Virus record (IMG/VR): IMGVR_UViG_3300011445_000018
Location: 8,896 to 72,895 of that record
Strand: one strand, 5' to 3'
From: a virus
Length of the DNA: 64,000 bases
Part shown: piece by piece, positions 1 through 64,000 of the stretch
Position numbering within the stretch: the stretch's first letter is position 1
Layout: the number at the start of each line of letters is the position of its first letter
The notes under the pieces: model-generated
What the model saw: only the letters and a program-made list of their open reading frames with translations
Databases searched by the model: none
Told to the model about the DNA's origin: nothing
Made by a program: the position numbers and the translations under genes

Positions 1-141
1 GACATTTAGTTCACCAGGAACATCTTTATCACCATAAAGCAGAAACGGACCGTTAGTAACCCATTGAATCTCTAAGAGATTCACTGGTTCAATACCTAAA
101 GTATTGATAATATTAGCAACGGCTGGCGTAAGTATTTTCAT
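1..141 (-). CDS. 5' part of a tail/baseplate protein (runs off the window edge)
   Basis: ATG at 141 overlaps the upstream stop; open frame MKILTPAVANIINTLGIEPVNLLEIQW... to base 1; lies downstream of the tape measure. Confidence 0.55.
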   Translation of the reverse strand, partial: MKILTPAVANIINTLGIEPVNLLEIQWVTNGPFLLYGDKDVPGELNV

Positions 142-458
142 GCTTTTTTCAATTCAATATCCTTAGCCTCTGCTGCATGTTTCTCTAAAAATGTAATCTT
201 CTCCTCGCAAGCTTTAACTAATGCTTGTGTAACCTCATCATTTGGATTGTATTGAAGGTTAACTCTTAGTGAAGTCATATATAATCTAAGTTGAAAAAGC
301 GCTCCGCTATTAACTGAAGCATGGGTTTCTTTCCCTACCTTCTCTACTGCATCAACTTTGGTCTTTACTTTCACAGTCAAATAGCCGAAGTAGGCAATCG
401 CAATGGTCGTTATAGCTGTTACAACCAGTTGCCAAATCTGTAAATACTCACTCATCAT
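138..458 (-). CDS. small membrane protein (holin-like?)
   Basis: N-terminal hydrophobic helix IWQLVVTAITTIAIAYFGYL followed by a charged helical region. Confidence 0.45.
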   Translation of the reverse strand: MMSEYLQIWQLVVTAITTIAIAYFGYLTVKVKTKVDAVEKVGKETHASVNSGALFQLRLYMTSLRVNLQYNPNDEVTQALVKACEEKITFLEKHAAEAKDIELKKA

Positions 459-711
459 TCATCTCCTCCATTTCGACAATTTTACCACTTAACTCGTGTT
501 GACAATCACCACAGTATTCTATTTTTCCATTTCTAATGAAATAATGGCAAATAGTAGTTTGTTCAGTATAATGTCTAACAGAGGGATTCAATGTTGGATT
601 GTTAATATCACCATTAAAGGCCCAGCGTTCTGCTGGCACAGAATGATCGTGTTTACAACCTGGACATTTATACCTAACATAGCCGTTAGTTTCTATTTTC
701 ACTTTAGCCAT
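448..711 (-). CDS. DUF6527-like Zn-binding protein
   Basis: Pattern CPGC..H, W.FNGD...PT..PS, CHYFI.NG.I.YC.DC.H. Confidence 0.7.
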   Translation of the reverse strand: MAKVKIETNGYVRYKCPGCKHDHSVPAERWAFNGDINNPTLNPSVRHYTEQTTICHYFIRNGKIEYCGDCQHELSGKIVEMEEMNDE

Positions 712-713
712 AT

Positions 714-2069
714 TTAGTCCCTTATAACATCAGCGAAAAGACCAGCACTAACATTTATGTTTGCATAAATGCCTGGACCCATTTGTTTAACATCTGGTAC
801 AACTCTCGCTGAAACATTTATTGCAGCTTGTAAGCCGCCACTGTCCACTGTACCCTCGAACTCTATAGTCATAACACTCCCTGAACGACGCTCCTCGTTC
901 AAGAGCGTTGCAGGTGTTAAAATTATCCCTCGCCACTGTCTACTTTCAAAGTCCAATAATCCTATTTCCTTACCAATAGTTAGTTGTAAAAAGCTTAACA
1001 AAGCTTGCTTTTCGCTTTCTTTTAATATCTCAAAGCTGTAAATTAATCGTTGTGCTTTAGGCCAGATGTTATATCTAAAAATTTTAAGTGTGCCACCACG
1101 TGTTTTTCTATTTATGCGACGGAATTCCAATTGCTCTGTATCATCGAAAATGGGATTGCGTAATTGAAGTATTAGCGTTGGTAGAACATATGGATAAGTC
1201 AAAATTATTCCTGACCTAGGTGTAATGATCGGATCAATCATTGATGGTGCCGAAGGCCCAGCACCTACACCAGGATCATAATTACACATGTCACCTAATC
1301 TGTAGAAGGTGACTATGTTATCTAGATCAAGCGTACTTGTGACCGCTCGTCCAATAACCCCGTGACCGATAAGACTTTGCGTTAGATTTAATACATTTGA
1401 AACGGGATTAGTTATAACACCGCTAACAGCTTGTCTTAATTGTAGAACATGTTTTATTGCTTCAAAAGCACCAGTCCAAGCTACATCGCTCAAATGCAGA
1501 TGCTGTTGAACAATTAAAGCATGTGTTGGTGCTATTTGCTGGGCTAGAGCGAGATTATGTAATATTGATAAGTTCAGTACCTTTTTTAATGTTACAGCGT
1601 ACCTTAGACCTTTTCCAGCGAACGCTGCTTCAACGGCTACCGGATCGCTTAAATCTATACCAGTAAGGTCGACCTCCAATGGGTGCAGAATATTTGATAC
1701 AGCGAATGCTATTTTCGGTTCTTTGGCAGCAACGCTTTGTGTTAAATTTAGCGAACTATTTGCACTTAATACTTTTATACTACTTTTCGCACTATCAACT
1801 AACGTTAAAACACTTTCAATACTCCTACGTATACTACTTGTAACATCAACTGATTGAGTAAGAAAAAGTGCATCAATAATTGGTTCAGGTAGAACGCGTT
1901 GAGTAAAAACACCATCAGAAAGTGCTAGGGCACTTGTTACACTTCTTTTATATAAATTATTTGTTGCCTGTTGTGTTAAATCTATATCACTAGTAGCCGA
2001 CACTACCCGACGAATCGTAGTAGTGGCGGTACTAGTTAATACCAGAGTATTATCTGCCGATTCAAACAT
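714..2069 (-). CDS. virion structural protein, beta-repeat stalk plus conserved C-terminal domain (paralog of 23798..25051)
   Basis: S.L.L.Q repeats; C-terminal P.F.DTE.L...T.GGT...RL.Y.F.IL...EFEG shared with 23798..25051. Confidence 0.6.
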   Translation of the reverse strand: MFESADNTLVLTSTATTTIRRVVSATSDIDLTQQATNNLYKRSVTSALALSDGVFTQRVLPEPIIDALFLTQSVDVTSSIRRSIESVLTLVDSAKSSIKVLSANSSLNLTQSVAAKEPKIAFAVSNILHPLEVDLTGIDLSDPVAVEAAFAGKGLRYAVTLKKVLNLSILHNLALAQQIAPTHALIVQQHLHLSDVAWTGAFEAIKHVLQLRQAVSGVITNPVSNVLNLTQSLIGHGVIGRAVTSTLDLDNIVTFYRLGDMCNYDPGVGAGPSAPSMIDPIITPRSGIILTYPYVLPTLILQLRNPIFDDTEQLEFRRINRKTRGGTLKIFRYNIWPKAQRLIYSFEILKESEKQALLSFLQLTIGKEIGLLDFESRQWRGIILTPATLLNEERRSGSVMTIEFEGTVDSGGLQAAINVSARVVPDVKQMGPGIYANINVSAGLFADVIRD

Positions 2070-2590
2070 TAGGCACTAACTGTATATGTTACTTTTAGCT
2101 GATCGCCATTCGTAACGGGCACATCACCACTGAAAAGGGCTGTTGCCCACAGAGTGCCAGTTGTACCACTTTTCGTACTGACAGTATTGATAAAGACGCC
2201 CTTAACAGTACCAGAACCAGTAATGTTAAAAGTAGCAGCACTACTATTGCTCACGCTTTGACTGGACGCTGCACCACTTCCCCATGCAACGCGTGTTGCT
2301 TCATTATAAGTAGTGAACTCGTTCCAGCCAGCATGACTAGACATAGTATCGGCTGCGGCGAGTGCGGTGAAACCGCTATTGTCAATAAGTCCGATGAACC
2401 AACTGTTATTAGCAGTTTGAGTTCCGCCATTAAACATGTCGTCAAGAATTTTGTTCTTGCCAACATTAGTAATACCGTTTCGTAATTTCATCCTCCTCTT
2501 AACTACACCATCGGCACCAATCAATTCCACTAACAAATCATGCTTTACTCGAACGTTCGGCCTGAACAGGTTCATCAGCTTTTGGAACAT
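2069..2590 (-). CDS. tail-associated structural protein
   Basis: RBS GAGGGAG before MFQKL; motifs ITNVGKN..LD, W.IGL and GDQLKVTYT are typical of small phage tail proteins. Confidence 0.6.
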   Translation of the reverse strand: MFQKLMNLFRPNVRVKHDLLVELIGADGVVKRRMKLRNGITNVGKNKILDDMFNGGTQTANNSWFIGLIDNSGFTALAAADTMSSHAGWNEFTTYNEATRVAWGSGAASSQSVSNSSAATFNITGSGTVKGVFINTVSTKSGTTGTLWATALFSGDVPVTNGDQLKVTYTVSA

Positions 2591-2732
2591 TTTGTTCTCC
2601 CTCAAAAGGTTTCGTGCATCCACAATTCTCACACCGAGATACTTGTGTTCGTAGTTCGCCGCATTGGCTACATTTCACAGGTTTCTTAACAACTGTCAAA
2701 CTAACGCTTTGTCCAAGATTCATGCTACTCAT
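2538..2732 (-). CDS. small CxxC-CxxC zinc-ribbon protein
   Basis: CSQCG...CENCG; start is coupled to the tape measure stop. Confidence 0.45.
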   Translation of the reverse strand: MSSMNLGQSVSLTVVKKPVKCSQCGELRTQVSRCENCGCTKPFEGEQNVPKADEPVQAERSSKA

Positions 2733-5700
2733 GTTAACCTCATTGTGTTTCTACGCAGTTCGCGACGTATTTGATTACCAAGAGTTCTTGCATCTATTTG
2801 CTGTGTTTCAGCACCAGTGATATTAATATTTACATCTCCTATATTGGTATTAGTAACAGGTCCGCCAGTGTTCATAGCTTTACTATTCATAGCAACTAAC
2901 TGAGGTAGGAACTTAGCCGTTGAACGAGAGTTCATAATGAACTCCCTTGGATCAGCTAGAATATGTTGACTATCTTTACCAACTGAACCACCAAAACCCC
3001 TGGTGATAAAACCACCCATATTCTGGAATTGAACAGGGTCAAATCTACCCGGTGTGTTCCTATTAAGGAAAGGTATAGAGTTCTGTATAGCTTCTGCCCT
3101 TCTAAGAGCTTCCGCTGCACTGTTTGCTGCTGCCTCAAGTCTTTTGAATTGGCTTTCTAAAATATTATTAGTAGTAATGCCAGCATCAATAACTTTAGTA
3201 TTTAAATCTAAAAGTCCTTTCCCTGTTAACTCTCCACTTTCTAACATTGCTTTCAGACTTTCACGGTTTGTTGTAAATCTCTCAGCAATAGCACTTGATT
3301 CAGTAATAAGATTTCTAACCTCGGGTGATACTTCTAACGATTTTTTTATTATTTCTAATCGCTCTTGTTCTTGTCTCAGAGCTTGTGTTTTTATTTCAGA
3401 GTTCGCCACTAGTGCTGATAATTTGTTTATTTCAGCATTAAATTGTTCAAATTTCTCTGGTGTTAATCCAGGAAAAATACTACTTGTTTTATCTTTTAAT
3501 TGAGGAATAACGCGATCTTTAATAAAACTTAGTGCCTGCGATACGCGTTCAATATTTTCAGCTGTCGGTTTTAAATTAGTATCAGCTAACGTTTCGAGAG
3601 CAGTTTTAATTTCTGTGAATTTCTGTGCTGCTGCTTCTGCTCTTAACAAACCGGCATCATCACCACCACCTATTACTGGGGCTTTTAATACATCAAATAC
3701 ACCTTGCTCTTTAGCCGCCGCACCAAGTGCTTGAGCTTTAACAATTGTTTGTTCTAAGAATTGATTAAGTTCATCTACTTTGTTCTTTGATACTTCAGCT
3801 TGTTTTCCAACTTCAGAAAATTCTCGAATAACTTCATCAGCAGCTTTACCTTGCTCTGCTAGTTGTGCCTGTAATTTAGGATCACGAAATTCGCTTAAAT
3901 CCTTTTTCCCTGTAGCTTGATCTTTTAGTTTTTGCAAAGCCTCTCGAACTTTAATTTCTTGTTCTAAAAGAAAATTGCCTTGTTTTTGTAAAGGTATTTC
4001 CTGCTGACGTTGCTGTACACCTAAATCGCGACCACCAAAAATTTTAAATCGGCCCTGTGCCCCACCACTCTGACCACCTAATTCTGCCAAATTTCTTCGT
4101 GCCAAACTAATAGCCAGATTCAAATCCTCTAATCGTTGTTGTTTAGCAATAGTATCAATAGCACCAGTTTTTACTATAAATTGAGCACGTTCACGTTCAG
4201 CTAAAGCCAAACGTTCCATCGCTTTATTGTGACTCTTACCATCGCGTTCAATTTCACTTTGTATTTGCTCTAACTTCTGCTTTTTATCCTCAAAATCATC
4301 AGTGAACTCTTTAAGTGCCTTTTGTTCTGGTTCACCGAAAACCTTTGTTTGATCAACAAATGCCTCTAATTGTTTTCTGGATTCTAAAAGTTTCTTTTGG
4401 GCTATGGCTTGGGCCTCAAATACTTTATTTTCTTTTAATAAAATATCGATACTACGTTCGTCAATTTGATCTGTTAATGCCTTTTGAGCATTAGCCATAT
4501 CAATAATTTGACTATTAAGGCCAGTTAATACTGCTTGCAATTCTGTGAACTGTTGTTTTATTACTTTGATACCAGAAGTTGCATTGTCAGTCATATTTAA
4601 CATTTCTTTTTCAAATTTATCTTTCCTTATATCTGATAATTGTTGAAATTTATCGGTAAAAGAGCCGAACTCAAATTCCACATCATTGATTGCTGCGAAA
4701 TATCGACGTATACCTTCAATAGCACCAAAGACAAGAAGTGCGGGGCCAAGCCTAGTAATAGCGGCACCAACAGCACCTAATGCAATACTGAATCTACTAG
4801 CAGCAACTGTACCAGCAGTCATAGCCGCAGCAGCAACTTTTGCTCTAACTGCTAAATTTACTAATTTATTAGCTACTAAGAACTCTATTGCGAAAGTTAA
4901 TGTATTAATAGATGCTTTAACAACTGTTACTGCTTTAACTGTTACTTCTTCAAAATTAACAATTGCTTTAACAACTTTGGTTCCGATTTCCGCTGTAAAG
5001 AAATTTGATAATTCTTTTAATATTTTCTGGAATTTCGTACCATAGTTCTTCTGCATTATCTCAGTAGCTTTATTGGCCTCTTCTGTAGAATTTGTTACTT
5101 GTTCTAATGTTGTTTTGTATTGACCAAGAGCATTAACCAAACCCGTGGTACCAATTCGACCACGCAACTCATCCATGATCTCATTAAGAAATGCAGCCGA
5201 ATCCCCGCTTCTTTTTGATGCTTCTGAGATGCGTTCCAAAACACCAACAAACTTAAATGCTTCAACAGCACTTTGTCCTGATGTAACACCCCACTCTCTA
5301 AATAATTCATTCATTTCCTTAGTGGGCTTAGTAAGCTTCTGGAACACTTGACGCAAAAATGTCATCGCTGTGCTAGCATCAGCACCTTGACGTGTTAGAA
5401 CAGCTAAAGCGGAAAAAACCTCTTGGTAGCTTACACCTAGATCATTACTAAGAATCGTTAGACCACCTAAATCGTTCGCTACATCTTTCAATGTGAAACG
5501 ACCTAGATCGACAGCTTTAAAGAAGCTGTTCGATATTTCTCTTGAACGATCTTGTGTTAAATTATATGAATTGAGAACAGATGATAAAGCATTAACACCT
5601 TCCTGTGTTGAACCAACAGCTATCATAGCAAGACGTTGGGCTTCGGCCATGAAACGAAAAGTTTCAGCACCCTCTGCTATTTGATTTGATAGCACTTCGT

Positions 5701-6877
5701 ATGAGCCAGCGACCGTTTCTAAAAGATCCTTGTTAAAAGTATTAGAAAGTCGGACATTAGCTTGTGACCATTGATCCACGCTCAATGGCATACGTTGTGA
5801 TATAGTTTGTAATTCCCCGATCTTTATAAGATACTCGCCCGCACGATCAATACCATCACGCATAGCATTTGATATTTCTGCAAATGCACGTGATACTGCT
5901 GAACCTATAAGAATACCCCTAACAAGTTGTAAATTATTGAATGCTTTACCTAAACGATTGGTGCTTTTTTGTGCATTTTCCATCGCTTTAGGCATTGCGT
6001 TTATTGTTTCGTTTGTATCTACTAAAGCTCCGTTGAGGAATTTCTGTCTGGTTGTAACAATTTGCCCTTCAGCATTTAAGCTCTTAAAGCTTTTTGTTAA
6101 TCTTATAGGTTGATTAGCGAGATCACTAATAACCTCTTTAGTATTTTCTAATCCATTACTTAATCGTTCAACGGTCCTAATTACTTGTTGACCTTGTGCA
6201 TTAAAGCTTTTTAATACACTAGTGACTCTTGATATCGGTGCTGGAATATCTGATACTGTTTGTTTTGTTAATTGTAGTACCCCATTTAATTTTGTTTCAG
6301 TTGTTGATACTCTTTGACCAGCGGCATTAATAGTATTAAGTGTAGAAACGAATCTATGACCAGCTACACGTGCCTCTTCTGTTCTACTTGTTACTTTAGC
6401 TAAACGATCACCAATACGCTCCATTTCCTTAGTGGTTTTCGCACCAGTAATTGGATCAAAAGATACAGTAGTATCTTTAAACGTTGTAGGTCTTGGGCCA
6501 ACTACTACTGATTTAGTTTGCGATACTACATCATTTAATTTTTCTATAGTTTGAGTTGTTTGTATACCTTGAGCATCTAATTCTTTTAATACCTCGATTT
6601 CACGTCTGACAGGTGCTTTGGCCGCTGTTATTTCTGAAACGAAATCTTTAATTACTCCATTTATTTCTTTTATTCTTAATTTTATGTTATTGCCTTGTTC
6701 ATCTAACCCTTTAAACAAAACAATATTTCTAGTTTTATCATTTAATTTGCCAGCAGCATCACCTAACTTATTTTGCTCTCTAACTAAAGCTTGATATATT
6801 TTTAAAAGCTTATTTATATCGCCTAAGCCTTTAATCTCATGAGTAAAGACTTGTGCATTTACGTTAGGAGTAGTCAT
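2729..6877 (-). CDS. tail tape measure protein
   Basis: 1382 aa, helical and Ala-rich, with a TP901-type core (EGVNALSSVLNSY, KAVDLGRFTL, LAVLTRQG); lies after the tail chaperone. Confidence 0.92.
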   Translation of the reverse strand: MTTPNVNAQVFTHEIKGLGDINKLLKIYQALVREQNKLGDAAGKLNDKTRNIVLFKGLDEQGNNIKLRIKEINGVIKDFVSEITAAKAPVRREIEVLKELDAQGIQTTQTIEKLNDVVSQTKSVVVGPRPTTFKDTTVSFDPITGAKTTKEMERIGDRLAKVTSRTEEARVAGHRFVSTLNTINAAGQRVSTTETKLNGVLQLTKQTVSDIPAPISRVTSVLKSFNAQGQQVIRTVERLSNGLENTKEVISDLANQPIRLTKSFKSLNAEGQIVTTRQKFLNGALVDTNETINAMPKAMENAQKSTNRLGKAFNNLQLVRGILIGSAVSRAFAEISNAMRDGIDRAGEYLIKIGELQTISQRMPLSVDQWSQANVRLSNTFNKDLLETVAGSYEVLSNQIAEGAETFRFMAEAQRLAMIAVGSTQEGVNALSSVLNSYNLTQDRSREISNSFFKAVDLGRFTLKDVANDLGGLTILSNDLGVSYQEVFSALAVLTRQGADASTAMTFLRQVFQKLTKPTKEMNELFREWGVTSGQSAVEAFKFVGVLERISEASKRSGDSAAFLNEIMDELRGRIGTTGLVNALGQYKTTLEQVTNSTEEANKATEIMQKNYGTKFQKILKELSNFFTAEIGTKVVKAIVNFEEVTVKAVTVVKASINTLTFAIEFLVANKLVNLAVRAKVAAAAMTAGTVAASRFSIALGAVGAAITRLGPALLVFGAIEGIRRYFAAINDVEFEFGSFTDKFQQLSDIRKDKFEKEMLNMTDNATSGIKVIKQQFTELQAVLTGLNSQIIDMANAQKALTDQIDERSIDILLKENKVFEAQAIAQKKLLESRKQLEAFVDQTKVFGEPEQKALKEFTDDFEDKKQKLEQIQSEIERDGKSHNKAMERLALAERERAQFIVKTGAIDTIAKQQRLEDLNLAISLARRNLAELGGQSGGAQGRFKIFGGRDLGVQQRQQEIPLQKQGNFLLEQEIKVREALQKLKDQATGKKDLSEFRDPKLQAQLAEQGKAADEVIREFSEVGKQAEVSKNKVDELNQFLEQTIVKAQALGAAAKEQGVFDVLKAPVIGGGDDAGLLRAEAAAQKFTEIKTALETLADTNLKPTAENIERVSQALSFIKDRVIPQLKDKTSSIFPGLTPEKFEQFNAEINKLSALVANSEIKTQALRQEQERLEIIKKSLEVSPEVRNLITESSAIAERFTTNRESLKAMLESGELTGKGLLDLNTKVIDAGITTNNILESQFKRLEAAANSAAEALRRAEAIQNSIPFLNRNTPGRFDPVQFQNMGGFITRGFGGSVGKDSQHILADPREFIMNSRSTAKFLPQLVAMNSKAMNTGGPVTNTNIGDVNINITGAETQQIDARTLGNQIRRELRRNTMRLT

Positions 6878-7443
6878 TAGCCACCTGTCACTTCTCGCTT
6901 ACCCATGTACTTCTTGAACTTAGGAAAACGTCTCGCTATACTTTTACTATAATTATCATACGAACTAAAAGCTTTTCTAAAAGCTAACCAAGGGGTTGCT
7001 GTTTTGAGATTTAACCAATTAGGTGCTTGTTTGCTTTCATTCCAATCTGGATATTTTAACAATTCGTCTCTACTGAACCTGAAATAATAAAAGAAATTTC
7101 CACCACGCCGTGTACGCTTAATTTCAAAAGTGCTATGTTCAGCACCTTGGTCAAAGCCTAAAAGAACCTTGTTACCTTTATGTGTGAAATATTTCTTTTT
7201 CTGGGCACCTTCCCTGCTACCTTTAATAAGGCCCATAACAACGTTATGACCAACCCTATTACCAAGCTTACGAAAGGTACCACGAGATGTACCAGTATAC
7301 GTTGGTGTATTATTAACTGCTGTTTTTACCCATTTCTTAATAGCTATTAACTGCTCCTCCTCCATGAATTTTTTAACATCTTCTAAATATTTTATACTTA
7401 GAGTAGGTGACTGTAATCTTATTGCGAATCTAATGTTTGGCAT
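6877..7443 (-). CDS. basic hypothetical virion morphogenesis protein (possible tail completion)
   Basis: Translationally coupled within the tail operon; NTP.YTG..R motif is reminiscent of HK97 gp10-like proteins. Confidence 0.4.
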   Translation of the reverse strand: MPNIRFAIRLQSPTLSIKYLEDVKKFMEEEQLIAIKKWVKTAVNNTPTYTGTSRGTFRKLGNRVGHNVVMGLIKGSREGAQKKKYFTHKGNKVLLGFDQGAEHSTFEIKRTRRGGNFFYYFRFSRDELLKYPDWNESKQAPNWLNLKTATPWLAFRKAFSSYDNYSKSIARRFPKFKKYMGKREVTGG

Positions 7444-8065
7444 TCTACTTCCCTTATACCTTCATAGGAAAGCATTTCAGCTTTCTGCCAATCAGCATTA
7501 GCATTATAAACAGCTTCTATACCAGGGGGTAAAATACCGAAACGTTCACAGAATCGCCATATCATATATTTAACAGTACGCCCCTTCGGTAATACTACGC
7601 CTCTTGCGGAGGGGCTTCTGCTAAAAAATCTTCTCTCGCTTGTTTAAGCATATCATCATCAAGCGAATTAACTCGTAAACATAGATCAATAATTCTTGAT
7701 ATTTCGTTCTCTGATATATTTGATTCTTTTAATTCATCGATATAAAGATGCCAAGTATCGGGTTTCTGCATATCTACTCTCTCCCACTCCAAATCAGTTG
7801 TTGGAGCAAGAGATTTCAGTATGCAGAAATCCAATTTCTTTTTTCCATATATTGTTAAATTTGTACGATAAGTTGGATCAGCTGCATTAGGCTCTTTTAT
7901 ACCTCCAGGTAACATTTTAGTTGGTATTGTAGGTTGTGGACATAATTTGTTAAATTCATCATAACTATCAATAGCTTCTGCTTTGAAAACTATACGATCA
8001 TTACCACGAGGCAAGACCAATATATCGCTATTACGACCAGTTAATTTCTTACCCTTGTATTTCAT
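7419..8065 (-). CDS. gpGT-like -1 frameshift product
   Basis: The -1 frame is open from the slip site to TAA at 7419 and reads ...YMIWRFCERFGILPPG...WQKAEMLSYEGIREVE... Confidence 0.75.
7595..8065 (-). CDS. tail assembly chaperone (gpG-like)
   Basis: Lies between the tail tube and tape measure; ends with the slippery sequence GAT TTT TTA. Confidence 0.8.
   Translation of the reverse strand: MKYKGKKLTGRNSDILVLPRGNDRIVFKAEAIDSYDEFNKLCPQPTIPTKMLPGGIKEPNAADPTYRTNLTIYGKKKLDFCILKSLAPTTDLEWERVDMQKPDTWHLYIDELKESNISENEISRIIDLCLRVNSLDDDMLKQAREDFLAEAPPQEA
7622..7628 (-). promoter_or_regulatory. -1 ribosomal frameshift heptamer T TTT TTA
   Basis: In-frame X XXY YYZ heptamer followed by a GC-rich stem GCCCCTCCG...CGAAGGGGC. 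Confidence 0.75.
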
Positions 8066-8077
8066 ATTATTTTCCTA

Positions 8078-8899
8078 TTAAGAAACATCAGCAGCCAAAA
8101 CACGACGTGCAGCAGCAGTTTTTCGATTGCATCGACCAGAAGTTGCTATAGTACCTTCACGTAGATCGTGATCCAAAGTTTCATAATAATATTCCTCAAA
8201 TGTTATAATTTCATTTGGTACGGCAGCACAATCTGGTGCATTATGCAATTCCATATCAACACAATACGGCTGACATGGGTCATCAGCACTAGTAACCCAA
8301 TCATCGGCTTCACCGATCTTTTTCAGAATATCCTCCATTGTGGGAGCATTACTACCAGTTTCTCCAGTAATATATTCCCACGTAGCATCGAGCGATAGAT
8401 CCATTGGCTCCTCGTCAGCCAATCGAACCGTGTCCAAGATACCACGGTCACGAGTGAATTCCACTGGACGCTTTTCAGAGTAACTAAGAGTGCCTTCACC
8501 GATCTTAACCGATGCACTCTTTTGTCCAGCTAGCAAAGTCTTTGCTATAGCGTTCAGCAAACCTGTGCCATCTTCACCCGTAGCAAATGCTACAGTTACC
8601 AAAGCATGAGCCGCTGGCAAAGCTTCAATTGCTGCTTTAGCTAAAGCAGCAGTAGTATCTACTGCACTCGCTGTTCTGCCAAGATTAACAACAATATCAC
8701 GACCAGTTACCACTACTCCTAATACAGCGGTTGTACCACCAGGATCAACAAACGTGATACTAATTTTATCAGTACCAATGTGTTTGCTCTTAGCAGTAAA
8801 GACCATGTCCGCTTCAATAGCGGTAAAATCAATTGTGACAGTACCAAGTGTACCGTCGAAGAACTTTATCGTTGTCTCTTTGATGTCAATTTGAGCCAT
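8078..8899 (-). CDS. major tail (tube) protein with an inserted domain
   Basis: Position before the chaperone; acidic beta-rich core (KIGEG.LSYSEKR..DRG.LD.VR); Ala/Val/Thr-rich insert at about aa 17-127. Confidence 0.75.
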   Translation of the reverse strand: MAQIDIKETTIKFFDGTLGTVTIDFTAIEADMVFTAKSKHIGTDKISITFVDPGGTTAVLGVVVTGRDIVVNLGRTASAVDTTAALAKAAIEALPAAHALVTVAFATGEDGTGLLNAIAKTLLAGQKSASVKIGEGTLSYSEKRPVEFTRDRGILDTVRLADEEPMDLSLDATWEYITGETGSNAPTMEDILKKIGEADDWVTSADDPCQPYCVDMELHNAPDCAAVPNEIITFEEYYYETLDHDLREGTIATSGRCNRKTAAARRVLAADVS

Positions 8900-9440
8900 T
8901 AGAAATCTCCATTCGGTAGTGACCTTCCACTGTAGCTTGAGCTAAACGAGTATCCTCTTTAACTATTCCAAAATTGTTAATTTCAACACGTTCATTGGTA
9001 TCAGTTCTAAGTCTCAATGTGCCAACTAGACTTTGGTCATCAAAGAGATAATCACCATATTTAAAAACACAAATTGCATTAGTAAAGGTTTTTGTTATTT
9101 GTCCAATTGCTTCCTGCAAATTATAAAGCCTCTGTGCATCCATGTGTGCTTGGACGAGTACATTTATTTCAAAGTCTAGAATGTATTCATATTTCTGTGG
9201 TTGGAAAATGAACGGACCATCAATACGAAGCTCATAGAATTCCGCTTCGTCTTGAAAGGTCCGTTCATCCCCTTCCAGGTACATAGGTAGCGAACCTTTG
9301 TTCGTTAGAAAATGTTTATTAACTGATGCATGAACCCAACGTACCCAATCAGGATGTTTTTCTTCCGGCAATAATTCGATAATAGTGCCATGTAATAATT
9401 GCATGGTATTGCTTGCAGAATGTCTAATAATAGCAGCCAT
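8886..9440 (-). CDS. putative tail terminator
   Basis: Immediately upstream of the tail tube; size and composition fit. Confidence 0.5.
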   Translation of the reverse strand: MAAIIRHSASNTMQLLHGTIIELLPEEKHPDWVRWVHASVNKHFLTNKGSLPMYLEGDERTFQDEAEFYELRIDGPFIFQPQKYEYILDFEINVLVQAHMDAQRLYNLQEAIGQITKTFTNAICVFKYGDYLFDDQSLVGTLRLRTDTNERVEINNFGIVKEDTRLAQATVEGHYRMEISNGSN

Positions 9441-9982
9441 TAGACGTTCTCCACCAGTGATTGAGTGAATACTAAAGTATTCGATGCTTCTCTAGTCAAT
9501 CTATCAACCACTACAGCACTAGCTTCATCTGTTAGAATTAATCCAGACAAACGTGTTACTATTCTTGTTACTTCTTGGCCACGTACTTTGCGGCCCAATA
9601 ATTCATAACCGAAATTATTTTCAAATGTATTTACTTCTTTTATATCATAGCGTGCATTGTTAAAAACGAAATAATCCTCTATTTTAGGAACGTGTGCTTT
9701 TAAGTCTCTCGGATCAAGAATCACCCGCCTATCTTCAGGATCGAAAAAACCACCCATTGTGAAATCTTTGTTTGCTGATAAATAAGCTATATCATAAACA
9801 AAAGATCGAAATGTTCGTGCGTCTAATACAATTGCCTCTTTGATATTTATAACACGTAATACAGTTGTCTTTAGACCAGTTTCCGGGTCAGTAACATTGG
9901 AATCAATAACATGATAAGCGATGGGCAAACCCATACGCCGTTTCAAGCGATATAAAGTATTTCTTATATGTTGCAGTTTCAT
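9440..9982 (-). CDS. putative head closure / head-tail adaptor
   Basis: Follows the capsid gene; D.ETG motif and RYDI..V beta pattern; probable start MKLQH. Confidence 0.55.
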   Translation of the reverse strand: MKLQHIRNTLYRLKRRMGLPIAYHVIDSNVTDPETGLKTTVLRVINIKEAIVLDARTFRSFVYDIAYLSANKDFTMGGFFDPEDRRVILDPRDLKAHVPKIEDYFVFNNARYDIKEVNTFENNFGYELLGRKVRGQEVTRIVTRLSGLILTDEASAVVVDRLTREASNTLVFTQSLVENV

Positions 9983-9987
9983 GGCAA

Positions 9988-11379
9988 TTAACCAATCAAA
10001 ACAGCACCCAGGTCTGTATCGAGCACCTTGATACCGCACAATAGGTCAACTGTAACCAACACGCCTTGCTGTTCACCATTATAGGTAATGGTTACACGCA
10101 TACCTACATTGGCCATGCTAGCCACACTCGATAGAGCAAGGCCACGAGGAGCAGCAGCCAGAGGACGACTAACTAGTGCCAAAGCATTCCGATGGAATGC
10201 AAAGTTATAGTTAGCAGGCACACCGAAGTTAATCTCAACGTTATCAGCAGCAGCAACTTGCAACGGCTTGTTAAGAGTAATACCAGTGGTATCAGTACCA
10301 GTTTCAGTGGTAGCAATAACACTATATACACCAGCGAGAGGAACCGCAGGTGAACCAGGGGTCGCAAATCTTACCAAGGTGCCAACTGGTACAATACCAA
10401 CAATACCATCAACAACTAGTTCCTTGGAGTATCCGGCGGCGTACCCTGCAGTAAGATTAACAAGACCAACGTCACCAACAGTAACAACAGCATCATCAAG
10501 GACTGCTGCACGGAGAGGTGGAGAAATAGTGACATCGATATCCTGCGTAACAAGAGAGCCTAGAGCAGTAATCTCGTGAGGAATAGCATCTCCAGCAATC
10601 TTTAGCCACATGCCGACTTTCAAAGCTGAACCACCAGTGTCAACGTGAACGACTGTCGTTCCAGCAGCATAACCACCAACCAAGTCAACCAATGGTGAAG
10701 TGCCACCGAGCACAGGAGCACCAATCGTTGACGGTGCGTTCTGCGACATGAAAGTCTGAAACTGGAACTTTCTACCAAGAGAAGCTTCACGCAAAGCAGA
10801 GCCATTATCACCGACCTTATCTGCTTCATGAAACGTTCCAGTTTGCAACGCAATGGCTTCAGTATTAGGCGTAAGAATCAGGTTACGACCTGTCTCGTAC
10901 GCCTTGTTGATATTCATACGCTTTCGCGTTTCAACAATATACTGAATGATATTGCTAGTGGTAAGTCCACCAGCAATACCTTCCGCGTTCATAAGGAACT
11001 GATGACTTTCACCAAGCAAGCACAAATCAACTGCACGAGCGATCGAGGTGACAGCGGGATTGAGATACTCGTCCCGAAGCATCTTAAAGCTCTTGCTTTC
11101 CTCACCATCCTTAATCATGAAGGATGTGTGGAAATGCTGATCCAACGGAACCGGAATATTGGTAGCGTTAGCATTTTGAATGATAACACTATCAGCATCC
11201 ACCTTACGTTTTGCAGTGAACTCCGCAGGCTGGCGAGTGTGAACAATATCACCGAATCTCGCTACCAATGGTGAGAAGTCAGTGTGAACAAGGTTAGCAA
11301 TAACCATGTTCTCAACCAGAATAGCAATCGACTCATTAGCCCAAAGTTCTGGTATATATGCGTCCAACGAATTAGCCAT
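9988..11379 (-). CDS. major capsid protein (P22-coat-like) with inserted beta domains
   Basis: MANS...IPELWA.E....L..N.V...LV..DF...GD.V...P; C-terminal AFH.NA.ALV.RPL...D.L.G...LD. Confidence 0.9.
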   Translation of the reverse strand: MANSLDAYIPELWANESIAILVENMVIANLVHTDFSPLVARFGDIVHTRQPAEFTAKRKVDADSVIIQNANATNIPVPLDQHFHTSFMIKDGEESKSFKMLRDEYLNPAVTSIARAVDLCLLGESHQFLMNAEGIAGGLTTSNIIQYIVETRKRMNINKAYETGRNLILTPNTEAIALQTGTFHEADKVGDNGSALREASLGRKFQFQTFMSQNAPSTIGAPVLGGTSPLVDLVGGYAAGTTVVHVDTGGSALKVGMWLKIAGDAIPHEITALGSLVTQDIDVTISPPLRAAVLDDAVVTVGDVGLVNLTAGYAAGYSKELVVDGIVGIVPVGTLVRFATPGSPAVPLAGVYSVIATTETGTDTTGITLNKPLQVAAADNVEINFGVPANYNFAFHRNALALVSRPLAAAPRGLALSSVASMANVGMRVTITYNGEQQGVLVTVDLLCGIKVLDTDLGAVLIG

Positions 11380-11389
11380 TTAACGGCTC

Positions 11390-12133
11390 CTATTTCAGTT
11401 TGGAAATGTCGAGGTCAGGATTCTCTTTCCGCCATTTGGCGTATTTAACCGGATCTGACATAACCTCTTTCATTTTCGCTGGTGGTGCAGACCCGTCAGC
11501 ACCACGCGATCCTCCTGTACCGCTTACTGCGGTACCTTTAAACAGGTTTCCATATTTGTCGGACAATTCTTTCATTCTTTTAATAGCATCGTTCGGAGCA
11601 AGCTCCAATACCACGTTTTTGCCATCATCAGTCACATCACTGAATTTAATAATTGGTTGATACCGACCTGTAGGACGGCCGTTCTCCAGAACCTCGGATA
11701 GCTCGGTTCTATTTCTCAGTAAATCAACAATTTGACTGGGATGTAAAGCTTCACCTTCAATTGCAGCATCTTGCAAAGATCGCTCAATCGTTGAAGATGT
11801 GTACAAACCTTTCCAACGTTCATTATCTTGTTTGAACGTATTCAATTCGTTTTCGTACTGCTTACGTGTTTTCTCTGATTCGCGTTTTGCTAATTCCTCT
11901 TTTGTTAAATATTGCTGTTCAAGTTGGGTAATACGTTGTTGTAATTCATCACGCTGCTCTTGTGTAAGATGCGTGTTTTGCTTTAATTGTTCAAGTTGTG
12001 TTACTAGTTCGGAATTCTGCTGAGTAAGCTTACGGCGGTTTTCCGCCATCATGGCATTCATTTCTTCCTGCAAGCCATGCTCAGCAACTAGTTCAGATAA
12101 TTTAGGTTTTTTAACTTCTTCACTAGTAGACAT
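11390..12133 (-). CDS. capsid scaffolding protein
   Basis: Coiled coil, then LFK...GTGGS, then a short C-terminal helix; directly upstream of the capsid gene. Confidence 0.75.
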   Translation of the reverse strand: MSTSEEVKKPKLSELVAEHGLQEEMNAMMAENRRKLTQQNSELVTQLEQLKQNTHLTQEQRDELQQRITQLEQQYLTKEELAKRESEKTRKQYENELNTFKQDNERWKGLYTSSTIERSLQDAAIEGEALHPSQIVDLLRNRTELSEVLENGRPTGRYQPIIKFSDVTDDGKNVVLELAPNDAIKRMKELSDKYGNLFKGTAVSGTGGSRGADGSAPPAKMKEVMSDPVKYAKWRKENPDLDISKLK

Positions 12134-12134
12134 A

Positions 12135-12917
12135 TTAATTAACCCTACTTAAATTTACTTGCCTTGAATCACGTAAAAACGCTTTCAAGTATTCCCAAGC
12201 TTCTATACTTGGTATACCAGCACGAAGATGTTCATTTACATATGAACCTTGATACGATGTCTTGACTCCTGAATAAGATTCAGACATTACACCTAATGAT
12301 TGTGCTTCTATTTCATTTTCCACTCCTTCCAAGAATTTGATAGCTATTTCATAAGCAGCATATTCGATTTCCACGGGAATGGTTGTATCATTACCTCGTG
12401 GAAATTGAAGATTTTGATCCTCACTATTTTTATCATTACAATAATTCAACTTATCTATTGCACGTGCAGCCGCGATTAAGGCAGTCTGTCTATCCTTAAT
12501 AGTTGCGTTGACCCATACATCTGAAAATAGTCTGTTATCGAAATATAAATCAGCAGCGGTAAGAGTACCATAATATTCAAAATCATCAACAATGCTAGTT
12601 CCAGCACTGCTAATATTAACAACTATAGCAGGTACATTGGCATCTCGTTCGCTGGTCTTAAAAGCGAAATGTAATGGTATGGCATCAGCATGAACTATCA
12701 TTATGCCAATTAGATTGCCATCGGTCTCATTACCATTAAAATTAACAGTCCATTGACCATTGCCTTTGTATGTTGGTATATGCGTAGCAGCGAACTGTAT
12801 ACCATCATCAATAGTTAAAAAGACATTAACGGTACCAGTGATAATAATATCACCAGTTGACTTATTTACTAAGCCAAATGGGAAACCACTTAATGCTTCG
12901 CCTCTAAAAAACTCCAT
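12135..12917 (-). CDS. head-tail connector (DnaT-like family) with an extra N-terminal domain
   Basis: Motif Y.TL..AD.YF..RL....W...AL..A.R.ID.L...Q.LQFPR...IP.EI..A. Confidence 0.7.
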   Translation of the reverse strand: MEFFRGEALSGFPFGLVNKSTGDIIITGTVNVFLTIDDGIQFAATHIPTYKGNGQWTVNFNGNETDGNLIGIMIVHADAIPLHFAFKTSERDANVPAIVVNISSAGTSIVDDFEYYGTLTAADLYFDNRLFSDVWVNATIKDRQTALIAAARAIDKLNYCNDKNSEDQNLQFPRGNDTTIPVEIEYAAYEIAIKFLEGVENEIEAQSLGVMSESYSGVKTSYQGSYVNEHLRAGIPSIEAWEYLKAFLRDSRQVNLSRVN

Positions 12918-14454
12918 CGAGTATTACTCCAGTTTTATGCATTCTGTACGGTAGGAATTGTCCTATGTCCGACAGATTGCAATCTGTTAATGCTAGAACA
13001 TTAACATTAACAGCAAGCTTTCTGTTTCGTTTAATTTCCGCAGATACCGATGTCGAGCAAATTATCGAAGCGATAAGACTCTTACGTAAAACAATATTAA
13101 CACTAACACTACCAGTAGTATTTATATCACCAACAATACCAATACGTTTTATTAAAGCAGCACTCATTGTGCCGCTAACAACTATATCTCCTGTAAGTGT
13201 ACCGCCTTTACTAACATTAGCAACTAAATTACCTGTTACATTTATAACACCGACTAATTGTATTGTACGTATTAATAGGGCCGTTACCGTGGCGTTCGCT
13301 GTTACAATAGCTGCTAAAAATGTCTTTTCACTTAGGTCAACTGTAACAAGGGCCGATGCACTTATGTCCGCCGCTAAATAACTTCTCTCTATTAGGTTCG
13401 CTGTTACAAGTGCCGATGTATTAACATCAGCAACTAGTGCTTTGCGTCTTGTTAAATTCGCCGTAACAAGTGCTGAGGAAGTTATATTTCCTTCTAAGGA
13501 CGTTGCTCCAGAGAATTCAACTACAACAAGGGCCGATGTATTTATATCCGCTACTAAGGATAAATGTTTTGTTAAGGTTGCGGTCGCAAGTGCATTGGCC
13601 GTTATATCAGCTGATAAAGTTGTATGTTTTATTAAGTTCGCGGTAACAGATGCATTAGTTGTTATATTTGCTAAGAGTGGAATACCGCCACTAATATCAG
13701 CGACCAAGAATGCTGTTGCATTTATATCCGCTTGTAACGTTGTACGTTTTGTTAGAACAGCGGTCGCAAGTGCGTTCGCTGTTACAGTGGCAGCTAAAAA
13801 TGTCCTTTCATCAAGAGCCGCAGTTACTAAAGCATTAGTTGTTATATCTGCTTGTAACGTTATGCTTTTTGTTAAAGATGCTGTTACAAGTGCATTGGCT
13901 GTTATATCAGCAGTTAAGAATGTTTTCTCTGTTAGAGACGCTGTTACAAGTGCATTGGTTGTTATATTTGCTGCTAAAGATAAATGTTTTGTTAAGACAG
14001 CGGTCGCAAGTGCATTGGCCGTTACAGTGGCCGCTAGAAACGTTTTCTCTGATATGTCCGCTGTTACAAGTGCATTAGTTGTTACAGCGGCAGCTAAAAA
14101 TGTCTTTTCCGATATATCCGCTGTTACAAGTGCATTAGCTGTTATAGCAGCAGCTAGGAATGTTTTCTCTGTTAAGGATGCTACAACAAATGCATTCGTT
14201 GTTATAGCAGCAGCTAAAAATGTCCTTTCTGATATGTCTGCTGTTACAAGTGCATTTGTTGTTACAGCAGCAGCTAAAAATGTTCTCTCTGTTAGAGATG
14301 CTACAACAAATGCATTAGTTGTTATATTTGCTTCTAGTGATTCAGTTACTCCTGCTGCTACTGAACCAGCAGCACCTAACGCACCAAGTGGAAACGGATA
14401 TCTGTATCCACTTAATGGGGCAGGTGATCCACCAAATATAACTAACAGTGTCAC
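12904..14454 (-). CDS. virion fibre/stalk protein with 20-aa tandem repeats
   Basis: More than 20 repeats like FLAAAVTTNALVTADISEKT. Confidence 0.7.
   Translation of the reverse strand: MTLLVIFGGSPAPLSGYRYPFPLGALGAAGSVAAGVTESLEANITTNAFVVASLTERTFLAAAVTTNALVTADISERTFLAAAITTNAFVVASLTEKTFLAAAITANALVTADISEKTFLAAAVTTNALVTADISEKTFLAATVTANALATAVLTKHLSLAANITTNALVTASLTEKTFLTADITANALVTASLTKSITLQADITTNALVTAALDERTFLAATVTANALATAVLTKRTTLQADINATAFLVADISGGIPLLANITTNASVTANLIKHTTLSADITANALATATLTKHLSLVADINTSALVVVEFSGATSLEGNITSSALVTANLTRRKALVADVNTSALVTANLIERSYLAADISASALVTVDLSEKTFLAAIVTANATVTALLIRTIQLVGVINVTGNLVANVSKGGTLTGDIVVSGTMSAALIKRIGIVGDINTTGSVSVNIVLRKSLIASIICSTSVSAEIKRNRKLAVNVNVLALTDCNLSDIGQFLPYRMHKTGVILDGVF
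13200..14340. repeat. 60-bp period coding tandem repeat
   Basis: GTTACAAGTGCATT..TGTTA aligns across consecutive 60-nt lines. Confidence 0.9.
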
Positions 14455-15239
14455 TAATTTGCCCCTGTTATTACTTCGGCAGCCGCATCAGATGTTAATG
14501 GTTTGGTTACATGAGGTGTGGTACCATTTGTTCTATAAATAATCAAATCACCAGGACTATCTTCTGTGCTCCATTCCAAACCAAGCAAAATAATAGTCCC
14601 TAAGCAATGCTCAGGCATAAAAGTCTCTACAAAACTTACATTGCGAGAATTAACAGTATCAGCCAATACCTCTGGAACATGCATACCCTCAGGCAATTTA
14701 ATGATAAAGGTATCAGTGTTATCTGGTGCAACGTTCCAATCAGGAACCACCGTAGCCGTTTGTGTACTACCAACATAATCCGAAATTATTCTCGCTTCAA
14801 CGTTACCATCAATAAGAACTAAAGCTAACATGCCATTATAAAAATCATCTATTGGAGATGCAGAAGCATCTAGCACAACAGTGCTCGTTGATGATCCAGC
14901 ACTGGCCGATGTACCAGCACGAATTGTTACAAGCTTCCGTGGACTAAAAGTAAAAACAGTTGTTTTGGCCCCTGTACTTTTGATAATAATAGCAATGGTA
15001 TCTGCTGATAATTCTGAACCTGTTAAAATTAAATAACTTATACCACTGGACGTTGCAATTTCAACCGCTTCATTTGTACAATCAACAAATTCATCACCAT
15101 TCTTAGATATTTCCGAATCAGGCGAACTGGGTGAAACTGGATCACCATCTGCATCCAAAAGTGGAAATTTAAGTACATATGGAACGCCATACACTGGATA
15201 AGGCAAAGCGTTATTTCGGAATGCAGTTACTTCAGCCAT
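14454..15239 (-). CDS. virion structural protein (fibre/collar-associated)
   Basis: Motifs ISKNG..F....N...EI...G.Y.L.LT and DDFYNG...R.I.DY.G.T..ATV. Confidence 0.6.
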   Translation of the reverse strand: MAEVTAFRNNALPYPVYGVPYVLKFPLLDADGDPVSPSSPDSEISKNGDEFVDCTNEAVEIATSSGISYLILTGSELSADTIAIIIKSTGAKTTVFTFSPRKLVTIRAGTSASAGSSTSTVVLDASASPIDDFYNGMLALVLIDGNVEARIISDYVGSTQTATVVPDWNVAPDNTDTFIIKLPEGMHVPEVLADTVNSRNVSFVETFMPEHCLGTIILLGLEWSTEDSPGDLIIYRTNGTTPHVTKPLTSDAAAEVITGAN

Positions 15240-15959
15240 TTACCATACCCTTGTATATAAGCCACTAAGACTATGTGCAAATTGCACTCCACCCATTCGC
15301 TTGACGGCTGGATGTCCACCTGCAACTGCCGCCGCCTTAAAGCTGGCGATCCGCACTGCTGGAAAACCTGAATCCGTCCAACTCCACGTGGGATTGATGG
15401 CTGCCGCTGTCGTCTGGATAAAATACGCACCATATCCGGCGATATTGACGCCTGCGGAATAGTCCCGAAAACCTCCGATTGTGAAACCAGAGTTGATGGA
15501 CACACCCGCACCGCCGGGGGCAGTATTCAGAGCCATGTTCGCAATAATCACTTCTCCGTTTTCGGCTGGTGTAATCGAACCCGGTTGAACACTTGTCACA
15601 GAAGACGCAGTAGTTCCGTTCTCGGCGTCAAATGCTGATGACAGAGCCGCCCCCGCAAAACCGTGTGCTACAAACGTTGTGTAAACGGCGGAACCACTTA
15701 CCGTAAATGTGTGGCCCGTACCAACTGTGGGATTCAGTGCGTAATAGATTCTCGCGGCATTATCGCCGTTTACTGATTCCGTTAGCGGCGTCCAAGTGTT
15801 GCCTTTACTGTCCGACACAGTTGGTACATCACCGCCACCGTACCGGCTGACGCTAATAAAAAGTATGTCTGCACCCGTACTGTTGGCAGCGTTACTAGCC
15901 CCTCCAGGTGCTCCAGGTGATGCTGGGCCAAGTTGTGAAAAGACGTGCGTGATTGTCAT
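15240..15959 (-). CDS. virion structural beta-rich protein
   Basis: VSDSKGNTWT, Gly/Ser/Thr-rich, coupled within the operon. Confidence 0.55.
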   Translation of the reverse strand: MTITHVFSQLGPASPGAPGGASNAANSTGADILFISVSRYGGGDVPTVSDSKGNTWTPLTESVNGDNAARIYYALNPTVGTGHTFTVSGSAVYTTFVAHGFAGAALSSAFDAENGTTASSVTSVQPGSITPAENGEVIIANMALNTAPGGAGVSINSGFTIGGFRDYSAGVNIAGYGAYFIQTTAAAINPTWSWTDSGFPAVRIASFKAAAVAGGHPAVKRMGGVQFAHSLSGLYTRVW

Positions 15960-16423
15960 TACGAAATAGTTGCGATTAACGAATCAAGTACGGTGCGATA
16001 GGTAGTCGTTGAAGCGGCTGAAAATGTCAGTGCAGAAGATGGAGTTGTATTGCCAGTCGGGAATCGGAACGCGGCCTTGTACTGCTGACCACCAACTGTC
16101 ATCTCAGGTACGTTCGTACGTAACCAATCGAGCGTCGCGACAATCTGCGTTCGCACGGCCACCAGTTCGGCGAGCGGGTCAGCCATCTGGGACTGCTTTT
16201 CAACGATCATATAATTTGCAAGACCGGTTACTGCCGCTGCTGAGATCAAGAAATTATTGGCACCAACAAGGACGTCAAAGTATCTCCTAACTATATCCAT
16301 ATTAAGTGATCCGGCAGCGGCAAAGTCCCGTTGCTGTTGAGTAATCTCTTTTAATATGGCTACCTTTTGATCAACTTCCGTTAACCAAGTGGATAGTGTT
16401 TTCAGTGTCGCCGTGTACGCCAT
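15959..16423 (-). CDS. hypothetical protein
   Basis: Purine-rich RBS; coupled to the next gene. Confidence 0.6.
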   Translation of the reverse strand: MAYTATLKTLSTWLTEVDQKVAILKEITQQQRDFAAAGSLNMDIVRRYFDVLVGANNFLISAAAVTGLANYMIVEKQSQMADPLAELVAVRTQIVATLDWLRTNVPEMTVGGQQYKAAFRFPTGNTTPSSALTFSAASTTTYRTVLDSLIATIS

Positions 16424-16515
16424 TTTACTTCATTCCCTTCCGCCTTTAGTGAAACTCCCCGCCGCACGGGATTTTCGCGTCACGTGCTCGTGCGGACAGG
16501 GAGGATGAAAAGTCG

Positions 16516-19026
16516 TCAGCCTTTGTTCTTCAGCTTTGCTTCAACCGATGTCAGTCGTTTTTCCATCGCCGCAATAGTCGTCTTCAGCGTTTCCACTACT
16601 ACCTCCAGTGCGGCAATCCGTGTCTCTAGCGTTGTCTTGAGCGTTACTACTAGAGCCTCAAGCGTTGTTACCCGCTTCTCCAGGTCGGTGGGTGGTGGCG
16701 GCGGGGGAGGGTCAACGGGCTTCACTAGCACGTTCACAACCAGACTCGACGTCCCCGTGCTCTTGCTGTCGCTGAATGAGAACTCCCACAAGTACACCCG
16801 TGCCCCGGCTGGATAGTGGAAATCCACCGAGGCGAAGTTACCAGTGCCGCTTGCAGAGTTGATTGGAGTACCACCACCGTAACTGTACCGAACGTTCCAA
16901 AGCAACTCGTCGTTATCGAGGTCGCTCGCGGATGCCGAGTAGTTGACGCTGGTCGATTCGTACACGGGTGGAGGAGGATTGATCGTGATCGCGGTCACGA
17001 GCGGTACCCGATTCTCGGTCGGTGGCGGAGGAGGGGGCGGAGGAGGTGCATCGCTTTCGAGTACCACACCCGTGACGCCTTCAAGCTTCGTGGCACCGGG
17101 CGGAGTCTCGTGAACCCCGAACACGTAATAGTTCTTCCCCGTGCCTTGCCAATTTAAGAGCCGCTTGTTACTGGTGAGTGCCGTGCCGGGTGCCGATACA
17201 CCGTGACCGATAATGAGCTTCTTCACCCCTTCCAGTTTCGTGCCGTCGATTAACAGCGGGAACGGATCGGGATGCAGCAGTCCACCCCAGTTGACGTCAA
17301 TCCCACGGCTCTTAATTCTGCCACCCTTGGCAATCGTCCAGGCAACTGCGTCGAGCATACCAGTAGCAAAGCCTTCGATCTCGACGTTCTCCAATATTAC
17401 TCCGCTGGTGTATCCGAGTGAGCTATGCACACCCTCGTTTTGGATATTTGGCAAAAAGACAGTTGGTTCGATATCGGAGTTGTCGTTGAGGAGCTTGCTA
17501 TTGCGGAGTGTGAGAAACGCCGCTTCGCCGTTGCCGCAAAACACCCCTTTTTCGCCAGCGTTGAGCACCGTCAAATCGTCCATGTACCAATCTTCTGGTG
17601 TGTTCCAAATTTCAACACCCTTCATGCAACTCCAGGCAAGGTTGTTTTTGGTGCTGATGAACTTGGTCAGCGTGGGATTCAGTGGTGTATCATTCTCACC
17701 GCCAGGGACGCTTGGGACACTACGGTTGAATACTTGCTGACGGTGCGGAATTGAATAGCCGACCGCTGAACAAAGAGCGACGTTGCCCTCAATCGTGTGC
17801 TGACTGCCGTGAAACCAAAAAGGCGATCCTTCGCTACCCGGTGCGAAGTTATCAATCGGGAGTAGGTTGAACTTGCCGTTGAGTCCGTTGCCCCGGCAGT
17901 AGGCACCAAGGTTATTCAGGTACTTGCCGCGAACCTCATAACCGTCCTCCGTCACGAAACACGCACCCACGAAGTTGTAGGCGACATTGTCCTGCACTAG
18001 GAGGTCGTGCGTTCCGTGTTGAACAATTCCCCATTTTGCAATATCAGAACCATTAAGATAATTCCCGACAGCACGACCAGTATATCCGCCCCAATCAGAA
18101 TGTCCATGTACATGGTGCCAATGGAGAGCATATCTAGCAATTTGATTAGTGCCCACATGCATACTATTCCCATCAAAATTATTTATATGCTTTGGAAGTG
18201 TACGACCTAATCCTACGTAACTTGTATAGTATGTAGAAACGTGAGCACTGTCAATGAACATCACATGTCCGCGAGTACCGTTAGGATTCTCTGATTCGAT
18301 AACGATATTGCGAGTGGCATTGGCGACGTAGGGCAGCATCCCAAAGACCACGCGATGCTCAAAGTCGAGCGGCTTGGAAAGTGTCACTGTCTGGCCGTTA
18401 ATGGCTTTGATGGTGACACTAGTTTCCTCTCGTACTGGCCGATCATTCTCATTGCCAAAAAAGTATTGCAGCCGCGTATCGTGGAATAGAAGATTGTCAC
18501 CAATCTGCCAATTACATGGTGCAGTTAAGACAATTTCAGTAGCCTTGGCTTCCACGGGTTGAAATGTATTAAATCCCCTATCTAATTTACGTCCATAAGA
18601 TAGGTACTGTCCCAGCACCATTAACCCATTGCCAAATTGCTCTGGATCAGGTCCAAGTGCTCCATCTACGCCTGTTAGTAATGGTACATCCTTAAATGTT
18701 ATATTTACTTTCCTAAGTACAGGGTCCGTTTCGCTACCGATATCTAAAGTCCCTCCAGGCAAGACCTGGATATTGATCGTCTTAATCGTCGTATCGGCGG
18801 TACGACTAATCTTTGCTGTCCCCGCAATCTCAATTACCTCATTGTCAACCGTCGTAGGAAGGGTAACCGTTGTATTAGCGGGGATGGTGAGTACGTTCTT
18901 ATACAACTTACTCATACGTGGAACCTTACTTCCGCCCTTACCAATGATCTCCACTTGTCCGAAGCAGGTAGAACCTACACATAACCACAAAATAAATACT
19001 AAACGATACATAGTTTTTCCTTTCAT
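16516..19026 (-). CDS. secreted G8-domain / parallel beta-helix protein with Pro linkers, an Ig-like domain and a C-terminal coiled coil
   Basis: Signal peptide MYRLVFILWLCVGSTCFG; motifs GG.L.IG, W..GD, VANATRNI, RGHVMF, ARYALHWHH, EDGYE. Confidence 0.75.
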   Translation of the reverse strand: MKGKTMYRLVFILWLCVGSTCFGQVEIIGKGGSKVPRMSKLYKNVLTIPANTTVTLPTTVDNEVIEIAGTAKISRTADTTIKTINIQVLPGGTLDIGSETDPVLRKVNITFKDVPLLTGVDGALGPDPEQFGNGLMVLGQYLSYGRKLDRGFNTFQPVEAKATEIVLTAPCNWQIGDNLLFHDTRLQYFFGNENDRPVREETSVTIKAINGQTVTLSKPLDFEHRVVFGMLPYVANATRNIVIESENPNGTRGHVMFIDSAHVSTYYTSYVGLGRTLPKHINNFDGNSMHVGTNQIARYALHWHHVHGHSDWGGYTGRAVGNYLNGSDIAKWGIVQHGTHDLLVQDNVAYNFVGACFVTEDGYEVRGKYLNNLGAYCRGNGLNGKFNLLPIDNFAPGSEGSPFWFHGSQHTIEGNVALCSAVGYSIPHRQQVFNRSVPSVPGGENDTPLNPTLTKFISTKNNLAWSCMKGVEIWNTPEDWYMDDLTVLNAGEKGVFCGNGEAAFLTLRNSKLLNDNSDIEPTVFLPNIQNEGVHSSLGYTSGVILENVEIEGFATGMLDAVAWTIAKGGRIKSRGIDVNWGGLLHPDPFPLLIDGTKLEGVKKLIIGHGVSAPGTALTSNKRLLNWQGTGKNYYVFGVHETPPGATKLEGVTGVVLESDAPPPPPPPPPTENRVPLVTAITINPPPPVYESTSVNYSASASDLDNDELLWNVRYSYGGGTPINSASGTGNFASVDFHYPAGARVYLWEFSFSDSKSTGTSSLVVNVLVKPVDPPPPPPPTDLEKRVTTLEALVVTLKTTLETRIAALEVVVETLKTTIAAMEKRLTSVEAKLKNKG

Positions 19027-19934
19027 CCGCCTACACCTGACATTGCTAAAGGTTGTATTACATCATAAATTAAAACCACGCGACCCAGTTGTCCGCCATT
19101 GTTTCCTGAAGCTCCACCATTACCCGCTACACCTGCGTAATCTATATCAGTGTTATTAGCAGCTGTTGAAGTAGTGGCTTGTGTCGATGTTGTATTTGTA
19201 ACACCAACTACACTATTGCTTCCTCCGCCTCCACCACCGCCCATACGGCTGCCTGAACCAGAGGAACCCTCTCCACCACCACCGCCATGATGTCCGGCAC
19301 CGCCACCACCGCCACCACCATCACTACCTGCTATCGTTCCCCCAGCACCACCTTGATTGGCTGCATCACCCGAGCCGCCCGCACTACCACCACCAGAAGT
19401 TGCATCAGTAGTTGCATTGCCACCATCACCACCGAACCGAGTGCCATCTACATTGCCCGCTTCCCCATCACTTGCTGTTGATCCACCTGTTCCACCAATT
19501 CCACCAGCACCCGTACCACCACCTGTACCACCTACACCGGGACCAGTTCCACCGCTCCCTGTACCGCCTGTGCCGCCCGTTGCTCCACCACCTGCTCCAC
19601 CTGCTCCACCACCTGTACCGCCCCCACCGCCACCACCACCGCCTGAAACAATTAAATAACTGGCGACATTTTTAACAGCACTAAAACCACCGCCACCACC
19701 TGTCCCACCTGCTCCACCTGCGGTTCCACCAGTACCAACAACAACTGTTAAAGACGATATACTTGTTACGTCTAAATCGCCTTTAGTAAATCCTCCACCA
19801 CCACCTGCTCCGCCAGCACCGGAAGCACCACCTGGTGCCCAGCATTTAATCGTGACATTCGTCCCACGAAAATTAGCTGGTTTCGTCCAAGTGGTACCAG
19901 TCGTACCAACGGAATAAGTATCCTTGCGAATCAT
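19023..19934 (-). CDS. glycine-rich fibre protein
   Basis: WT.P...V.I.CW..GG and long poly-Gly runs; ends G.V...Y. Confidence 0.75.
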   Translation of the reverse strand: MIRKDTYSVGTTGTTWTKPANFRGTNVTIKCWAPGGASGAGGAGGGGGFTKGDLDVTSISSLTVVVGTGGTAGGAGGTGGGGGFSAVKNVASYLIVSGGGGGGGGGTGGGAGGAGGGATGGTGGTGSGGTGPGVGGTGGGTGAGGIGGTGGSTASDGEAGNVDGTRFGGDGGNATTDATSGGGSAGGSGDAANQGGAGGTIAGSDGGGGGGGAGHHGGGGGEGSSGSGSRMGGGGGGGSNSVVGVTNTTSTQATTSTAANNTDIDYAGVAGNGGASGNNGGQLGRVVLIYDVIQPLAMSGVGG

Positions 19935-20797
19935 TTGTACCAAGCCACAGCATCTAAAGCAGTTGTAGGAGCGGTATTACCACCAGCGGTTGTCATTACT
20001 GCTGCCCAACTCATTGCAGTAGCGAATTCAACACCTCCGGGTCGCATCCACAAGTTCGCTGCTGATTGCGGAGGAATCGTTATCATAAATAATGGATTCG
20101 TTGTACCAACTGTTACCGATCCAGCCGCAGTGTTATAAAATTGAACATATACTGCTACGGTATTTGGATTATAAATATAATAACCATGAAGCTCTCCAGC
20201 ACTGGCTTTAATAACTTGTGCAGCATTAGTGAGAGCCGTTCCACCATCACTAGAAGTGGAATTAACAGTTGAAGAACTTTCTGTTAATTTCCTCAATTTC
20301 GCAGAAAATGATCCAGTGGCACTCGCTGCATCTGCATTAGCTCCAAATGGGTCAGTTGGTACGCGTGTTACATCTACATCTAATCCATTGGTGGCATCAC
20401 CACCAACAAGGGCACCTGCCGCAGTTATAACGGTCGTTTGTGCTCCGTTACGTAGAAACCATGCCCTTACTGCATCCCCATCCGCACTAACAGAAGCGGG
20501 GACCGCTGCACTAGCATACCCTCCAACAGGTATCGGGTTAACACCTGTTACATCAGCATCATGAGCTACGCTACCTGCTGGATTAACCAGGATGGCACTT
20601 TGATTGTTAGCAATAACAACAGGTATAGATGCTGCCATCGCAGCTTGACCGAAAGCCAAATCAGTAACAGTTTTAGCATCGTCGCTACCAGCTAAAATAC
20701 CAATAGCTACAATCTGGATGTTCTGTGCAGCATCACCGGAATAAGTGACGCTACGTGTTGCTACAGGTATACTATTTGCAGATACATTATCAGCCAT
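19931..20797 (-). CDS. virion structural protein
   Basis: GQA.MAAS.PVVIA; C-terminal IKAS.G.L.GY...N....Y..FYN....VTVGTT.P. Confidence 0.6.
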   Translation of the reverse strand: MADNVSANSIPVATRSVTYSGDAAQNIQIVAIGILAGSDDAKTVTDLAFGQAAMAASIPVVIANNQSAILVNPAGSVAHDADVTGVNPIPVGGYASAAVPASVSADGDAVRAWFLRNGAQTTVITAAGALVGGDATNGLDVDVTRVPTDPFGANADAASATGSFSAKLRKLTESSSTVNSTSSDGGTALTNAAQVIKASAGELHGYYIYNPNTVAVYVQFYNTAAGSVTVGTTNPLFMITIPPQSAANLWMRPGGVEFATAMSWAAVMTTAGGNTAPTTALDAVAWYK

Positions 20798-22124
20798 TTA
20801 TCGGTTCCTTGGTTCTGTTTGATCGCCAAAAGTTAGAACCGTAAAAAGTTATTTCACCTGTTACATTGTCTTTATGAAGAGGATAATTTTGATTAAAATG
20901 TTCAAGAATTGGTGTAAATGGACCTTGATTACCACTCATTTGGGGTCGTTCGTAAATTTGCAAATTACCAAATTTCACTTTACCTATGGGGCCACGTAGG
21001 TCGATTCCACCAGTAGTTTGGAAGTTCTCAAAGGAATTATTATCTATTTGGCCATTTATAGCTGCAATCATTAGTGCTGTGTTATCCACTTCTGCATTAA
21101 TACTCCAGAAACGATTATCAGTGAAACCGGAACCAAAAAGACATATGCCTGGACCAGCACAATTTGTTATATTTATATCAACTAAGGTATTCTCTCGAAT
21201 ACCTTCACCTGGTACCCCGTTCCCTTCAAATAGAATCACTTCATTTGCATTGGCCTCACCACCACGAATATTATCAAAATAACAATTCATAATCATCGAT
21301 CCGCGGCAGGATCCAGTTTGAAACACAATGCCACGATTTGTACCATACCACGTGCAATTAGTAACCAATATACCTTCTGCACCAGTGTTAAAGAAAGCGT
21401 GCATACCGTTTGCTGTGTGACCAACAAAATCACAATGATCCCATACACTGAGCGAAGGCACTTGTCCGGTGCTGGCTTTCTCGAATCGGCAATTCTGCAC
21501 GAGCATATTACGTGATTGAAAACATCTTATTAATTCACCACCTTTAAGCGTGCAGTTCTTAACAGTAATTTGACCTGAAAGCGTGCTAGTAGGTGGATCA
21601 AGGTAGTTATGAATATAAGTTGGCCAATCACATTCATGTGTTAAAGTTAATCCCTCAAGGAACATAGTCCCCTTAGGAATAAACATTCGTTCAGCGTACT
21701 CACCATTAGGCATCCGTAGAATAGTTGCGTGGTAGCCACTTATTTTAGTATTATTTAATACATTTAATGAACCCTTCCAAACATGCAAACCGGGCTTTAA
21801 TATCAAATCCCTACCAATATTTACAGCGTTCTGTGCATCAAATAGGGATAATCCAGGTTGAATTAATTGTGTCTTTCTAGGTCGTGTAGTAACTATATTA
21901 TTTCTAACAACTATTTCTTTATCACCAATGTTATATGTTCCAGGAGCCGCTGTTAATGGAATAGTTACTTTCCACGCCCATTGCCAATGCCAATTACCAA
22001 TGGTATAGTCACTAGGGCACCTAATGTTCCATCCAGGTGGAACAACAGGTTGCGAAGTGTCTACACCACTTGGGAACCAGAAATATACAGTGCTACCAGG
22101 GGTAGCCTCACGCGATGTATACAT
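20790..22124 (-). CDS. right-handed parallel beta-helix protein (pectate-lyase-like, possible depolymerase)
   Basis: Repeated V.NC.F / ITNC.GPGI coils. Confidence 0.65.
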   Translation of the reverse strand: MYTSREATPGSTVYFWFPSGVDTSQPVVPPGWNIRCPSDYTIGNWHWQWAWKVTIPLTAAPGTYNIGDKEIVVRNNIVTTRPRKTQLIQPGLSLFDAQNAVNIGRDLILKPGLHVWKGSLNVLNNTKISGYHATILRMPNGEYAERMFIPKGTMFLEGLTLTHECDWPTYIHNYLDPPTSTLSGQITVKNCTLKGGELIRCFQSRNMLVQNCRFEKASTGQVPSLSVWDHCDFVGHTANGMHAFFNTGAEGILVTNCTWYGTNRGIVFQTGSCRGSMIMNCYFDNIRGGEANANEVILFEGNGVPGEGIRENTLVDINITNCAGPGICLFGSGFTDNRFWSINAEVDNTALMIAAINGQIDNNSFENFQTTGGIDLRGPIGKVKFGNLQIYERPQMSGNQGPFTPILEHFNQNYPLHKDNVTGEITFYGSNFWRSNRTKEPING

Positions 22125-22561
22125 TAGGCAAATGTAACAGTAATGGCACCAGCAGCGATTTCAGCGGTATCACCGCTATCAATTGTTCGCGACGTAGTGA
22201 CTGGTGTGTAAAATAACATATTGCCAGCGTCATAGGTCGCACTGTCAACGATCGCTAGATCGGTAACGGTTCCCCAACTCGCTGTGGCAGCAGCAAATGT
22301 AATAGCGGCAGCATTATCAGTTTGACCATCACCGCCCGCTGTTGCTGTCCAATTAGCATCTAGCGGATTGCGTGCTACGCGTGCATACGCACCAGCATTA
22401 GCAACCTCAGTACCTGATCCGGTACTGAATTGACCTATACCGGCATCATTGGTTGCGGCCGTTAGAAGGGCGATCGCTAGGACAGTTGGCTTGGTAAAGC
22501 TACCCGTTCTGAAGATATGCTTAATAAGCTCATCTTCCAAATAGTCTGACATTTCGCTCAT
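22124..22561 (-). CDS. small tail-fibre-associated structural protein
   Basis: MSDYLE..LI.H.FR...YARVA...N...ITF..AT.SWGTVT...D....GN.L. Confidence 0.75.
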   Translation of the reverse strand: MSEMSDYLEDELIKHIFRTGSFTKPTVLAIALLTAATNDAGIGQFSTGSGTEVANAGAYARVARNPLDANWTATAGGDGQTDNAAAITFAAATASWGTVTDLAIVDSATYDAGNMLFYTPVTTSRTIDSGDTAEIAAGAITVTFA

Positions 22562-22976
22562 TTTTTAGTTCCTGTATAGGGCTGTCAAGAATCAAATCCT
22601 TACGCACTTGTCCACTTTTTATTGCAATCATGGCATTTTTGATAAAAGTATCGGCCCGCGTACCATAGAGCCATACTTCAACTACATAGTTCTTAGCGTC
22701 CACGTAACACATACGTTTGTCACCGACCGGTGCATTTATCAGTAGGCTTGCATGTGCAAGTTTTAACACCTCTGAATGGAATTGTTCCTCTTCGGTTAAA
22801 TCACCCTCAACAACACGCAAACCATTTTCATAAAAAGTAACCTTTCTTTTTAATATGATACGCTGTGCCATTACCTTGCTTTTTGATCCAACCGAAACAT
22901 CTCCACTATGCTCACGCATCCTACGCAACAGACGCGATGGACGCATAACACCAGGCAATAACATTATTTTAGGCAT
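22530..22976 (-). CDS. hypothetical protein
   Basis: Fills the operon gap; probable start MPKIM. Confidence 0.5.
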   Translation of the reverse strand: MPKIMLLPGVMRPSRLLRRMREHSGDVSVGSKSKVMAQRIILKRKVTFYENGLRVVEGDLTEEEQFHSEVLKLAHASLLINAPVGDKRMCYVDAKNYVVEVWLYGTRADTFIKNAMIAIKSGQVRKDLILDSPIQELKNERNVRLFGR

Positions 22977-23805
22977 AATCAAATTTCTCCATAACGCTTT
23001 TATGATCATCTTTAATTTTATCAGATTGCATAGATGTTAAATGCTCTTTCCACTGACCAGCTTTACCTGATCGAAAGAAATGTTTATTTTTACCCTTTTC
23101 AATAAATCCTACCTTATCTTCTTGGAAGCGGAGATTTTCAAAAGAACTTTGTTCCAAAGCGAAATGCAACCGTTCCTCAAGATTATCGTTACGTGTTAAT
23201 TCAAAATATATTAATATTTGGTCAAAAACTTTCAATGGATCATCAAGTATGTCCTCAAATCGTACCACAAGGGTCGGAACGTTATTATTAATAAGTGTCC
23301 ATGTTTCAACGTGCTTGGACCATGAAAGTACCAGACTAGTCATATGTAATTCATCTACTAATCCCTGTTGGGGATTATTCATGAATTCTATTGTTTGGTC
23401 TATTGTCATTCCTAAATGGTGTGAAAGACTTATGCAAACGTCTCTCGGATCGCGTATAATATAAATTGCATTTTTACTTAAAGCTGTTGGTATGGTTTCA
23501 AAACCATTTAATACTACTTTTGCATTATGTGTTTTGAAACATACGTCAATTGTTGGCGATATTTTCAATTTGTTCAATAGTAAAGCTGGCCTATAAATAA
23601 AGAACTCTCCAACAGATAACTTCTCTACGCATGTTGGACACATCATTTGCAACATGCACATATCATTATCTCTTTGCACATGTTGATAAGCACTATTTAT
23701 ATTTAAGGGAAATTTCGTTATAAAAGCATTCAGAAACATTCTTATCCAAGTATTACCACTTTTTGGATAACTAGCTAACCATGATATCCTACTTGCGTCA
23801 GCCAT
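22969..23805 (-). CDS. PAPS-dependent sulfotransferase (Sulfotransfer_1)
   Basis: 5'-PSB motif ASYPKSGNTW, KTH, 3'-PB motif RDPRDV..S, C-terminal FFRSG..GQW. Confidence 0.92.
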   Translation of the reverse strand: MADASRISWLASYPKSGNTWIRMFLNAFITKFPLNINSAYQHVQRDNDMCMLQMMCPTCVEKLSVGEFFIYRPALLLNKLKISPTIDVCFKTHNAKVVLNGFETIPTALSKNAIYIIRDPRDVCISLSHHLGMTIDQTIEFMNNPQQGLVDELHMTSLVLSWSKHVETWTLINNNVPTLVVRFEDILDDPLKVFDQILIYFELTRNDNLEERLHFALEQSSFENLRFQEDKVGFIEKGKNKHFFRSGKAGQWKEHLTSMQSDKIKDDHKSVMEKFDYA

Positions 23806-25051
23806 ACAATTTCTCACCTTCAAATTCCAATGATACATCAGTTGTAAAACGACTAGTATTAACAAAATCGATAGGGTTTGTTAATAATCTCACTTTCCAT
23901 ACCTCGCCTTTATGATTTGTTAATCTTATATAATCTGAATTATAATATTTGAAAAATTCCTTTACCTCCCTAGCTTTGTAAACATTAAGAATGCGGAACG
24001 TGTAATTGAGACGCCTGTTTTTGTTTGTTTTAACGAACGTTACGGTTCCACCGTCCATCGTACGTTTCAAATTCATTTCACTGACGAGATTCTCTGTATC
24101 ACCGAACAGTGGACAGGGTAAAACGATTGATGTCTGAAGAAAATCAAATGGAGCCTGTAATACTACATGACAATCTTGGTCAACTGTGGTACTGTACGCT
24201 ATGCTATTAAAAACCAAGGTACTAGTAGCAGTTGGGAAATCAATATGGCCTGGATTAGTATTTTGTGATAATTGTAACAGGTTACTTGCACTGAGGTTGA
24301 CAACAATATTACCAACAACATTTTGACTTAAAATTAATGTGTTACTCGCATCCTCGAAAATACCACCTATGACGCCGATCGCTTGATTGGTTAAATTAAG
24401 GGCACTGAACGCTAATCTTGATTCATTTATGCTTTGAGTAAAAGTTATAACATTGATCGCTGAAACAGCGGGCAGAACATGTTGGAAGAGAACGAATTGT
24501 TGGAGTAGATCAAGGGCACTGCTCGCTGAACGCTGTGTTATTTCTAGTGTTGTGGCATTTTGTGTTAATGTTAGGGTTGATGAAGGGGCTGGGTTGAGTT
24601 CGCTTTCAAATGTTACGGATTGTGTTAAAGATAACGTGTTACCAGTTCGTATTGCTAATTGTGTTGCACTTTGACTAAATGATATTGTATTGCTTGCACT
24701 TAATATATTTGTATCGAAAAATGTATTAAGCGTTCCTGATACATTTATTTGGGCTGCAACGAATTCCTTTATCTGTGTTAGGTTCGCGACCACTAAAGCA
24801 GTGGTATTTATGGCCCCTATTAATCTATTAACGGTATATTTAACATTTGCCGTTACATTTGCATTAGCTGTTACATTTGCTTCTAATTGCTGTATTGCTT
24901 GAAATGGTATAAGAACTTGTACAATAACCGCTGAAGCTCTTGCTTTACCGCCAGTTACGACTGCTTGAGCGGTCGTAGATGTACTTCTAGCATTACCGCC
25001 TTGCGATAATACCTCGCTGACAACTGATGTTGCTCTTGATTCATTGGCCAC
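23798..25051 (-). CDS. virion structural protein (paralog of 714..2069)
   Basis: AS..L.L.Q repeats and the shared C-terminal domain ending EFEG. Confidence 0.6.
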   Translation of the reverse strand: MANESRATSVVSEVLSQGGNARSTSTTAQAVVTGGKARASAVIVQVLIPFQAIQQLEANVTANANVTANVKYTVNRLIGAINTTALVVANLTQIKEFVAAQINVSGTLNTFFDTNILSASNTISFSQSATQLAIRTGNTLSLTQSVTFESELNPAPSSTLTLTQNATTLEITQRSASSALDLLQQFVLFQHVLPAVSAINVITFTQSINESRLAFSALNLTNQAIGVIGGIFEDASNTLILSQNVVGNIVVNLSASNLLQLSQNTNPGHIDFPTATSTLVFNSIAYSTTVDQDCHVVLQAPFDFLQTSIVLPCPLFGDTENLVSEMNLKRTMDGGTVTFVKTNKNRRLNYTFRILNVYKAREVKEFFKYYNSDYIRLTNHKGEVWKVRLLTNPIDFVNTSRFTTDVSLEFEGEKLYG

Positions 25052-26160
25052 TACGCCACCTTAATACCGAACTCCGCCGCATCCACGGCCGCAGGTAGCC
25101 ACGCGGCTGACGTATCTGGATCAACTTCAAAAATACCAGCTTTAGCAGTATAGGATGTTGTCATACCTATTGCAGCACTATCGGCTTCTGTACCATTACT
25201 TCGAGCCACTGTTTTAAGGTCAGCAGCCCCGACATCTACTTTCTTACCTAGAACTTTAACACAAACGGCTTTAACTGTTACAACAGCGGCGGGTAGATTT
25301 TCGTATGCATAGGTATCTTTGTTTGTAGTAGTTGGGCTTTCCACATAAGTGGAATCGTCATCTGGTACACCATCATCATCTACCAAGAGATAATTATCAG
25401 TGCTATCGGCATCTGAACCAACAAATTGAGAACTATTACCATTGCCCGTTGGTATTAGTTGTTTGACTTGTACATCGCCCAAGAAATCATTATTAACAGA
25501 GCCGCTTGTATCAGCGATATAAAGATCATCAAAATCAATTGATGGAACGGTGGTCACTGGTATAGTTGATCCTATGACCAGGGCCGTTACACCATTATCA
25601 TTCAGAAGAGTATCTTTACCAGTTGCAGCTAGCTCTGATACACCATTTATGCATATTTCAATCGTACCAGTGGAATTATGAGAAAAGAACTTCAGTTCTA
25701 CATAGTACCAATTGCCAGCGACCAAGACAGTGGAAGTTGCTCCTACACCAGAAAAGTTCGTGAATGCACCGCCCGAGCGAAAGCCTGGTACTATTTGTTT
25801 CGAGCTATTAATAGCCAAAAGAATATTATACTGACTATCACCGGTACCACTAGCAGAAAGAATTCCCGCAAAGACTGCGAATCCGCTTTCATTAAAAGTG
25901 TTGACTTTAATAGCAAAACCAACAATAATGGTGCTACCACCAGCCAAGCCACTGCTAAAACTTTTTCCTTGAATGTTATTTGGCGTTTCATCATTGGTCG
26001 CTGTTCCAGGAACGATACGTAAACATTTATCCCCATTACGACCTGTTTGGATTGTTTGGGTCATGGTCCCAACGGGCTGAACATCACTGAATGCACTATA
26101 TGCACCCGGCAAATCAGCCGTTTCTAACCAATCAAAGCCTTCTACTAGCTTAAGTGCCAC
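25051..26160 (-). CDS. concanavalin-A/LamG-like structural protein
   Basis: EGFD; W.YVELK....G..E..ING; FDDLYI.D. Confidence 0.6.
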   Translation of the reverse strand: MALKLVEGFDWLETADLPGAYSAFSDVQPVGTMTQTIQTGRNGDKCLRIVPGTATNDETPNNIQGKSFSSGLAGGSTIIVGFAIKVNTFNESGFAVFAGILSASGTGDSQYNILLAINSSKQIVPGFRSGGAFTNFSGVGATSTVLVAGNWYYVELKFFSHNSTGTIEICINGVSELAATGKDTLLNDNGVTALVIGSTIPVTTVPSIDFDDLYIADTSGSVNNDFLGDVQVKQLIPTGNGNSSQFVGSDADSTDNYLLVDDDGVPDDDSTYVESPTTTNKDTYAYENLPAAVVTVKAVCVKVLGKKVDVGAADLKTVARSNGTEADSAAIGMTTSYTAKAGIFEVDPDTSAAWLPAAVDAAEFGIKVA

Positions 26161-27805
26161 GTTTTTCCTCTTTACTTGCGTTTGCTACACCACCTAGTTC
26201 CGGCGTTCCGCGTGCTTGGGCCTGACTCTCAGCGATCCTTTTAACGCGATCAGCGTGCTCTGTTTTAGCTTTCTCTACTACCCCTTCGGGATAACCCTTG
26301 GCTTTGCTCGCTGTTTCAGCGTCAATCAAACCAAGTTCGATGTCACTTTTGAGTTCTTCGCTATCACCAATAATAACACTTGCTTCCTCTACCTCTTTGT
26401 TAATCTTATCAAGTGTTTCTTTTGATATATTTGGTCCAATTAACGTGTTCGCTGTTATTTTGAATACCTCTTTTTTATATGTAATTGATGGATGACTTTT
26501 AGCGGATTCCTTTAGATCTTTTGCCTCATCACGCCGCTCTTTATCGTTTTGGAGAGTGTATTTCTCAGGATATTTAACAGTTGGTACAACGCCCTTACGA
26601 TCCTCGTACCATTGCCAATATTTAGCTATCCTACGTTCACCGTGTTCTAGTTCCAAAGCAATAGCGGAAAGACCGGCTTCAAGACTTCGTTCATCAAAGC
26701 TCTTACTTTCACCTGATGCCATTTTAGGGGTTAGATTAGAAACATTAAGCTTAACGAGCATTCTTATATCTCGTTTAAGCTCATCTTGTTTCTGCATACT
26801 AGCTAGCAAGGGTGCTGTTGGCGGAGCGATGAACTCCGGCATCATCAGACCAAGAGGTATTCGTCTACCTGTGGTTGTTCCTACCTCGATTTCGTATTCC
26901 TTAGCAGCAACACTATCTTTTCGTTCACCGCTTTCAACGATCGTTACATCGCTACCAGCAGGTCGTCGATAAAGGTTATCAACTCGTGGATCGTATTGCT
27001 CAACATAGAAGGGAAAGTTACTTTTAAGAGCGTAGGCAATATCACTACTAGCGAGATTGAGGAGGGCAATCTGATAATTAGCTATGTTCTTTAACAAACT
27101 ATGCGGAAGCTCAAATGTAACAAATGGAATCTCAGGTAAATTGATAAATTTAGGCTCTTTAATCAATTTGTAATTATTATCATAATAATTAACAACTACC
27201 TGACCATCCATCAAGCGGAAAAGTCTCAATTCTTCTATACAATTATCAGGTAGGCCGAATTCATTATATGTATGAACATAATTACGTAATAGAACCATTT
27301 TATAGGTATCGGAATAGGGATCTTTTTCCCAATTGATAATATCCTCAGCCTTATAGTGATAAATATATGGTTGAATGTCTCTCTGATCTCTAAGAGTAAT
27401 TGTACCATTTAGTTCACTATTATCAATGAACACGCCAACTCGTTTCATGGTCGTTAATTCCGTCAATATGACGCGACCTATGAAACTATTCATCGTCGTA
27501 CCGGCTAAATCAATACCTTTACCTATGCCGCGTACTGCTTCGTTATAATTAACACTTCCACCAGTGCGTGTTACATCGGATATGCGTTGAAAAATACTAT
27601 CCTTAACTTCATCGACCGCTGCTGCAGCGAACGCTGGAACATAACTAATGCATTTGCGTTCAGCGAACTCTGGATCGCTTTCACGACTACTGAATTTCTT
27701 CAGATAACGCTCAATGAATTCGTCACCGGCTTCATAAGTGAGACGCCACTTACACCAGTCAACTTCATCGCGTTCGTAATCAGGATGCTTGATGTCGTCT
27801 ATCAC
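26150..27805 (-). CDS. portal protein
   Basis: 551 aa directly after the large terminase; HPDY...W.......G...YL.....E...F..R, IINW, IPFV, SGE.K..D. Confidence 0.85.
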   Translation of the reverse strand: MIDDIKHPDYERDEVDWCKWRLTYEAGDEFIERYLKKFSSRESDPEFAERKCISYVPAFAAAAVDEVKDSIFQRISDVTRTGGSVNYNEAVRGIGKGIDLAGTTMNSFIGRVILTELTTMKRVGVFIDNSELNGTITLRDQRDIQPYIYHYKAEDIINWEKDPYSDTYKMVLLRNYVHTYNEFGLPDNCIEELRLFRLMDGQVVVNYYDNNYKLIKEPKFINLPEIPFVTFELPHSLLKNIANYQIALLNLASSDIAYALKSNFPFYVEQYDPRVDNLYRRPAGSDVTIVESGERKDSVAAKEYEIEVGTTTGRRIPLGLMMPEFIAPPTAPLLASMQKQDELKRDIRMLVKLNVSNLTPKMASGESKSFDERSLEAGLSAIALELEHGERRIAKYWQWYEDRKGVVPTVKYPEKYTLQNDKERRDEAKDLKESAKSHPSITYKKEVFKITANTLIGPNISKETLDKINKEVEEASVIIGDSEELKSDIELGLIDAETASKAKGYPEGVVEKAKTEHADRVKRIAESQAQARGTPELGGVANASKEEKRGT

Positions 27806-29445
27806 TATAACCTACTATTAACATTGTGCGAGTAGCCAATGGACGCTGCGAGCGGGAGAGCTATTTCGCTATAATTGCGTGAATGGGCAAAGTGATCATC
27901 ACTACTACCAGCTTTGACATATTTACCAACAGGGTTGCCATCTACATCTTTCTCATAGATGCGAACCAGGGACATTATATGTCTTTTGAACTCCCTTGGA
28001 ATATCTTTCGGTAGAATGATGGTACCAGTTTTAAAGCGGCTCTGACTCATATCAAGCCAACTGGTACGATCAACATTAACCGTTAATTCCTCACGATTGA
28101 CATTCAATTGCTTGCCAGTGATGCCACGTGCGTAGGTACATAGATGCACCCGGCCCCAGTGGCGTGTTGCGAACTCAAAAGCTTTACGGCGTTCAGGTTG
28201 CATATCAATTATACAACTTGTGACGTTGTATTTGTTCATCAAGTCGTCTAATTGAAAGAAATCCACTGCTTTACCGACCGCTATAACTTGCGGTCTGCTT
28301 TCAGTATTAAAATCCGCAGTTGTACCACCAATGTTCCATTTCTCTATTACATAGTGTAGATATGTTCCTACGTCTACACCCATTGTTGTTAAGCCGTTAC
28401 TATTAACAGTTAGCGTTATGTAGTCACCGATGCAACCGTCAATATCTTGCTCGTTAACTTTAGCTCCGTCTACAACGTGCGGTTGGCCTAATTTGCTGTT
28501 AAAGAATTCCTGTTCATCTGCTGGGTTGCTTTGTGCCCTGAAATAAGATTGAACGATATTGGATGGATGGACGGTGGAACTATACAACTGATTAATGCCC
28601 CAACCAGCAACATCTTTATCCTGGAATTGCGGAATCCACCTACCGGTGGATAACCAATTGGCTTTTGTCTCTTGGGGTAGTACGTTGTTGCACAACGTAC
28701 ATTTCAGGGTACTCTTCTTTGTTTCTGGGTCATCATGGTCATCTCCGACGATCACAATGCTCTCTGGCCATGTTAAATTTATATATTTACTACAGGAGGG
28801 ACATTTGAAGAAGAATTCATTTTGCGTACTGTTCTTAAATGTCTCATTTATGCCGAAATTATCAATTGTTGGAGTGGATATTTCCCAAGTCTTGTGAATG
28901 TTGTACCCTGATTGCCGTTCGCGAGCCAATGGTATGTTTTCTTGATTCATTTCGTCTTTCTCATCAAGAATTAACACGCCCACCGGTACGCTTTTCAATC
29001 CAGACCGTGACTTGGCACCACGGATGTAAAGATTTGTGTTCCCCGCACGCTTGTGACCCACATTTTTAACATCACTGAACATTTTCCTTAAATGTGGGCT
29101 TAATTCCAAGGCTGGATCAAAGCGTGCAGCGGAAAAGTCACTAGCGTCCGGCGTTTTAGAGGGTAAAACATACAAACAATCGACCTGATGTATGTCAATA
29201 TAGAAAAAAACCACGTTTAAGACAGTCTCAGTGAAACCCATTTGGGCGGCTTTCTGACCTACATTCAAATCATAGTCCGACATGTGCATATCAAGGAGCC
29301 AGGGATGCCTTCTAAAGCTCCAGGGACCCTCGAACGGTCTACCAAGGACGCGGTATTCGCTCGCCCATTTAGCCGCAGAGATTATACTCTTGCGTCTTAG
29401 GGCACTTGATACTCGCTCAGTTAATAGGGTTGCTAGCTCGTGCAT
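27805..29445 (-). CDS. terL: terminase large subunit, lambda gpA family
   Basis: K.AQMGFTE Walker A, LILDE.D Walker B, ISTPT, CP.C..C..C, GVDVG nuclease, DH..H. Confidence 0.93.
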   Translation of the reverse strand: MHELATLLTERVSSALRRKSIISAAKWASEYRVLGRPFEGPWSFRRHPWLLDMHMSDYDLNVGQKAAQMGFTETVLNVVFFYIDIHQVDCLYVLPSKTPDASDFSAARFDPALELSPHLRKMFSDVKNVGHKRAGNTNLYIRGAKSRSGLKSVPVGVLILDEKDEMNQENIPLARERQSGYNIHKTWEISTPTIDNFGINETFKNSTQNEFFFKCPSCSKYINLTWPESIVIVGDDHDDPETKKSTLKCTLCNNVLPQETKANWLSTGRWIPQFQDKDVAGWGINQLYSSTVHPSNIVQSYFRAQSNPADEQEFFNSKLGQPHVVDGAKVNEQDIDGCIGDYITLTVNSNGLTTMGVDVGTYLHYVIEKWNIGGTTADFNTESRPQVIAVGKAVDFFQLDDLMNKYNVTSCIIDMQPERRKAFEFATRHWGRVHLCTYARGITGKQLNVNREELTVNVDRTSWLDMSQSRFKTGTIILPKDIPREFKRHIMSLVRIYEKDVDGNPVGKYVKAGSSDDHFAHSRNYSEIALPLAASIGYSHNVNSRL

Positions 29446-29473
29446 TATTCAAAGGTAAATAAGGAACTGTGCA

Positions 29474-30031
29474 TTATTCCTCAGCGATGGTTTCAATCCG
29501 ACGTGTACTTTCTAACATTTTCTCGGATATGCTTTCAATAACGTTCGGATCATCAATATGGACCGATATAATTTGAACGAATTCCCCGGCTAATTGAATA
29601 ATAGCTCGTTTTGATAGAAGGAGACCCATTCGGCCTTCTAATTTGTCACAACTAACAACCAGCTTTTCTATTTTGATAATCAAGTCTGATATTCGATGAC
29701 TAGCCATTAAAATATCAGTGGCATCTTCACATCTATTAATAGTTTCCTCAACGCACATCCTAAGGATACCTATTTCCTCCCTTAGGCTTTTTATTTGTTC
29801 GCTGTCCGCTAAAGCGTATATGCGTTCCTTGAACCTCCTCAATTGATAGTTACGTTTTATTTCATTTTGAATATGTATTTCACTTTTATTATGACCATGC
29901 ATTGGACAATAATTAGTGCCCTCTGCTTTATTAAACGGGCATTGCCCATTTAGAACCATACCCTCGCAACGTAATATCGGTTCATGGATATTAGGGTCAT
30001 GTCTTTCATATTTATTATCAATAACTATCAT
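29474..30031 (-). CDS. putative terminase small subunit
   Basis: N-terminal C..C..C..H zinc motif, then SLREEIG.LR; directly upstream of terL. Confidence 0.65.
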   Translation of the reverse strand: MIVIDNKYERHDPNIHEPILRCEGMVLNGQCPFNKAEGTNYCPMHGHNKSEIHIQNEIKRNYQLRRFKERIYALADSEQIKSLREEIGILRMCVEETINRCEDATDILMASHRISDLIIKIEKLVVSCDKLEGRMGLLLSKRAIIQLAGEFVQIISVHIDDPNVIESISEKMLESTRRIETIAEE

Positions 30032-30273
30032 CCTGCCTGCTCCATTAGATCATCTAGATCTTCGTCACTTGCTTTAGATAAAGCATCACAAATTTCATCG
30101 GCTTTTTTTAAATGGTCGGGTACACCTTTTTTACGCAAAGCCCTATTTATTTTGAAAAATACCAATGGTCCAGGCCGTCGGAGATTACGTTTGGTATTTT
30201 CACGCCCTTCATTATTAATACATTCCATAATAAAAGGTAAGAACACTGGGATAAGTTCAATTAACCATGACAT
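30028..30273 (-). CDS. small protein with hydrophobic N-terminus
   Basis: MSWLIELIPVFLPFIMEC; coupled on both sides. Confidence 0.5.
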   Translation of the reverse strand: MSWLIELIPVFLPFIMECINNEGRENTKRNLRRPGPLVFFKINRALRKKGVPDHLKKADEICDALSKASDEDLDDLMEQAG

Positions 30274-31022
30274 TATGACGGCTCCATTGTTACAATTACC
30301 ACACAATCATCAGCTTGTTTTTTACTTCCACTCAAAATACCAAAGCCATTTTCACCCCAATCTCTCCAACTATTTCTAATTATTAGGTCGTGACTTACCA
30401 AAACCAATCCCGCCCCTGTTACCTCGTGTCTCCACCAATCATAGCCATCCGCAGTAGGTAGGTCAGCTAGGATGCAACTACCTCGCTCCTCCCATTCCTC
30501 AATGACAAAGAATTCCCTAACAATATTTTTCTTCGCACTTAGCTTATTTGGTTCAGTGAAATAGGAACGTTGAATGGCGTTATCAGGCCAATCACTAGTT
30601 AGATTGATTCCGTCAACCTTTAACCTATTAAGAGCTTGGCTACCCCAACCACCACTGTTGGAGAAGTTCTTAATTGGTGCTCCACAGGACGCCGGACTAT
30701 AGCTTACTACTTGACCTGTTTCTACCAAACGAATTATTTCGCAACAATGCGTTGGAGCGTTCACCCAACAATAGTTTGTGCTCGCTTGATCCTTATGGGG
30801 GAGGCCCATTTCGTTACACAGATCAATTAAGGTGGCTTTATCTTTCTGCTTTTGGCGAATTATGTCATCCCAATCCTTTTCGGGAATGCGTGGGATACCT
30901 AGATCGCCAAAACGTTTACACAATCCCTTTTCCTGGGCATCGCGAAACATACCATAATATCCTCTCCTACCTTGGTCAAGGAAATTTTGGTAGTTATTGT
31001 CATTAATTACGGGCATTGCCAT
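30273..31022 (-). CDS. papain-like (C1) cysteine protease
   Basis: Catalytic set DQ....YCW, H in WWRHEV, and RNSW..WG..GFG. Confidence 0.85.
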   Translation of the reverse strand: MAMPVINDNNYQNFLDQGRRGYYGMFRDAQEKGLCKRFGDLGIPRIPEKDWDDIIRQKQKDKATLIDLCNEMGLPHKDQASTNYCWVNAPTHCCEIIRLVETGQVVSYSPASCGAPIKNFSNSGGWGSQALNRLKVDGINLTSDWPDNAIQRSYFTEPNKLSAKKNIVREFFVIEEWEERGSCILADLPTADGYDWWRHEVTGAGLVLVSHDLIIRNSWRDWGENGFGILSGSKKQADDCVVIVTMEPS

Positions 31023-31042
31023 ATGTATATCCTAACCATAAT

Positions 31043-31795
31043 TTATTGAGTTTTGAACTGCTCCAAAAGAGCTAATGTTTCTTCGATGCTCATTGGCAAA
31101 GGGCCGCTGAAACCTTTCCTTCCATCGCTGATAGCAATCCATGGTAAGGTTACAGCGGTTGGCCTTATTTTGAAATACGCATCGGTTAAAATAGTATTTG
31201 TATTGCGAAACATCTCTTTGGTATAGTCATCATCCCAAATGCGAAAAGCTGGTTGGCCATCTAGCTTACCGCAATTTAGATTACACCACTTCAGAATTTT
31301 GCTAGAGACGAAGATGTTTCTTTGTGGAAGTGGTAGCGTTCCGCTACCACCGGCCTCGCGAAGCATAAGGACGGTTAATACGTTTGTTGGGAAGGGGACA
31401 TCGGTAACGGGTGGATCAATTGGGGGCTTTGGCGGAGTAGGGCCTATTGGCCCTACTATTTTGAATGTTGCATCGACCTTGCGAATTGGACCATCGATAA
31501 CATCAAACGTCTGATCGTTGACTGTTATTTTTCTTAATGGAATAATGATACATTCAATTTTATATGTTCCAGCGTTCCCCCAAATAAATAATTTGTTTCC
31601 AACCGTTTCTGACTCAAGCGTACTTGGTACGCTCCACAGGTTGGTTCCGTTTGGACCATCTGTTAATGTTGCTACTATTTTCTTACCAACAGGCGTTTCA
31701 TTTGGAACTGATATTTCTTCAGAATGTATGTTACTCGTTAAAAATAACAAAAAAAGTACGATTTTAGCACAGTTTTTTGACAAACGTTTTATCAC
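31043..31795 (-). CDS. exported protein: signal peptide, Ig-like domain, Pro linker, thioredoxin-like C-terminus
   Basis: RBS AAGGAG before GTG; IVLFLLFLTS; PTPPKPPIDPP; LPW...GPLP. Confidence 0.55.
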   Translation of the reverse strand: MIKRLSKNCAKIVLFLLFLTSNIHSEEISVPNETPVGKKIVATLTDGPNGTNLWSVPSTLESETVGNKLFIWGNAGTYKIECIIIPLRKITVNDQTFDVIDGPIRKVDATFKIVGPIGPTPPKPPIDPPVTDVPFPTNVLTVLMLREAGGSGTLPLPQRNIFVSSKILKWCNLNCGKLDGQPAFRIWDDDYTKEMFRNTNTILTDAYFKIRPTAVTLPWIAISDGRKGFSGPLPMSIEETLALLEQFKTQ

Positions 31796-31891
31796 TTTTT
31801 CTCCTTTGTTAATAAGAGGGTCCATACTAGTATACGCAGTTTTCATTGAAAAATTAACTAAAAAATTTTTGTCAAAAAAGTGTGCTAAAAT
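31761..31891. repeat. inverted pair of 24-bp TTTGTCAAAAAAGTGTGCTAAAAT sites
   Basis: Copies at 31761-31784 (reverse, 1 mismatch) and 31868-31891. Confidence 0.85.
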
Positions 31892-32113
31892 CTGAAAAAT
31901 TTTAAAATTTTTCAGTTAGAAATATGTTTCATGACATCTTGCTAAATTTATCATAGACCAGGAACGCTCGTACGCTCGGACCATGAATTATGATACGTGA
32001 ACGCTCGGGCCATAAAATTTCCATATTTCTCGCACAGAATAGGGGGTCCAGCGTTCAGTGAACAGATGTCACTTGGTCGACGGTTGTACACCCCTCCCCT
32101 GGGTAGTGGTGAT

Positions 32114-32433
32114 TAGTTACTAGGCAGCAACTGCCTAGTAACTAGGCACAGGCAACCGATGCTAATTTAACAGGCAGCCTAGTAACTAGGCAACGATTGC
32201 CTATGCTACCACACTAGACAAACCATGCTACATTAACAGGCATGGCATGCAGTGCCCCACGATGGGCCGTGTTGCGTGATACGCTGAACCATGTGCATTG
32301 GACGTGATACGTGGTAACACGCAACACGGGTCACGCTAGGTACTCTACAACCTATTTCGCCCGTGTTGCATGATCGATGGTCAAGCCATACTGGCATACG
32401 TCGCAATCGATCATGCAACACGGGTCACGCTAG
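32114..32433. repeat. palindrome and repeat cluster
   Basis: TAGTTACTAGGCAG-caa-CTGCCTAGTAACTA at 32114-32144; 19-bp inverted repeat 32360-32378/32406-32424; 19-bp direct repeat at 32321 and 32415. Confidence 0.9.
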
Positions 32434-32451
32434 AAGCCTTCCTGAGGCAAC

Positions 32452-32514
32452 ATGAACGATGAACGATGAACGATGAACGATGAACGATGAACGATGAACG
32501 ATGAACGATGAACG
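32452..32514 (+). repeat. (ATGAACG)9 tandem repeat
   Basis: Nine perfect heptamers plus a degenerate tenth. Confidence 0.98.
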
Positions 32515-32704
32515 ATCAACCTGATCAATTATAGTACAGCACTTAAATCTATACGCTGTAACATGTTACATCGACTATGAAACCAAAGCGATCAAGGTGG
32601 TCAAATGTAGTACAAGGGGTATTTATACCCCCTAAACCCACTATATGTGACGTAAACCAAAACGGACTCAGTGTTTGCGACAGGGGTAAAAATAAAATCG
32701 CAAA

Positions 32705-32720
32705 CGGCATGCCTCTTGCT
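32705..32720 (+). promoter_or_regulatory. sigma54-type (-24/-12) promoter
   Basis: CGGCATG-CCTC-TTGCT has exact GG-N10-GC spacing; structured RNA begins near the predicted +1 (~32731). Confidence 0.55.
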
Positions 32721-32734
32721 ACTACTACCATTTC

Positions 32735-32838
32735 GGCTGACTGACCCGACCTTGACTCAGTCGCGTGACGCCCATAGCGTGCACGCGGGGACCGAAAACA
32801 TTTTGTTTTTGGTCGTCAGGATTCACGGGTCGGCGGTC
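32735..32838 (+). ncRNA. structured leader RNA (multi-helix junction)
   Basis: Helices CTGACCCG/CGGGTCGG, CCTTGAC/GTCAGG, CGCGTG/CACGCG and GACCGAAAACA/TGTTTTTGGTC. Confidence 0.55.
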
Positions 32839-33152
32839 AATAAGACATAGAAAGGGACAAACGAACATGCGGGGCTGAGCCAGCCTTAGGCCGATGACAA
32901 AGTGAATCACTAATAACGACCCATGGTAACATGGGGCGGGCGGTTTCAATCCGCAAACTTTCAATCGCTATACGGCTATGCATCATGCGATGCTAAGTGG
33001 AATCGTAAGATAGTCAATCGATTCGTTAGCGGGCGAATTATAGAAACGTTGGGAACACGGTTTGCCACAAGCAATTGTCGTGAAGTGCAAACTATCTATC
33101 AACGTCTGAACGATAGGTTAGTGTGGACCTAGTTGCCCCATAAGGGGACACT

Positions 33153-33470
33153 ATGAACACACAGACCATTATCCAACTTAACAAACTACCTTCGTTGCAA
33201 TCTCTTGACAAGCCAGCACTGGCCATGACAGGGGAGCAAACACGGCAACGGAGTTACCTGGAATCAGTCGCGGATTTGGATGCTACAATTAACAGCATCG
33301 AACGTCGCGTCAAAAGCGAAAAGGTAGCATACGAAAAGGCTACCAATCAACCTTGGAAAACGAGCGATGGCAAATCGCATTTCACGTGCGAACAAGCCAT
33401 CGACCATGCTTACGCGAACAAGTGCAAGTGGGTAAAGTGCACCGGAATCGGTATGATTTGGCACAGTTAA
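33153..33470 (+). CDS. hypothetical early protein
   Basis: RBS AAGGGG; enclosed by a 28-bp stem. Confidence 0.75.
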   Translation: MNTQTIIQLNKLPSLQSLDKPALAMTGEQTRQRSYLESVADLDATINSIERRVKSEKVAYEKATNQPWKTSDGKSHFTCEQAIDHAYANKCKWVKCTGIGMIWHS

Positions 33471-33507
33471 CACTTTTCGGGGCAACTAGGCCCATACTAA
33501 CCTATCA

Positions 33508-33563
33508 GGGGATGGTTGCTTTGGCTGTTTTAGCCTGTTAAAATGTCCAAGGGAGCCATCCCC
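33508..33563 (+). ncRNA. hairpin carrying the antisense of the repeated motif
   Basis: GGGGATGGTTGCTTTGG pairs with CCAAGGGAGCCATCCCC. Confidence 0.6.
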
Positions 33564-33580
33564 ACAAACAAGGAAACCAC

Positions 33581-33787
33581 ATGAACGGTAAATGGTATAA
33601 AGGTAACAATGCATACTACTTTGTGGACAATGAAAATTATGCCTATCGTGTTTGGGAAAATGGTAACGTTATGGGAATGTCCGAATACGACGCCACTAAT
33701 CTAATACGCGGATTGTGCACTGAGATACCTTGTCCGGCATTCGGTGCAAGTGCTTTGAAAGATTTACAACGTCTATTGGAGCAATGA
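33581..33787 (+). CDS. hypothetical protein
   Basis: RBS AAGGA. Confidence 0.75.
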   Translation: MNGKWYKGNNAYYFVDNENYAYRVWENGNVMGMSEYDATNLIRGLCTEIPCPAFGASALKDLQRLLEQ

Positions 33788-33837
33788 TGACAATCGCAAT
33801 CCTCCTCGTGCTTCTAGTCTTGTTACTTCTAGTCTGA
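33787..33837 (+). CDS. 16-aa hydrophobic micropeptide MTIAILLVLLVLLLLV
   Basis: TGATG overlap with the upstream stop; GGAG upstream. Confidence 0.5.
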   Translation: MTIAILLVLLVLLLLV

Positions 33838-33874
33838 TTTTCGGGGCTTTTGATAAAGCCCCATAGCAACCATC

Positions 33875-34086
33875 CCTAATACACGAGTATTGGCTTTGAG
33901 TAACAATCGGGGCTTGCCACGATTTGTTAACTCTAGCTGATTCAAAGCACACGAACTAATCCAATTAGGTCAATTGATATTGTTAACAACCCTTGCGGCT
34001 TAAAGTGCTATTGAATGGTACGGAAGGACGCAACGTTGCCAACGCGATATGGCTTAGCGTAACGAAGCCAATACTCGTTTGTTAGG
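33875..34086 (+). ncRNA. structured ncRNA cassette A
   Basis: 23-bp closing stem, internal helices, no ORF, motif on both sides. Confidence 0.65.
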
Positions 34087-34118
34087 ATCAACCATCCCCA
34101 ATTACAGGAGCTATTACA

Positions 34119-34418
34119 ATGCTCAAGTTTGTTGACATCGGTCGCAAAGGCTATTTGGTAATTGCCGAAATTAGCCCAGATGACAAGTTATGTCGATCCA
34201 TTGGCTTTCTGGACTTAACATCGCCGATCAGACCAATGGCGACCGTTGCCGCCGACTATGTCATGGACACAGTCAATTTGTTAAATGAACGAATTGCCAG
34301 ATTGCCGCCGTTCATACAACAAGCCATTGTGCCAATCGTTCGCCCGATCACCGATCCACAATTCGTGCAAGAATGGCACTACATCGAAACCAGCGAGCCA
34401 TTGTCCTTGTTAAATTGA
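34119..34418 (+). CDS. hypothetical protein
   Basis: Motif followed by RBS AGGAG. Confidence 0.75.
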   Translation: MLKFVDIGRKGYLVIAEISPDDKLCRSIGFLDLTSPIRPMATVAADYVMDTVNLLNERIARLPPFIQQAIVPIVRPITDPQFVQEWHYIETSEPLSLLN

Positions 34419-34485
34419 ACAAATGCCCGGTCAGCCAGGGGCAATACTGGTTGAAAGCAACCATCCCTAACAGAAAGGACAAATA

Positions 34486-34743
34486 ATGAAAGAGTACGTT
34501 GTGCGTGTTGTTATTCCCGATATTGACAATGACATATTGGGATTGGCAAAACCAATCGATGGAGCATTTCTTGAATGTCTACGCTATGCTGGTATTGTTA
34601 AAATTCACACTTCTGATACTGGCCAAGTATTTGATATTCGTTGCCCAGACGTTGTTAAAATGTCCAAAAATTGGGCAAATGCCAATGCCGACCGCATGAA
34701 AAGCTTTGGCTACAATGCCGTCGCCGCACCAGCCTATGAATGA
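34486..34743 (+). CDS. hypothetical protein
   Basis: Motif followed by TAACAGAAAGGA RBS. Confidence 0.8.
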   Translation: MKEYVVRVVIPDIDNDILGLAKPIDGAFLECLRYAGIVKIHTSDTGQVFDIRCPDVVKMSKNWANANADRMKSFGYNAVAAPAYE

Positions 34744-34810
34744 TTCCCTCCCCGGTATTGTGGGAATTAACAATGCCGGAAGCAACCATCCCTAACAGAA
34801 AGGACGAACA

Positions 34811-35035
34811 GTGGACAAAAGTATTCTTGAAGGTAAGTTGTCCGAAATTCGCAGAATTCGTACAGACAGCAAACAAATGTGGCATCTGTTCGCACGATAC
34901 AAGGATTTGGCCAATTTCACATGTACACGCGAGCCACTTGAAGTTTTCGCGGAAGCTAAAATTAACAAATTGGCCGCCGAATTAACTACTTCGGATTTGT
35001 GTACACTTGTTGAACTACTGACACGTGCAAAGTAA
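34811..35035 (+). CDS. hypothetical protein
   Basis: Motif followed by TAACAGAAAGGA RBS; GTG start. Confidence 0.75.
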   Translation: MDKSILEGKLSEIRRIRTDSKQMWHLFARYKDLANFTCTREPLEVFAEAKINKLAAELTTSDLCTLVELLTRAK

Positions 35036-35103
35036 ATGACCCTTTAACTGGTTGTTAGGATTAACAACCAGAAAGCAACCATCCCTAACAGAAAGGTCAA
35101 ACA

Positions 35104-35307
35104 ATGGTAGTATACTACAAAATAGAATACACCATAACTAATGGTGATTCCGACAAGGAACATCTCTGTCGTAAAATCGTGGGGATACAAACAAGAAAGC
35201 AACATGAATTATTCAAACTAATTCATGAAATGCTTGAAGAAGAACACGATTGTTTTGAAAAAATCACCAATGTTTACATGGAACCGATTACAATTCATTT
35301 GTTATAA
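35104..35307 (+). CDS. hypothetical protein
   Basis: Motif followed by TAACAGAAAGGT RBS. Confidence 0.75.
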   Translation: MVVYYKIEYTITNGDSDKEHLCRKIVGIQTRKQHELFKLIHEMLEEEHDCFEKITNVYMEPITIHLL

Positions 35308-35400
35308 CCTTTAACTGGTTGTTAGGATTAACAACCAGAAAGCAACCATCCCCAAAGCAAGCCCATCGTAATGCCTCCTTGTTAAAAGGGAGAATTTACC

Positions 35401-36816
35401 ATGAGTTCAGTTGACGAATCTGGAAGCGTGCAACGTCTGAATGTCGAAACAAAGCATGTGGTTTTTCACCCGGACTTCCTAGTCCCCGCGATCAATCCAC
35501 GTGATTTGTCCGACTTGCAAGGCGAAACACTGTACCCCGCGATCGAAGCAACAGGGGGTAAGATCACGACGGCCTTGGTGGTCTGGAAACCGGTCAATGA
35601 TCAAGGGGAATTCGACCCCGATCATCCGATCTGGACCAGTGGGAACATTCACGATACCTTGACAGGTAAAGTGTTAGTTATACCACACGGCGAGCGACAC
35701 AAGTATCGCATACTCGTCCAAGGGCACCGTCGGCATTGGTGTGCAAGAAAAGCACTGTCACAACCTGATGTTTGCCCGGCTGAGATGATAAAGAATCTCA
35801 CCAAATTGCCGTGCAATGAAATCACTTGTACTCAGGAAGTGGCCGAGCGTCTTGCTCTGGATTTCGAGACATCGGAACCAATGCACAATTGGAATGTCAT
35901 CAAGCTGATTTTCGGCTTCATGATGAAGGACATCAAGTACACCGAGATCGCTTTGTTGATGCCGCGAATGCTGTTCCGTGCTTTGCTCAACGACGGTGAA
36001 GCTAAATATAACAAGCTTCTCCGCGAGGCAAAGTCCGGTCGCGATCGCGTTGCTGCCATCAAATCGGCTCTCAAGAACCGGCTTGACCAGCATACCTACT
36101 CCTGTTACCTCTTTGGCCCAGCAATGCAGAAGCAATTGCTTTTGTATTGGCGATACGTGAAAAACGAATTGCAGGACATCGGAGATCGCTATCTGCTCGT
36201 CATGGACATGAAGTACGAATTGGTGCAAAAGCTGCGAACTTTGTACAACGAAGAAGTGAAAGTTCACGGTTGGGCACCAATTACACGAGTGGAAATCGTT
36301 GATGCCAAACCCAACGATTCGCAGAATGTTTCGTACGCTCAGACGCCGGGCAATACCAGTGTCCAAGGACGCTGGTTTGTCATCGAGGGCGGATCAGAGA
36401 ATTTTCGGCAAGCTATGCTGAAAAATATGCTGGTCTATGCCAAGCCAGAAGCGGCAGAGGAAGAGAAAAAGCCACCTACTCAACAAGAGCGGAAGGCAAT
36501 TATCAATTCCACTGCCAGTGGCATCGGCAAAGCCTTCTCCAAGTTCTATGATGAAAGTTTCACGGAAGAAACATCAGGCAAATACTTGGATGCTCCACGC
36601 CTACGCGTCCAATGGGAAGAATGGGCGTTGTTTTCTGAATCGACTCAGAAAGCAATGCTCGATTTCGCCGACCAATGCGATCCATTGGTTAAGGAATTGT
36701 TGGTTGCTGCCACAAGCCAAGCGGCTCCGGGGGCAGCGGCAGAACGTGTCAAGACCGCGATTGCCACGTTGAACGAAGCGTTAAAGCCAGTTACAGTTGT
36801 GTCGAAGAAGAAGTAA
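35401..36816 (+). CDS. divergent ParB/Srx-domain protein
   Basis: NPR...L...I...G.I...LVV and Y.ILVQGHRR ParB-like motifs; RBS GGGAG. Confidence 0.6.
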   Translation: MSSVDESGSVQRLNVETKHVVFHPDFLVPAINPRDLSDLQGETLYPAIEATGGKITTALVVWKPVNDQGEFDPDHPIWTSGNIHDTLTGKVLVIPHGERHKYRILVQGHRRHWCARKALSQPDVCPAEMIKNLTKLPCNEITCTQEVAERLALDFETSEPMHNWNVIKLIFGFMMKDIKYTEIALLMPRMLFRALLNDGEAKYNKLLREAKSGRDRVAAIKSALKNRLDQHTYSCYLFGPAMQKQLLLYWRYVKNELQDIGDRYLLVMDMKYELVQKLRTLYNEEVKVHGWAPITRVEIVDAKPNDSQNVSYAQTPGNTSVQGRWFVIEGGSENFRQAMLKNMLVYAKPEAAEEEKKPPTQQERKAIINSTASGIGKAFSKFYDESFTEETSGKYLDAPRLRVQWEEWALFSESTQKAMLDFADQCDPLVKELLVAATSQAAPGAAAERVKTAIATLNEALKPVTVVSKKK

Positions 36817-36905
36817 CATTCGGCATTGTGTCGGGTGTTTGTTTAACAAACGTCTTTCGCAAGGGGGCGTTACAATGGGCTTGCTAACTCTAACAAGGAA
36901 AACGT

Positions 36906-37121
36906 ATGTCACCACGTTACTATCGTTTATGTGTCAAACGAAATGGCTACTGGCATGAAGTGGCACGAATCGGTAAATCATTAGCCGTTTCAAGAGACAA
37001 TGCCATATTGTTACTTGGCAGTTGGAACGAATTAGACGCAATTTTCGGCATGGGGAATTGGTCTGTTACTACTGACCTTTCCCTCGACTTTGTTACTTGT
37101 GTAACATCTGACATCAATTAA
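36906..37121 (+). CDS. hypothetical protein
   Basis: RBS AAGGA. Confidence 0.7.
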   Translation: MSPRYYRLCVKRNGYWHEVARIGKSLAVSRDNAILLLGSWNELDAIFGMGNWSVTTDLSLDFVTCVTSDIN

Positions 37122-37139
37122 CAAAAAGCAACCATCCAC

Positions 37140-37236
37140 TAAACATTATAGAGTTGAGTTGCCAGTGCTTATATATAAAATGCGATTCGCGTTTATCGCA
37201 TATTAAGTTACTGGCAACTCTACTGTGTGATGTTTG
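37140..37236 (+). ncRNA. long hairpin ncRNA cassette B
   Basis: GAGTTGCCAGT/ACTGGCAACTC, AAACATTATA/TGTGATGTTT and TGCGAT/ATCGCA; lies between two motif copies. Confidence 0.65.
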
Positions 37237-37250
37237 AAAGCAACCATCCT

Positions 37251-37405
37251 AAATGTCACAAAGCTGGGCTGTCAGCTAATGCTGGCCGCACTGCATGATA
37301 ATGTGTAGCAAGGCATTCTGATGCCATTCAGATTGCTATGTGGTTTCGACAGCCATAACAGTGTCGCATGTCTAAAGGCCCTGACAGCCTAGCTTTGTTA
37401 CATTT
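37251..37405 (+). ncRNA. structured ncRNA cassette C
   Basis: 25-bp closing stem AAATGTCACAAAGCTGGGCTGTCAG/CTGACAGCCTAGCTTTGTTACATTT with inner hairpins. Confidence 0.65.
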
Positions 37406-37433
37406 AACCATCCCCAAAAACAAGGAAACAGTC

Positions 37434-37613
37434 ATGCAAGTCGAAGGCACAATTCGATACAAAGACACGTATCGAGATCTTATCAAAGCCTTAATGGGAC
37501 ATGAAGATGTTCTGGATAGGCCCATCATCGTGCAAATTGAATTGCCAGGAGGCATAAATTTCATTCTAGATGATGAAGATAACAAAGAGCGTAGAATATT
37601 AACGTTTGAATAA
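37434..37613 (+). CDS. hypothetical protein (start MQVEG)
   Basis: Motif followed by RBS AAGGA. Confidence 0.7.
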   Translation: MQVEGTIRYKDTYRDLIKALMGHEDVLDRPIIVQIELPGGINFILDDEDNKERRILTFE

Positions 37614-37692
37614 TTTCGCTGGACCTTTGTTAAAAGGTCCAGAAGCAACCATCCCTAAATATGTGGTACTGGGCCATTAGAAAGAATTAACA

Positions 37693-37944
37693 ATGTTTCA
37701 CTTCGACATTACATGTGAAGATGTTCGCCTAATCGCGAACGAAGTAAGCCCAACAAGTGTAAGAGTGACGTTGTACGACAATCTCAGTGGCAAAAGTCAC
37801 TTGCTACAGTCTGTTAGTTTCTGTGATTTTGAAAAAATGGTCAGTGGTATGATTTGTTGCCACGGTGACGTACCAGCGGAAAGTTACCCAGCTTTAGAAG
37901 AAATTCTGAAAGGTTGCCCGAACGAGTGTCGGCCCATTCCTTAG
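37693..37944 (+). CDS. hypothetical protein
   Basis: Enclosed by a 25-bp stem. Confidence 0.7.
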   Translation: MFHFDITCEDVRLIANEVSPTSVRVTLYDNLSGKSHLLQSVSFCDFEKMVSGMICCHGDVPAESYPALEEILKGCPNECRPIP

Positions 37945-38018
37945 CGTCTAGCGTTCGCTGGTCCAAAACAATGGCCCAGTACCGTGTATTTAGGTGCAAT
38001 CATCCCAGGAGACAAATT

Positions 38019-38231
38019 ATGACAACACTGTACCTCGTTGTTAAATATAACGAGGCAAATGTAGCTCGTTATATTGGGTACGTCTTGTTAAATGGTGCAG
38101 CGTGCAAAGTCATGGAAGCATCAATTATGGAAGATGTTAATGCCTACATGAAAATGCATGGCTACACTGAATTCAAATGGCGTGTACCCAAGCAACAATT
38201 GTATCAAATGATCCGTGTAAAGGAGTGGTAA
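38019..38231 (+). CDS. hypothetical protein (start MTTLY)
   Basis: Motif followed by RBS AGGAG. Confidence 0.7.
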   Translation: MTTLYLVVKYNEANVARYIGYVLLNGAACKVMEASIMEDVNAYMKMHGYTEFKWRVPKQQLYQMIRVKEW

Positions 38232-38256
38232 TGATTCTTGACTATAAAGGATCAAT

Positions 38257-38529
38257 GTGATGCTATATTTCGCCCTCTATGAACAATTAAAGGAGATTGT
38301 TCAATCGGAAGTGTTTGAGATCACTTTTGTTAAAAAAGATGGATCAACAAGAGTGATGAAATGTACCCTGACAGACCACCAGGAAACATTACTAAATGGA
38401 CTGTGCCCTGTTTGGGACATCGAGAACAATGGGCACCGCAGCGTTAATCTTAACAAAGTGGTGCAAATGATCTTTAACGACAAAGCCTACACCATAAAGG
38501 ATGAAAAATGGCAGTGTGTTTCACTTTAA
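38257..38529 (+). CDS. WYL_2 / Sm-like SH3 beta-barrel protein (DUF2693-like)
   Basis: ITF.KKDGSTR.M.CTL ... VWD.E..G.RS. Confidence 0.8.
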   Translation: MMLYFALYEQLKEIVQSEVFEITFVKKDGSTRVMKCTLTDHQETLLNGLCPVWDIENNGHRSVNLNKVVQMIFNDKAYTIKDEKWQCVSL

Positions 38530-38576
38530 CATTGTTAGCTTTGTTACTTCTTCTTAGCCTTCTGCTAAAAATATAA
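38508..38576 (+). CDS. 22-aa hydrophobic micropeptide MAVCFTLTLLALLLLLSLLLKI
   Basis: AAGGA 6 nt upstream; single transmembrane-length segment. Confidence 0.5.
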   Translation: MAVCFTLTLLALLLLLSLLLKI

Positions 38577-38629
38577 CGCTGGTCCAGCGTTCATGTATCA
38601 AGGAGACAATAGTCTTTGTTAAATGTATC

Positions 38630-38672
38630 AAAATGGCCGATAATCCGTACATGGATTATCGGCCATTTTTTT
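38630..38672 (+). terminator. intrinsic terminator between convergent operons (probably bidirectional)
   Basis: AAAATGGCCGATAATCC-gtacat-GGATTATCGGCCATTTTTTT. Confidence 0.9.
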
Positions 38673-38745
38673 GTTACCTTTAACATTTCCTTACTTTGTT
38701 AATTTTAACAAAATGCATGATACCTGGCTTTGTTAATTTTAACAA
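38671..38745. promoter_or_regulatory. repeated palindromes TTGTTAA-TT-TTAACAA
   Basis: Copies at 38695-38712 and 38730-38745, with a degenerate copy at 38671. Confidence 0.6.
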
Positions 38746-38747
38746 TT

Positions 38748-38915
38748 CTATTGGTTCTTTTCTAAAACCTCAATACGGCTAATCAGGTTAGTTATCTTGC
38801 ATCCTTCTGCAGCTGCAATCATAGATAACACCATAATGAATATTACTCCTACACACCCCCAATCTTCGCCAATGGTGATTTGGATTTCGTGTTTATGTTT
38901 TATTTCGTCTGCCAT
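38748..38915 (-). CDS. small membrane protein
   Basis: Transmembrane segment WGCVGVIFIMVLSMIAAA. Confidence 0.5.
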   Translation of the reverse strand: MADEIKHKHEIQITIGEDWGCVGVIFIMVLSMIAAAEGCKITNLISRIEVLEKNQ

Positions 38916-38916
38916 T

Positions 38917-39120
38917 TTAAGTCCGTTCTGTGAAACGCCTACGCCTCTTATTACAATGCTTACATTGTACCCCACGAATCTTCTCTAAAGATTTATCCAC
39001 CATTACACTTTTACCTCCGCAAATAGTGCACTCCACATTGTAATAAATACGTGAACCAAGGGAGTATGCAATGCTCTTAATTATCTTATTGCCGCGAACA
39101 TCATTCAGTTTGAATTTCAT
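38917..39120 (-). CDS. zinc-ribbon protein
   Basis: CTICG...CKHC. Confidence 0.55.
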   Translation of the reverse strand: MKFKLNDVRGNKIIKSIAYSLGSRIYYNVECTICGGKSVMVDKSLEKIRGVQCKHCNKRRRRFTERT

Positions 39121-39179
39121 CTCATACCTACAAATTTTTAAAATTTTACATGGTCCAAATGGCATGTTTCAAAGTAACA

Positions 39180-39659
39180 ATTTAGCACACTTTTTTGTCA
39201 ATCATTTTGCACTTTTTTGCACACTTTTTTGACAAAAATTTAAACGCCATTAGCGGCTCGCCTGACGGTGCTCGCCGAAGGCGTGTCGACAGTCGCAGGG
39301 CCGCTCGTTCGCCTACCTGTGTCAATGCGCGGAGCGTTCCCGGTCATCCTACGCGGTACGCCGGTCACCTACGTGGGAACTGACTGGCACGACCTTGGCT
39401 CCTATTCTTCCCCCTACTATCTTACATACTCTCTTTTTTTTCGATGGTCTAAGGATATAGAGAGAGTAGAGTCAGTCAGTAAGGAAACGTAAACGCGCAT
39501 GGCGTAAGGACTTACGTCGATTGGGCATAATTGCCTATCTTACCCATCCCTATCCATATTGCCTATCGTTCACATTTAGCCAAATGGGCACCGTAAAAAA
39601 GTTTGTCAAAAAAGTGTGCTAGAAAGTGAAAATTGCTTGTCAAAAAAGTGTGCTAAAAT
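39180..39659. other. candidate replication origin or control locus bracketed by inverted TGTCAAAAAAGTGTGCTA repeats
   Basis: Reverse copies at 39180 and 39215, forward copies at 39602 and 39637; non-coding core. Confidence 0.45.
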
Positions 39660-39683
39660 GGTGCTTAAACACGTAAGGTAAAT

Positions 39684-40001
39684 CTATGTAGTCAATTTGA
39701 CTACAGTCTTTGGGCTAAATGACATAATTCCGAGCAAAGCACCCTTTTCATAAGTCATTTTCTGCCCGAAATTGATAATCCTAACAAAAGGTAGGTGTAC
39801 AGCGTAACAAAAAACATCTCCTGTACACTGTAAATGCACCAAAAAACCTAAAATATTGAACGCACTTTCCAAATTAAAGCCCAAATCCATGGTATAAATG
39901 CCTCCCATGTCTATCACAAATGGCTCGTTGACAAAAATCTGTAACGTAGTGCTATCCAGTTGCTTAGGTAGGTAACGTGTTGATACATTTATCAGCTTCA
40001 T
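39684..40001 (-). CDS. degenerate dUTPase-fold-like protein
   Basis: Spacing of P....S, I..G, D.G and N.G.....KG......F.P; catalytic motifs absent. Confidence 0.35.
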   Translation of the reverse strand: MKLINVSTRYLPKQLDSTTLQIFVNEPFVIDMGGIYTMDLGFNLESAFNILGFLVHLQCTGDVFCYAVHLPFVRIINFGQKMTYEKGALLGIMSFSPKTVVKLTT

Positions 40002-40239
40002 CTATTAGTTCCTGTAACTTTTTATGAATGGCATTACGTGCCAAGTCAGCTATTCTAGCCATTTGTCGCTCGTTCGAGCGTTCATGGTCCAGCGTTCGCT
40101 CGTTCGAGCGTTCATGTTCCAGCGTTCGAGCGTTCACAAAATATTCCTCCAGCCAATCTAAAATATGGTCCGCTTCATCAATATTGTTGCACGCTAAATG
40201 CACTATACTGCCACATCTCGATATTGTTGGTTGTATCAT
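39964..40239 (-). CDS. hypothetical protein containing a DNA-motif repeat
   Basis: RTL(E/D)HERSNE twice. Confidence 0.55.
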   Translation of the reverse strand: MIQPTISRCGSIVHLACNNIDEADHILDWLEEYFVNARTLEHERSNERTLDHERSNERQMARIADLARNAIHKKLQELIDEADKCINTLPT

Positions 40240-40460
40240 AACAAACGTACAGTTGTCCGACTGTTTTGAATGACAAAATGCTCGAAATACCCCTCTTTCG
40301 GGGGGTAATTAGCGATATGCGACGTTTCAAGTACGCGTAAAATGGCATCAACATCAGTTAATGGAAGAAAAGTGACCCCATAATCCAATGTTAGATCGTC
40401 ATTTTCCCTACAAAAGAGTATTTTATTACTCCTCACGCAACGAAACATTGCCTGTCGCAT
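40236..40460 (-). CDS. hypothetical protein
   Basis: Coupled ORF. Confidence 0.5.
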   Translation of the reverse strand: MRQAMFRCVRSNKILFCRENDDLTLDYGVTFLPLTDVDAILRVLETSHIANYPPKEGYFEHFVIQNSRTTVRLL

Positions 40461-40722
40461 AGTCTTTCACCCGCTCAAGGTATTTATCCTTCCTTAAATT
40501 CGACAAACAGCGTAAAATCTCATCCTCAGGCATACGTATTGACGTCCGATGACGTATAATTGCACAGAATTCCATACATTCCGTAGGATGGAAGAGGAAT
40601 TGCTCTACCGTAGTGTGTTTCGGCTCGTAATCTCTCCACCATAAGCGTGCTACCTCGAAGAAAAAATCCTCAGTTTCCTTTTTCCAACCGTAAATTGCTA
40701 ATCGATCACTGATTTTCATCAT
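40426..40722 (-). CDS. hypothetical protein
   Basis: Coupled ORF ending in L.NLRK. Confidence 0.6.
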   Translation of the reverse strand: MMKISDRLAIYGWKKETEDFFFEVARLWWRDYEPKHTTVEQFLFHPTECMEFCAIIRHRTSIRMPEDEILRCLSNLRKDKYLERVKDYATGNVSLREE

Positions 40723-40792
40723 TGTTCGTTGGTCCCTCGTTCATTGTTAATGTTTTAGCGTTCGCTGGCCCGAGCGTTCACGGAACGCTATT

Positions 40793-41635
40793 CTAGCGTT
40801 CAGCGTTCATGAAATTAGGTTCAGATTGTACAATTTTCATGGCTTCAATCAAACATTTGTTAATTTTAGTACCCTGAAACAAAGATTTTAAACGATTCTC
40901 CTCCGTTCGACCGTAATCGAAATTATAATAACTATTTATTGCATTGTAAGCTCCCCATAATGTGTCCTCTGTGTAATATACCTTTATTTTCTCAATAACG
41001 CTGGTACGAGCGTTCCCTAAACAAGCTTTCCAGTATTCAATGGCCAATGATAATGTCATTTCATGATATGTAAGTGGCCACATACTAGCAATCTCACGAT
41101 CAATATACTTAAATTGCGAAACAACATCATCTACAAATCGACCGACTTTTTCCTCAGCGTTCAAAGTATGGCGAAATTTGCTCATGTATTTACCAATAGT
41201 TGGTAACATATTTGAACAAGTAAGCCTGTAAGGTAAAATGCCAGCTTGAATTGATGTATGTCCATTGTGACCATTCATAAGTAAGAGGTAACATTGAATA
41301 GCGTCCCCTCGTACATTGTACATTTGATCCACTAATTTTAACATACACCAAACACGAGCACCATTGTCCAATGTACCAATACTATCCAATCGACCAATAT
41401 TTCGTGTAACAATTTCCGAGCTAATCAAAGCTAGTATTTCGTTTTGTAGTGGCTTGAATTTCTTCCGACACATTCCTAAGACAGCTCGGTTGTCAGTACG
41501 CAGAATATAGTAATATCCCTTGGCCGCTATTCCGTTTATTAAGAACCCTTGTTCCACGTCAACGATGAAATTAGCTCCTGCTTCCTTGAAAGCTGTTCCA
41601 ACGTTCAAACAATCACTAACATCTATTCCTATCAT
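40793..41635 (-). CDS. DUF932/DUF945-family protein
   Basis: RTD...VLG......LQN, G.L..G.RVW, YLLL.NGH.G, R..C.N.L, RHT, TLWGAYNA. Confidence 0.85.
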   Translation of the reverse strand: MIGIDVSDCLNVGTAFKEAGANFIVDVEQGFLINGIAAKGYYYILRTDNRAVLGMCRKKFKPLQNEILALISSEIVTRNIGRLDSIGTLDNGARVWCMLKLVDQMYNVRGDAIQCYLLLMNGHNGHTSIQAGILPYRLTCSNMLPTIGKYMSKFRHTLNAEEKVGRFVDDVVSQFKYIDREIASMWPLTYHEMTLSLAIEYWKACLGNARTSVIEKIKVYYTEDTLWGAYNAINSYYNFDYGRTEENRLKSLFQGTKINKCLIEAMKIVQSEPNFMNAER

Positions 41636-41637
41636 AA

Positions 41638-41937
41638 TTAATTACTCTTTATTCTCATTGGTACTAATATTTCGCCGGTACAAGGTAATAATGTCCCACA
41701 CGTAGGACACCAATACATGCTATCAGTTGATATTTTACAATCCATTTTTGTCAAAACACATGAACATGTAGGACACGCTCGTTCCATACCCACTGTTTCA
41801 GCGTTCGAGCGTTCAGCGTTCGCTGTTCCAGCATTTTCTATTAAACAAGTAGTGCTACAAATAAAATCTCCTGGGTAAACAAAAGTTTTAAGATCTTTAA
41901 CATGTCCACAAATTCGACATTGAGCTATATATTTAAT
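41638..41937 (-). CDS. multi-CxxC zinc-finger protein, probably starting at ATT
   Basis: 99-codon frame KYIAQCRICG...CSTTC...CPTC...WCPTCG; AAGGA upstream of ATT. Confidence 0.45.
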   Translation of the reverse strand: MKYIAQCRICGHVKDLKTFVYPGDFICSTTCLIENAGTANAERSNAETVGMERACPTCSCVLTKMDCKISTDSMYWCPTCGTLLPCTGEILVPMRIKSN

Positions 41938-42868
41938 GGAACATATCCTTTAGCCAACTTTCGCCATTAGTATATGCCGCGTATTGAGTGTCCAAAATAC
42001 CACATCTAGCGATCGATTCCTCAAGCGTTCGCTCACGAAAGAAATGAAATGGTTCGCTAAAAATAATATCCCACAAAGCTTTGTAACATTCCAATGTTTT
42101 AATTTGAAAGGTGGGATTAATTTGACATCGATGTTCCGCAACCCTAATATTACCATGTGAACAGCAAAGCTGATCGACCGCTACAATAAAGAACGATCCA
42201 ACGGGTGCTCCACAAAGCCAGGCGTAAGTTGTTAATTGTTGCGACCATGCTGCATCAATGTCATCAAAGAACTCCGCAATATTCAAACGTACGCCATTAA
42301 TACGACTTATTTGTGCCTTAGAGTGTGGACCATCTTGATTGTTCCCTGGTCCACGTACCCGTATATAACCACGTTTTGGCGATACGGGGTAATTTGAACA
42401 ATATCCGTTTACTTTGAAATCGAGTATTATTGGTACGTTGTTACGATCAACATACCAAACGTCTGGTTTCCCAAGTAATTTCACACCCTCAACCGTCCCT
42501 TCAACAGTGAACTCAAATCGCGGTGTAGCAGTCGCTGCCATCAATTCCACCAGCAGGTCCGCTAATGCTCCGCACGATTTATATGCTTCAAAGCAAACCA
42601 ACCCAGCCTTGCGAGCGAAATCGCGATTACAAGCTTCCACTTGTGTCTCGAAAATTGATGCCAACTCGAATTGTGGGTCTAACCTACCCATTACCCGCTC
42701 AAATAAATAACTTTTCACGTATGCATCGAACGCTGAACCCACCGACATCGGTTCAGTTTGAGGCTCCCTGGGTGGGCTGTTATCAGCTAGATAATGTAGA
42801 TAATAATCCTCCTCCCCGTATTGATATTTCGCAAGAGCGGACGGACTTATAAATCTTGGATATCGCAT
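41933..42868 (-). CDS. PD-(D/E)xK exonuclease (RecB/Cas4-like)
   Basis: SPSAL, GSAFD, GKPD...ILDFK, QL..Y. Confidence 0.8.
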   Translation of the reverse strand: MRYPRFISPSALAKYQYGEEDYYLHYLADNSPPREPQTEPMSVGSAFDAYVKSYLFERVMGRLDPQFELASIFETQVEACNRDFARKAGLVCFEAYKSCGALADLLVELMAATATPRFEFTVEGTVEGVKLLGKPDVWYVDRNNVPIILDFKVNGYCSNYPVSPKRGYIRVRGPGNNQDGPHSKAQISRINGVRLNIAEFFDDIDAAWSQQLTTYAWLCGAPVGSFFIVAVDQLCCSHGNIRVAEHRCQINPTFQIKTLECYKALWDIIFSEPFHFFRERTLEESIARCGILDTQYAAYTNGESWLKDMFH

Positions 42869-43338
42869 AATCCACTTGTACTCCCACCAAATGACTCGCT
42901 ATAGTAAAATAACGCCTTACCCTGTCCCTTAACCAGCTTCTTGCACATCTCTTCTATTCTGTTAAATGTACCAATAATAGGCTCCTCTTCATAATAAATT
43001 ACATCATCAAATTCATATGGCCAGCAACTAAGTCGTTGACCAGCGATCAAGCCTTTAGTGTAATGTTTATCACGTAAATCAACGCCCGTATCCGCGAACA
43101 GTGCATGAGCGTTCGTGTGCCACGGTCCGATTAATGATACTGACCCACCATCAATTAATGGAAAAGTGATCGTGCGTCCAGCGAACCCCGTTCGATCGTT
43201 CGTTTGACAATAGATGAATTCCGCCCGCTCAGGTACATAAAGCCAAGTAGTACTACCCTCAATAATTTTAACATATTTTCGGTGCTCAGCTTCATATGAA
43301 CCACATAACATTGGCTTATTTAATATTACTTTTTTCAT
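42847..43338 (-). CDS. hypothetical protein
   Basis: Coupled ORF. Confidence 0.65.
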   Translation of the reverse strand: MKKVILNKPMLCGSYEAEHRKYVKIIEGSTTWLYVPERAEFIYCQTNDRTGFAGRTITFPLIDGGSVSLIGPWHTNAHALFADTGVDLRDKHYTKGLIAGQRLSCWPYEFDDVIYYEEEPIIGTFNRIEEMCKKLVKGQGKALFYYSESFGGSTSGLCDIQDL

Positions 43339-43580
43339 ACACTCTCCATTAATTTGTAAAGATTCTCATCTTTAAAAACAATTCCTTCATCAGTCATTTG
43401 CATCATTAAGAAATAAAATTTCACTCCACGTAATGTAGTTAGATGTTGTAATTCAAAAGCTGATAATTCCCCATATTTCTCTAATAATAAAATTATTAAT
43501 TTATGCTCTATCCTGGTCCGGCGTACATGGTTCCTTATAATCATATAAATAATCAATAGTATTAATAATATATAAAACAT
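43335..43580 (-). CDS. membrane-anchored small protein with a winged-helix-like C-terminus
   Basis: N-terminal transmembrane segment; LL.KYGELSA.EL. Confidence 0.5.
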   Translation of the reverse strand: MFYILLILLIIYMIIRNHVRRTRIEHKLIILLLEKYGELSAFELQHLTTLRGVKFYFLMMQMTDEGIVFKDENLYKLMESV

Positions 43581-43816
43581 TAGTTATCCTCTACATTAGG
43601 TTGCGTGGCATCGAAAGCTTTCAATGTCCTCACATATTTATCAAAAACAGGTAACGCTGTTTCTGGCTGTCGTAAGAAATTGTAATATGGGTCATACCCT
43701 GTTTGTTGTGCGAAAATAAATAAAACGCATTCCTCATGCGTAATGTTTTCCTTTAACATTTTAAGTAGAGGTGCGAAATGATCCATGTGCATTTTAATAA
43801 GTTCCTCGCGGGTCAT
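43580..43816 (-). CDS. hypothetical protein
   Basis: RBS AAGGA. Confidence 0.6.
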   Translation of the reverse strand: MTREELIKMHMDHFAPLLKMLKENITHEECVLFIFAQQTGYDPYYNFLRQPETALPVFDKYVRTLKAFDATQPNVEDN

Positions 43817-44130
43817 AATTTATCCTTTTCATAGCGATCCTCGAACCTGAAACAGCTATAACACCACCAACGCACGTACCAGCGTTCTCGGAACAGTACC
43901 CTTTCTTCTTGTGCAAACATAGGTCCATCACATTTTACACAAATCATATTCGCTCCCAGTGTTCAAATGTCGTACGATGCCAAAAATATGCCCAAGGATG
44001 CTGTCGATCATCAACCTGTACATGGAAACCAGGGAACATGAACTCATCGTTTATTGGAATGATGTGATTGAACCACTGGCCGAGAGCCGTGTGACCCTGT
44101 AATATTGGTAAGTCACCTATGTATTTATAT

Positions 44131-44976
44131 CTATTCATCATAACCTGTTGGAACCTCCGTTGCTTTGTTACGTTTAATAATGGCACCCTTTATTGGCACA
44201 ATACGTAGGTCGCGTTTACCTGGACCGCACCAACGGTGACCAAAATGTGGGTGTCTGTAATGCGGCGATATTTCAATATGTGATCCGACGTTCCAACCTA
44301 CAACACCATTACGCTTTGCACGTTCAATAATTTCATTATTTATTACTTTTGATGCATCGCGTTTCAATACTATTTGTTCAATTAGATCAGGTTCATTGAA
44401 CATTAGTCCGAGCATTATAACCATTTTCACACCATTAACACACGAACCGTATTCCTCATCATTTAATCCACCTTTCGGCAAATCATCTAATGATTGTTCA
44501 ATGGTCTCGTATCCTTGGATAGGAAAAACAAGTCTGTTATAAACAGGTAAATTTTCGTTATCTATTTCACCTGTGAAAGTATAGATTTTCAGTCCCGGAA
44601 CACCGTCCGAAAGTACGCGGCTCGATAGAACAGTTTGTATGCCACCCAGTTCATGTCCGATAGCAAAACGTATGTTCAAGCATTCAGGTAACAGCATTAT
44701 TTTTTGCTTAACGATGTCACATGAAATATCTAACTTTGTTTTTATTAACCCTTCACCTATAAAAGGCCAGACATTGAAAAATGGTCTGCGTAAATGTATC
44801 CAATTGATTTCCGTTGCAGCCTGATAGGCTAGCACTCGTTCATTAGTAATTACACTATCTTTGTATTTCCTATAAAGATATTCATAATATCGTAATTGTT
44901 CATCACGATTCATTTCACGTATGTCACCACGTTTTGAGAAAATCTCATAAATTGTTTTATATGTGTGCCAGTTCAC
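44131..44976 (-). CDS. hypothetical protein
   Basis: C-terminal SPHYR.PHF...W.GPG motif. Confidence 0.7.
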   Translation of the reverse strand: MNWHTYKTIYEIFSKRGDIREMNRDEQLRYYEYLYRKYKDSVITNERVLAYQAATEINWIHLRRPFFNVWPFIGEGLIKTKLDISCDIVKQKIMLLPECLNIRFAIGHELGGIQTVLSSRVLSDGVPGLKIYTFTGEIDNENLPVYNRLVFPIQGYETIEQSLDDLPKGGLNDEEYGSCVNGVKMVIMLGLMFNEPDLIEQIVLKRDASKVINNEIIERAKRNGVVGWNVGSHIEISPHYRHPHFGHRWCGPGKRDLRIVPIKGAIIKRNKATEVPTGYDE

Positions 44977-45374
44977 GTAACACGTCTTTCAATAATAACT
45001 TTGTTAGCAACAGTTAGGTCTGATTTACGGCCCTCTGGACATGTTTGATCGTCCACTGACGTTGGTCCAGCGTTCGAGTAAATTGGTTGACTCAAATCGA
45101 ATCCCTCGTACGCTATTGCACCGTCTTTGCCATAACTATTACCATCAATTAACATAACAATATCATCAGCATGATACTTGTTATCATTAACACTCCGTGA
45201 ACGATAGAACTCATATTCCTTAACAGTACCAATAGCATAACATGGACAGCATTCTACCGGCTCATCTTCATTTGGTGGTGGATCAGCGATCTGAATTGCT
45301 TGAGTTAATTCAGCTTCGTTCATTTGAACTAATACCTTTAACAAATCACCATAAGTCTTTATTTTGTGTATCAT
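44973..45374 (-). CDS. hypothetical protein
   Basis: Coupled ORF. Confidence 0.6.
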   Translation of the reverse strand: MIHKIKTYGDLLKVLVQMNEAELTQAIQIADPPPNEDEPVECCPCYAIGTVKEYEFYRSRSVNDNKYHADDIVMLIDGNSYGKDGAIAYEGFDLSQPIYSNAGPTSVDDQTCPEGRKSDLTVANKVIIERRVT

Positions 45375-45392
45375 AATAAATCAATAGCTTTG

Positions 45393-45950
45393 TTAAATGG
45401 TTTTGAGATCCGATACTTTCAGTATCGATAGTAAAGGTACGCCTAGAGCCTCTTCCGCCCCTTCTTCGCGGTCCACAATAACAGCACAAGCTGCAACATG
45501 TAAGTTGTGCGATACTAATATATCACGTACCTTACACAATGATTTACCGGTCGTTGCAACATCATCAATTAGTATCACCCGCTGTCCCGCTTTATATATT
45601 CCCTCGATATCTCGAAGCGAACCATGCATCCTATGCTCAGTTCTAACATAGATCGCATTAATAGCGGCCCAGGTAACGCTCAAACGCTGTAACATCGCTC
45701 CTGTTAGAAATAACCCACTCGTTATTACTCCACAAAAGAGATCATTTCTAGTTAATTCCAAGGAATGTTGCGTAAGTAACTGTGTAAAACACGTAGTGAT
45801 AAGATGTATGGTACGCGATTGTAGCATACAAGGTCGCATGTCAATATAGAAATCGCTTTCCTTTCCACTTGATAGTTTGAATTGCCCCTTTTTGAACCAA
45901 CCATTATCAATTATTGCTTTAATTAGTAGTTCTTTATCTGTCACGATCAA
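45393..45950 (-). CDS. pyrE: orotate phosphoribosyltransferase
   Basis: G.FKLSSG..S.FYID.R; PRPP loop VILIDDVATTG.S; VIVDREEG. Confidence 0.9.
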   Translation of the reverse strand: MIVTDKELLIKAIIDNGWFKKGQFKLSSGKESDFYIDMRPCMLQSRTIHLITTCFTQLLTQHSLELTRNDLFCGVITSGLFLTGAMLQRLSVTWAAINAIYVRTEHRMHGSLRDIEGIYKAGQRVILIDDVATTGKSLCKVRDILVSHNLHVAACAVIVDREEGAEEALGVPLLSILKVSDLKTI

Positions 45951-46206
45951 TCCTCTCTATTTCCGCTATTAACAAGGCCGCCGCACGTACCATATTACTT
46001 CTATGATCCTTCGGCTTTATATCACTCCACCCCTCTGGCCACAATCGTTCAGCGTTCTTTGGTTGATAATCAATGATACAGTACGCTGCTGCCGCGAACG
46101 CTAGTTCACAGTCATCGTTAATTATATCATCATGCTTTTCATCGTAACCCTCCACGTTTATTTGGCGTTCACGTTCCATTCCCACATCAAAAAGTGCTTT
46201 GAGCAT
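45934..46206 (-). CDS. conserved phage hypothetical protein
   Basis: ER.RQ...EG....HDD...ELA.AAA.Y...WP...AAALL.AEIER.DR. Confidence 0.75.
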   Translation of the reverse strand: MLKALFDVGMERERQINVEGYDEKHDDIINDDCELAFAAAAYCIIDYQPKNAERLWPEGWSDIKPKDHRSNMVRAAALLIAEIERIDRDR

Positions 46207-46472
46207 TAGATATCAAGCTCCTTTGCTAAAGCTAACACTTCTTCATAAGTATGCTGGTCATTGTACGTACCAACTGGTACACCTACTTCGCTAGTCACTT
46301 TACGTATAATGGCCATTTGTTGCTGACCGCTGTAACACTTGCAAATGGCACCCAGTAGGCACCAACAAACAGCTGCTTTCCCCACCACGGAACATGAATC
46401 GCCATTAGCGTCCCTCGCACATGTTCCTTGCGTCCACTGACTAGCACCATTTAATAATTCATGTATTTTCAT
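46206..46472 (-). CDS. DUF6197-like protein, paralog 1
   Basis: MKI.ELL....WTQ...ARD...CWCL.GA. Confidence 0.75.
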   Translation of the reverse strand: MKIHELLNGASQWTQGTCARDANGDSCSVVGKAAVCWCLLGAICKCYSGQQQMAIIRKVTSEVGVPVGTYNDQHTYEEVLALAKELDI

Positions 46473-46485
46473 AATAAATCACTTA

Positions 46486-46770
46486 TTAACAATCGTTTAC
46501 TTGGAATGTTGCACCTAAATCTGCTACCAAATGTTTGAATTCAGGCTCGAAATGTTCAGAAAGGGCCGCTCTACCTACACCTACAATAGTTTGACTGCCA
46601 CAACCTGCACATTCAAACAAATCGCCGCTCCATAACTTGTATGGCACCCACTTCTCTGCTTCAATTGTTCCAGGTTGTACGTTATTACCCTTGGGCATTC
46701 CTTCAAGGAAATAGATCCCTGTTTTAATACATTTATAAAATCGTTGACATTTAATACAAATCGGTTTCAT
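46486..46770 (-). CDS. zinc-ribbon hypothetical protein
   Basis: CIKC...PYKLW.GD..EC..CG. Confidence 0.7.
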   Translation of the reverse strand: MKPICIKCQRFYKCIKTGIYFLEGMPKGNNVQPGTIEAEKWVPYKLWSGDLFECAGCGSQTIVGVGRAALSEHFEPEFKHLVADLGATFQVNDC

Positions 46771-46772
46771 AT

Positions 46773-47630
46773 TTACACCCTTTTTGTTATATTTTCACCA
46801 GCGACCATCTTACGCAATTGCAACCATCCCGGATCGTAATTTCCCCAATCATTTAATTCGTTATAATGACAAGCCATTGCAGGATGCTCCAATGGACTAG
46901 CGTGCATGGGATAGTGTCCTGCTAATCGTTCATACAATTTCACATCCTCCTTCAAGTCACGCTTCCCCTCGTGCGTGAGATAGCTAACCCTAGCACATCG
47001 TCCAGCGGATACTTTCGCATAATAAGGTATATCATCAACACTAATTTTCGGACCATTTGGTATGTCATCGACCAGTGGTAAATGCCACTCGCCCCAATCA
47101 ACAGCGTCCGGCGTACTTTGATCGTAGGCCGCTCGGGCTTTGTAAGCTAGATCCTGGAAATGTGGTTCAGCGTCCTTATGACACCGTAAAGCAAACAAAT
47201 TCTCGAAATTAGTAGCAGAAACAATGATGGTGATCCACATCCAAGGTTCGAGTAACCTATTCGCTAATTGCTTGTGTAGGCCAATACGTTCCATTTCTTT
47301 CGCTGCCACAATAGCACTATCTCGTGCTGTTAGCCAATAAAAAAGAGCTAGACGCTTTTGCTCATCGCCTAATTCCTCGGATGCTTGCATACCTTTCTGA
47401 TTCTTTCCCCAATGAATCGGTATAACCGGATCGTTGATCACGCGTTCGATCATCTTTGCTAGAGGTATAGCTCTGCTGCTGGCACTATTACGACTTAATT
47501 TACGGTGAGTCATAATCTCCGAGTGTATGAAACGTGGATACGTCCATTCCATAGTGGTAAGACGACAATTATTTGGTGCAATACTATCTTTGAGAATTTT
47601 AGCTGCGATCACGTAAAAACTCCAATTCAT
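46773..47630 (-). CDS. thyX: FAD-dependent thymidylate synthase
   Basis: PRFIH.E..THR..SRNSASSRAIP; HKQ..NRLLEP; RCARVSY; H.SP.EH. Confidence 0.88.
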   Translation of the reverse strand: MNWSFYVIAAKILKDSIAPNNCRLTTMEWTYPRFIHSEIMTHRKLSRNSASSRAIPLAKMIERVINDPVIPIHWGKNQKGMQASEELGDEQKRLALFYWLTARDSAIVAAKEMERIGLHKQLANRLLEPWMWITIIVSATNFENLFALRCHKDAEPHFQDLAYKARAAYDQSTPDAVDWGEWHLPLVDDIPNGPKISVDDIPYYAKVSAGRCARVSYLTHEGKRDLKEDVKLYERLAGHYPMHASPLEHPAMACHYNELNDWGNYDPGWLQLRKMVAGENITKRV

Positions 47631-47880
47631 CTATCATTTCTTGTGTTATTTCATCTTTTGTATTATCAAAACGTTCTATTGTCAATTCCATATTATAAAC
47701 AATTGGCACCTTGTATGTACGAAAAAGAAACAAACTAGTTACTGCTTTTATGTTATGTTCCTCGGTACAAATGAGAGCGGTATAAGTAGCACGTTTATCA
47801 GTAACACTAGCAAGTACCACATACCGCTTATCACGAAACTCTATTACATTACCACATTTTAAATCCTCAGCATTTGTCAT
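47599..47880 (-). CDS. hypothetical protein
   Basis: Coupled ORF. Confidence 0.55.
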   Translation of the reverse strand: MTNAEDLKCGNVIEFRDKRYVVLASVTDKRATYTALICTEEHNIKAVTSLFLFRTYKVPIVYNMELTIERFDNTKDEITQEMIDELEFLRDRS

Positions 47881-48152
47881 ATATCCATTTCCTTAACCAA
47901 AGATATCACTTCTTCATAAGTAGCATTATCATTAAAAGCTATAGGCCCACAATTGTATTGTTCCGTTGTTTTAGCCGCTACTTTAGAATATACCATATTT
48001 TCAGTGTTAGGATAACATCTTCTAATGGCACCATGTAGGCACCAACAAATGGCATTTTCGCTGGTCGCTGGAACAGGTAGCCCTTGTCTGTCACGAGCGT
48101 AATATTTTTGGGTCCAGCGTTCAGGCTTCAATAGTAACTCACTTATTTTCAT
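47877..48152 (-). CDS. DUF6197-like protein, paralog 2
   Basis: Same motif set as paralog 1. Confidence 0.75.
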   Translation of the reverse strand: MKISELLLKPERWTQKYYARDRQGLPVPATSENAICWCLHGAIRRCYPNTENMVYSKVAAKTTEQYNCGPIAFNDNATYEEVISLVKEMDI

Positions 48153-48409
48153 ATATCCAACCTCTTTACTAATTTTAACACCATTTCATGAGAACTATTG
48201 TCATTGAAAGCAAAAAGACTATATATTTGTTCCTGTAATTTTTTTACTATTTCCCCTTTCTCAGATTCATAACACTTTATTACTGCCCCCATTAGGCACC
48301 AACAAACAGCTTTTGGATCTTTAGGATCGGTTTTAAGACCATGATGATCCCTAGCCATAGCATGCTGGGTCCAGCGTTCAGCTTTCGATAGTAGCTCATT
48401 TATTTTCAT
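48149..48409 (-). CDS. DUF6197-like protein, paralog 3
   Basis: Same motif set; start MKINELL. Confidence 0.75.
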   Translation of the reverse strand: MKINELLSKAERWTQHAMARDHHGLKTDPKDPKAVCWCLMGAVIKCYESEKGEIVKKLQEQIYSLFAFNDNSSHEMVLKLVKRLDI

Positions 48410-48692
48410 TGATCCACACGTTTCTATTAATGCTTTCATTAACGAAATATAATTGATCGGGGTAATTATTAGCGAGCAATTGACAATGAACACTGGACGC
48501 TAGTTGTATTACACTTATGAAATTATTTGTTTGCTGGTGCTTCATCTGTGGCGAATGTCCAGCGATCACTACACCATTTCTACTCGCACTAACCTCGAAA
48601 TAATCACTTCCCCATCTGAAAACTGGACCATCCATTATTGTTTGTGTGAATTGGCAATCATAACCGAAATCATTCCTGAATGGTTTTTTCAT
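48396..48692 (-). CDS. hypothetical protein
   Basis: Coupled ORF. Confidence 0.5.
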   Translation of the reverse strand: MKKPFRNDFGYDCQFTQTIMDGPVFRWGSDYFEVSASRNGVVIAGHSPQMKHQQTNNFISVIQLASSVHCQLLANNYPDQLYFVNESINRNVWINENK

Positions 48693-48993
48693 GGTACATC
48701 GTATATCGGGGTTTGGTTTTTGGTATGCTGTATTTTGTTGGCTTTAACAAAAACATTTTGTAGCCTAGTTCAGGATGCTCAATATCGTACATCTCCAATA
48801 AATTAACAATTCGATCATCACTCTCCAGGAGCCATAAATCGAATTCCTCGCCAAAAGTAACGAGAACGATGGACGATGCACGATTCAGCTTTCGCCTATC
48901 AAAGAGACAGAATCCCTCGTATTTAACAGTGCCTGTACAATCTTTGATCTTAAAGCTAAAGGTTTTCGTAGATCGCATCGTAACATTCTCCAC
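48670..48993 (-). CDS. hypothetical protein
   Basis: Coupled ORF. Confidence 0.5.
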   Translation of the reverse strand: MENVTMRSTKTFSFKIKDCTGTVKYEGFCLFDRRKLNRASSIVLVTFGEEFDLWLLESDDRIVNLLEMYDIEHPELGYKMFLLKPTKYSIPKTKPRYTMYHEKTIQE

Positions 48994-49153
48994 AAATTCC
49001 GCTAATCAACATTTCTCTTTTATCTGAACTAACGCTCGGTAAAGCTTGTTGTATTAACATGTTTCCGCGAATGAAATTCGCGTACTCTTGGTCGGGCAAT
49101 TCAATAACAATACGTTTGTTACATTTCTTACAGTTTTTTAATATTGTTTTCAT
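48956..49153 (-). CDS. small CxxC protein
   Basis: C..C...IQ.A.P......RE.LISGIC..C. Confidence 0.65.
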   Translation of the reverse strand: MKTILKNCKKCNKRIVIELPDQEYANFIRGNMLIQQALPSVSSDKREMLISGICGECYDAIYENL

Positions 49154-49279
49154 TCTCTTTCATGTTTTATTGTTCGATGTTCAAGGTGCTTGCTTTTAAT
49201 AATTTGTATAATAGCGGCCTTTGGGCCGATTGATGTACGTCTTTTATACTCCTTTTTATCCCATGTACTGCGTATCTCT

Positions 49280-49648
49280 TCACACGCTATCGCTATTTCC
49301 TCTTGCGTCGGTAAATATTTTTCTGAATTGTGCAACTGCGTACCCCCATCTGCTGTGTCTGTCTTGTTTACATTGAATGTAGTCCAGTTCCTCATCATGC
49401 TCACTATCTATACCTAATACCCTTAAAGCCGCACTTGCTTTTGGCCAATTATTTTCATCAAAAAATTCTAATTTCTCTTTTTCTACACCACAGTTAATAA
49501 GTGCCTGTCCAATGATACATCCATACTTGTCCGGTGGTCCATTTTCCACTTCCCCTCGTGTGTAGAGACAAGGGGAATTGTTATATCGAGCATTTGGATA
49601 TACTGTTCCTAATCTTATCACTTCTTCTAACACATCTATTGAGTTCAT
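49280..49648 (-). CDS. hypothetical protein
   Basis: C.Y...GCIIGQAL...Q..QD....WG.A. Confidence 0.65.
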   Translation of the reverse strand: MNSIDVLEEVIRLGTVYPNARYNNSPCLYTRGEVENGPPDKYGCIIGQALINCGVEKEKLEFFDENNWPKASAALRVLGIDSEHDEELDYIQCKQDRHSRWGYAVAQFRKIFTDARGNSDSV

Positions 49649-49995
49649 AAATACCTCAAAAGTTCATCAATTATTTTGTATTGTGTAACACGTGGGTGAT
49701 AATAAAATACACAATCCTTGTCTGAATTGTGAATATGAAAAATTGTTTTATTTAACGCTATTGCCATGCCCAATTCAACGTGCGTACCGCGTCCTAGTAC
49801 GCCTAACATAACGAAAAAATCACAATCAATAATACCTTTTGCCTCATTGATTGCTACCTCGGTACATGTACCCTTATCAAGGGATTCTTGTTTGGTCCAA
49901 TCGTACGTTATTTCATGGCCCATTTGATTGAGCCTATCACATAGGACATTATGTGCTAAGGCATTCTCAATTTTGGTAGCTATGTAATATTTCAA
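49645..49995 (-). CDS. nucleoside 2-deoxyribosyltransferase-like protein
   Basis: YIA, CD..V, GRGTHVELGMA.ALNK. Confidence 0.75.
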   Translation of the reverse strand: MKYYIATKIENALAHNVLCDRLNQMGHEITYDWTKQESLDKGTCTEVAINEAKGIIDCDFFVMLGVLGRGTHVELGMAIALNKTIFHIHNSDKDCVFYYHPRVTQYKIIDELLRYL

Positions 49996-50261
49996 ACATC
50001 TAACTCCTTAACCAAATTATATACTTGTTTATATGTACCATTGTCATTGAAATCAACAATATTATCATCAATCCTTCTTTTAATTTTAACACCAACTTCT
50101 AATCGTTCATTTTCGTTAGGGTAGCACTTAAACATTGCACCCAATAGACACCAGCTAACAGCTTCATTACCACGTAACCTAGAGGTTTCACCATTGATAT
50201 CTCGGGCCATAACCTCTTGCGTCCAGCGTTCAGGTCTATTAAGTAACTCATGTATTTTCAT
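49992..50261 (-). CDS. DUF6197-like protein, paralog 4
   Basis: Same motif set as paralog 1. Confidence 0.75.
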   Translation of the reverse strand: MKIHELLNRPERWTQEVMARDINGETSRLRGNEAVSWCLLGAMFKCYPNENERLEVGVKIKRRIDDNIVDFNDNGTYKQVYNLVKELDV

Positions 50262-50499
50262 CGCAACCTGCCCTATTTGTTAATTTTACACGTTTGAGTG
50301 CTGGATAGTCCGGTGGTAACACACCCATTATATCTTCAAGAATGCTCTTTTGTTCGTTATGGGACATATTAACTTCAAGAGCACGTAACACATACCCTAT
50401 CAAATGGCCCAGGTATTTACCACCTTGTGTTGTGGTACATTCGTACATGCGATCGCTTTCGTTATCACTAATCATTTCAACTGTTAGCCTGTATCTCAT
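50248..50499 (-). CDS. hypothetical protein
   Basis: Coupled ORF. Confidence 0.55.
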   Translation of the reverse strand: MRYRLTVEMISDNESDRMYECTTTQGGKYLGHLIGYVLRALEVNMSHNEQKSILEDIMGVLPPDYPALKRVKLTNRAGCDENT

Positions 50500-51475
50500 A
50501 TGCTATTTTCCTATGATATCGAGCTTTTAATGGTATACCGTCTTTGCTCAACTCTGTATATCTAAAGGTTACTTGATCCCCTATCTTAAAAAATCCTATT
50601 TCGCGTTCAGCGTCCGTGAATCCACTAAGCTCGAAAGCTTTCGTTTGCCATTGGACCTTTAACGCTCCTATTAATCCTAGTAGCTTACCTTTGCCTTCGG
50701 TCCAACCAGTGATCGTTGCTTCGCTATCTAATAATTTCTTTACTTTTAATAAATCGCCCGTTCGCTTGGGTATCCACAGCGAACTAGGATTACGTATTAT
50801 CAATCCTTCACCACCTAGATCGGTTATTTGTTCAAGCATCTCATCAAGCTTAGCGATCGCAGCGTCCGTTGTACCAGGTAACCGGCTCTGTTTGTGCAAG
50901 ATAACATGTTTAGTGTTAACAAATGATGCAAGCCTTGGTAATATACTATAGAACGGTAACGCTGGTGCATCGTTCGAGCGTTTAGCACTCACGTAATCAC
51001 GTAGATCGGGAATTTCGAGCCTGAAATTGGGATTATTAACACGACCAGCACTAAACATTATCATATCCGATGGACTGTCGAAAACCATATATCGCACGTT
51101 GTGCCAGCGTTCATCGGGCGAGTGTTGCTTAACGATGCTCATAAGTTCTTGGAACTCTCCCCGATCAAGAAACAATTCCCCATCCAATGGAATTGGCGGT
51201 AGCTGATCAAGGAACCAATCGGGAGCGTGAATAACTTTAGCGTACCGCGTCCACAGTCCAGTGGAAACTGGTATATTTAACAAGCGATAATCTTTCGCTG
51301 TATTAGCGAACGGAATATCATTGCACGATATTCCACGTGTTATTCCACCATCCCAATACGCTCGCATACCATCGAGCTTTTCACTAACGTACCACCCACC
51401 GATACCATGTTTCTTTTGGTCAAAATTATGTGCCAACTGAAGGAATTCTCTGTTATTACTCATGATTCTATCCAT
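50477..51475 (-). CDS. ATP-dependent DNA ligase
   Basis: SEKLDG.RA.WDG, LDGEL, VFD.P, GEGL..R, LLKVK and an OB domain. Confidence 0.93.
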   Translation of the reverse strand: MDRIMSNNREFLQLAHNFDQKKHGIGGWYVSEKLDGMRAYWDGGITRGISCNDIPFANTAKDYRLLNIPVSTGLWTRYAKVIHAPDWFLDQLPPIPLDGELFLDRGEFQELMSIVKQHSPDERWHNVRYMVFDSPSDMIMFSAGRVNNPNFRLEIPDLRDYVSAKRSNDAPALPFYSILPRLASFVNTKHVILHKQSRLPGTTDAAIAKLDEMLEQITDLGGEGLIIRNPSSLWIPKRTGDLLKVKKLLDSEATITGWTEGKGKLLGLIGALKVQWQTKAFELSGFTDAEREIGFFKIGDQVTFRYTELSKDGIPLKARYHRKIAYEIQANS

Positions 51476-52092
51476 ATTTTACAAGCTGTTATTAGTATTG
51501 TATCAGCAGCACGAGCAGCAGCATAAGCATTAGCAGCAGCAGCATAAGCAGCAGCATTAGCAGCAGCATAAGCAGCATCAGCAGCAGCATAAGCAGCATT
51601 AGCAGCACGAGCAGCATCAGCAGCATCAGCAGCAGCAGCAGCAGCATAAGCATCAGCAGCATCAGCATAAGCAGCAGCATAAGCAGCATAAGCAGCAGCA
51701 TCAGCAGCATAAGCAGCATAAGCAGCATCAGCTAAAGTTTTTACATTTATACATTGTTGTTTTATTTTTTCATTTGGAGACAATTGACTAATTATTTGTT
51801 GTACTGTTTTAATAATAACATTTTCAATAAATATTTGTTGGCGTTCTTGTGGCCAATCTAATGATCCACCAACAGCTTCTTCTAATTTTAACATCCATTC
51901 TGTTCGTAACTGATCGCTGGACCAGGGACCATCGTTCAATGCACGTATGTCAAATGTACGTGTTAAAGTTGGACTATCTGTCCAAGATATACCCATTTTT
52001 ACGGAACGATATTCCAAGATACAACATTCTCCATCTTCTAAATGTTTGCCTTTGAGAATAACACCATTAAATCGTTCTTGTAATATGTTCAT
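51460..52092 (-). CDS. hypothetical protein with an Ala-rich low-complexity tract
   Basis: C.LE...D.P...LND..W..D..R domain followed by AAYAADAA repeats. Confidence 0.75.
   Translation of the reverse strand: MNILQERFNGVILKGKHLEDGECCILEYRSVKMGISWTDSPTLTRTFDIRALNDGPWSSDQLRTEWMLKLEEAVGGSLDWPQERQQIFIENVIIKTVQQIISQLSPNEKIKQQCINVKTLADAAYAAYAADAAAYAAYAAAYADAADAYAAAAAADAADAARAANAAYAAADAAYAAANAAAYAAAANAYAAARAADTILITACKIWIES
51503..51733. repeat. imperfect GCT-codon microsatellite
   Basis: About 75 codons almost entirely GCT/TAT/GAT/AAT/CGT. Confidence 0.95.
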
Positions 52093-52261
52093 AACTATAC
52101 CTGTTTATTCGCTTGATTTTCAAGCTCTTTCTTTGACATGTGCTTGGCAAAGCCGATCTCTTTACCATTTTCATCTACTTCATAAACAACGAATTCGCCT
52201 TTTCTAGCGATATCCGCGTTCCCTGGTACACCCATGTGTCCAACGATCTTAAAGCGTCCTA

Positions 52262-52681
52262 CTATTGTTCCGATGTGCATGCTCTATGCTCCCTGATTTT
52301 GTCTGCTGCGATTTTTCTAGCATGTTCGCTGTTTTTCGCCAAAACATAAATGCCATACTCCGAAGATTTATAATTTTCTACTTTATTTAAACATTCTGAT
52401 TTTGATATAAAGTTTTGACCAATAATATTATTAACAACACCTTCAGAATCAGCCCTACAGTAATAAATATATCCAAATTTTTCACTTGGTATATTTAAAA
52501 TATATTCTTCTATTTGTGGTGGCTCATAATCATCATTCGTTTTTTTAATAAATTGTTCAGCTAGTTCTTTGTCATCGAACACGCCAACAATACCATAATC
52601 ACTATAACTGCCACGCGTAACAATATAAATGTTTTTCATGCTTTTAATAAATTTTCTGTTACACAAGTTTGTGTTTTCCAT
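52262..52681 (-). CDS. hypothetical protein
   Basis: IYIVT.G.YSDY.I.GVF...E.A motif. Confidence 0.7.
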   Translation of the reverse strand: MENTNLCNRKFIKSMKNIYIVTRGSYSDYGIVGVFDDKELAEQFIKKTNDDYEPPQIEEYILNIPSEKFGYIYYCRADSEGVVNNIIGQNFISKSECLNKVENYKSSEYGIYVLAKNSEHARKIAADKIREHRACTSEQ

Positions 52682-52833
52682 AACCCTAAAGCGATCTCTA
52701 CCTCTTTTTTCAACTGTTGCATTACGTACTGGTGATCCTCGTTATCACCAACAATTGCCACCATTTCCACTCGTTCGGTTTCGTAGTTACCAAGATTCTT
52801 AACACGTTGATATCTTACTTCTATAATACGCAT
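52636..52833 (-). CDS. hypothetical protein
   Basis: Y.R..NLGNYE..R motif. Confidence 0.7.
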   Translation of the reverse strand: MRIIEVRYQRVKNLGNYETERVEMVAIVGDNEDHQYVMQQLKKEVEIALGLWKTQTCVTENLLKA

Positions 52834-53465
52834 TTCAATCTCTCAAATAATTGCTCTTTGATTTTATGAACATAAGTTGTTGATACACCTGTTTCTTCTG
52901 CTATATCATTTAATACATACCCTCCCTCTATTATACGGTTAATGATAATACGTTCCATTGGATTACGGATTATTTTCTCAATGAAATCACGAAAGTCCAC
53001 GGCCCCTGGTCCATGGTCCTTGTGACCTATTTCATGTGACAGAGTTTGAGATGTCGCTGGATTAGCTTTGCGACCTTTGGTACGTATAACCGATTGGTTA
53101 TAGTAACTTTTACAATAAGCTTTGAGCTTGTTATAGATAGCGGAATTAACATAATTAGTGAATTCCGCTTGCGAGCGTATTGTTCCTTCGTGAACAATAC
53201 GTGTTAATTCTAATAGAGCGATACCTATCGCATCATGACGATTGATATACGAACCAGGAAAGCGTTTAGCTATTTTTAACGCAAGTGGAATATAGCTGTG
53301 TATTATTTGTTCCTTGGTAGCTTTTTGAAATTCTTCAGAACTTATGGAATCATATCTCCGATAGATCCCCGCCACATAATCTTCCTTACTTATGGAGTGA
53401 AAATAGGGACCTGGGGAACATCCCCAGGCCCCTGGCTCGGACAATCTCAAGTCATGATTGCACAA
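52821..53465 (-). CDS. sigma70-family (ECF-like) sigma factor
   Basis: Region 2 Y..LA.KIA.RF...D....AL..L...F..Y; region 4 HTH L.DIAE..GVS...V. Confidence 0.75.
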   Translation of the reverse strand: MCNHDLRLSEPGAWGCSPGPYFHSISKEDYVAGIYRRYDSISSEEFQKATKEQIIHSYIPLALKIAKRFPGSYINRHDAIGIALLELTRIVHEGTIRSQAEFTNYVNSAIYNKLKAYCKSYYNQSVIRTKGRKANPATSQTLSHEIGHKDHGPGAVDFRDFIEKIIRNPMERIIINRIIEGGYVLNDIAEETGVSTTYVHKIKEQLFERLKCVL

Positions 53466-53754
53466 CGCTATGGGCTGGTTCGCACATCATAGTACCCTTC
53501 TCGCTAAAGATAACAACTCCTGAACTATCATCTCGCCCTGTGGCGTGATAACATTATCATTATCGATCAGATCAGCTAACTGTAGCTTAGCTATCTCATG
53601 TCTGTTAAAGTTAGCAATCGGCATACCGTCATGTATGCCCAGTAAAGTGATAACCATTTTAATTAACATAACAAAATTTTCCTATCGGTGAGTACACTCA
53701 CCAAAACATTATACGCTTTAATTTCGGACAAATCAACCACAAAATGAAACTATT

Positions 53755-54234
53755 TTAATTTGTTATGTTAACTGTTTCACTTAACAATTCTTCTGAAAGC
53801 TCGACCCAGCGATCAGCGGCACTTTTTAATTCCTTATGTATGCCGCAACTCATAACGATGACTTTTACACCTTTCTCTTTGATGGAGTTAACAAGTGGTA
53901 TGCATTCCTTGTTCGACATGCCTAGTATAAGCGTATCGATTTTACCATTGGTAACTAGATTTATAATGTCAACACAAAGTCCGAAAGACCAACTGTACCA
54001 TTGACCTACCTCCATGTCTTTGTATCTAGGTTCAAAGCCAATATGGTGTAGGTAAGCTATGAACTTCGTGGCATTCTTATTGATCTGTGTGCCATAGGCC
54101 GCTGCACGAACAATTTCTCCGAAGTCTTTACATTTGGTGTAATATTTTTCGTAATCTAATTTTCTACCAGACCATTTTTTGTTGATACGAAAGAATTGAT
54201 CCCCAATATCAACGAACACCCCAACGCGATTCAT
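53755..54234 (-). CDS. NYN/LabA (PIN-fold) domain protein, degenerate
   Basis: VGVFVD, D...L, PL...IKE.G.KV.V, EL...AD. Confidence 0.75.
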   Translation of the reverse strand: MNRVGVFVDIGDQFFRINKKWSGRKLDYEKYYTKCKDFGEIVRAAAYGTQINKNATKFIAYLHHIGFEPRYKDMEVGQWYSWSFGLCVDIINLVTNGKIDTLILGMSNKECIPLVNSIKEKGVKVIVMSCGIHKELKSAADRWVELSEELLSETVNITN

Positions 54235-54291
54235 ATTTAGTCCTTAAATAGAACATATATTTAATCCTCCTAAATAGGAGTGGGCCGCATA

Positions 54292-54819
54292 CTATTGCGT
54301 TAATTCTAAATTAACATTCCCTATGCCATAATCGCCTGCTTTTACAACAATTCCATCATTTAATTTACTTATTTTTACAGCTTCATTTTTATCATTTCTT
54401 ATCGACGCTACCTTAATAATATCGTCATTGATAAAAAATGCTTCATTATTAATAAAAGTAAATGAACCATTTTCAAATGTAATATTGTTCACTTGTCCTT
54501 TTGCAGTTCCATTTTGACCATGAAAAATTATATACAAATTAGTATGACAATTGTTAATCTTATACTCACCTATTGACGAAAAGAAAAAGGTTTCAGGTAT
54601 TTCATATCTACCTCTACCGTTACACTTCTTGCACATAATGATTGTTGGTAACGATTGATAAATACCTGTCTCATTGCAATCATTACAACGCATCATACGT
54701 TTGGGTAATTTTATACCTAAAGATATTAATAACCATCTTTGTTCTTCAATAGTTAAGCTAAAGCCATGTGTATGTTTTTCAATAATTTCGTTTAAATCAA
54801 TCCTTACAATGTTTTGCAT
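54292..54819 (-). CDS. hypothetical protein with a DnaJ-type zinc finger
   Basis: CNDCNETG...CKKCNGRG. Confidence 0.6.
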   Translation of the reverse strand: MQNIVRIDLNEIIEKHTHGFSLTIEEQRWLLISLGIKLPKRMMRCNDCNETGIYQSLPTIIMCKKCNGRGRYEIPETFFFSSIGEYKINNCHTNLYIIFHGQNGTAKGQVNNITFENGSFTFINNEAFFINDDIIKVASIRNDKNEAVKISKLNDGIVVKAGDYGIGNVNLELTQ

Positions 54820-55634
54820 ACTAGTACATCACTTTCAAAGCCAGCTGCGTTCTTATGTCCACCACCACCGAAAGATTTAGCGATCTCGCTAACATCCACA
54901 TCAGTCCTTGAACGCAGGCTATACTGATATTTGTTATCTGAACGATAGAACCACGCCAGACCATAGCCGCTAGGATGCATTTTCGCTAGCTTACCAGCTA
55001 TCTCGCTGAAGTTAACAGTGCTATTAACACAGAGGCATCTGTAACCATTACCAAAGGACATTTCCACGGCATGTTCAACAGCGTTATCAACCTGTTGATC
55101 TATTTTCATGCCGATCGCTTGGCCCATGTTTCTATAATCATGTAGCCCTTCTACAAATGTACCATTCAATATGTCCCATTGCTTAAAATCATGTTTGACA
55201 ATATTAACATAGTTCGATATTTCTTTACTATGTGGTAGGAACCATTTCCATAGATCACGGTCTTGTACATATTGCACAAGTAAAGGTGCTTCAGTACCAT
55301 GATGGAAGAACTCCCATGTAAGCATGGCACCGCTTTTATCCATGTTGAAAATGCATTTTACATTTTCAGGTAGGTTGACTAGTTCCGCTTTAGCAGTCTT
55401 ATGATGATCTATGACCAGTATCTCTTTCACTTTGGATGCTAGTTCAATCATCACTGGACGCTTGAAACTGAAATCCAGAATAAAGACCACGTCCTCTTTG
55501 TTAAAGTTATCAAGCTCAAGCTTTTGAGCGTAATTGAAAGGTATGTATTCTGCCTCAGGCAGCTTCTTACTAGCGATGTACGCCGCACAGAATCCATCGG
55601 AACAATTGCCATGATATATTACTTTTATAGCCAT
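54804..55634 (-). CDS. DHH/DHHA1 phosphoesterase (NrnB-like)
   Basis: YH..C.DG, DFS, IDHH, DRDLW, SLRS, GGGGH..AAGF. Confidence 0.92.
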   Translation of the reverse strand: MAIKVIYHGNCSDGFCAAYIASKKLPEAEYIPFNYAQKLELDNFNKEDVVFILDFSFKRPVMIELASKVKEILVIDHHKTAKAELVNLPENVKCIFNMDKSGAMLTWEFFHHGTEAPLLVQYVQDRDLWKWFLPHSKEISNYVNIVKHDFKQWDILNGTFVEGLHDYRNMGQAIGMKIDQQVDNAVEHAVEMSFGNGYRCLCVNSTVNFSEIAGKLAKMHPSGYGLAWFYRSDNKYQYSLRSRTDVDVSEIAKSFGGGGHKNAAGFESDVLVCKTL

Positions 55635-55635
55635 T

Positions 55636-56022
55636 TTATTTCCACACATTTAAGAACGTGTACCAATTCGCTGGTCTAAATAATTTCTGATACTCGAATT
55701 CACTTGCTGCTGTTACGATCCATATACCTATACCTTTGGCCGCTAGATGAGGAAAAACATCCAATTGAGCAGCCGTAAAGCGATAGGCTAAAGGGTTCTT
55801 TACTTCTATCCATCTGGCACCATGTCTAGAGTGAGCACAATATAAGTCAGGTAACCCCATGCAGAATTCATTACCATGTGTTTCGATAACAAACCAATCC
55901 TTTATTTTTAACATATCAACGAAATCGTTTTGTATAATACGTTCCGGCCCCGTGACCCCTGCTTTAGGACCGCGTTTCCTGGCTGTTGGTCCGGGGATAC
56001 CTAGTTCATCGAACAAAGTCAT
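55636..56022 (-). CDS. VRR-NUC / Holliday-junction-resolvase-like nuclease
   Basis: E..IQ, G.PDL, WIEVK, T..Q. Confidence 0.85.
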   Translation of the reverse strand: MTLFDELGIPGPTARKRGPKAGVTGPERIIQNDFVDMLKIKDWFVIETHGNEFCMGLPDLYCAHSRHGARWIEVKNPLAYRFTAAQLDVFPHLAAKGIGIWIVTAASEFEYQKLFRPANWYTFLNVWK

Positions 56023-56127
56023 AAGTGCATGTAGCTTTCTTTATCCAGAATTATTTCCTCAACAATTTCCTCAACCTCTTTCTTTGATATATCTCTCCAC
56101 GTGAAAGCCTTATCAATCGTTACACTA

Positions 56128-56478
56128 TTATGTTGCGTCCTGAATATCACGCCCCATGGTTTGCTTCTCGCCTCCGCCCCACTTCTCAATTCGATCTCCA
56201 CCACTGCTTTCCATAGCAGTATTTTGTTCCTTAGGTCTATTGCTTTCTTTCGCATTGCTAGTCCTTGCTAGAATTAACAATTTGATGGCCTGTCGCATTT
56301 CGTTATGCCAATCATCTGTCCCTATGACATATTCCTTACTACTATGAATATGTTCCATCGCTCTTGTTATCCAGTACGAAGTATTACCCACATCGAGCAA
56401 TATCTTTTCCGCTCGTGTTGGATTGTTCGGACTGAAAATGCTTTCCAGTGCAATTTTCTTTAATTCTCTTTGCTGCAT
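56128..56478 (-). CDS. hypothetical protein
   Basis: Coupled ORF. Confidence 0.5.
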   Translation of the reverse strand: MQQRELKKIALESIFSPNNPTRAEKILLDVGNTSYWITRAMEHIHSSKEYVIGTDDWHNEMRQAIKLLILARTSNAKESNRPKEQNTAMESSGGDRIEKWGGGEKQTMGRDIQDAT

Positions 56479-56797
56479 TTTGTATTTCCTCTACCAAAGT
56501 CATTTTGTTAAGAATATGATAATTACTTATTTTCATATGCTTACCGATTTCACGCAATTTACGTATACTTAACAAATCAAATGGTGTTCCTTTTGTTAAT
56601 TTGTTATCAATGAAATCTTTAATTGAATCGCGATCTAGTTCAGCTATAACTGTTAATAGATCTACACGCTCACTTTCCGTCGCTAGATTGAAAGCGATCT
56701 CAAAATCATCACTATGGATGATATTATTACAGTTACGAATATGTAAGAACTGTGCGTGAAATAACTCACGTATTATTATCAACTCTTTCATTTTCAC
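56384..56797 (-). CDS. hypothetical protein with a Rho-N-like helix-extension-helix
   Basis: LS..KLR.I.K...I..Y..L.K..LV..I. Confidence 0.55.
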   Translation of the reverse strand: MKMKELIIIRELFHAQFLHIRNCNNIIHSDDFEIAFNLATESERVDLLTVIAELDRDSIKDFIDNKLTKGTPFDLLSIRKLREIGKHMKISNYHILNKMTLVEEIQNAAKRIKENCTGKHFQSEQSNTSGKDIARCG

Positions 56798-56917
56798 GTA
56801 GCTCTCTTGTTAGATAATCGCACGCTGCTATATAGAGCAAGGCTTCATGCTCTTGAAGCGTACGATCAGTACGCTTTAGCTCCATGATCAAAGCAATAAG
56901 ACTATCTGTATCAAACA

Positions 56918-59146
56918 TCATTTATCGGCCCAACTTCCCATATTATTGTGCCAATCAATACTTATGAGCGGTACTTTAGGTCTGAACATATCCAAGGTAT
57001 TTTTAACAACATCATTTAATAAATCTATTTTTTCCGGTACGCAAGGGCACATCACTTCATCATGCTCATTCATTGGCTGTACCACCCACGGATTAATTCC
57101 TACCGGTTGCATATCCCATATGTTACGCTCCAACTGTTTTGTTATATGTGCCCCGGACCCTTGAATTTCGTGATTACCGCCAGCCCTGGTATTCGATCCT
57201 TGGATAGCAAAAGCTGCCGCATACAATGCTGATTGAATAGCTCCTAAGACTGTTTGTTCTGTATCACGACGCTTTACTTTAATATTATCGAACATTTTCC
57301 ATTTTTGCGGAATCTTGTTCGCTAAGAAATACAATGCCTTACAAATCTTATTTTCCAAAGTAAAAAATCTAGGAAAAGCAAAAAGTGTTTCAATCTTGTC
57401 TGCTGGTTCGTTCCAATATACTTTGGTACCGCGTCCATTGGGTTGTTGCATGGATTGAAACATTTTAACAACACGCTGACGACCTTCCGCTGTTTTTGGA
57501 AACTCTTTCATAAACATTTGGTAATAGGCTTCAGCGTCCTCGTCACTAATACCTAAACGTTTCTTCAAAGTATAGGCTTCACCGAAATAAATAAGAGCAA
57601 ACAACCCACTTTTTGCTCTGGTATATTTTTCCTTATCTTCTAACATTTGTTCGTAAGTAAGCGGAGGGTAGGCAAATGTACCAAAGACAGCATGAATTTT
57701 CTTTTTACTAGTAACAATGTCAGCCATTTTACTATCATGATACACAGCTATGGCAATTGTTATTTCAAAGCTTTCAAAGTCCCCACCACATAAACGCATA
57801 CCTTTTGGGGCAAGTGTAAAACATTCACGAATTTCTTTTTGACGACCAATACCTTGACTGTTAAAATCACCACCGCTACCGCTCTTACGTCCGCTTAACG
57901 CACCAATGATTTCCGCTGCTGCGTGAAAGCGTCCAGCGGTCTTTAATTTGTTAATCATATCAAGACGATATTTAGCTTGTCGAGCTTTCAAACACATGCC
58001 CGCTCGTTCAGCGATCTTGCCACCCCACGTATCGCGTAAATTTTCCAGAATAACTTTTTTTGTCGAACCCTCGGCCACTAAATCAAACATCTCTTTCTCA
58101 TCGGGAGTCATAACCTCTGTTATGAATCTGCGTACATTGTTTGGTGCTTTCGGTGCTGCTTCCGCCTCTTGTTCGATTGTTAATTTAAGATTATCTAATT
58201 TATTTATATCGATCGAATAGCCTCGCCACCTGTTCGCTCCAACCATGCACGCTAGTTCGCTATCATTATCACCGATTCCTGCTTTAAGATGATGAAAAAG
58301 CTCCTCGGTATATTTCACATCATCCTCTGCATATTGTCTAGCAAGACGATTGTTCAACCAATGTGATATATGCAGATGTATTACCGCTGGCCATGTAACA
58401 CCGCGTTTCCATCCGCTGCCCTTGCGTACCTTGGCTCGCCAATCCGGTCCGCTTGATATCGCTAACGCGAACGGAGCGTATCCCACTTCGATAGGGTATT
58501 GAGGAACATCTATTTCTCCGTACCTTAGTACCTCTTTCGGATCATGACCTAGAGCGTGTACCGCTAATGTTTTTAATGCTCCGCTGGGTTTGAACTTTAA
58601 TACTATGTCTTTCCACTCTTCACCCTCTTTGCTGTTATAAATAGCCCAGCGTGGGGCATATTTATTTTTTCTATTTGCGAAATAAATATCATCTAATCTT
58701 ACATTTAATTCCAGATAATAGCGTACATCGTCCGCAACACTACGATGTACTTTTTTAATTTTAATATCTTTGCGTTGCATCGTATCCTGATATTTGCCCT
58801 TGCGTGCCCACAACATTAGATCGCACGCTCTATTGGGCTTGATACAGAATCCATCACGCCCCAAAGGTTCCTTGGCCGCTACCAAATCAATAATATCTTC
58901 GGGATACTCGTGTGGTGGTAGCAAGCTCCAAATGGTATACAACTTACTTAAATGGAAATGGTCGAAAGCCAAATTGAAACCTATATTATCTTGCTCCATC
59001 ATCCATTCAATAAGTTTCAGCGTTTCGATAACTTGTTCCGTCCAAACATTGAACAGCTTGATAGGATCATTGTTATATTTATATTGAATAAGGACTGCTA
59101 ATCCGTGTAGTCCACAGGTCTCAGTATCATAGATCAAGTTTTTCAT
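56918..59146 (-). CDS. polA: family A DNA polymerase with 3'-5' exonuclease
   Basis: Exonuclease DTET, FN..FD, YA.DD; motif A DF..FE, motif B AK...F.LIY, N..IQG, motif C HDE. Confidence 0.9.
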   Translation of the reverse strand: MKNLIYDTETCGLHGLAVLIQYKYNNDPIKLFNVWTEQVIETLKLIEWMMEQDNIGFNLAFDHFHLSKLYTIWSLLPPHEYPEDIIDLVAAKEPLGRDGFCIKPNRACDLMLWARKGKYQDTMQRKDIKIKKVHRSVADDVRYYLELNVRLDDIYFANRKNKYAPRWAIYNSKEGEEWKDIVLKFKPSGALKTLAVHALGHDPKEVLRYGEIDVPQYPIEVGYAPFALAISSGPDWRAKVRKGSGWKRGVTWPAVIHLHISHWLNNRLARQYAEDDVKYTEELFHHLKAGIGDNDSELACMVGANRWRGYSIDINKLDNLKLTIEQEAEAAPKAPNNVRRFITEVMTPDEKEMFDLVAEGSTKKVILENLRDTWGGKIAERAGMCLKARQAKYRLDMINKLKTAGRFHAAAEIIGALSGRKSGSGGDFNSQGIGRQKEIRECFTLAPKGMRLCGGDFESFEITIAIAVYHDSKMADIVTSKKKIHAVFGTFAYPPLTYEQMLEDKEKYTRAKSGLFALIYFGEAYTLKKRLGISDEDAEAYYQMFMKEFPKTAEGRQRVVKMFQSMQQPNGRGTKVYWNEPADKIETLFAFPRFFTLENKICKALYFLANKIPQKWKMFDNIKVKRRDTEQTVLGAIQSALYAAAFAIQGSNTRAGGNHEIQGSGAHITKQLERNIWDMQPVGINPWVVQPMNEHDEVMCPCVPEKIDLLNDVVKNTLDMFRPKVPLISIDWHNNMGSWADK

Positions 59147-59153
59147 ACAATAT

Positions 59154-59372
59154 TTATTTAGGCTCCTCTCTTTTAATTATTGGGTAACCAGCTTTATCTA
59201 ACAACCATCCAATGGCAGCGATAACAACCATCACTTGCAATACCAACAATGTCCATCCTTTGTATGGTTGTGGTATTGGGACAATTGTTATTAGATAATA
59301 TAACAATCCCACAACAGCGAAGAAAATCAAAAGCTCAAACACTACTCGAACTATTCCTTGAATGTTGAACAT
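59154..59372 (-). CDS. two-TM membrane protein
   Basis: Two hydrophobic helices separated by PIPQPYK. Confidence 0.7.
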   Translation of the reverse strand: MFNIQGIVRVVFELLIFFAVVGLLYYLITIVPIPQPYKGWTLLVLQVMVVIAAIGWLLDKAGYPIIKREEPK

Positions 59373-59607
59373 GATTTATGTACCAATCTAGTTTTATTCG
59401 TTCGTAACCATTTTTATCAATCGCGAAATCAAAACATCCTTGACACTCAAGCCATCCATGCCGTTCATTATATTCTGTCCCTCCACAATTAGGACATTTA
59501 CCACTACCTACTTTCGATGGGTCCACTTGTATTAATACTAACATTCCCCGTAGCTTGGCTAAGAGGGTTGTGTTCCATAATTCTCTTTGTCTTAGTTTTC
59601 TTGCCAT
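59335..59607 (-). CDS. zinc-ribbon hypothetical protein
   Basis: CPNCG...C.GC. Confidence 0.5.
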   Translation of the reverse strand: MARKLRQRELWNTTLLAKLRGMLVLIQVDPSKVGSGKCPNCGGTEYNERHGWLECQGCFDFAIDKNGYERIKLDWYINHVQHSRNSSSSV

Positions 59608-59795
59608 GTAATTTATTGATAAGTTTGCGACCTAGACGTGTGCCTTTATAACGCTTGATACCAGCACGTAGTATTCTTTCTTTAAGAGTCATCTTCCTCC
59701 TCCTCATTTTCATCTAATTCTTCATCAATATCTTCATCATCGCCCACTGAACATTTAACGTTTGCTTCTAAGTATTTCTTAACCATGCTAGTCAC

Positions 59796-60638
59796 CTAAG
59801 CTAAATTCTGCAACTCATAAGGAATAGTATACGACACACCTTTCGTATCAGCGATCTCTCTTACATCTTGAAATATCTCGAAATCGCTAATTTCTCCAGC
59901 CGCCCAAGCCAAGCAACGAGTGCCAAAGTTGTTGCCAACAAACTCCTGAATATGATTCTGCATCCAGAAAATATCATCCTTGTCCCTTTCCTTTGTCTTT
60001 AATATGTTACGTTTAACAGCACCAATTGGCTTTATTCGCGGTACCTTTTCCCCTCGTACCTTAGCATCCTTAATTTTCCTGGCCGCCTCGATTTGTTTAT
60101 TAATATCTTTTAATCCATGTAGTTCCTTTATTTGTTGTTGGTTAATAAGTCCACTAGCCGCTGCTTTACGTATTGGTTCAGGTAACTCTAACAACATGTA
60201 ACGAATGTTAACCCATGTTGAACTTTTGCCTAGCTCTTGAGCGACCTCACCAACACTCATTCCCGATAGTTTCAAACGTTCAAGGGCACTTGCTTCTTGC
60301 ATAATATTCAAATCCTTACGGTGAAGATTCTCACCTAGGTTCAATATTAATGCCTGGCTTTCAGTTAAATTATTATTTAAAACAGCTGGTATTGTTTCAC
60401 GTTTCAATACCTTAAAAGCCATGTGTCGGCGATGGCCACAAATAATCCGATATTTAAATTTCTCGGGCTTATATTCATTGTATAATTGAGCAACGATTGG
60501 TTGTTGTAATCCATGTGCCTCAATATCTTTAACAAGGTCAATGACATCGATTGGTGCTATTGCATCGCCCCTGCAATTAAATAAGCAGTCGGCAAACAAT
60601 TCTGACATAGGTAACATAACAATTTCACTAACGTCCAT
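59796..60638 (-). CDS. ParB/RepB/Spo0J-family protein
   Basis: L..DI...GL.QPI, IICGHRR..A, ENL.RKDL...EA, HTH. Confidence 0.9.
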   Translation of the reverse strand: MDVSEIVMLPMSELFADCLFNCRGDAIAPIDVIDLVKDIEAHGLQQPIVAQLYNEYKPEKFKYRIICGHRRHMAFKVLKRETIPAVLNNNLTESQALILNLGENLHRKDLNIMQEASALERLKLSGMSVGEVAQELGKSSTWVNIRYMLLELPEPIRKAAASGLINQQQIKELHGLKDINKQIEAARKIKDAKVRGEKVPRIKPIGAVKRNILKTKERDKDDIFWMQNHIQEFVGNNFGTRCLAWAAGEISDFEIFQDVREIADTKGVSYTIPYELQNLA

Positions 60639-61097
60639 TTATTTTATCCTTCTATTATTAGCTTGTTCCTTGGGCGTTGCCCAAGTACAATTTTCTGAGC
60701 AATAATTACCATTATTATCGATACGATCTAGTGTCATACCTTCTGGTGGTTCTCCCATATCTAAAAGAAAATTTAAAAAGCCATCTTTACCTTGCCAATC
60801 ATCGCAAACTGTTATCCCACGACCACCATAATCAGCATAATGTAATTGATTTTTATCATAACATCTTTGTTTCATAGAAGCCCAAATAATATATATTTTA
60901 GTTTTAGAATAACCATGTTTAAATTTTCCAGATTTACCACAAAGATTACATCTTCTTGTGTGACCTCTAGATACATTAGTGATTGTGGTATCAAATGTTC
61001 TTTTACAAATTGGACAAATATATGTAGCAAATGTATTTTTACCTTTCATAAATTCGCTACGAGGAACCATTTGTGGCACCGTATTCAACATAATCAT
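60639..61097 (-). CDS. free-standing HNH homing-endonuclease-like protein
   Basis: [24 protein letters not shown]...NC.WAT..EQ.NN. Confidence 0.88.
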
Positions 61098-62991
61098 CTC
61101 TTCTTATATTTTCATATTCCTGAACTGCTTGTCTAAATTTCCCTAAAGACATTGCTAATAAATCTGCTTTCGCATTTAGATTATCTAATACGTATTGATC
61201 TGAGTCAAGATGTATTGCATCAATGATCGTGGCTCCTCTGTTAACATCCATTCCAGGACGATGAATACGATTGATAAGTTGAACGCGATCATCGAAATTA
61301 AATGTGTTTGAATAGCAAAAGAGACTTGGTGACGCTGTTAGAGTTAACCCCGTACCCGCTGCCCCACCTTGAGCTATGAAAGCTACTCGATCATCAAAGT
61401 TCTTGTTCTGAAATCGCTCTAACATATCTTCTTTTGACATGCTTATTTGAACAAATTCTCCTAAATCAGCATCCACTTGGGCACTGAAATATTTCCAACC
61501 TCTGCCATCAGCTTGAATAACACTCCATTTCTCTTTTAAAGCGATCCTGACACAGCGATCAACGCTCGCTTGAAAGCCAGCATAAGTAACGAATCGTGCA
61601 ACGTCCTCGTGTTCCTCTAACAAATTAATCAACAAATTATCTTTCGGACAAGCGATCTCTGTATAAAGACGTCGCATCTTAGGCGTTGTACATTCGCCAT
61701 CGCAATTAGGACATGTAACTTCTAACGAGCGTACGGCTTTCATTTCATAATCATCGCCTTCTGTCTCGGTTATGTTATATTTACCAGAGCCTTTACAAAG
61801 TTCGCAAGTCTCTCGCTCCCCGGTTTCTTCTTCTTTGTACTGGAAACCATCGGACAACTCACGTAGCTTCATTAAAGCTGTGACTGTCCGTGGAGTCGTA
61901 TCAACAATCATTTTCGCCGCTCTAACTATTAGGTCACTTGGCTCAAGCTTTATTACCTTGTATTGAAGTTCGGGTAAATGTTTTAATACATCTTTCTTAA
62001 ACATAACAATGTTCAGCCCTTGCATTCTCTGATATAGTTGCTCTACTTCATTAATACTTTTCGTGAAAACATGACCACTTGTTAGATCACCATGATCCTC
62101 TTTCAGCTTACCGCACATTGAACACTTATTCTCATTATCTCTCCAAGCTTCTACCTTAGTATATACTTGATTTGATGCACTTGTTTGTTCGCTCATAACA
62201 GCTAATCGGGTACGAAATTTATACCAATCGCCTTCACGCAAGAAGCCTGGACATGCTACCTCACATAAATGCCACCAATCACATGGATCTTTAGGTGCTG
62301 GTGCACCGGACATCAATCCTATGAACGCCTCATCCTTGAGCTTGGTACGCATGGCTTCTGTTAACTTATCAGCCATCTCTGACACTTGACTATTATTACT
62401 TTTGATTTTCTGTGCTTCATCAAAGATCAAGGCTTCTGGAACATATAATTCGTTCTTTTTAACGAGTTCCCTGAACGTACTATATGTTAGAAATAACACA
62501 TGGTCCTTGAGCGGACTTTTCCATTTCTTGAATTCCAGTTTCACGGCTGCTATCGAACTACCCGTTCCTACCCAAATAATACTAGTATAACCGGAATACT
62601 CCAAAGCCTCGATCATGGACAGCGTTTTTCCGACACCCATTTCGCCAGAGATAATAGCTTGTATACGTGTTATTTGATGCCAGAACATTATCTCCTGATG
62701 TGGCATTAATATGTCACGTTTAGGCTTAGCCTTAATTAATGGACGATCGTATTGTTCATAGGGATTCTTACCAGCGAGAAATGATATTTGGAATCTGTTA
62801 CGTGCGTTATCTGGTACACTCCATATTTTACGTGGGTTCTTTTCATCGTAGCCGTGCCAACGGCGACCAGCCATCTGCTGTACTTCTTTTAACAAATCCT
62901 TGCTGTAAGGGAAAGCTAAATACAACCTACCACTCTCAGCAGTAATATCAACTGGCACCATGTACTTGCCAGCACGCATTTGTACTATCAT
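61057..62991 (-). CDS. SNF2-like SF2 helicase with zinc-finger insertions
   Basis: EMGVGKT, DEAQ, SGAP, G.GLTLT, Q...RIHR.G; CxxCxGxG insert. Confidence 0.88.
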
Positions 62992-63152
62992 GCCGCCTCC
63001 ACTTCGGTCCAGCTACCGTCAGCTTCTAAATAATAAAAAGTATTATTCTCGAATTTAATAACATCGAATTCGCATAACCCTACTTGCTCTAACCATTCTT
63101 CTTGATATTCAACGTATTGTAAGAAGTAGCCGTTTTGATATACGAGGTACAT
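62988..63152 (-). CDS. small acidic protein (tandem paralog)
   Basis: QY..Y..EW...V....V.KFE.N.FY.L.....W.EVE shared with the neighbour. Confidence 0.65.
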   Translation of the reverse strand: MYLVYQNGYFLQYVEYQEEWLEQVGLCEFDVIKFENNTFYYLEADGSWTEVEAA

Positions 63153-63319
63153 TAACCGATCTCCACTTCGCCCCATTGTGCATTTTCATCTAGTTCATAA
63201 AAGGCATTATCTTCAAATTTATAAACAGACATTACACCATCTTCTACTGCTTGTTCCCATTCTTTGTTATAATCAGCGTATTGAACCACGTCACCAAATT
63301 CATTAATAGTTAAAAACAT
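63152..63319 (-). CDS. small acidic protein (tandem paralog, below the ORF-track cutoff)
   Basis: MFLTINEFGDVVQYADYNKEW...WGEVEIG, 55 aa. Confidence 0.65.
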   Translation of the reverse strand: MFLTINEFGDVVQYADYNKEWEQAVEDGVMSVYKFEDNAFYELDENAQWGEVEIG

Positions 63320-63855
63320 CACTTCTTCTCCAACAAAAAGGTATAGTCCTGTTGCATTTTCTTTTTGTAGTTTTCAAAGATAAAAGTCAATCCTCGCTCT
63401 CTTTCAAGAATCAACATTATTCTATCGAACAGGTATCGTGTTTCATGTTTGAATTGCCAATCTCTAGCGATATTATTAACAATAGTTTGATACCAAGCAT
63501 TTAAAGAACCAGTAGCGATTATTAATAATATGCCATCAGGTAAATCCTTTTTAATAGTTGTAATATTGTTAGGGTTGAATTCCTCCCATGTTTCTTTGTT
63601 ACAAGCTATGAAGAACTGGTAGCTGAGATACTCCATGAACATAGGTTGCATGTTTCTTAGAACAGCTAATGGGTTCTTTATATTCCATCCAAAGTACGCT
63701 GCTACATTTAACAAAATAAGTGCGTCATCGGAGAAGTCAACGGGTAAGCTATTTATATCAATATCAGGACGAAGGTTCAAAACCTTGTCCATCGTTGCCC
63801 TGAACGATGGCCAATTGTATTGTGTTACACCTAACAATCCTACTTCTGGTGTCAT
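63319..63855 (-). CDS. hypothetical protein, possibly a degenerate ThyX fold
   Basis: E.LSY.F.I and I.TG.L..W patterns; no RHRxxS motif. Confidence 0.4.
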   Translation of the reverse strand: MTPEVGLLGVTQYNWPSFRATMDKVLNLRPDIDINSLPVDFSDDALILLNVAAYFGWNIKNPLAVLRNMQPMFMEYLSYQFFIACNKETWEEFNPNNITTIKKDLPDGILLIIATGSLNAWYQTIVNNIARDWQFKHETRYLFDRIMLILERERGLTFIFENYKKKMQQDYTFLLEKK

Positions 63856-63880
63856 AAATGTTTAGCTCTCGCGTGGTCGG

Positions 63881-64000
63881 TCATGATTTCAACTCCTCTG
63901 GAATCTTAGGGATCGGACCATACCACAACATAGAAGCTGCACCATGCCAATTAGCGATTCGCACAGCTGAAAGCCCATTACCACCCATGCATAATTTCCC
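63881..64000 (-). CDS. 3' end of a CDS running in from the window edge
   Basis: Open 39 codons to TGA at 63881. Confidence 0.5.
   Translation of the reverse strand, partial: GKLCMGGNGLSAVRIANWHGAASMLWYGPIPKIPEELKS

What the first reader, a model, noticed from the sequence alone, without database searches (positions are those of the whole stretch)
33112..37994. Whole genes clamped inside 25-28 bp long-range RNA helices
Seen: 33112-33139 pairs with 33479-33506 around ORF 33153..33470 (28 bp). 35356-35381 pairs with 36860-36885 around the 1.4-kb ORF 35401..36816 (26 bp). 37654-37678 pairs with 37970-37994 around ORF 37693..37944 (25 bp). Each clamp has a different sequence. Across these three and the clamps of ncRNA cassettes A and C, I count 9 G-U pairs and 4 true mismatches on the + strand, which points to selection on the transcript rather than on duplex DNA. 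Known: RNase III cuts helices of this size, as in rRNA processing stalks; T7 early mRNA uses local hairpins instead. Inference: each cargo is excised as a separate end-paired, stabilised and possibly circularised RNA.
Basis: partly seen in the sequence, partly recalled or inferred. Interest (0 to 1): 0.85.

Follow-up and report, generated by a model that had tools for sequence, protein, structure and literature searches.

The report
RNA stems enclosing phage genes
In one operon of an uncultured freshwater phage and of three distant relatives, single genes lie between two complementary sequences that most likely pair in the messenger RNA, much as ribosomal RNAs are looped out for cutting.

Summary
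The three ORFs at 33153-33470, 35401-36816 and 37693-37944 are each enclosed by a private inverted repeat of 28, 31 and 25 nt. Their flank-pairing energies are the three best of 95 ORFs in the window. Repeats of this kind are about 100-fold rarer in shuffles.

New here: phages G006, G005 and G008, which share only 46-50% terminase identity with this one, carry the same layout beside their packaging genes, with unrelated arm sequences and mostly unrelated cargo.

Transition-type non-Watson-Crick positions read as G-U on the sense strand 27 times and on the antisense strand 4 times (p about 2e-5). Selection therefore acts on the transcript.

The island looks like one operon, from a promoter-like site near 31.87 kb to a terminator at 38.63 kb. 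No recombinase gene, target-site duplication or second copy of any arm was found.

Cutting by host RNase III is the most likely mechanism, by analogy with rRNA leader-trailer helices, T7 early mRNA and long-range RNase III sites in B. subtilis. It is inferred, not shown. Nothing supports circularisation.

Earlier notes of this scan report the same layout in at least 47 other genomes. My five searches that bore on this layout listed no paper describing it for phage mRNAs.

The parts
31869..31891 (+). Promoter-like element (TTGTCA ... TGnTAAAAT, extended -10 type) facing the island. It is one copy of a repeated element that also stands on the - strand at 31740-31790 and in both orientations at 39172-39666.
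   Evidence: Sequence read; repeats. Its function as a promoter is inferred.
33112..33139 (+). 5' arm of clamp 1
   Evidence: pairs with 33479-33506 (26 WC + 1 G-U + 1 A-C of 28); present in MFE and centroid folds.
33153..33470 (+). Cargo ORF, 105 aa, no known family
   Evidence: No Pfam or PHROG hit; no tblastn hit in GenBank phages.
33479..33506 (+). 3' arm of clamp 1
33508..33519 (+). Reverse-complement copy of the junction motif. It can pair locally with 33554-33563 or with the motif at 33866-33877, giving a 12-bp weak clamp around ORF 33581-33787.
   Evidence: The pairing choice was not resolved.
33866..33876 (+). Junction motif copy (core GCAACCATCCC), preceded by an 8-bp hairpin and followed by the 5' arm of cassette A
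33875..33896 (+). 5' arm of the closing stem of non-coding cassette A (pairs with 34065-34086)
   Evidence: 20 WC + 1 G-U + 1 mismatch of 22.
34065..34086 (+). 3' arm of cassette A
34088..34098 (+). Junction motif copy (1 mismatch), before ORF 34119-34418
34457..34467 (+). Junction motif copy, before ORF 34486-34743
34782..34792 (+). Junction motif copy, before ORF 34811-35035
35075..35085 (+). Junction motif copy, before ORF 35104-35307. It is part of a 45-nt exact direct repeat, 35041-35085 = 35308-35352.
35342..35352 (+). Junction motif copy, 3 nt before the 5' arm of clamp 2
35356..35386 (+). 5' arm of clamp 2
   Evidence: pairs with 36855-36885 (26 WC + 3 G-U + 2 mismatches of 31); in the MFE of the 1561-nt fold, mean pair probability 0.92.
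35401..36816 (+). Cargo ORF, 471 aa, ParB/Noc/KorB-like fold; not a transposase
   Evidence: 35 representatives at E<=0.001. AF2 mean pLDDT 87; top Foldseek hits are ParB, Noc and KorB, E 8e-5 to 2e-3. No Pfam hit.
36855..36885 (+). 3' arm of clamp 2
37128..37138 (+). Junction motif copy (1 mismatch), before cassette B
37141..37235 (+). Non-coding cassette B: 26-nt arms 37141-37166 / 37210-37235
   Evidence: 22 WC + 2 G-U + 2 mismatches. Sense duplex is 9.3 kcal/mol more stable than antisense.
37240..37250 (+). Junction motif copy (1 mismatch), before cassette C
37250..37406 (+). Non-coding cassette C: closing stem 37250-37275 / 37381-37406
   Evidence: 24 WC + 1 G-U + 1 mismatch of 26.
37645..37655 (+). 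Junction motif copy; its last bases overlap the 5' arm of clamp 3; preceded by a 10-bp hairpin
37654..37678 (+). 5' arm of clamp 3
   Evidence: pairs with 37970-37994 (22 WC + 3 G-U of 25); in MFE and centroid folds.
37693..37944 (+). Cargo ORF, 83 aa, no known family
37970..37994 (+). 3' arm of clamp 3, followed 1 nt later by the next motif copy
37996..38006 (+). Junction motif copy (1 mismatch), before ORF 38020-38231
38630..38678 (+). Intrinsic-terminator-like hairpin (18 pairs, then a T run) closing the + strand island. It is the only strong one on this strand between 31.5 and 39.8 kb.

Best explanation
The + strand island (about 31.9-38.7 kb) is one polycistronic operon transcribed away from the packaging genes. 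Within its transcript, the sequences just before and just after certain cargoes pair into 22-31 bp leader-trailer helices. The cargoes are three ORFs, a fourth enclosed weakly, and three non-coding units. Each helix has its own sequence.

Shown here: the helices exist, they are far beyond chance, they sit exactly outside the ORF and its ribosome-binding site, they are selected on the sense RNA, and the layout is kept in distant relatives while arm sequences and cargo change.

Inferred: a near-perfect RNA duplex of more than two helical turns is a substrate of host RNase III. Its staggered double cut would release each cargo as a separate RNA whose 5' and 3' ends stay paired. That would shield the RNA from 5'-end-dependent endonucleases and 3' exonucleases. 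It would also insulate the folding and translation of each cassette from its neighbours. This is what happens to 16S and 23S rRNA and, with local hairpins, to T7 early mRNAs.

The 16-nt junction motif (AAGCAACCATCCCYAA) lies single-stranded between the 3' strand of one helix and the next 5' arm or ribosome-binding site. It marks cassette borders in this phage only, and its role is open.
For: (1) Reality and significance of the helices. Folds.

(2) RNA-level selection. G-U on the sense strand versus G-U on the antisense strand (A-C on the sense strand) is 12 v 2 in the window (7 helices), 14 v 2 in G006 (6 helices) and 1 v 0 in G005. Pooled this is 27 of 31, one-sided binomial p 1.7e-5. Sense arm duplexes are more stable in 11 of 14 helices, mean -4.1 kcal/mol, Wilcoxon p 0.0018.

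(3) Conservation of the layout without conservation of sequence.
- G006 has four gene-enclosing clamps and two nested helices on the strand opposite its terminase, between a near-consensus sigma-70 promoter and an 18-bp terminator.
- G005 has a 31-nt clamp around a 373-aa ORF that is a probable distant homologue of the window's 471-aa ParB-like cargo (hhalign probability 65%, E 6e-5, with the GHRR motif aligned).
- G008 has a 32-nt clamp around a 68-76 aa ORF.
- In about 429 kb of these phages scanned with one filter, every repeat pair with a loop over 130 nt lies in this region beside the packaging genes. Two of them are promoter-repeat pairs, not clamps.

(4) One transcription unit: a promoter-like element at 31869-91, no strong internal terminator, and a strong terminator at 38630.

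(5) Precedent. B. subtilis RNase III cuts mRNA duplexes of 10-36 bp whose strands lie up to 505 nt apart (PMC11780869, section 24 read). rRNA leader-trailer helices are described in PMC10250234 (abstract read). T7 R sites are recalled, not read here.
Against: - No RNA evidence of any kind exists: no ends, no cuts, no proof that the island is transcribed as one unit or early.
- The host is unknown, so the presence of RNase III in it is assumed. The Pfam family rang in 8 of 14 control genomes.
- Only 3 or 4 of about 13 island ORFs are clamped, so clamping is not needed for expression in general.
- The 5' arms end only 13-14 nt before the start codons, so an intact helix could hinder initiation.
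- Pairing across 1.5 kb of translated RNA may need a chaperone that I did not find. No E. coli-type boxA stands before the helices.
- G005 and G008 helices show no strand asymmetry: 1 v 0 and 0 v 0 G-U, with energies +1.5 and +1.0 kcal/mol in favour of the antisense strand.
- Strand-biased mutation could add to the G-U excess.
- No position-by-position covariation could be measured, because no close relative of any single clamp could be fetched.
Confidence: 0.55

Rival explanations
1. The helices form in the RNA but are not cut by RNase III. They act as clamps in one of three ways. (a) After cleavage elsewhere, for example in the single-stranded junction motif by RNase E, RNase Y or a phage factor, they leave each cassette with base-paired, nuclease-resistant ends. 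(b) They insulate cassettes from misfolding with neighbours or from Rho. (c) They bring the stop codon next to the start codon so that ribosomes re-initiate on the same cistron.
For: In 10 of 11 + strand copies the motif follows a helix 3' strand within 0-4 nt. It is followed by a 5' arm or a ribosome-binding site, which is the classic place for an endonuclease site between protective structures. Unclamped cassettes have a local hairpin plus the motif instead. Arms stand close to the start and stop codons.
Against: G006, G005 and G008 have clamps but no such motif; in G006 two clamps abut with a 1-nt linker. Near-perfect duplexes of 25-31 bp are expected to be RNase III substrates wherever the enzyme exists (established enzymology; PMC11780869). 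No candidate sequence-specific nuclease was identified.
Confidence: 0.25
2. The repeats act on DNA. They would be terminal inverted repeats of tiny mobile cassettes (as in mycobacteriophage MPME elements or MITEs) or crossover sites for inversion or excision of the enclosed gene.
For: The geometry fits: 25-31 bp inverted repeats flank single ORFs, giving units of 341, 395 and 1530 bp. The 45-nt exact direct repeat around ORF 35104-35307 shows that junctions recombine or duplicate.
Against: - Mismatches are strand-asymmetric (27 v 4), which a duplex-DNA site does not predict.
- Each arm pair is unique, with no second copy in the window or in 1.37 Mb of loci and no target-site duplication.
- The largest cargo has a ParB-like fold, not a transposase fold.
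- No tyrosine or serine recombinase family member is in the 72.9-kb record, which is estimated 80% complete.
- Different sequences at every pair rule out one site-specific enzyme.
Confidence: 0.05
3. After excision the end-paired cargo RNAs are ligated into circles.
For: Only the geometry: the two ends are held together by the residual helix.
Against: RNase III leaves a 2-nt staggered end, not a nick (recalled). No RNA_ligase family member is in the record. RtcB-type ligation needs 2',3'-cyclic phosphate and 5'-OH ends, which RNase III does not make (recalled). A circular mRNA is no known strategy of bacterial translation.
Confidence: 0.03

Closest known systems
Leader-trailer (processing-stalk) helices flanking 16S and 23S rRNA in bacterial rrn operons, cut by RNase III
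   Same: Long-range pairing joins sequences just before and just after a cargo of 0.2-1.5 kb within a polycistronic transcript. Helices are more than 20 bp, and several stand in series in one operon. Non-coding cargoes are interspersed (cassettes A-C), as tRNAs are in rrn spacers.
   Different: The cargo here is mostly protein-coding and must be translated. No E. coli-type boxA stands before the helices (consensus recalled). A different 16-nt motif stands there instead. Cutting is not shown.
RNase III sites (R0.3-R1.3) between the early genes of phage T7
   Same: A phage operon transcribed by the host polymerase is cut into single-gene messages, and the leftover stems stabilise the mRNAs. The operon sits next to one end of the late or packaging block.
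   Different: T7 sites are local hairpins between genes. Here the two strands of each helix lie on either side of a whole gene, so both ends of one mRNA would stay paired to each other.
Long-range intramolecular RNase III targets in Bacillus subtilis mRNAs (PMC11780869)
   Same: mRNA duplexes of 10-36 bp have strands up to 505 nt apart and paired cuts with 2-bp stagger. U-G wobbles are tolerated.
   Different: Those are scattered host sites inside or across mRNAs. They are not a serial one-gene-one-helix layout. The largest loop here is 1468 nt.
Start-associated sequences (SAS/ESAS) of Cluster K mycobacteriophages (PMC3203893)
   Same: A conserved asymmetric 13-16 nt motif in one orientation stands just upstream of the start codons of a subset of non-structural genes. 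It is sometimes joined to inverted repeats, and its function is unknown.
   Different: ESAS inverted repeats are local (17 bp, 4-13 bp spacer) and share a consensus. The SAS includes the Shine-Dalgarno sequence. Here the arms are private to each gene and span it. This comparison concerns the junction motif, not the clamps.
Base pairing between 5' and 3' UTR of icaR mRNA in Staphylococcus aureus, with RNase III cleavage (PMC3868564; title and start of abstract seen only)
   Same: The two ends of one bacterial mRNA pair, and RNase III is involved.
   Different: That is a single host gene, where the pairing masks the ribosome-binding site and represses. Here the ribosome-binding site lies inside the loop, free of the helix.

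Membership tests
rRNA-type leader-trailer processing helices (RNase III stalks) | Complementary sequences flanking the cargo form a long (>20 bp) helix in the precursor | tested here: met
rRNA-type leader-trailer processing helices (RNase III stalks) | Pairing maintained by selection on the RNA (G-U tolerated on the sense strand, compensatory change) | tested here: met
   Sense versus antisense G-U is 27 v 4. The layout is kept with unrelated arms in G005, G006 and G008. Column-by-column covariation was not testable, as no close relatives could be fetched.
rRNA-type leader-trailer processing helices (RNase III stalks) | Staggered double cut by RNase III inside the helix | not testable with these tools
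   No RNA data available.
rRNA-type leader-trailer processing helices (RNase III stalks) | boxB-boxA-boxC antitermination signals upstream of the 5' arm | tested here: not met
   The E. coli-type boxA (recalled consensus) gives 14 matches at <=2 mismatches against 8.1 expected, and none stands before a helix. A hairpin plus a different conserved motif stands there. The host's own boxA is unknown.
T7-type intercistronic RNase III sites | Local hairpin between two genes of a host-transcribed early operon | tested here: not met
   The helices span whole genes, with loops of 291-1468 nt. Local 8-10 bp hairpins do exist before the motif copies but are too short for RNase III.
Mobile elements with terminal inverted repeats (IS, MITE, MPME) | Transposase cargo or multiple dispersed copies, with target-site duplication | tested here: not met
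   ParB-like fold of the 471-aa cargo; arms unique and no duplication at the flanks.
Invertible or excisable DNA segments (Hin/Gin/Cin type, integron cassettes) | Recombinase gene, and sites that share a consensus recognised by it | tested here: not met
   No Phage_integrase or Resolvase match in the record (the record is estimated 80% complete). Every arm pair has a different sequence.
Known RNA families (Rfam) | Match to a curated covariance model | tested here: not met
   Nothing relevant at E<=1 in 30000-42000. Nothing at gathering score in L140. No tRNA or tmRNA.

The most novel reading that the evidence does not exclude
The clamps are the visible part of a dedicated cassette-expression system of phage early operons. 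Each gene or small RNA would travel between phages together with its own leader-trailer helix. In this phage, a factor that reads the 16-nt junction motif would hold the 5' arm at the polymerase until the 3' arm is made, as the rrn antitermination complex does from boxA. The cargo would then be excised as a pan-handle RNA with a double-stranded cap on both ends, out of reach of host 5'-end-dependent decay and perhaps of RNA-targeting defences.
Probability: 0.2. Interest if true: 0.8.

Novelty: new variant of a known kind. Interest (0 to 1): 0.65.

Why it matters
If the helices are cut as proposed, phage early messages are built on the plan of rRNA operons: one long transcript, with each product looped out and released with paired ends. 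That would add a general, sequence-independent rule for finding early or accessory gene cassettes and small RNAs in uncultured phages. It would explain how short-lived operons give stable single-gene messages. It would also offer portable stabilising and insulating parts for synthetic operons.

The layout is kept across phages that share only about half of their terminase residues. Unchecked notes of this scan report it in many unrelated phages. None of the five literature searches bearing on this layout listed a description of it for phage mRNAs.

Tried and rejected
**Close relatives for covariation**
- The 471-aa cargo has two homologues at 58% and 56% identity (P0002, P0003).
- Scans with alignments A1 and A3 were all empty: viral contigs, metagenome contigs and genome contigs.
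- The 311-aa right-flank gene gave nothing. The G006 500-aa cargo found only itself.
- The island DNA has no blastn match in GenBank phages, and the three cargo proteins have no tblastn match there.
- The terminase has no cultured relative above 30% identity.

**The closest relatives, G001-G004 (64-69% terminase identity)**
- They carry none of the island ORFs.
- Their contigs stop 3.3-4.4 kb upstream of the terminase. In G002 and G003 they stop at a tandem repeat. Whether these phages have an island is therefore unknown.

**The junction motif elsewhere**
- A 24-nt version has no exact match in IMG/VR. A 15-nt version has only single, chance-level hits; 80 rows were shown of 100 stretches.

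**Sequencing runs**
- No RNA holder is listed.
- Four DNA runs kept as contigs (X4, X18, X21, X23) were laid at 80% likeness. The pieces listed are identical to the window. No joints and no other letters were reported. Loose ends cluster at the tandem repeat 32451-32515.
- This gives no variation to test covariation with. Because the runs are contigs, it is only weak evidence about DNA rearrangement.

**Family searches in the record**
- Phage-encoded RNase III and RNA ligase: no match.
- T7-like RNA polymerase: no match, but that family also rang in none of the controls, so the answer is uninformative.
- The 895-aa ORF outside the window is a primase-helicase, not a polymerase for the motif.

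**Other checks that led nowhere**
- G006's 500-aa cargo is not detectably related to the ParB-like family and has no usable Atlas hit.
- The flank duplex energies do not separate the strands well, because 70-nt flanks allow extra pairs. The arm-only comparison does.
- Literature searches for gene-spanning helices in phage mRNA gave no description of the layout. One search concerned only the junction motif (SAS/ESAS).
- Supplementary tables of PMC11780869 (site lists) are closed and were not seen.

Full report
**What the window is.** The window is bases 8896-72895 of a 72.9-kb IMG/VR virus record, classed linear and estimated 80% complete. It is a tailed phage. It encodes a tape-measure protein, a gpA-type large terminase, beta-helix fibre proteins, a family-A DNA polymerase and an SNF2 helicase. 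The rest of the record encodes a ParB and a primase-helicase. Nearly all genes lie on the - strand. The exception is a + strand island at about 32.9-38.6 kb, whose G+C is 0.45-0.47 against about 0.39 elsewhere. The island starts 3.7 kb upstream of the terminase gene and points away from it.

The three inverted-repeat pairs are at the stated places:
- 33112-33139 / 33479-33506: 28 nt, made of 26 WC, 1 G-U and 1 A-C.
- 35356-35386 / 36855-36885: 31 nt, made of 26 WC, 3 G-U and 2 mismatches.
- 37654-37678 / 37970-37994: 25 nt, made of 22 WC and 3 G-U.

The arms never overlap the enclosed ORFs. The 5' arm ends 13-14 nt before the ATG, and the Shine-Dalgarno sequence lies in that gap. The 3' arm begins 8-38 nt after the stop codon.

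The helices are beyond chance on three tests:
- Among 95 non-overlapping ORFs of the window, the three clamped ORFs have the three strongest 5'-flank/3'-flank duplexes: -63.6, -51.1 and -42.2 kcal/mol. The next is -34.7 and the median -21.8.
- A strict filter (10-nt exact seed, at least 22 nt, at least 84% WC, loop 60-2600 nt) finds 7 pairs, all within 31.7-39.7 kb. The mean in 30 dinucleotide shuffles is 0.07. The filter misses clamp 3 and cassettes B and C, because G-U runs interrupt the seed or the extension.
- RNA folds of whole cassettes keep the long-range helices in both the MFE and the centroid. The 1.5-kb clamp has a mean pair probability of 0.92.

**Anatomy of the island.**
- A repeated promoter-like element with an extended -10 faces the island at 31869-31891. 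A copy faces the other way at 31740-31790.
- About 1.2 kb of repeat-rich, ORF-poor leader follows.
- Then come about 13 ORFs and three non-coding units.
- A strong terminator-like hairpin at 38630-38669 plus a T run closes the island. It is the only strong one on that strand. I therefore read the island as one operon, which is an inference.
- A 16-nt motif, core GCAACCATCCC, occurs 10 times on the + strand of the island at up to 1 mismatch. There are two looser copies, one reverse-complement copy inside the island, and one + strand copy elsewhere in the window. Shuffles give 0.68.
- In 10 of 11 + strand copies the motif follows the 3' strand of a helix within 0-4 nt. That helix is either a clamp arm or a local 8-10 bp hairpin. 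The motif is followed by a 5' arm or by a ribosome-binding site. It is thus a single-stranded linker at every cassette border.
- Cassettes A (33875-34086), B (37141-37235) and C (37250-37406) have closing stems of 22-26 nt and no ORF. They match no Rfam family and no tRNA.

**RNA or DNA?** A transition in one arm gives G-U on one strand and A-C on the other. Selection on duplex DNA predicts equal numbers of each.
- In the seven helices of the window, G-U falls on the + strand 12 times and on the - strand twice.
- Arm-only duplex energies favour the sense strand in 5 of 6 window helices.
- Each arm is unique, and there is no target-site duplication.
- The largest cargo has a ParB/Noc/KorB-like fold and is not a transposase.
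- The record holds no integrase or resolvase family member.

**Relatives.** No close relative of the island could be fetched. Terminase-based relatives could.
- The nearest four, G001-G004 at 64-69% identity, are syntenic in both arms. Their contigs break in the leader of the equivalent region. In G002 and G003 the break is at a tandem repeat. They are therefore silent on the question.
- G006 (50% identity). On the strand opposite its terminase it has a near-consensus sigma-70 promoter and an 18-bp terminator 7.5 kb downstream. Between them, in L140 coordinates, lie four clamps:
  - 17349-75 / 18178-204, 27 nt, around a 124-aa ORF and two nested helices;
  - 15550-80 / 17317-47, 31 nt, around a roughly 500-aa ORF;
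  - 14323-63 / 14827-67, 41 nt, around a 146-aa ORF;
  - 13449-73 / 13614-38, 25 nt, around a 39-aa ORF.
  
  Two of these clamps abut with a 1-nt linker. G006 lacks the window's junction motif.
- G005 (50% identity). It has one 31-nt clamp around a 373-aa ORF on the same relative strand. That ORF is a probable distant homologue of the window's ParB-like cargo. The evidence is hhalign probability 65%, E 6e-5 over 246 columns with the GHRR motif aligned, and weak phmmer and hmmsearch scores of 20-23 bits.
- G008 (46% identity, direct terminal repeats). It has a 32-nt clamp around a 68-76 aa ORF, 2.4 kb upstream of its terminase.
- In G006 the G-U count is 14 on the sense strand and 2 on the antisense strand. 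In G005 it is 1 v 0 and in G008 0 v 0.
- Pooled over all helices the count is 27 of 31, p 1.7e-5. Sense duplexes are more stable in 11 of 14 helices, Wilcoxon p 0.0018.
- None of the window's island ORFs has a tblastn match at 1e-5 in these relatives. The layout therefore persists while arms and most cargo differ.

**Mechanism.** What is shown is a conserved helix, selected on the sense RNA, around single cargoes of one operon. The step to RNase III is inference from enzymology. Near-perfect duplexes of more than two turns are RNase III substrates. In B. subtilis the enzyme cuts mRNA duplexes of 10-36 bp whose strands lie up to 505 nt apart, with a 2-bp stagger (PMC11780869, section 24 read). 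The closest analogue in form is the leader-trailer helix of rrn operons (PMC10250234, abstract read). The closest in biological setting is the RNase III processing of T7 early mRNA, which I recall but did not read here.

A double cut would free each cargo with its two ends still paired. This should slow attack from the 5' end and from the 3' end.

Several points count against the reading or remain open:
- There are no RNA data.
- The host is unknown.
- Only a minority of island ORFs are clamped.
- The helix base stands close to the ribosome-binding site.
- No E. coli-type boxA stands before the arms.

An uncut-clamp model is the main rival, with cleavage at the junction motif or a role in insulation or ribosome recycling. 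A DNA-level role is unlikely. Nothing supports circles (and the end chemistry recalled).

**Novelty.** Four literature searches aimed at this layout found no paper describing gene-spanning helices in phage mRNAs. A fifth found only the SAS/ESAS motifs of Cluster K mycobacteriophages, which bear on the junction motif.

The scan's own notebook holds 52 notes from at least 47 other genomes that match my query words, and the eight shown describe this layout. They are unchecked AI notes and not evidence, but they mean that the scan has seen this before on other DNA.

I class the finding as a new variant of a known kind: RNase III-type leader-trailer helices applied to phage protein-coding cassettes. 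This window adds four things:
- a four-phage clade with the layout;
- a strand-asymmetry test with p about 2e-5;
- a probable case of the same (ParB-like) gene held in unrelated clamps in two phages;
- a phage-specific junction motif.

Noticed in passing
window 33866-38006 (12 copies), 33508-33519 (reverse complement), 46820-46830: A 16-nt junction motif (AAGCAACCATCCCYAA) stands at nearly every cassette border of the island. It always lies single-stranded between a helix 3' strand and the next 5' arm or ribosome-binding site. It is absent as a multi-copy element from IMG/VR and from the clamp-bearing relatives. Its role is unknown; candidates are a cleavage site, a protein-binding site or a boxA-like signal.
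   Followed up: partly
window 35041-35085 and 35308-35352: An exact 45-nt direct repeat (hairpin plus motif) brackets ORF 35104-35307. Three consecutive genes share the same motif-plus-ribosome-binding-site module. This suggests duplication or recombination at cassette junctions.
   Followed up: partly
window 32440-32515: A tandem 7-nt repeat lies in the island leader. Metagenome contigs laid on the window break here (loose ends at 32451-32515). The contigs of relatives G002 and G003 end in a different tandem repeat at the equivalent place.
   Followed up: partly
window 31740-31912 and 39172-39666: A repeated roughly 23-nt promoter-like element (TTGTCA, then an extended -10) occurs in divergent pairs. 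At 39172-39666, two 75-nt inverted copies flank a G+C-rich 345-nt segment with no clear ORF. Their mismatches show no G-U excess, as expected for DNA sites. G002 and G003 carry a near-identical element.
   Followed up: no
window 32100-32430: The leader holds two similar long hairpins, each followed by the same 10-nt tail, and several copies of a 'cctagtaactaggca'-like palindrome. It could be an origin, a packaging site or a regulatory RNA.
   Followed up: no
window 37625-38736: The 9-mer CTTTGTTAA occurs 10 times in the window against 1.24 expected, with 5 copies in this 1.1-kb stretch around the end of the island.
   Followed up: no
window 35401-36816; L133 12000-13121 (-): The clamped 471-aa protein belongs to an unannotated family with 35 representatives at E<=0.001. 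It has no Pfam hit, but its predicted fold is ParB/Noc/KorB-like and it has an invariant GHRR motif. The record also encodes a canonical ParB outside the window.
   Followed up: partly
L140 15080-15110 (- strand; = L117 about 1000-1040): A T-arm-like hairpin (GGTTCAATTCC loop) lies in a non-coding stretch of the G006 island. ARAGORN and Rfam find no tRNA there.
   Followed up: partly

Follow-up and report, generated by a model that had tools for sequence, protein, structure and literature searches.

We analysed a 64,000-nucleotide stretch of an uncultured freshwater phage genome (positions 8,896 to 72,895 of IMG/VR record IMGVR_UViG_3300011445_000018), called the window below. Its plus strand carries an operon of about 6.8 kb that runs from a promoter-like element at ~31869-31891 to a terminator at 38630-38669, and comprises at least nine small ORFs, unrelated to one another, and three folded non-coding units. 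Comparing the 12 operon proteins with one another revealed no paralogy (best E 0.38), and the cargo consists mostly of ORFans; family matches were obtained only for the last ORF (38257-38529), to two PHROGs of unknown function. Rfam covariance models over 31500-41000 gave just two sub-threshold chance matches, and a tRNA search found none. The 23-mer at the operon head, which from its sequence can be read as a promoter, has six matches at no more than three mismatches versus 0 expected, arranged in two divergent clusters (31761-, 31869+, 39179-, 39213-, 39603+ and 39637+). Between the units recurs a short motif, GCAACCATCCC, with the consensus aaaGCAACCATCCCyAA. The features are listed here with window coordinates.

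31869-31891, plus strand: promoter-like 23-mer with a TG-extended TAAAAT -10, operon head
33112-33506, plus strand: first clamped unit, a 28-nt helix (33112-33139/33479-33506) around a 105-aa ORF (33153-33470); 26 Watson-Crick pairs, 1 G-U and 1 A-C, duplex -49.4 kcal/mol
33508-33563, plus strand: hairpin with the sole antisense motif copy; 5' arm 33508-33524, 3' arm 33547-33563 with a degenerate sense copy (33552-33562)
33866-33876, plus strand: motif copy 3 nt past hairpin 33843-33862 and ahead of the 5' arm of unit A
33875-34086, plus strand: non-coding unit A, with a 22-bp closing helix (33875-33896/34065-34086)
34088-34098, plus strand: motif copy TCAACCATCCC, 1 nt past unit A, with start codon 34119 20 nt on
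34457-34467, plus strand: motif copy with start codon 34486 18 nt on; a weak fold can pair its first bases with TGGTTG (34448-34453)
34782-34792, plus strand: motif copy past hairpin 34752-34779, with GTG start 34811 18 nt on
35041-35088, plus strand: first junction module, hairpin 35048-35071 and motif 35075-35085
35308-35355, plus strand: second junction module, hairpin 35315-35338 and motif 35342-35352
35356-36885, plus strand: clamped unit, a 31-nt helix (35356-35386/36855-36885) around a 471-aa ORF (35401-36816); 26 Watson-Crick pairs, 3 G-U, 1 A-C and 1 other, -46.5 kcal/mol
37128-37138, plus strand: motif copy GCAACCATCCA, 6 nt past the ORF 36906-37121 stop codon and ahead of unit B
37141-37235, plus strand: non-coding unit B, a 26-bp rod hairpin
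37240-37250, plus strand: motif copy, making a 14-nt single-stranded linker from unit B to unit C
37250-37406, plus strand: non-coding unit C, with a 26-bp closing helix
37404-37414, plus strand: degenerate motif copy TTAACCATCCC, overlapping the end of unit C, with start codon 37434 19 nt on
37645-37655, plus strand: motif copy past hairpin 37619-37642; its last two bases open the next clamp
37654-37994, plus strand: clamped unit, a 25-nt helix (37654-37678/37970-37994) around an 83-aa ORF (37693-37944); 22 Watson-Crick pairs and 3 G-U
37996-38006, plus strand: last motif copy GCAATCATCCC, 1 nt past the clamp, with start codon 38019 12 nt on
38630-38669, plus strand: canonical intrinsic terminator, an 18-pair stem followed by a T run, operon end
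53755-54234, minus strand: NYN-domain protein of 159 aa (PF01936, E 2.1e-19, 70.9 bits versus a cut-off of 24.2)

Allowing at most one mismatch, we found 12 matches to the motif in the window, compared to 0.68 +/- 0.84 expected, and none of 100 shuffles reached 12. The initial annotation had proposed counting motif and anti-motif genome-wide; over the whole 72,895-bp contig the count is the same 12 matches (11 sense and one antisense), with none beyond the window, and the reversed-pattern control gave 0. Ten of the sense copies lie in the operon (starting at 33866, 34088, 34457, 34782, 35075, 35342, 37128, 37240, 37645 and 37996), and the other is located at 46820, antisense to a thymidylate-synthase ORF. 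The antisense match is confined to 33509-33519, in agreement with the single reverse complement reported initially. Two degenerate sense copies, the two-mismatch copy at 37404 and GGAGCCATCCC at 33552, which forms the 3' arm of the hairpin that carries the antisense copy, bring the operon total to 12. The 11 copies originally counted between 33866 and 38006 correspond to the ten listed above plus 37404, and 33552 is added as the twelfth. Thus, the motif is enriched and, apart from the 46820 copy, confined to the operon. The original statement that all copies are intergenic holds inside 33866-38006 but not for the whole window, where the 46820 copy lies opposite a gene.

Within the operon, this one-strand motif marks nearly every boundary of small genes and folded RNA units. 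Each unit is closed by a helix, either a local hairpin of 8-10 bp or one of six long-range helices of 22-31 bp that enclose the whole unit. The contig has 10 inverted repeats that reach 22 nt or more, compared to 0.17 per shuffled genome, and five of these are inside the operon; the sixth long-range helix of the operon, 37654-37994, came from a separate repeat search. Consistent with the initial description of copies lying mostly 3' of a stem, 10 of the 12 operon copies are found within a strong helix or 0-4 nt past it, and the copies at 34457 and 37128 are preceded by weak folds only. Downstream of all 12 comes either a ribosome-binding site (RBS) with its start codon (seven copies) or the next helix, beginning with its 5' arm (five copies, three of which precede non-coding units), which bears out another of the initial claims. 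The distances are nearly constant: 18-20 nt from the motif end to the start codon in six of the seven gene-preceding copies (full range 12-20 nt), 13-14 nt from the helix end to the start codon in three of three cases, and 31-39 nt from the stop codon to the motif in the five hairpin-type units. A T run follows none of the 12 junction helices, and the operon's own terminator has one. The junction modules are 76-98% identical and mosaic, and the breaks in homology coincide with the edges of the motif. For example, modules 35041-35088 and 35308-35355 share 98% identity between unrelated flanking genes, and the identity stops directly 3' of the motif.

Folding calculations place the motif in single-stranded RNA. 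The probability that all 11 nt are unpaired is at or above the 89th percentile for 10 of the 12 operon copies, and at the 10th percentile for the masked copy. In a 235-nt fold around unit A (z -4.75) the motif copies are unpaired, and in a 297-nt fold of units B and C (z -8.8) they stay linkers between helices; neither the minimum-energy structure nor the centroid pairs the motif at 37240-37250. Helix mismatches, read on the sense strand, are of the G-U type in 13 cases versus two of the A-C type (binomial p 0.007), and therefore folding is strand-specific, as expected from the original proposal that the element acts on the sense strand. It should be noted that the same G-T wobble bias would also fit a top strand that folds as single-stranded DNA. 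Taken with the lack of paralogy among the 12 proteins, the 13:2 bias supports a junction element that gene duplication alone does not account for. The outer helix ends abut or overlap the motif (-2 to +4 nt); therefore, the motif must be inside the folded transcript.

The layout, the accessibility of the motif, the fixed spacings and the strand-specificity of folding are what we observe; we read them as an RNA-level junction signal, quite possibly one that is recognized by a sequence-specific factor, although we hold this reading tentatively. The motif looks like single-stranded RNA punctuation between stable helices rather than the target set of one antisense guide. In the sense RNA of this long operon, the motif would be the conserved, single-stranded centre of a modular junction element, in which a stable closing helix is followed by the exposed motif linker and then by an RBS at a fixed distance or by the next helix. 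The reader of the linker would most likely be an endoribonuclease or an RNA-binding protein that cuts or marks the polycistronic RNA at each junction, leaving helix-capped units whose stability and translation may be set individually. The copy at 33552 would be masked by the antisense arm and that junction exempt. This is close to an alternative that had been listed in the initial annotation, a protein-bound processing signal; the binding or cleavage, and which factor carries it out, we infer.

To our knowledge, RNases E, Y and J do not require a word of 11-14 nt; therefore, a dedicated reader must be postulated. Candidates are host enzymes and the phage NYN-domain protein, a putative single-strand RNA nuclease that, judging from its presence in the genome, might read the motif; a DHH phosphoesterase is also phage-encoded. 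RNase III acts on long-range helices of ~25 bp around a functional unit in a polycistronic transcript, namely the processing stems on either side of rRNAs and its sites in the T7 early operon; by analogy, helix-capped products would be stable. The helices described here differ in that they enclose protein-coding cistrons and small non-coding units, with a conserved single-stranded word between them. We know of no described phage in which cistrons are individually enclosed by long-range helices. A precedent for the reader is T4 RegB/S1, the target of which is likewise an 11-nt single-stranded intergenic site in early mRNAs that is read by a phage endoribonuclease (PMC1702504). However, the RegB site is described as GGAG, the Shine-Dalgarno sequence itself, ahead of a tail rich in A, and its cleavage renders the mRNA inactive (PMC1702504), whereas cleavage at the motif described here is only proposed. 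A weak point of the cutting model is that hairpin-type units would keep an unprotected 5' leader after the cut, and the 46820 copy is unaccounted for by an RNA junction signal.

If the word is read on RNA, the operon would show how a phage can govern a large set of unrelated accessory genes, in their stability as well as their translation, through one reusable signal; it would also help to account for the exchange of ORFan genes without regulatory rewiring. Should it be no more than a recombination seam or a promoter, the operon is a further lineage-specific case of the junction motifs known from T4-type and Cluster K phages.

Junctions are alike and the cargo is unrelated; therefore, the junctions would also serve as recombination seams, as in the PeSL and SAS systems discussed below. 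A stronger version, in which the motif is primarily a crossover core, the variable helices are structure-type recombination sites of an integron- or PeSL-like cassette array and regulation is secondary, appears unlikely to us. The palindromic hairpin 33508-33563, with its anti-motif and motif, would then be the head-of-array site. The mostly ORFan cargo, the 76-98% module identity and the homology breaks at the motif edges all agree with such an array, and in a unit excised as a circle the two arms would come to lie on either side of the motif, as in a hairpin site. Integron attC cassettes come with an integrase and have sites with core and inverse-core boxes; here, no tyrosine recombinase (PF00589) was found in the 72.9-kb contig, which is ~80% complete, no integron-type core boxes were seen in the arms in an informal inspection by eye, and the constant spacings from helix and motif to start codon favour a role in expression. 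A close parallel is with the PeSL cassettes of T4-type phages, which mediate comparable shuffling and in which junctions of stop codon, stem-loop, conserved block, Shine-Dalgarno sequence and start codon are repeated among ORFans (PMC2839356, PMC4122927). The operon shares with these the stem-loop with a Shine-Dalgarno sequence and start codon 3' of it between ORFan genes, as well as similar, mosaic junction modules with unrelated cargo (PMC2839356). In contrast to the PeSLs, six helices here enclose whole units.

Returning to the RNA junction signal, a more ambitious form of it, which we regard as unlikely, is a complete mRNA punctuation system, hitherto undescribed, in which early genes and small RNAs would be laid out as units closed by long-range helices and linked through one specific single-stranded word that a dedicated reader cuts or marks, with a hairpin-masked first junction, made from the sole anti-motif, that is exempt or switchable. 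The closing helices are RNase-III-sized, and the reader would possibly be the NYN nuclease. In a bolder form, the anti-motif would open and pair with a chosen junction.

It is doubtful that the motif is a phage-specific promoter, read on DNA by host RNA polymerase under the direction of a phage factor, with one start per unit. What speaks for this possibility is a contiguous, oriented, conserved block directly past hairpins, a PeSL-like layout (PMC2839356), and a probable divergent sigma factor encoded by a weakly sigma-like ORF at 52821-53465 (phrog_351 E 3e-4; Sigma70_r2 E 8.2e-4, below the cut-off). However, the PeSL block is described as a sigma70-type promoter and its stem-loop as terminating transcription (PMC2839356), whereas no sigma70-like -35/-10 pair overlaps a motif copy here and the units lack terminators. 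Promoter-like matches in 31000-41000 numbered 23 versus 21.9 in shuffles, with one inside unit B (37154-37181). If GCAACC served as an ECF-type -35, the -10 would fall on the start codon, and the operon already has a promoter-like element of its own. Helix pairing reaches or enters the motif, and therefore an RNA that begins past the motif would be missing the outermost pairs. A search for a T7-type RNA polymerase gave no match, but its control was also silent, so this result carries no weight.

We consider it improbable that the motif acts only in translation, as an exposed C/A-rich operator or enhancer to which a repressor, ribosomal protein S1 or a G/U-rich small RNA binds to tune initiation. 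In its favour, the motif is accessible and the start codon lies 18-20 nt away in six of seven cases; on the other hand, a helix and not an RBS follows five of the 12 copies, three of them before non-coding units, and the constant spacing could reflect common descent of the junction modules. The SAS/ESAS elements of Cluster K mycobacteriophages, for which a role in translation initiation is proposed, are reported as being of unknown function, with a host or phage RNA or protein suggested as reader (PMC3203893). Like the motif here, SAS is asymmetric (13 bp), restricted to non-structural genes and nearly uniform in orientation, with a single reverse copy in several genomes, and about half of its copies are preceded by inverted repeats, a likeness to the order of helix and motif in the operon (PMC3203893). 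Conversely, the Shine-Dalgarno core is part of SAS, which is located 3-7 bp from the start codon, whereas the motif ends 12-20 nt upstream; the ESAS arms are conserved in sequence without support for RNA pairing in the account given there, whereas the arms here vary and pairing is kept with G-U wobbles (PMC3203893). Unlike SAS, five of the 12 copies have no gene directly following.

Very improbable, in our view, is a stoperator-like DNA operator, at which a monomeric phage repressor on an asymmetric site would block elongation. The resemblance is to the L5-type stoperators of Cluster A phages, which are oriented asymmetric sites of ~13 bp in short intergenic gaps, aligned with transcription as the motif is (PMC9283540). 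Those sites are described as genome-wide, with an operator at the early promoter and a cognate repressor (PMC9283540), whereas here the operon sites are confined to 4.5 kb, the promoter-like element lacks a motif copy, no repressor was identified among the scanned ORFs and no integrase (PF00589) was found in the ~80%-complete contig. In addition, the strand-specific, G-U-containing pairing of motif and anti-motif would have no role.

The least probable reading, which we judge highly unlikely, is the one that the initial annotation put forward: the antisense arm 33508-33524 as a hairpin-caged guide or Dscam-like docking site. The arm would pair with one of the sense copies, either as a cis selector or in trans; for the latter, we consider RNase III cutting in analogy to tracrRNA and CRISPR repeats. 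The complementarity described initially is correct. The arm matches 35339-35353 perfectly over 15 nt (33508-33522), and its own pairing is imperfect, with 14 Watson-Crick pairs, two G-U pairs and one mismatch among 17 positions. Distal pairing is also energetically possible: the target motifs are accessible, duplexes range from -20.4 to -32.4 kcal/mol, and two-molecule folding yields dimer ensembles that gain 0 to 9.1 kcal/mol in stability over the separate molecules, with at least 19 intermolecular pairs at minimum energy for six of 10 targets. However, the local hairpin is very stable (23 pairs, -32.8 kcal/mol, z -4.83; it ends 18 nt before start codon 33581) and is transcribed before its targets, and the folded antisense copy has a probability of being unpaired of ~6e-8. 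There is no free toehold, the 5' flank being held in the adjoining clamp; the duplex would be just 11-17 bp long, and a single anti-motif would face 12 motifs. The perfect consensus match of the arm rests on three changes, all in the other arm, which a sign calculation expects in about 1 in 8 cases by chance. Cluster K phages likewise have one reverse motif copy, for which the description in that report proposes no such role (PMC3203893). We found no positive support for the guide or docking-selector mechanism.

The layout does not fit a boxA/nut-like antitermination signal, also listed in the initial annotation: boxA/nut systems have one or two promoter-proximal sites per operon with the boxA word followed by a hairpin, whereas here the 12 copies are placed between cistrons, each word coming after its hairpin rather than before it.

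The junction word GCAACCATCCC, a short sense-strand sequence between the small genes and folded units of one plus-strand operon, has 12 matches in the window at no more than one mismatch, compared to 0.68 expected. These comprise 10 sense copies at 33866-38006, one sense copy at 46820 and one antisense copy at 33509-33519. Two more sense copies in the operon, at 33552 and 37404, are degenerate and raise its total to 12, and the alignment of the 12 junctions has an invariant A..CATCC and the consensus aaaGCAACCATCCCyAA; the motif counts of the initial annotation were reproduced by our motif search of the window. We interpret this word, tentatively and on sequence grounds, as an RNA-level junction signal, i.e., an exposed word between stable helices that may be read by a sequence-specific protein, which is a plausible rather than a probable reading. 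The copy outside the operon, 46820-46830 (+), is exact, lies inside and antisense to the minus-strand thymidylate-synthase ORF, lacks the usual flanks, and may be due to chance.

The source is a linear viral contig of 72,895 bp, about 80% complete (bases 8896-72895 in the window), and the DNA runs containing the stretch originate from freshwater sediment and groundwater. The run of small plus-strand genes is located between minus-strand virion genes (tape measure, portal, large terminase) and a block of replication and nucleotide-metabolism genes (DNA polymerase, helicase, ligase, thymidylate synthase, DHH phosphoesterase, ParB-like proteins, HNH endonuclease). The terminase is only ~25% identical to those of the nearest cultured phages. 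A promoter-like 23-nt word, TTGTCAAAAAAGTGTGCTAAAAT (TG-extended TAAAAT), is present in six copies that form two divergent clusters, 31761-31891 and 39179-39659, and its plus-strand copy at 31869-31891 is the head of the operon, which is closed at 38630-38669 by a single strong intrinsic terminator followed by a T run. The clusters could be an early-promoter or origin region. The copies of the second cluster face outward and flank a GC-rich island of ~360 nt (39240-39600); as a query, the promoter-like word matched three unrelated contigs.

Between the promoter-like element and the terminator, every unit ends in a helix. Helices of two kinds are found: (i) local hairpins, which close five units and have a main stem of 8-10 pairs (-13 to -16.5 kcal/mol, z -2.8 to -4.8), with the stop codon 31-39 nt before the motif in all five; (ii) six long-range helices of 22-31 nt, each around one whole unit; three of them enclose ORFs (105, 471 and 83 aa), and the other three enclose stretches that lack a credible ORF. 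Inverted repeats of the latter type number 10 in a contig-wide scan versus 0.17 per shuffled genome, and five of the 10 are inside the operon; the scanner misses the sixth operon helix, 37654-37994, which has three adjacent G-U pairs and was found by a separate repeat search. The six helices have no arm sequence in common, thus it is the pairing that is conserved, not the sequence. Across these six and the antisense hairpin, 13 mismatches are of the G-U type on the sense strand and two of the A-C type (p 0.007), so that folding is sense-strand-specific. Because no arm sequence is common to the helices, a transposon bounded by terminal inverted repeats and a target-site duplication was set aside, and intrinsic termination by the junction hairpins was ruled out because a T run follows none of the 12 junction helices. 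Long-range stems flank rRNAs, and these are the nearest structural analogy for the unit-enclosing helices.

The motif is a linker after each helix, with helix ends -2 to +4 nt from the motif ends. When the operon was folded locally with a partition function, the probability of being fully unpaired placed 10 of the 12 copies at or above the 89th percentile; the masked copy at 33552 (10th percentile) and the copy at 34457 (59th percentile) fell lower. Copies are likewise single-stranded between rods in a 235-nt fold (z -4.75) and a 297-nt fold (z -8.8). Downstream of the motif there is either an RBS with a start codon or the next helix, which begins with its 5' arm. The distance from motif end to start codon is 18-20 nt in six of the seven gene-preceding copies and 12 nt in the seventh, and from inner helix end to start codon 13-14 nt in all three clamped genes. 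Under the junction-signal reading, cutting or marking at the junction words would divide the long transcript into helix-capped units, and the reader would most likely be an endoribonuclease. The phage NYN protein is a candidate reader, solely by its presence in the genome.

Minus-strand genes of the RNA/nucleotide turnover set, and an ORF with weak sigma-factor matches
45393-45950, minus strand, phosphoribosyl transferase (turnover set)
46773-47630, minus strand, thymidylate synthase (turnover set)
52821-53465, minus strand, 214-aa ORF with weak, sub-threshold sigma-factor matches (phrog_351, E 3e-4; Sigma70_r2, 15.7 bits vs cut-off 24)
53755-54234, minus strand, NYN-domain protein, 159 aa (turnover set)
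54804-55649, minus strand, DHH phosphoesterase (turnover set)

The nearest working analogy for motif reading is T4 RegB, which together with S1 recognizes in early mRNAs a single-stranded site 11 nt long (PMC1702504). The present operon is distinctive in that a single-stranded conserved word occurs together with six unit-enclosing helices that show a sense-strand wobble bias, and with non-coding units in gene slots.

The 12 operon proteins are mutually unrelated (best E 0.38), and this lack of paralogy led us to reject an origin of the repeats by tandem gene duplication. None has a family match, except that the last ORF (38257-38529) matches two PHROGs of unknown function; Rfam and tRNA scans of the operon region were empty. 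The junction modules, in contrast, share 76-98% identity, and this homology stops at the motif edges. The module pair 35041-35088 and 35308-35355 diverges directly after ...ATCCC, and the trio at 34453, 34778 and 35071 has motif, RBS and start codon in common, with a different hairpin in each. Junctions that are alike between unrelated genes, with homology breaking at the motif edges, imply that junctions are maintained or exchanged independently of the genes. A seam between DNA cassettes is accordingly one account of the word, possible but doubtful. Under the junction-signal reading, the conserved junctions would also be recombination seams, as with the promoter-early stem-loop cassettes (PeSLs) of T4-type phages (PMC2839356). 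Among the cargo, the 471-aa protein (35401-36816, +), whose ORF is clamped, or enclosed by a long-range helix, has no more than two near homologues, at 56-58% identity, and belongs to a very rare family, with 23 representatives among 1.84 billion proteins and a Pfam match in 0 of 20 members. Its nearly invariant NPR...GHRR pattern presumably resembles ParB/Srx-type N-terminal domains. A 17-codon ORF, 33784-33837 (+), encodes the purely hydrophobic peptide MMTIAILLVLLVLLLLV; it overlaps the 68-aa gene at the stop codon of the latter and terminates immediately 5' of a junction hairpin.

That the word is a phage-specific promoter we consider unlikely; a point in its favor is the weak sigma-like ORF at 52821-53465, which may be a divergent phage sigma factor. 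The promoter scan of the operon region found no sigma70-like site overlapping a motif copy, and an ECF-type or sigma54-type reading was set aside on spacing grounds and by eye. One sigma70-like match lies in non-coding unit B (37154-37181, +; TTGAGT, 16-nt spacer, TAAAAT). A purely translational operator is slightly less likely again. We regard a stoperator-like operator as improbable, and the remaining weight falls to homogenised repeats without further function.

The initial annotation proposed that the anti-motif, the single antisense copy, is a guide or docking site that pairs with the distant sense copies. The observations behind this proposal hold: the antisense arm matches 35339-35353 perfectly over 15 nt, and the local hairpin 33508-33563 has two G-U pairs and one mismatch. 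In energetic terms docking is feasible: duplexes with motif copies score -20.4 to -32.4 kcal/mol, ensembles of two molecules gain 0 to 9.1 kcal/mol in stability over the molecules taken separately, and for six of 10 targets the minimum-energy state has at least 19 intermolecular pairs. However, the local hairpin is transcribed first, a free toehold is absent, the duplexes are short, and one anti-motif faces 12 motifs. Cluster K mycobacteriophages also have one reverse copy of an oriented motif, the start-associated sequence, and there the cited passages assign it no role (PMC3203893). Docking is therefore very improbable.

The anti-motif is the outer 5' strand of a 23-pair hairpin (-32.8 kcal/mol, z -4.83) and is essentially never unpaired. 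Its 3' strand has the usual junction layout: half of a hairpin, then a degenerate motif, which lies 18 nt upstream of the start codon at 33581. That the 5' arm fits the consensus better than it fits its partner depends on three changes. All three are in the 3' arm, and two are transitions that retain G-U pairing; a sign argument of our own gives a chance of about 1 in 8 that all would fall in one arm. We read this hairpin as a junction with a masked motif.

Scans of viral, metagenome and genome contigs and of cultured phages found no relatives with the operon, and a 90-aa ORF as query gave nothing useful. Terminase relatives were found at 12 loci (46-69% identity); the motif is absent from their examined stretches, and none of the five whole records tested encodes the 471-aa protein; these records have other repeat families of their own. 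The exact motif 14-mer occurs in at least 117 stretches of viral contigs, as single, chance-like matches only among those listed. No RNA run is among the 24 runs listed as containing the stretch. Because neither a relative with the operon nor an RNA run was found, the functional statements made here are drawn from one genome. Four DNA runs have no base differences from the stretch, with one insertion, in one contig, at 38322. The contigs of the closest terminase relatives (L126, L127, L128, L136) all stop some 3.8-4.5 kb upstream of their terminase gene, near the position at which the repeat-rich operon begins in the present phage, and in one run (X4) the contigs covering this phage, among those listed, break at junction repeats. 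The repeats may fragment assemblies of this phage group.

Several further repeats surround the junctions. The ORF-poor operon leader of roughly 1.2 kb contains two strong hairpins, 32267-32340 and 32360-32436; the word GGGTCACGCTAG follows both, and one of them has a perfect 19-bp stem. The heptamer ATGAACG is repeated in tandem, about 10 units, at 32438-32527, and is accompanied by a dispersed family of sites containing CGTTC/GAACG (31956-32012, 40050-40140, 40746-40800); a comparable arrangement, a tandem heptamer with dispersed inverted pairs built from a different word, is found in the related phage record G001. TTGTTA-N4-TAACAA palindromes lie just past the operon terminator (38696-38711, 38730-38745) and form junction hairpin cores at 35052-35067 and 35319-35334; TGTTAA-type words are among the commonest k-mers of the contig.

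Follow-up and report, generated by a model that had tools for sequence, protein, structure and literature searches.

The 212 bases at 33875-34086 form an ORF-less slot between two copies of a 13-nt motif, AAGCAACCATCCC, and constitute slot A of an array of phage early genes on the + strand (33.5-38.0 kb), in which three slots are gene-free. The reading that we favour, and to which we give an even chance, is that this element is a processing or insulating stalk of the RNase III type, set in an array that resembles PeSL or SAS/ESAS repeats. The element is a real feature within an interesting array; the evidence at hand does not mark it out as a specialised folded RNA.

The window, which is the whole stretch of 64,000 nt analysed here, corresponds to positions 8896-72895 of a virus record of 72,895 bases that is classed as linear and estimated to be 80% complete. 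It belongs to a tailed phage that has not been cultivated and was sampled in metagenomes of freshwater sediment and groundwater, and the closest cultured phages share a terminase identity of only about 25%. DNA of the phage is present in 24 public runs (freshwater sediment, groundwater and related metagenomes), none of which is on record as RNA. The Logan contigs of four runs, which are of low depth and blind to rare forms, contained neither variants nor joints and were identical to the window, so that population variation was not available for use. Structural genes occupy the minus strand from 0.7 to 31.8 kb, in a block that includes the following:

2729-6877, minus strand: tape measure
26150-27805, minus strand: portal
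27805-29445, minus strand: large terminase (TerL)

The replication genes are likewise on the minus strand, from 40.8 kb onward (DNA polymerase, helicase, ligase, ParB-like, HNH, ThyX and DHH phosphoesterase). The two blocks are separated by a repeat-rich intergenic region (31847-32900) and by a + strand module (32.9-38.6 kb) made up of small orphan genes. A Pfam scan of ten small proteins of the module gave no match above threshold, and a 471-aa protein gave a ParB_N-like lead only. No relatives of this protein, of a 280-aa protein or of the 99-aa protein flanking the element were found in viral contigs, and none of TerL in genome contigs.

The array is delimited by the boundary motif. With one mismatch allowed, AACCATCCC occurs 28 times in the window, compared to an expectation of 11.35 ± 3.54, and the extended form (AAG)CAACCATCC(C) has 12 copies on the + strand, from 33554 to 38006:

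33554-38006, + strand: array of 11 slots (8 with an ORF, 3 ORF-less), defined by 12 motif copies
33509-33523, minus strand: sole inverted motif copy, from the motif scan

One more exact 9-mer, at 46822 within the minus-strand gene block, is probably a chance occurrence. The start codon lies 19-21 nt past CCATCC in six of nine gene slots, and 13, 38 and 49 nt past it in the remaining three; a Shine-Dalgarno-like stretch can be read between motif and start codon in every gene slot. Ahead of every motif copy, which is itself single-stranded, stands the 3′ arm of a stem; some of these stems are local hairpins of 8-10 bp that lack a T run, and the others are long-range. Two adjacent slots that encode unrelated proteins have an identical 44-nt boundary, which fits boundary-mediated exchange. 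No −35/−10 hexamers are present in motif AAGCAACCATCCC, and a sigma-70 scan of 31800-40900 returned 20 sites (19.2 expected), none of them at a motif copy. The motif could serve as a promoter for some factor, be a site of cleavage or protein binding, have a part in translation, or be a recombination linker.

Outside the window, a 16-mer of the motif was matched at 36 loci in viral contigs, once at each, which we took as chance, and a 20-mer was matched at one locus in genome contigs as a single copy, again at chance level. A two-motif slot pattern retrieved 20 loci from metagenome contigs, and those inspected among them with at least three copies proved to be unrelated tandem or coding repeats. 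Two further observations concern the motif. The inverted copy and the first + strand copy (33554) form a 25-nt inverted repeat with 76% complementarity (33508-33563), and pairing with the inverted copy in a + strand RNA would sequester the first motif of the array. In addition, PHROG weakly relates a 214-aa protein on the minus strand (52821-53465) to RNA polymerase sigma factors (E 3e-4), with nothing found in Pfam; should the match be genuine, the protein might recognise a promoter specific to the phage, for instance the boundary motif.

Within its slot, the element is organised as follows:

33865-33876, + strand: left boundary motif copy AGCAACCATCCC, from the motif scan
33875-33897, + strand: 5′ arm of the closing stem, from the inverted repeat and the fold
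33898-33933, + strand: inner hairpin GAGTAACAATCG/CGATTTGTTAACTC, 36 nt, about 13 pairs with bulges, pair probability 0.65-0.85
33934-34063, + strand: interior, ORF-less, stops in all frames, structure at chance level (z −0.51)
34064-34086, + strand: 3′ arm of the closing stem, from the inverted repeat and the fold
34090-34098, + strand: right boundary motif copy, with the ATG of the 99-aa gene 21 nt downstream

The earlier note on this DNA had described the motif as flanking both sides exactly as it does for protein genes, and this holds, with bounding copies at 33868 and 34090 like those at the protein slots. The element slot measures 222 nt, compared to 241 to 369 nt for the gene slots. The absence of an ORF was likewise confirmed: the longest frame encodes 30 aa from a TTG start, and all six frames carry all three types of stop codon, which also led us to discard a recoded gene. 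A 15-aa ATG frame exists inside the element in frame +1, and no Shine-Dalgarno sequence was seen before it by eye. TTGTTAAC words occur inside the element at 33924 and 33980.

The whole element folds at −71.5 kcal/mol (z −5.36; 0 of 200 shuffles as good) and ranks about 14th among 1595 sliding 212-nt windows after GC correction. The closing stem that the note had proposed is well supported: an inverted repeat (33875-33896 / 34065-34086) with 22-nt arms and 91% complementarity folds into a stem of 23 positions of which 22 are paired; a single C·U mismatch separates helices of 7 and 15 bp, and the pair probabilities are 0.79-0.95. The last two C of the left motif copy form the first two pairs of this stem. 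The proposed inner helix is also recovered, being present in both the MFE and the centroid folds, and is not significant on its own within the element interior. For a third helix, ATTCAAAGCAC/GTGCTATTGAAT, the claimed complementarity exists (11 bp and one bulge), whereas the pairing is not predicted, having a probability of 0.002 and a cost of 4.4 kcal/mol when forced (−67.1 versus −71.5 kcal/mol). The description of the element as a multibranched RNA is not borne out, as the interior without the closing stem (33898-34063) has a z of −1.14, with 30 of 200 shuffles as good, and removal of the inner hairpin as well (33934-34063) leaves 54 of 200 shuffles as good. Given that the interior folds like shuffled sequence, the non-random signal of the element is its terminal stem.

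This stem is one of five long inverted repeats in the module, with arms of 22-28 nt and 85-93% complementarity, of which three surround the ORF-less slots and two surround complete genes, encoding 105 and 83 aa. Besides the element, these are:

33112-33139 / 33479-33506, + strand: stem enclosing the 105-aa gene 33153-33470 with its Shine-Dalgarno sequence, ORF and stop; 28-nt arms, 93% complementary
about 37130-37242, + strand: slot B, ORF-less, one long imperfect hairpin between two motif copies (z −7.91 for 37137-37234)
about 37242-37406, + strand: slot C, ORF-less, 26-nt closing stem around 105 nt (z −5.40 for 37249-37404)
37654-37678 / 37970-37994, + strand: stem enclosing the 83-aa gene 37693-37944; 25-nt arms, 88% complementary

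Under a strict count (at least 22 nt, at least 85% complementarity), the region 33000-38100 contains four repeats, compared to none in each of 100 dinucleotide shuffles, and the rest of the window (54.9 kb) contains only one repeat of at least 20 nt at that complementarity. Slot C resembles the element in that its interior alone has a z of −0.39, compared to −5.40 for the whole. Slots B and C gave only sub-threshold, miRNA-precursor-like matches in Rfam. The stem of the 83-aa gene begins directly after the motif at 37647 and stops directly before a degenerate motif at 37996-38006. Since the same type of long stem surrounds two ordinary protein genes, we regard the stem as a feature of cassette boundaries and not as the mark of an RNA gene.

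The non-Watson-Crick positions of the stems carry information on the strand involved. All three such positions in the stem of the 83-aa gene are G·U on the + strand. Over the five stems (n = 13), eight are G·U on the + strand, one is G·U on the minus strand (A·C on the +) and four are other mismatches, so that the wobble bias of 8 versus 1 has a one-sided binomial p of 0.02. The three ORF-less slots also fold better on the + than on the minus strand (slot A, −71.5 versus −64.6; slot B, −43.0 versus −30.4; slot C, −65.5 versus −53.4 kcal/mol). Together, the G·U bias and the better + strand folds point to pairing within one strand of coding polarity, most simply RNA. G·T pairs form in single-stranded DNA too, and the strand bias is therefore compatible with a role at the DNA level as well. 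The functional RNA that the earlier note had inferred is accordingly upheld in part: the non-coding slot and its coding-strand structure fit an RNA, whereas the distinctive fold does not stand, and the same stem type is found around two protein genes.

Relatives of the terminase in IMG/VR comprise 12 loci (46-69% identity), none of which uses the same boundary motif. In the four closest, the contigs run out at 3.7-4.4 kb upstream of the terminase, within tandem repeats comparable to those of 31847-32900, so that their early modules are beyond reach. Two distant TerL relatives, L046 and L049, carry similar stems around genes. In L046, a stem at 246-790 encloses a 146-aa ORF and has five G·U pairs on the coding strand versus none on the other, and a second at 3695-3864 has three versus one; the L049 stem, at 315-614 around a 76-aa ORF, has no wobbles. 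A stem in a third relative, L041 (4024-4311), runs contrary, with one coding-strand wobble versus two non-coding. A candidate ORF-less analogue in L041 proved to be an ordinary terminator region. This relative, whose terminase is 50% identical, also carries a different word, TTCAGCGAACC, 10-35 nt upstream of small early gene starts (4708-5316); TTCAGCGAACC and the motif studied here have GC(G/A)AACCAT in common. Judged from these sequences, there are hints that gene-start-linked repeats may be a trait of the phage group.

Searches for the element itself were negative. Rfam gave no match at gathering thresholds over the whole window and a best local match of E 1.9 over 33700-34250, in keeping with the earlier statement that no known RNA family could be recognised; tRNA and tmRNA searches also found none. 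With blastn, neither 33400-34500 nor 32900-38700 matched any of 50,697 phage records, and 33800-34120 matched none of ten records of TerL relatives. A covariance model built from the single sequence and its MEA structure found nothing in five of those ten records, and within the window its matches were limited to the element, the reverse strand of the element and a single further match (E 1.5). Applied to 20 metagenome loci, the model gave two weak partial matches (E 0.0067 and 0.14), which we judged to be chance, each spanning only 34-69 nt. No second copy of the element was found elsewhere in the phage genome, and no copies were found in the phage collection, the relatives or the metagenome loci.

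How such stems may act is suggested in part by the regions that bound the module:

31869-31891, + strand: promoter-like repeat TTGTCAAAAAAGTGTGC followed by TAAAAT, facing the + strand module; one of six copies
38630-38669, + strand: intrinsic-terminator-like hairpin, 18 pairs followed by a T run, ending the module

The upstream promoter-like repeat and the strong terminator fit a single operon. None of the internal hairpins of the array has a T run, and sigma-70-like sites show no enrichment. In the simplest model, stems punctuate a polycistronic early transcript; alternatively, each slot may be read from its own motif. Stems of ~22 bp or more have the ideal substrate length of E. coli RNase III, and on this basis the long stems can be read as stalks that serve processing or insulation. 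With 22 pairs in the element and arms of 25-28 nt in the remaining four stems, the lengths correspond to the ~22 bp, or about two helical turns, of an RNase III substrate. By analogy to the T7 early signals or to the stalks of 16S and 23S rRNA, the stems would be cut by RNase III, assumed here to exist in the host, or would insulate the units, and cutting would free an RNA of ~170-210 nt whose ends are paired. The selected feature of the element would then be its stem rather than its interior. The array thereby offers a concrete and cheaply testable hypothesis, namely stem-directed processing of an early transcript.

Known systems share some of these features. The stalks of 16S and 23S rRNA enclose whole functional units, as do the stems here. 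The T7 signals are local hairpins of about 60 nt, whereas four of the five stems described here span 105-339 nt and lie beside a conserved 13-nt motif. In T7, an early precursor of ~7000 nt contains five processing signals, and the ideal E. coli substrate is given as 22 bp (PMC3867540). The resemblance to T7 lies in double-stranded RNA, here predicted, between the cistrons of a phage early module, and in arms of 22-28 nt that are close to this ideal length (PMC3867540).

The promoter-early stem-loops (PeSLs) of T4-type phages are similar in their order of stem-loop, conserved sequence, Shine-Dalgarno sequence and ATG, and as repeats that bound small orphan genes in a variable early region (PMC2839356, PMC4122927); as with PeSLs, unrelated genes in the present array are bounded by identical sequence. 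The conserved part of a PeSL is, however, a strong sigma-70-type promoter with an AT-rich upstream region (PMC2839356), whereas AAGCAACCATCCC is not of sigma-70 type and sigma-70 sites are not enriched around it. The portions of the PeSL literature consulted describe no ORF-less and no gene-enclosing stems.

The SAS/ESAS repeats of Cluster K mycobacteriophages offer the likeness of a 13-bp asymmetric repeat in 11-19 copies, confined to non-structural regions, with all copies but one in the same orientation, and positioned upstream of start codons (PMC3203893, PMC12699233). Inverted repeats lie directly upstream of roughly half of the SAS copies, and the function of SAS/ESAS is described as still unproven (PMC3203893, PMC12699233). 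The SAS itself contains the Shine-Dalgarno sequence, with the consensus GGGATAGGAGCCC, 3-7 bp from the start codon (PMC3203893), and the ESAS repeats have a common conserved 17-bp consensus, for which the authors found little support for RNA pairing (PMC3203893, PMC12699233). In contrast, the motif of the present array has a different sequence, is separate from the Shine-Dalgarno sequence and lies 13-49 nt from the start, and its stems each have their own sequence, with G·U compensation. Stoperators are repressor sites spread across the whole genome, and no repressor or lysogeny module was identified here. The stoperators of Cluster A mycobacteriophages are alike in being 13-bp asymmetric intergenic sites oriented with transcription (PMC3203893).

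Repeated boundary motifs in phage early regions are thus already known from PeSL, SAS/ESAS and stoperators, with mechanisms that are mostly unproven. In the present array, long stems accompany the boundaries, show coding-strand G·U compensation and wrap both whole genes and gene-free units. Literature searches whose queries were not specific to gene-enclosing stems yielded no account of stems that are compensated on the coding strand, lie next to a motif of this kind and enclose entire genes as well as units lacking a gene.

We consider it unlikely that the element specifies a trans-acting RNA cargo of ~210 nt (a decoy, sponge, anti-defence RNA or small regulator) for which the closing stem does no more than protect the ends. 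Such a cargo would account for an ORF-less slot that retains the intact frame of motif, stem and motif, for RNA-only slots being three of the 11, for structure selected on the coding strand, and for a translated interior without the protein-level similarity that would mark a decayed gene (best E 1.9, against the rest of the genome and the loci of the 12 relatives). However, it sits poorly with an interior whose structure equals that of shuffles, with the lack of an Rfam match or of a homologue by blastn or covariance model, and with slot B, which has no interior cargo. Complementarity to the remaining phage genome is limited to chance-level words of 11-13 nt, which speaks against such a cargo and against an antisense target within the phage. 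A retron ncRNA was likewise rejected, as no reverse-transcriptase domain was found by Pfam in the ten small module proteins or the 471-aa protein. It would be distinctly improbable, in our estimation, that every unit, whether gene or RNA, is cut from the early transcript via its end-to-end stem and 13-nt motif, with the three RNA-only units being end-protected, stable trans-acting RNAs that, for example, soak up a host dsRNA-binding or RNA-sensing factor. Should the gene-free units turn out to be stable RNAs, they would represent a novel type of cargo in phages; otherwise the finding counsels caution, since an excellent folding z-score may derive wholly from one terminal stem that is part of an operon's architecture rather than of an RNA gene.

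Terminal inverted repeats also invite an explanation at the level of DNA, such as a small mobile insertion, an invertible or recombining cassette (through motif crossover, PeSL-like shuffling or mini-circles) or single-stranded-DNA hairpins. Direct AACCATCC copies flank the 22-nt terminal inverted repeats, the identical 44-nt boundary at two unrelated genes is expected under boundary recombination, and PeSLs are reported to mediate such shuffling in T4-type phages (PMC2839356). We nevertheless consider a DNA element quite doubtful, given that there is no second copy in the genome or in any collection searched, that the stem sequences all differ and so leave no shared recombinase site inside the repeats, that the wobble bias favours one strand, that the Logan contigs of four runs contain no joints (at a low depth in which rare forms are invisible), and that no recombinase was found among 40 ORF translations scanned with Pfam and PHROG. 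A miniature inverted-repeat transposable element was dismissed because it needs several copies that share terminal repeats, whereas the element is single-copy in the genome. An empty or decayed cassette, which has lost its ORF or encodes only a tiny peptide from the 15-codon ATG frame in frame +1 and keeps its stem as a functional boundary, would explain the unstructured interior and a slot at the low end of the size range; it is, in our view, an improbable account, against which stand the absence of residual protein similarity, the spread of all three stop types through all frames, and the lack, by eye, of a Shine-Dalgarno sequence before the small frame. As for the processing or insulating stalk that we favour, it needs no 166-nt interior, and the occurrence of ORF-less slots at three of 11 positions suggests that the interiors may matter.

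Several repeats around the module were noted in addition. TTGTCAAAAAAGTGTGC has six copies in the window, compared to 0.75 expected, in two divergent clusters:

31767-31783, minus strand, and 31869-31885, + strand: first TTGTCAAAAAAGTGTGC cluster
39185-39235, minus strand, and 39603-39653, + strand: second TTGTCAAAAAAGTGTGC cluster

The + strand copies are followed by TAAAAT or a close variant, and by their sequence the copies look like extended −10 promoters or operator sites. In the second cluster, the copies form an inverted repeat of 75 nt with 83% complementarity that flanks a 345-nt island (39247-39591) of 53% GC, compared to 41% for the window. The intergenic region 31847-32900 contains eight tandem copies of GATGAAC (32458-32513), several inverted repeats of the CTAGTAACTAGGCA type (32109-32203) and a perfect 19-nt inverted repeat (32360-32378 / 32406-32424), and could be an origin, packaging or control region. 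The word CTTTGTTA recurs in 38540-38746. Just past the module terminator, near-identical palindromes, TTGTTAATTTTAACAA, at 38696-38712 and 38729-38745 look, from their sequence, like operators for a dimeric DNA-binding protein. Finally, the word GAACGCTGG is strand-biased (12 on the minus versus 1 on the + strand, with minus-strand sites including 48122, 48379 and 50231) and, at three or more sites, follows ATGAAAATA by ~40 nt within small minus-strand ORFs whose 5′ ends resemble each other, which looks like a family of small paralogous genes rather than a regulatory motif.
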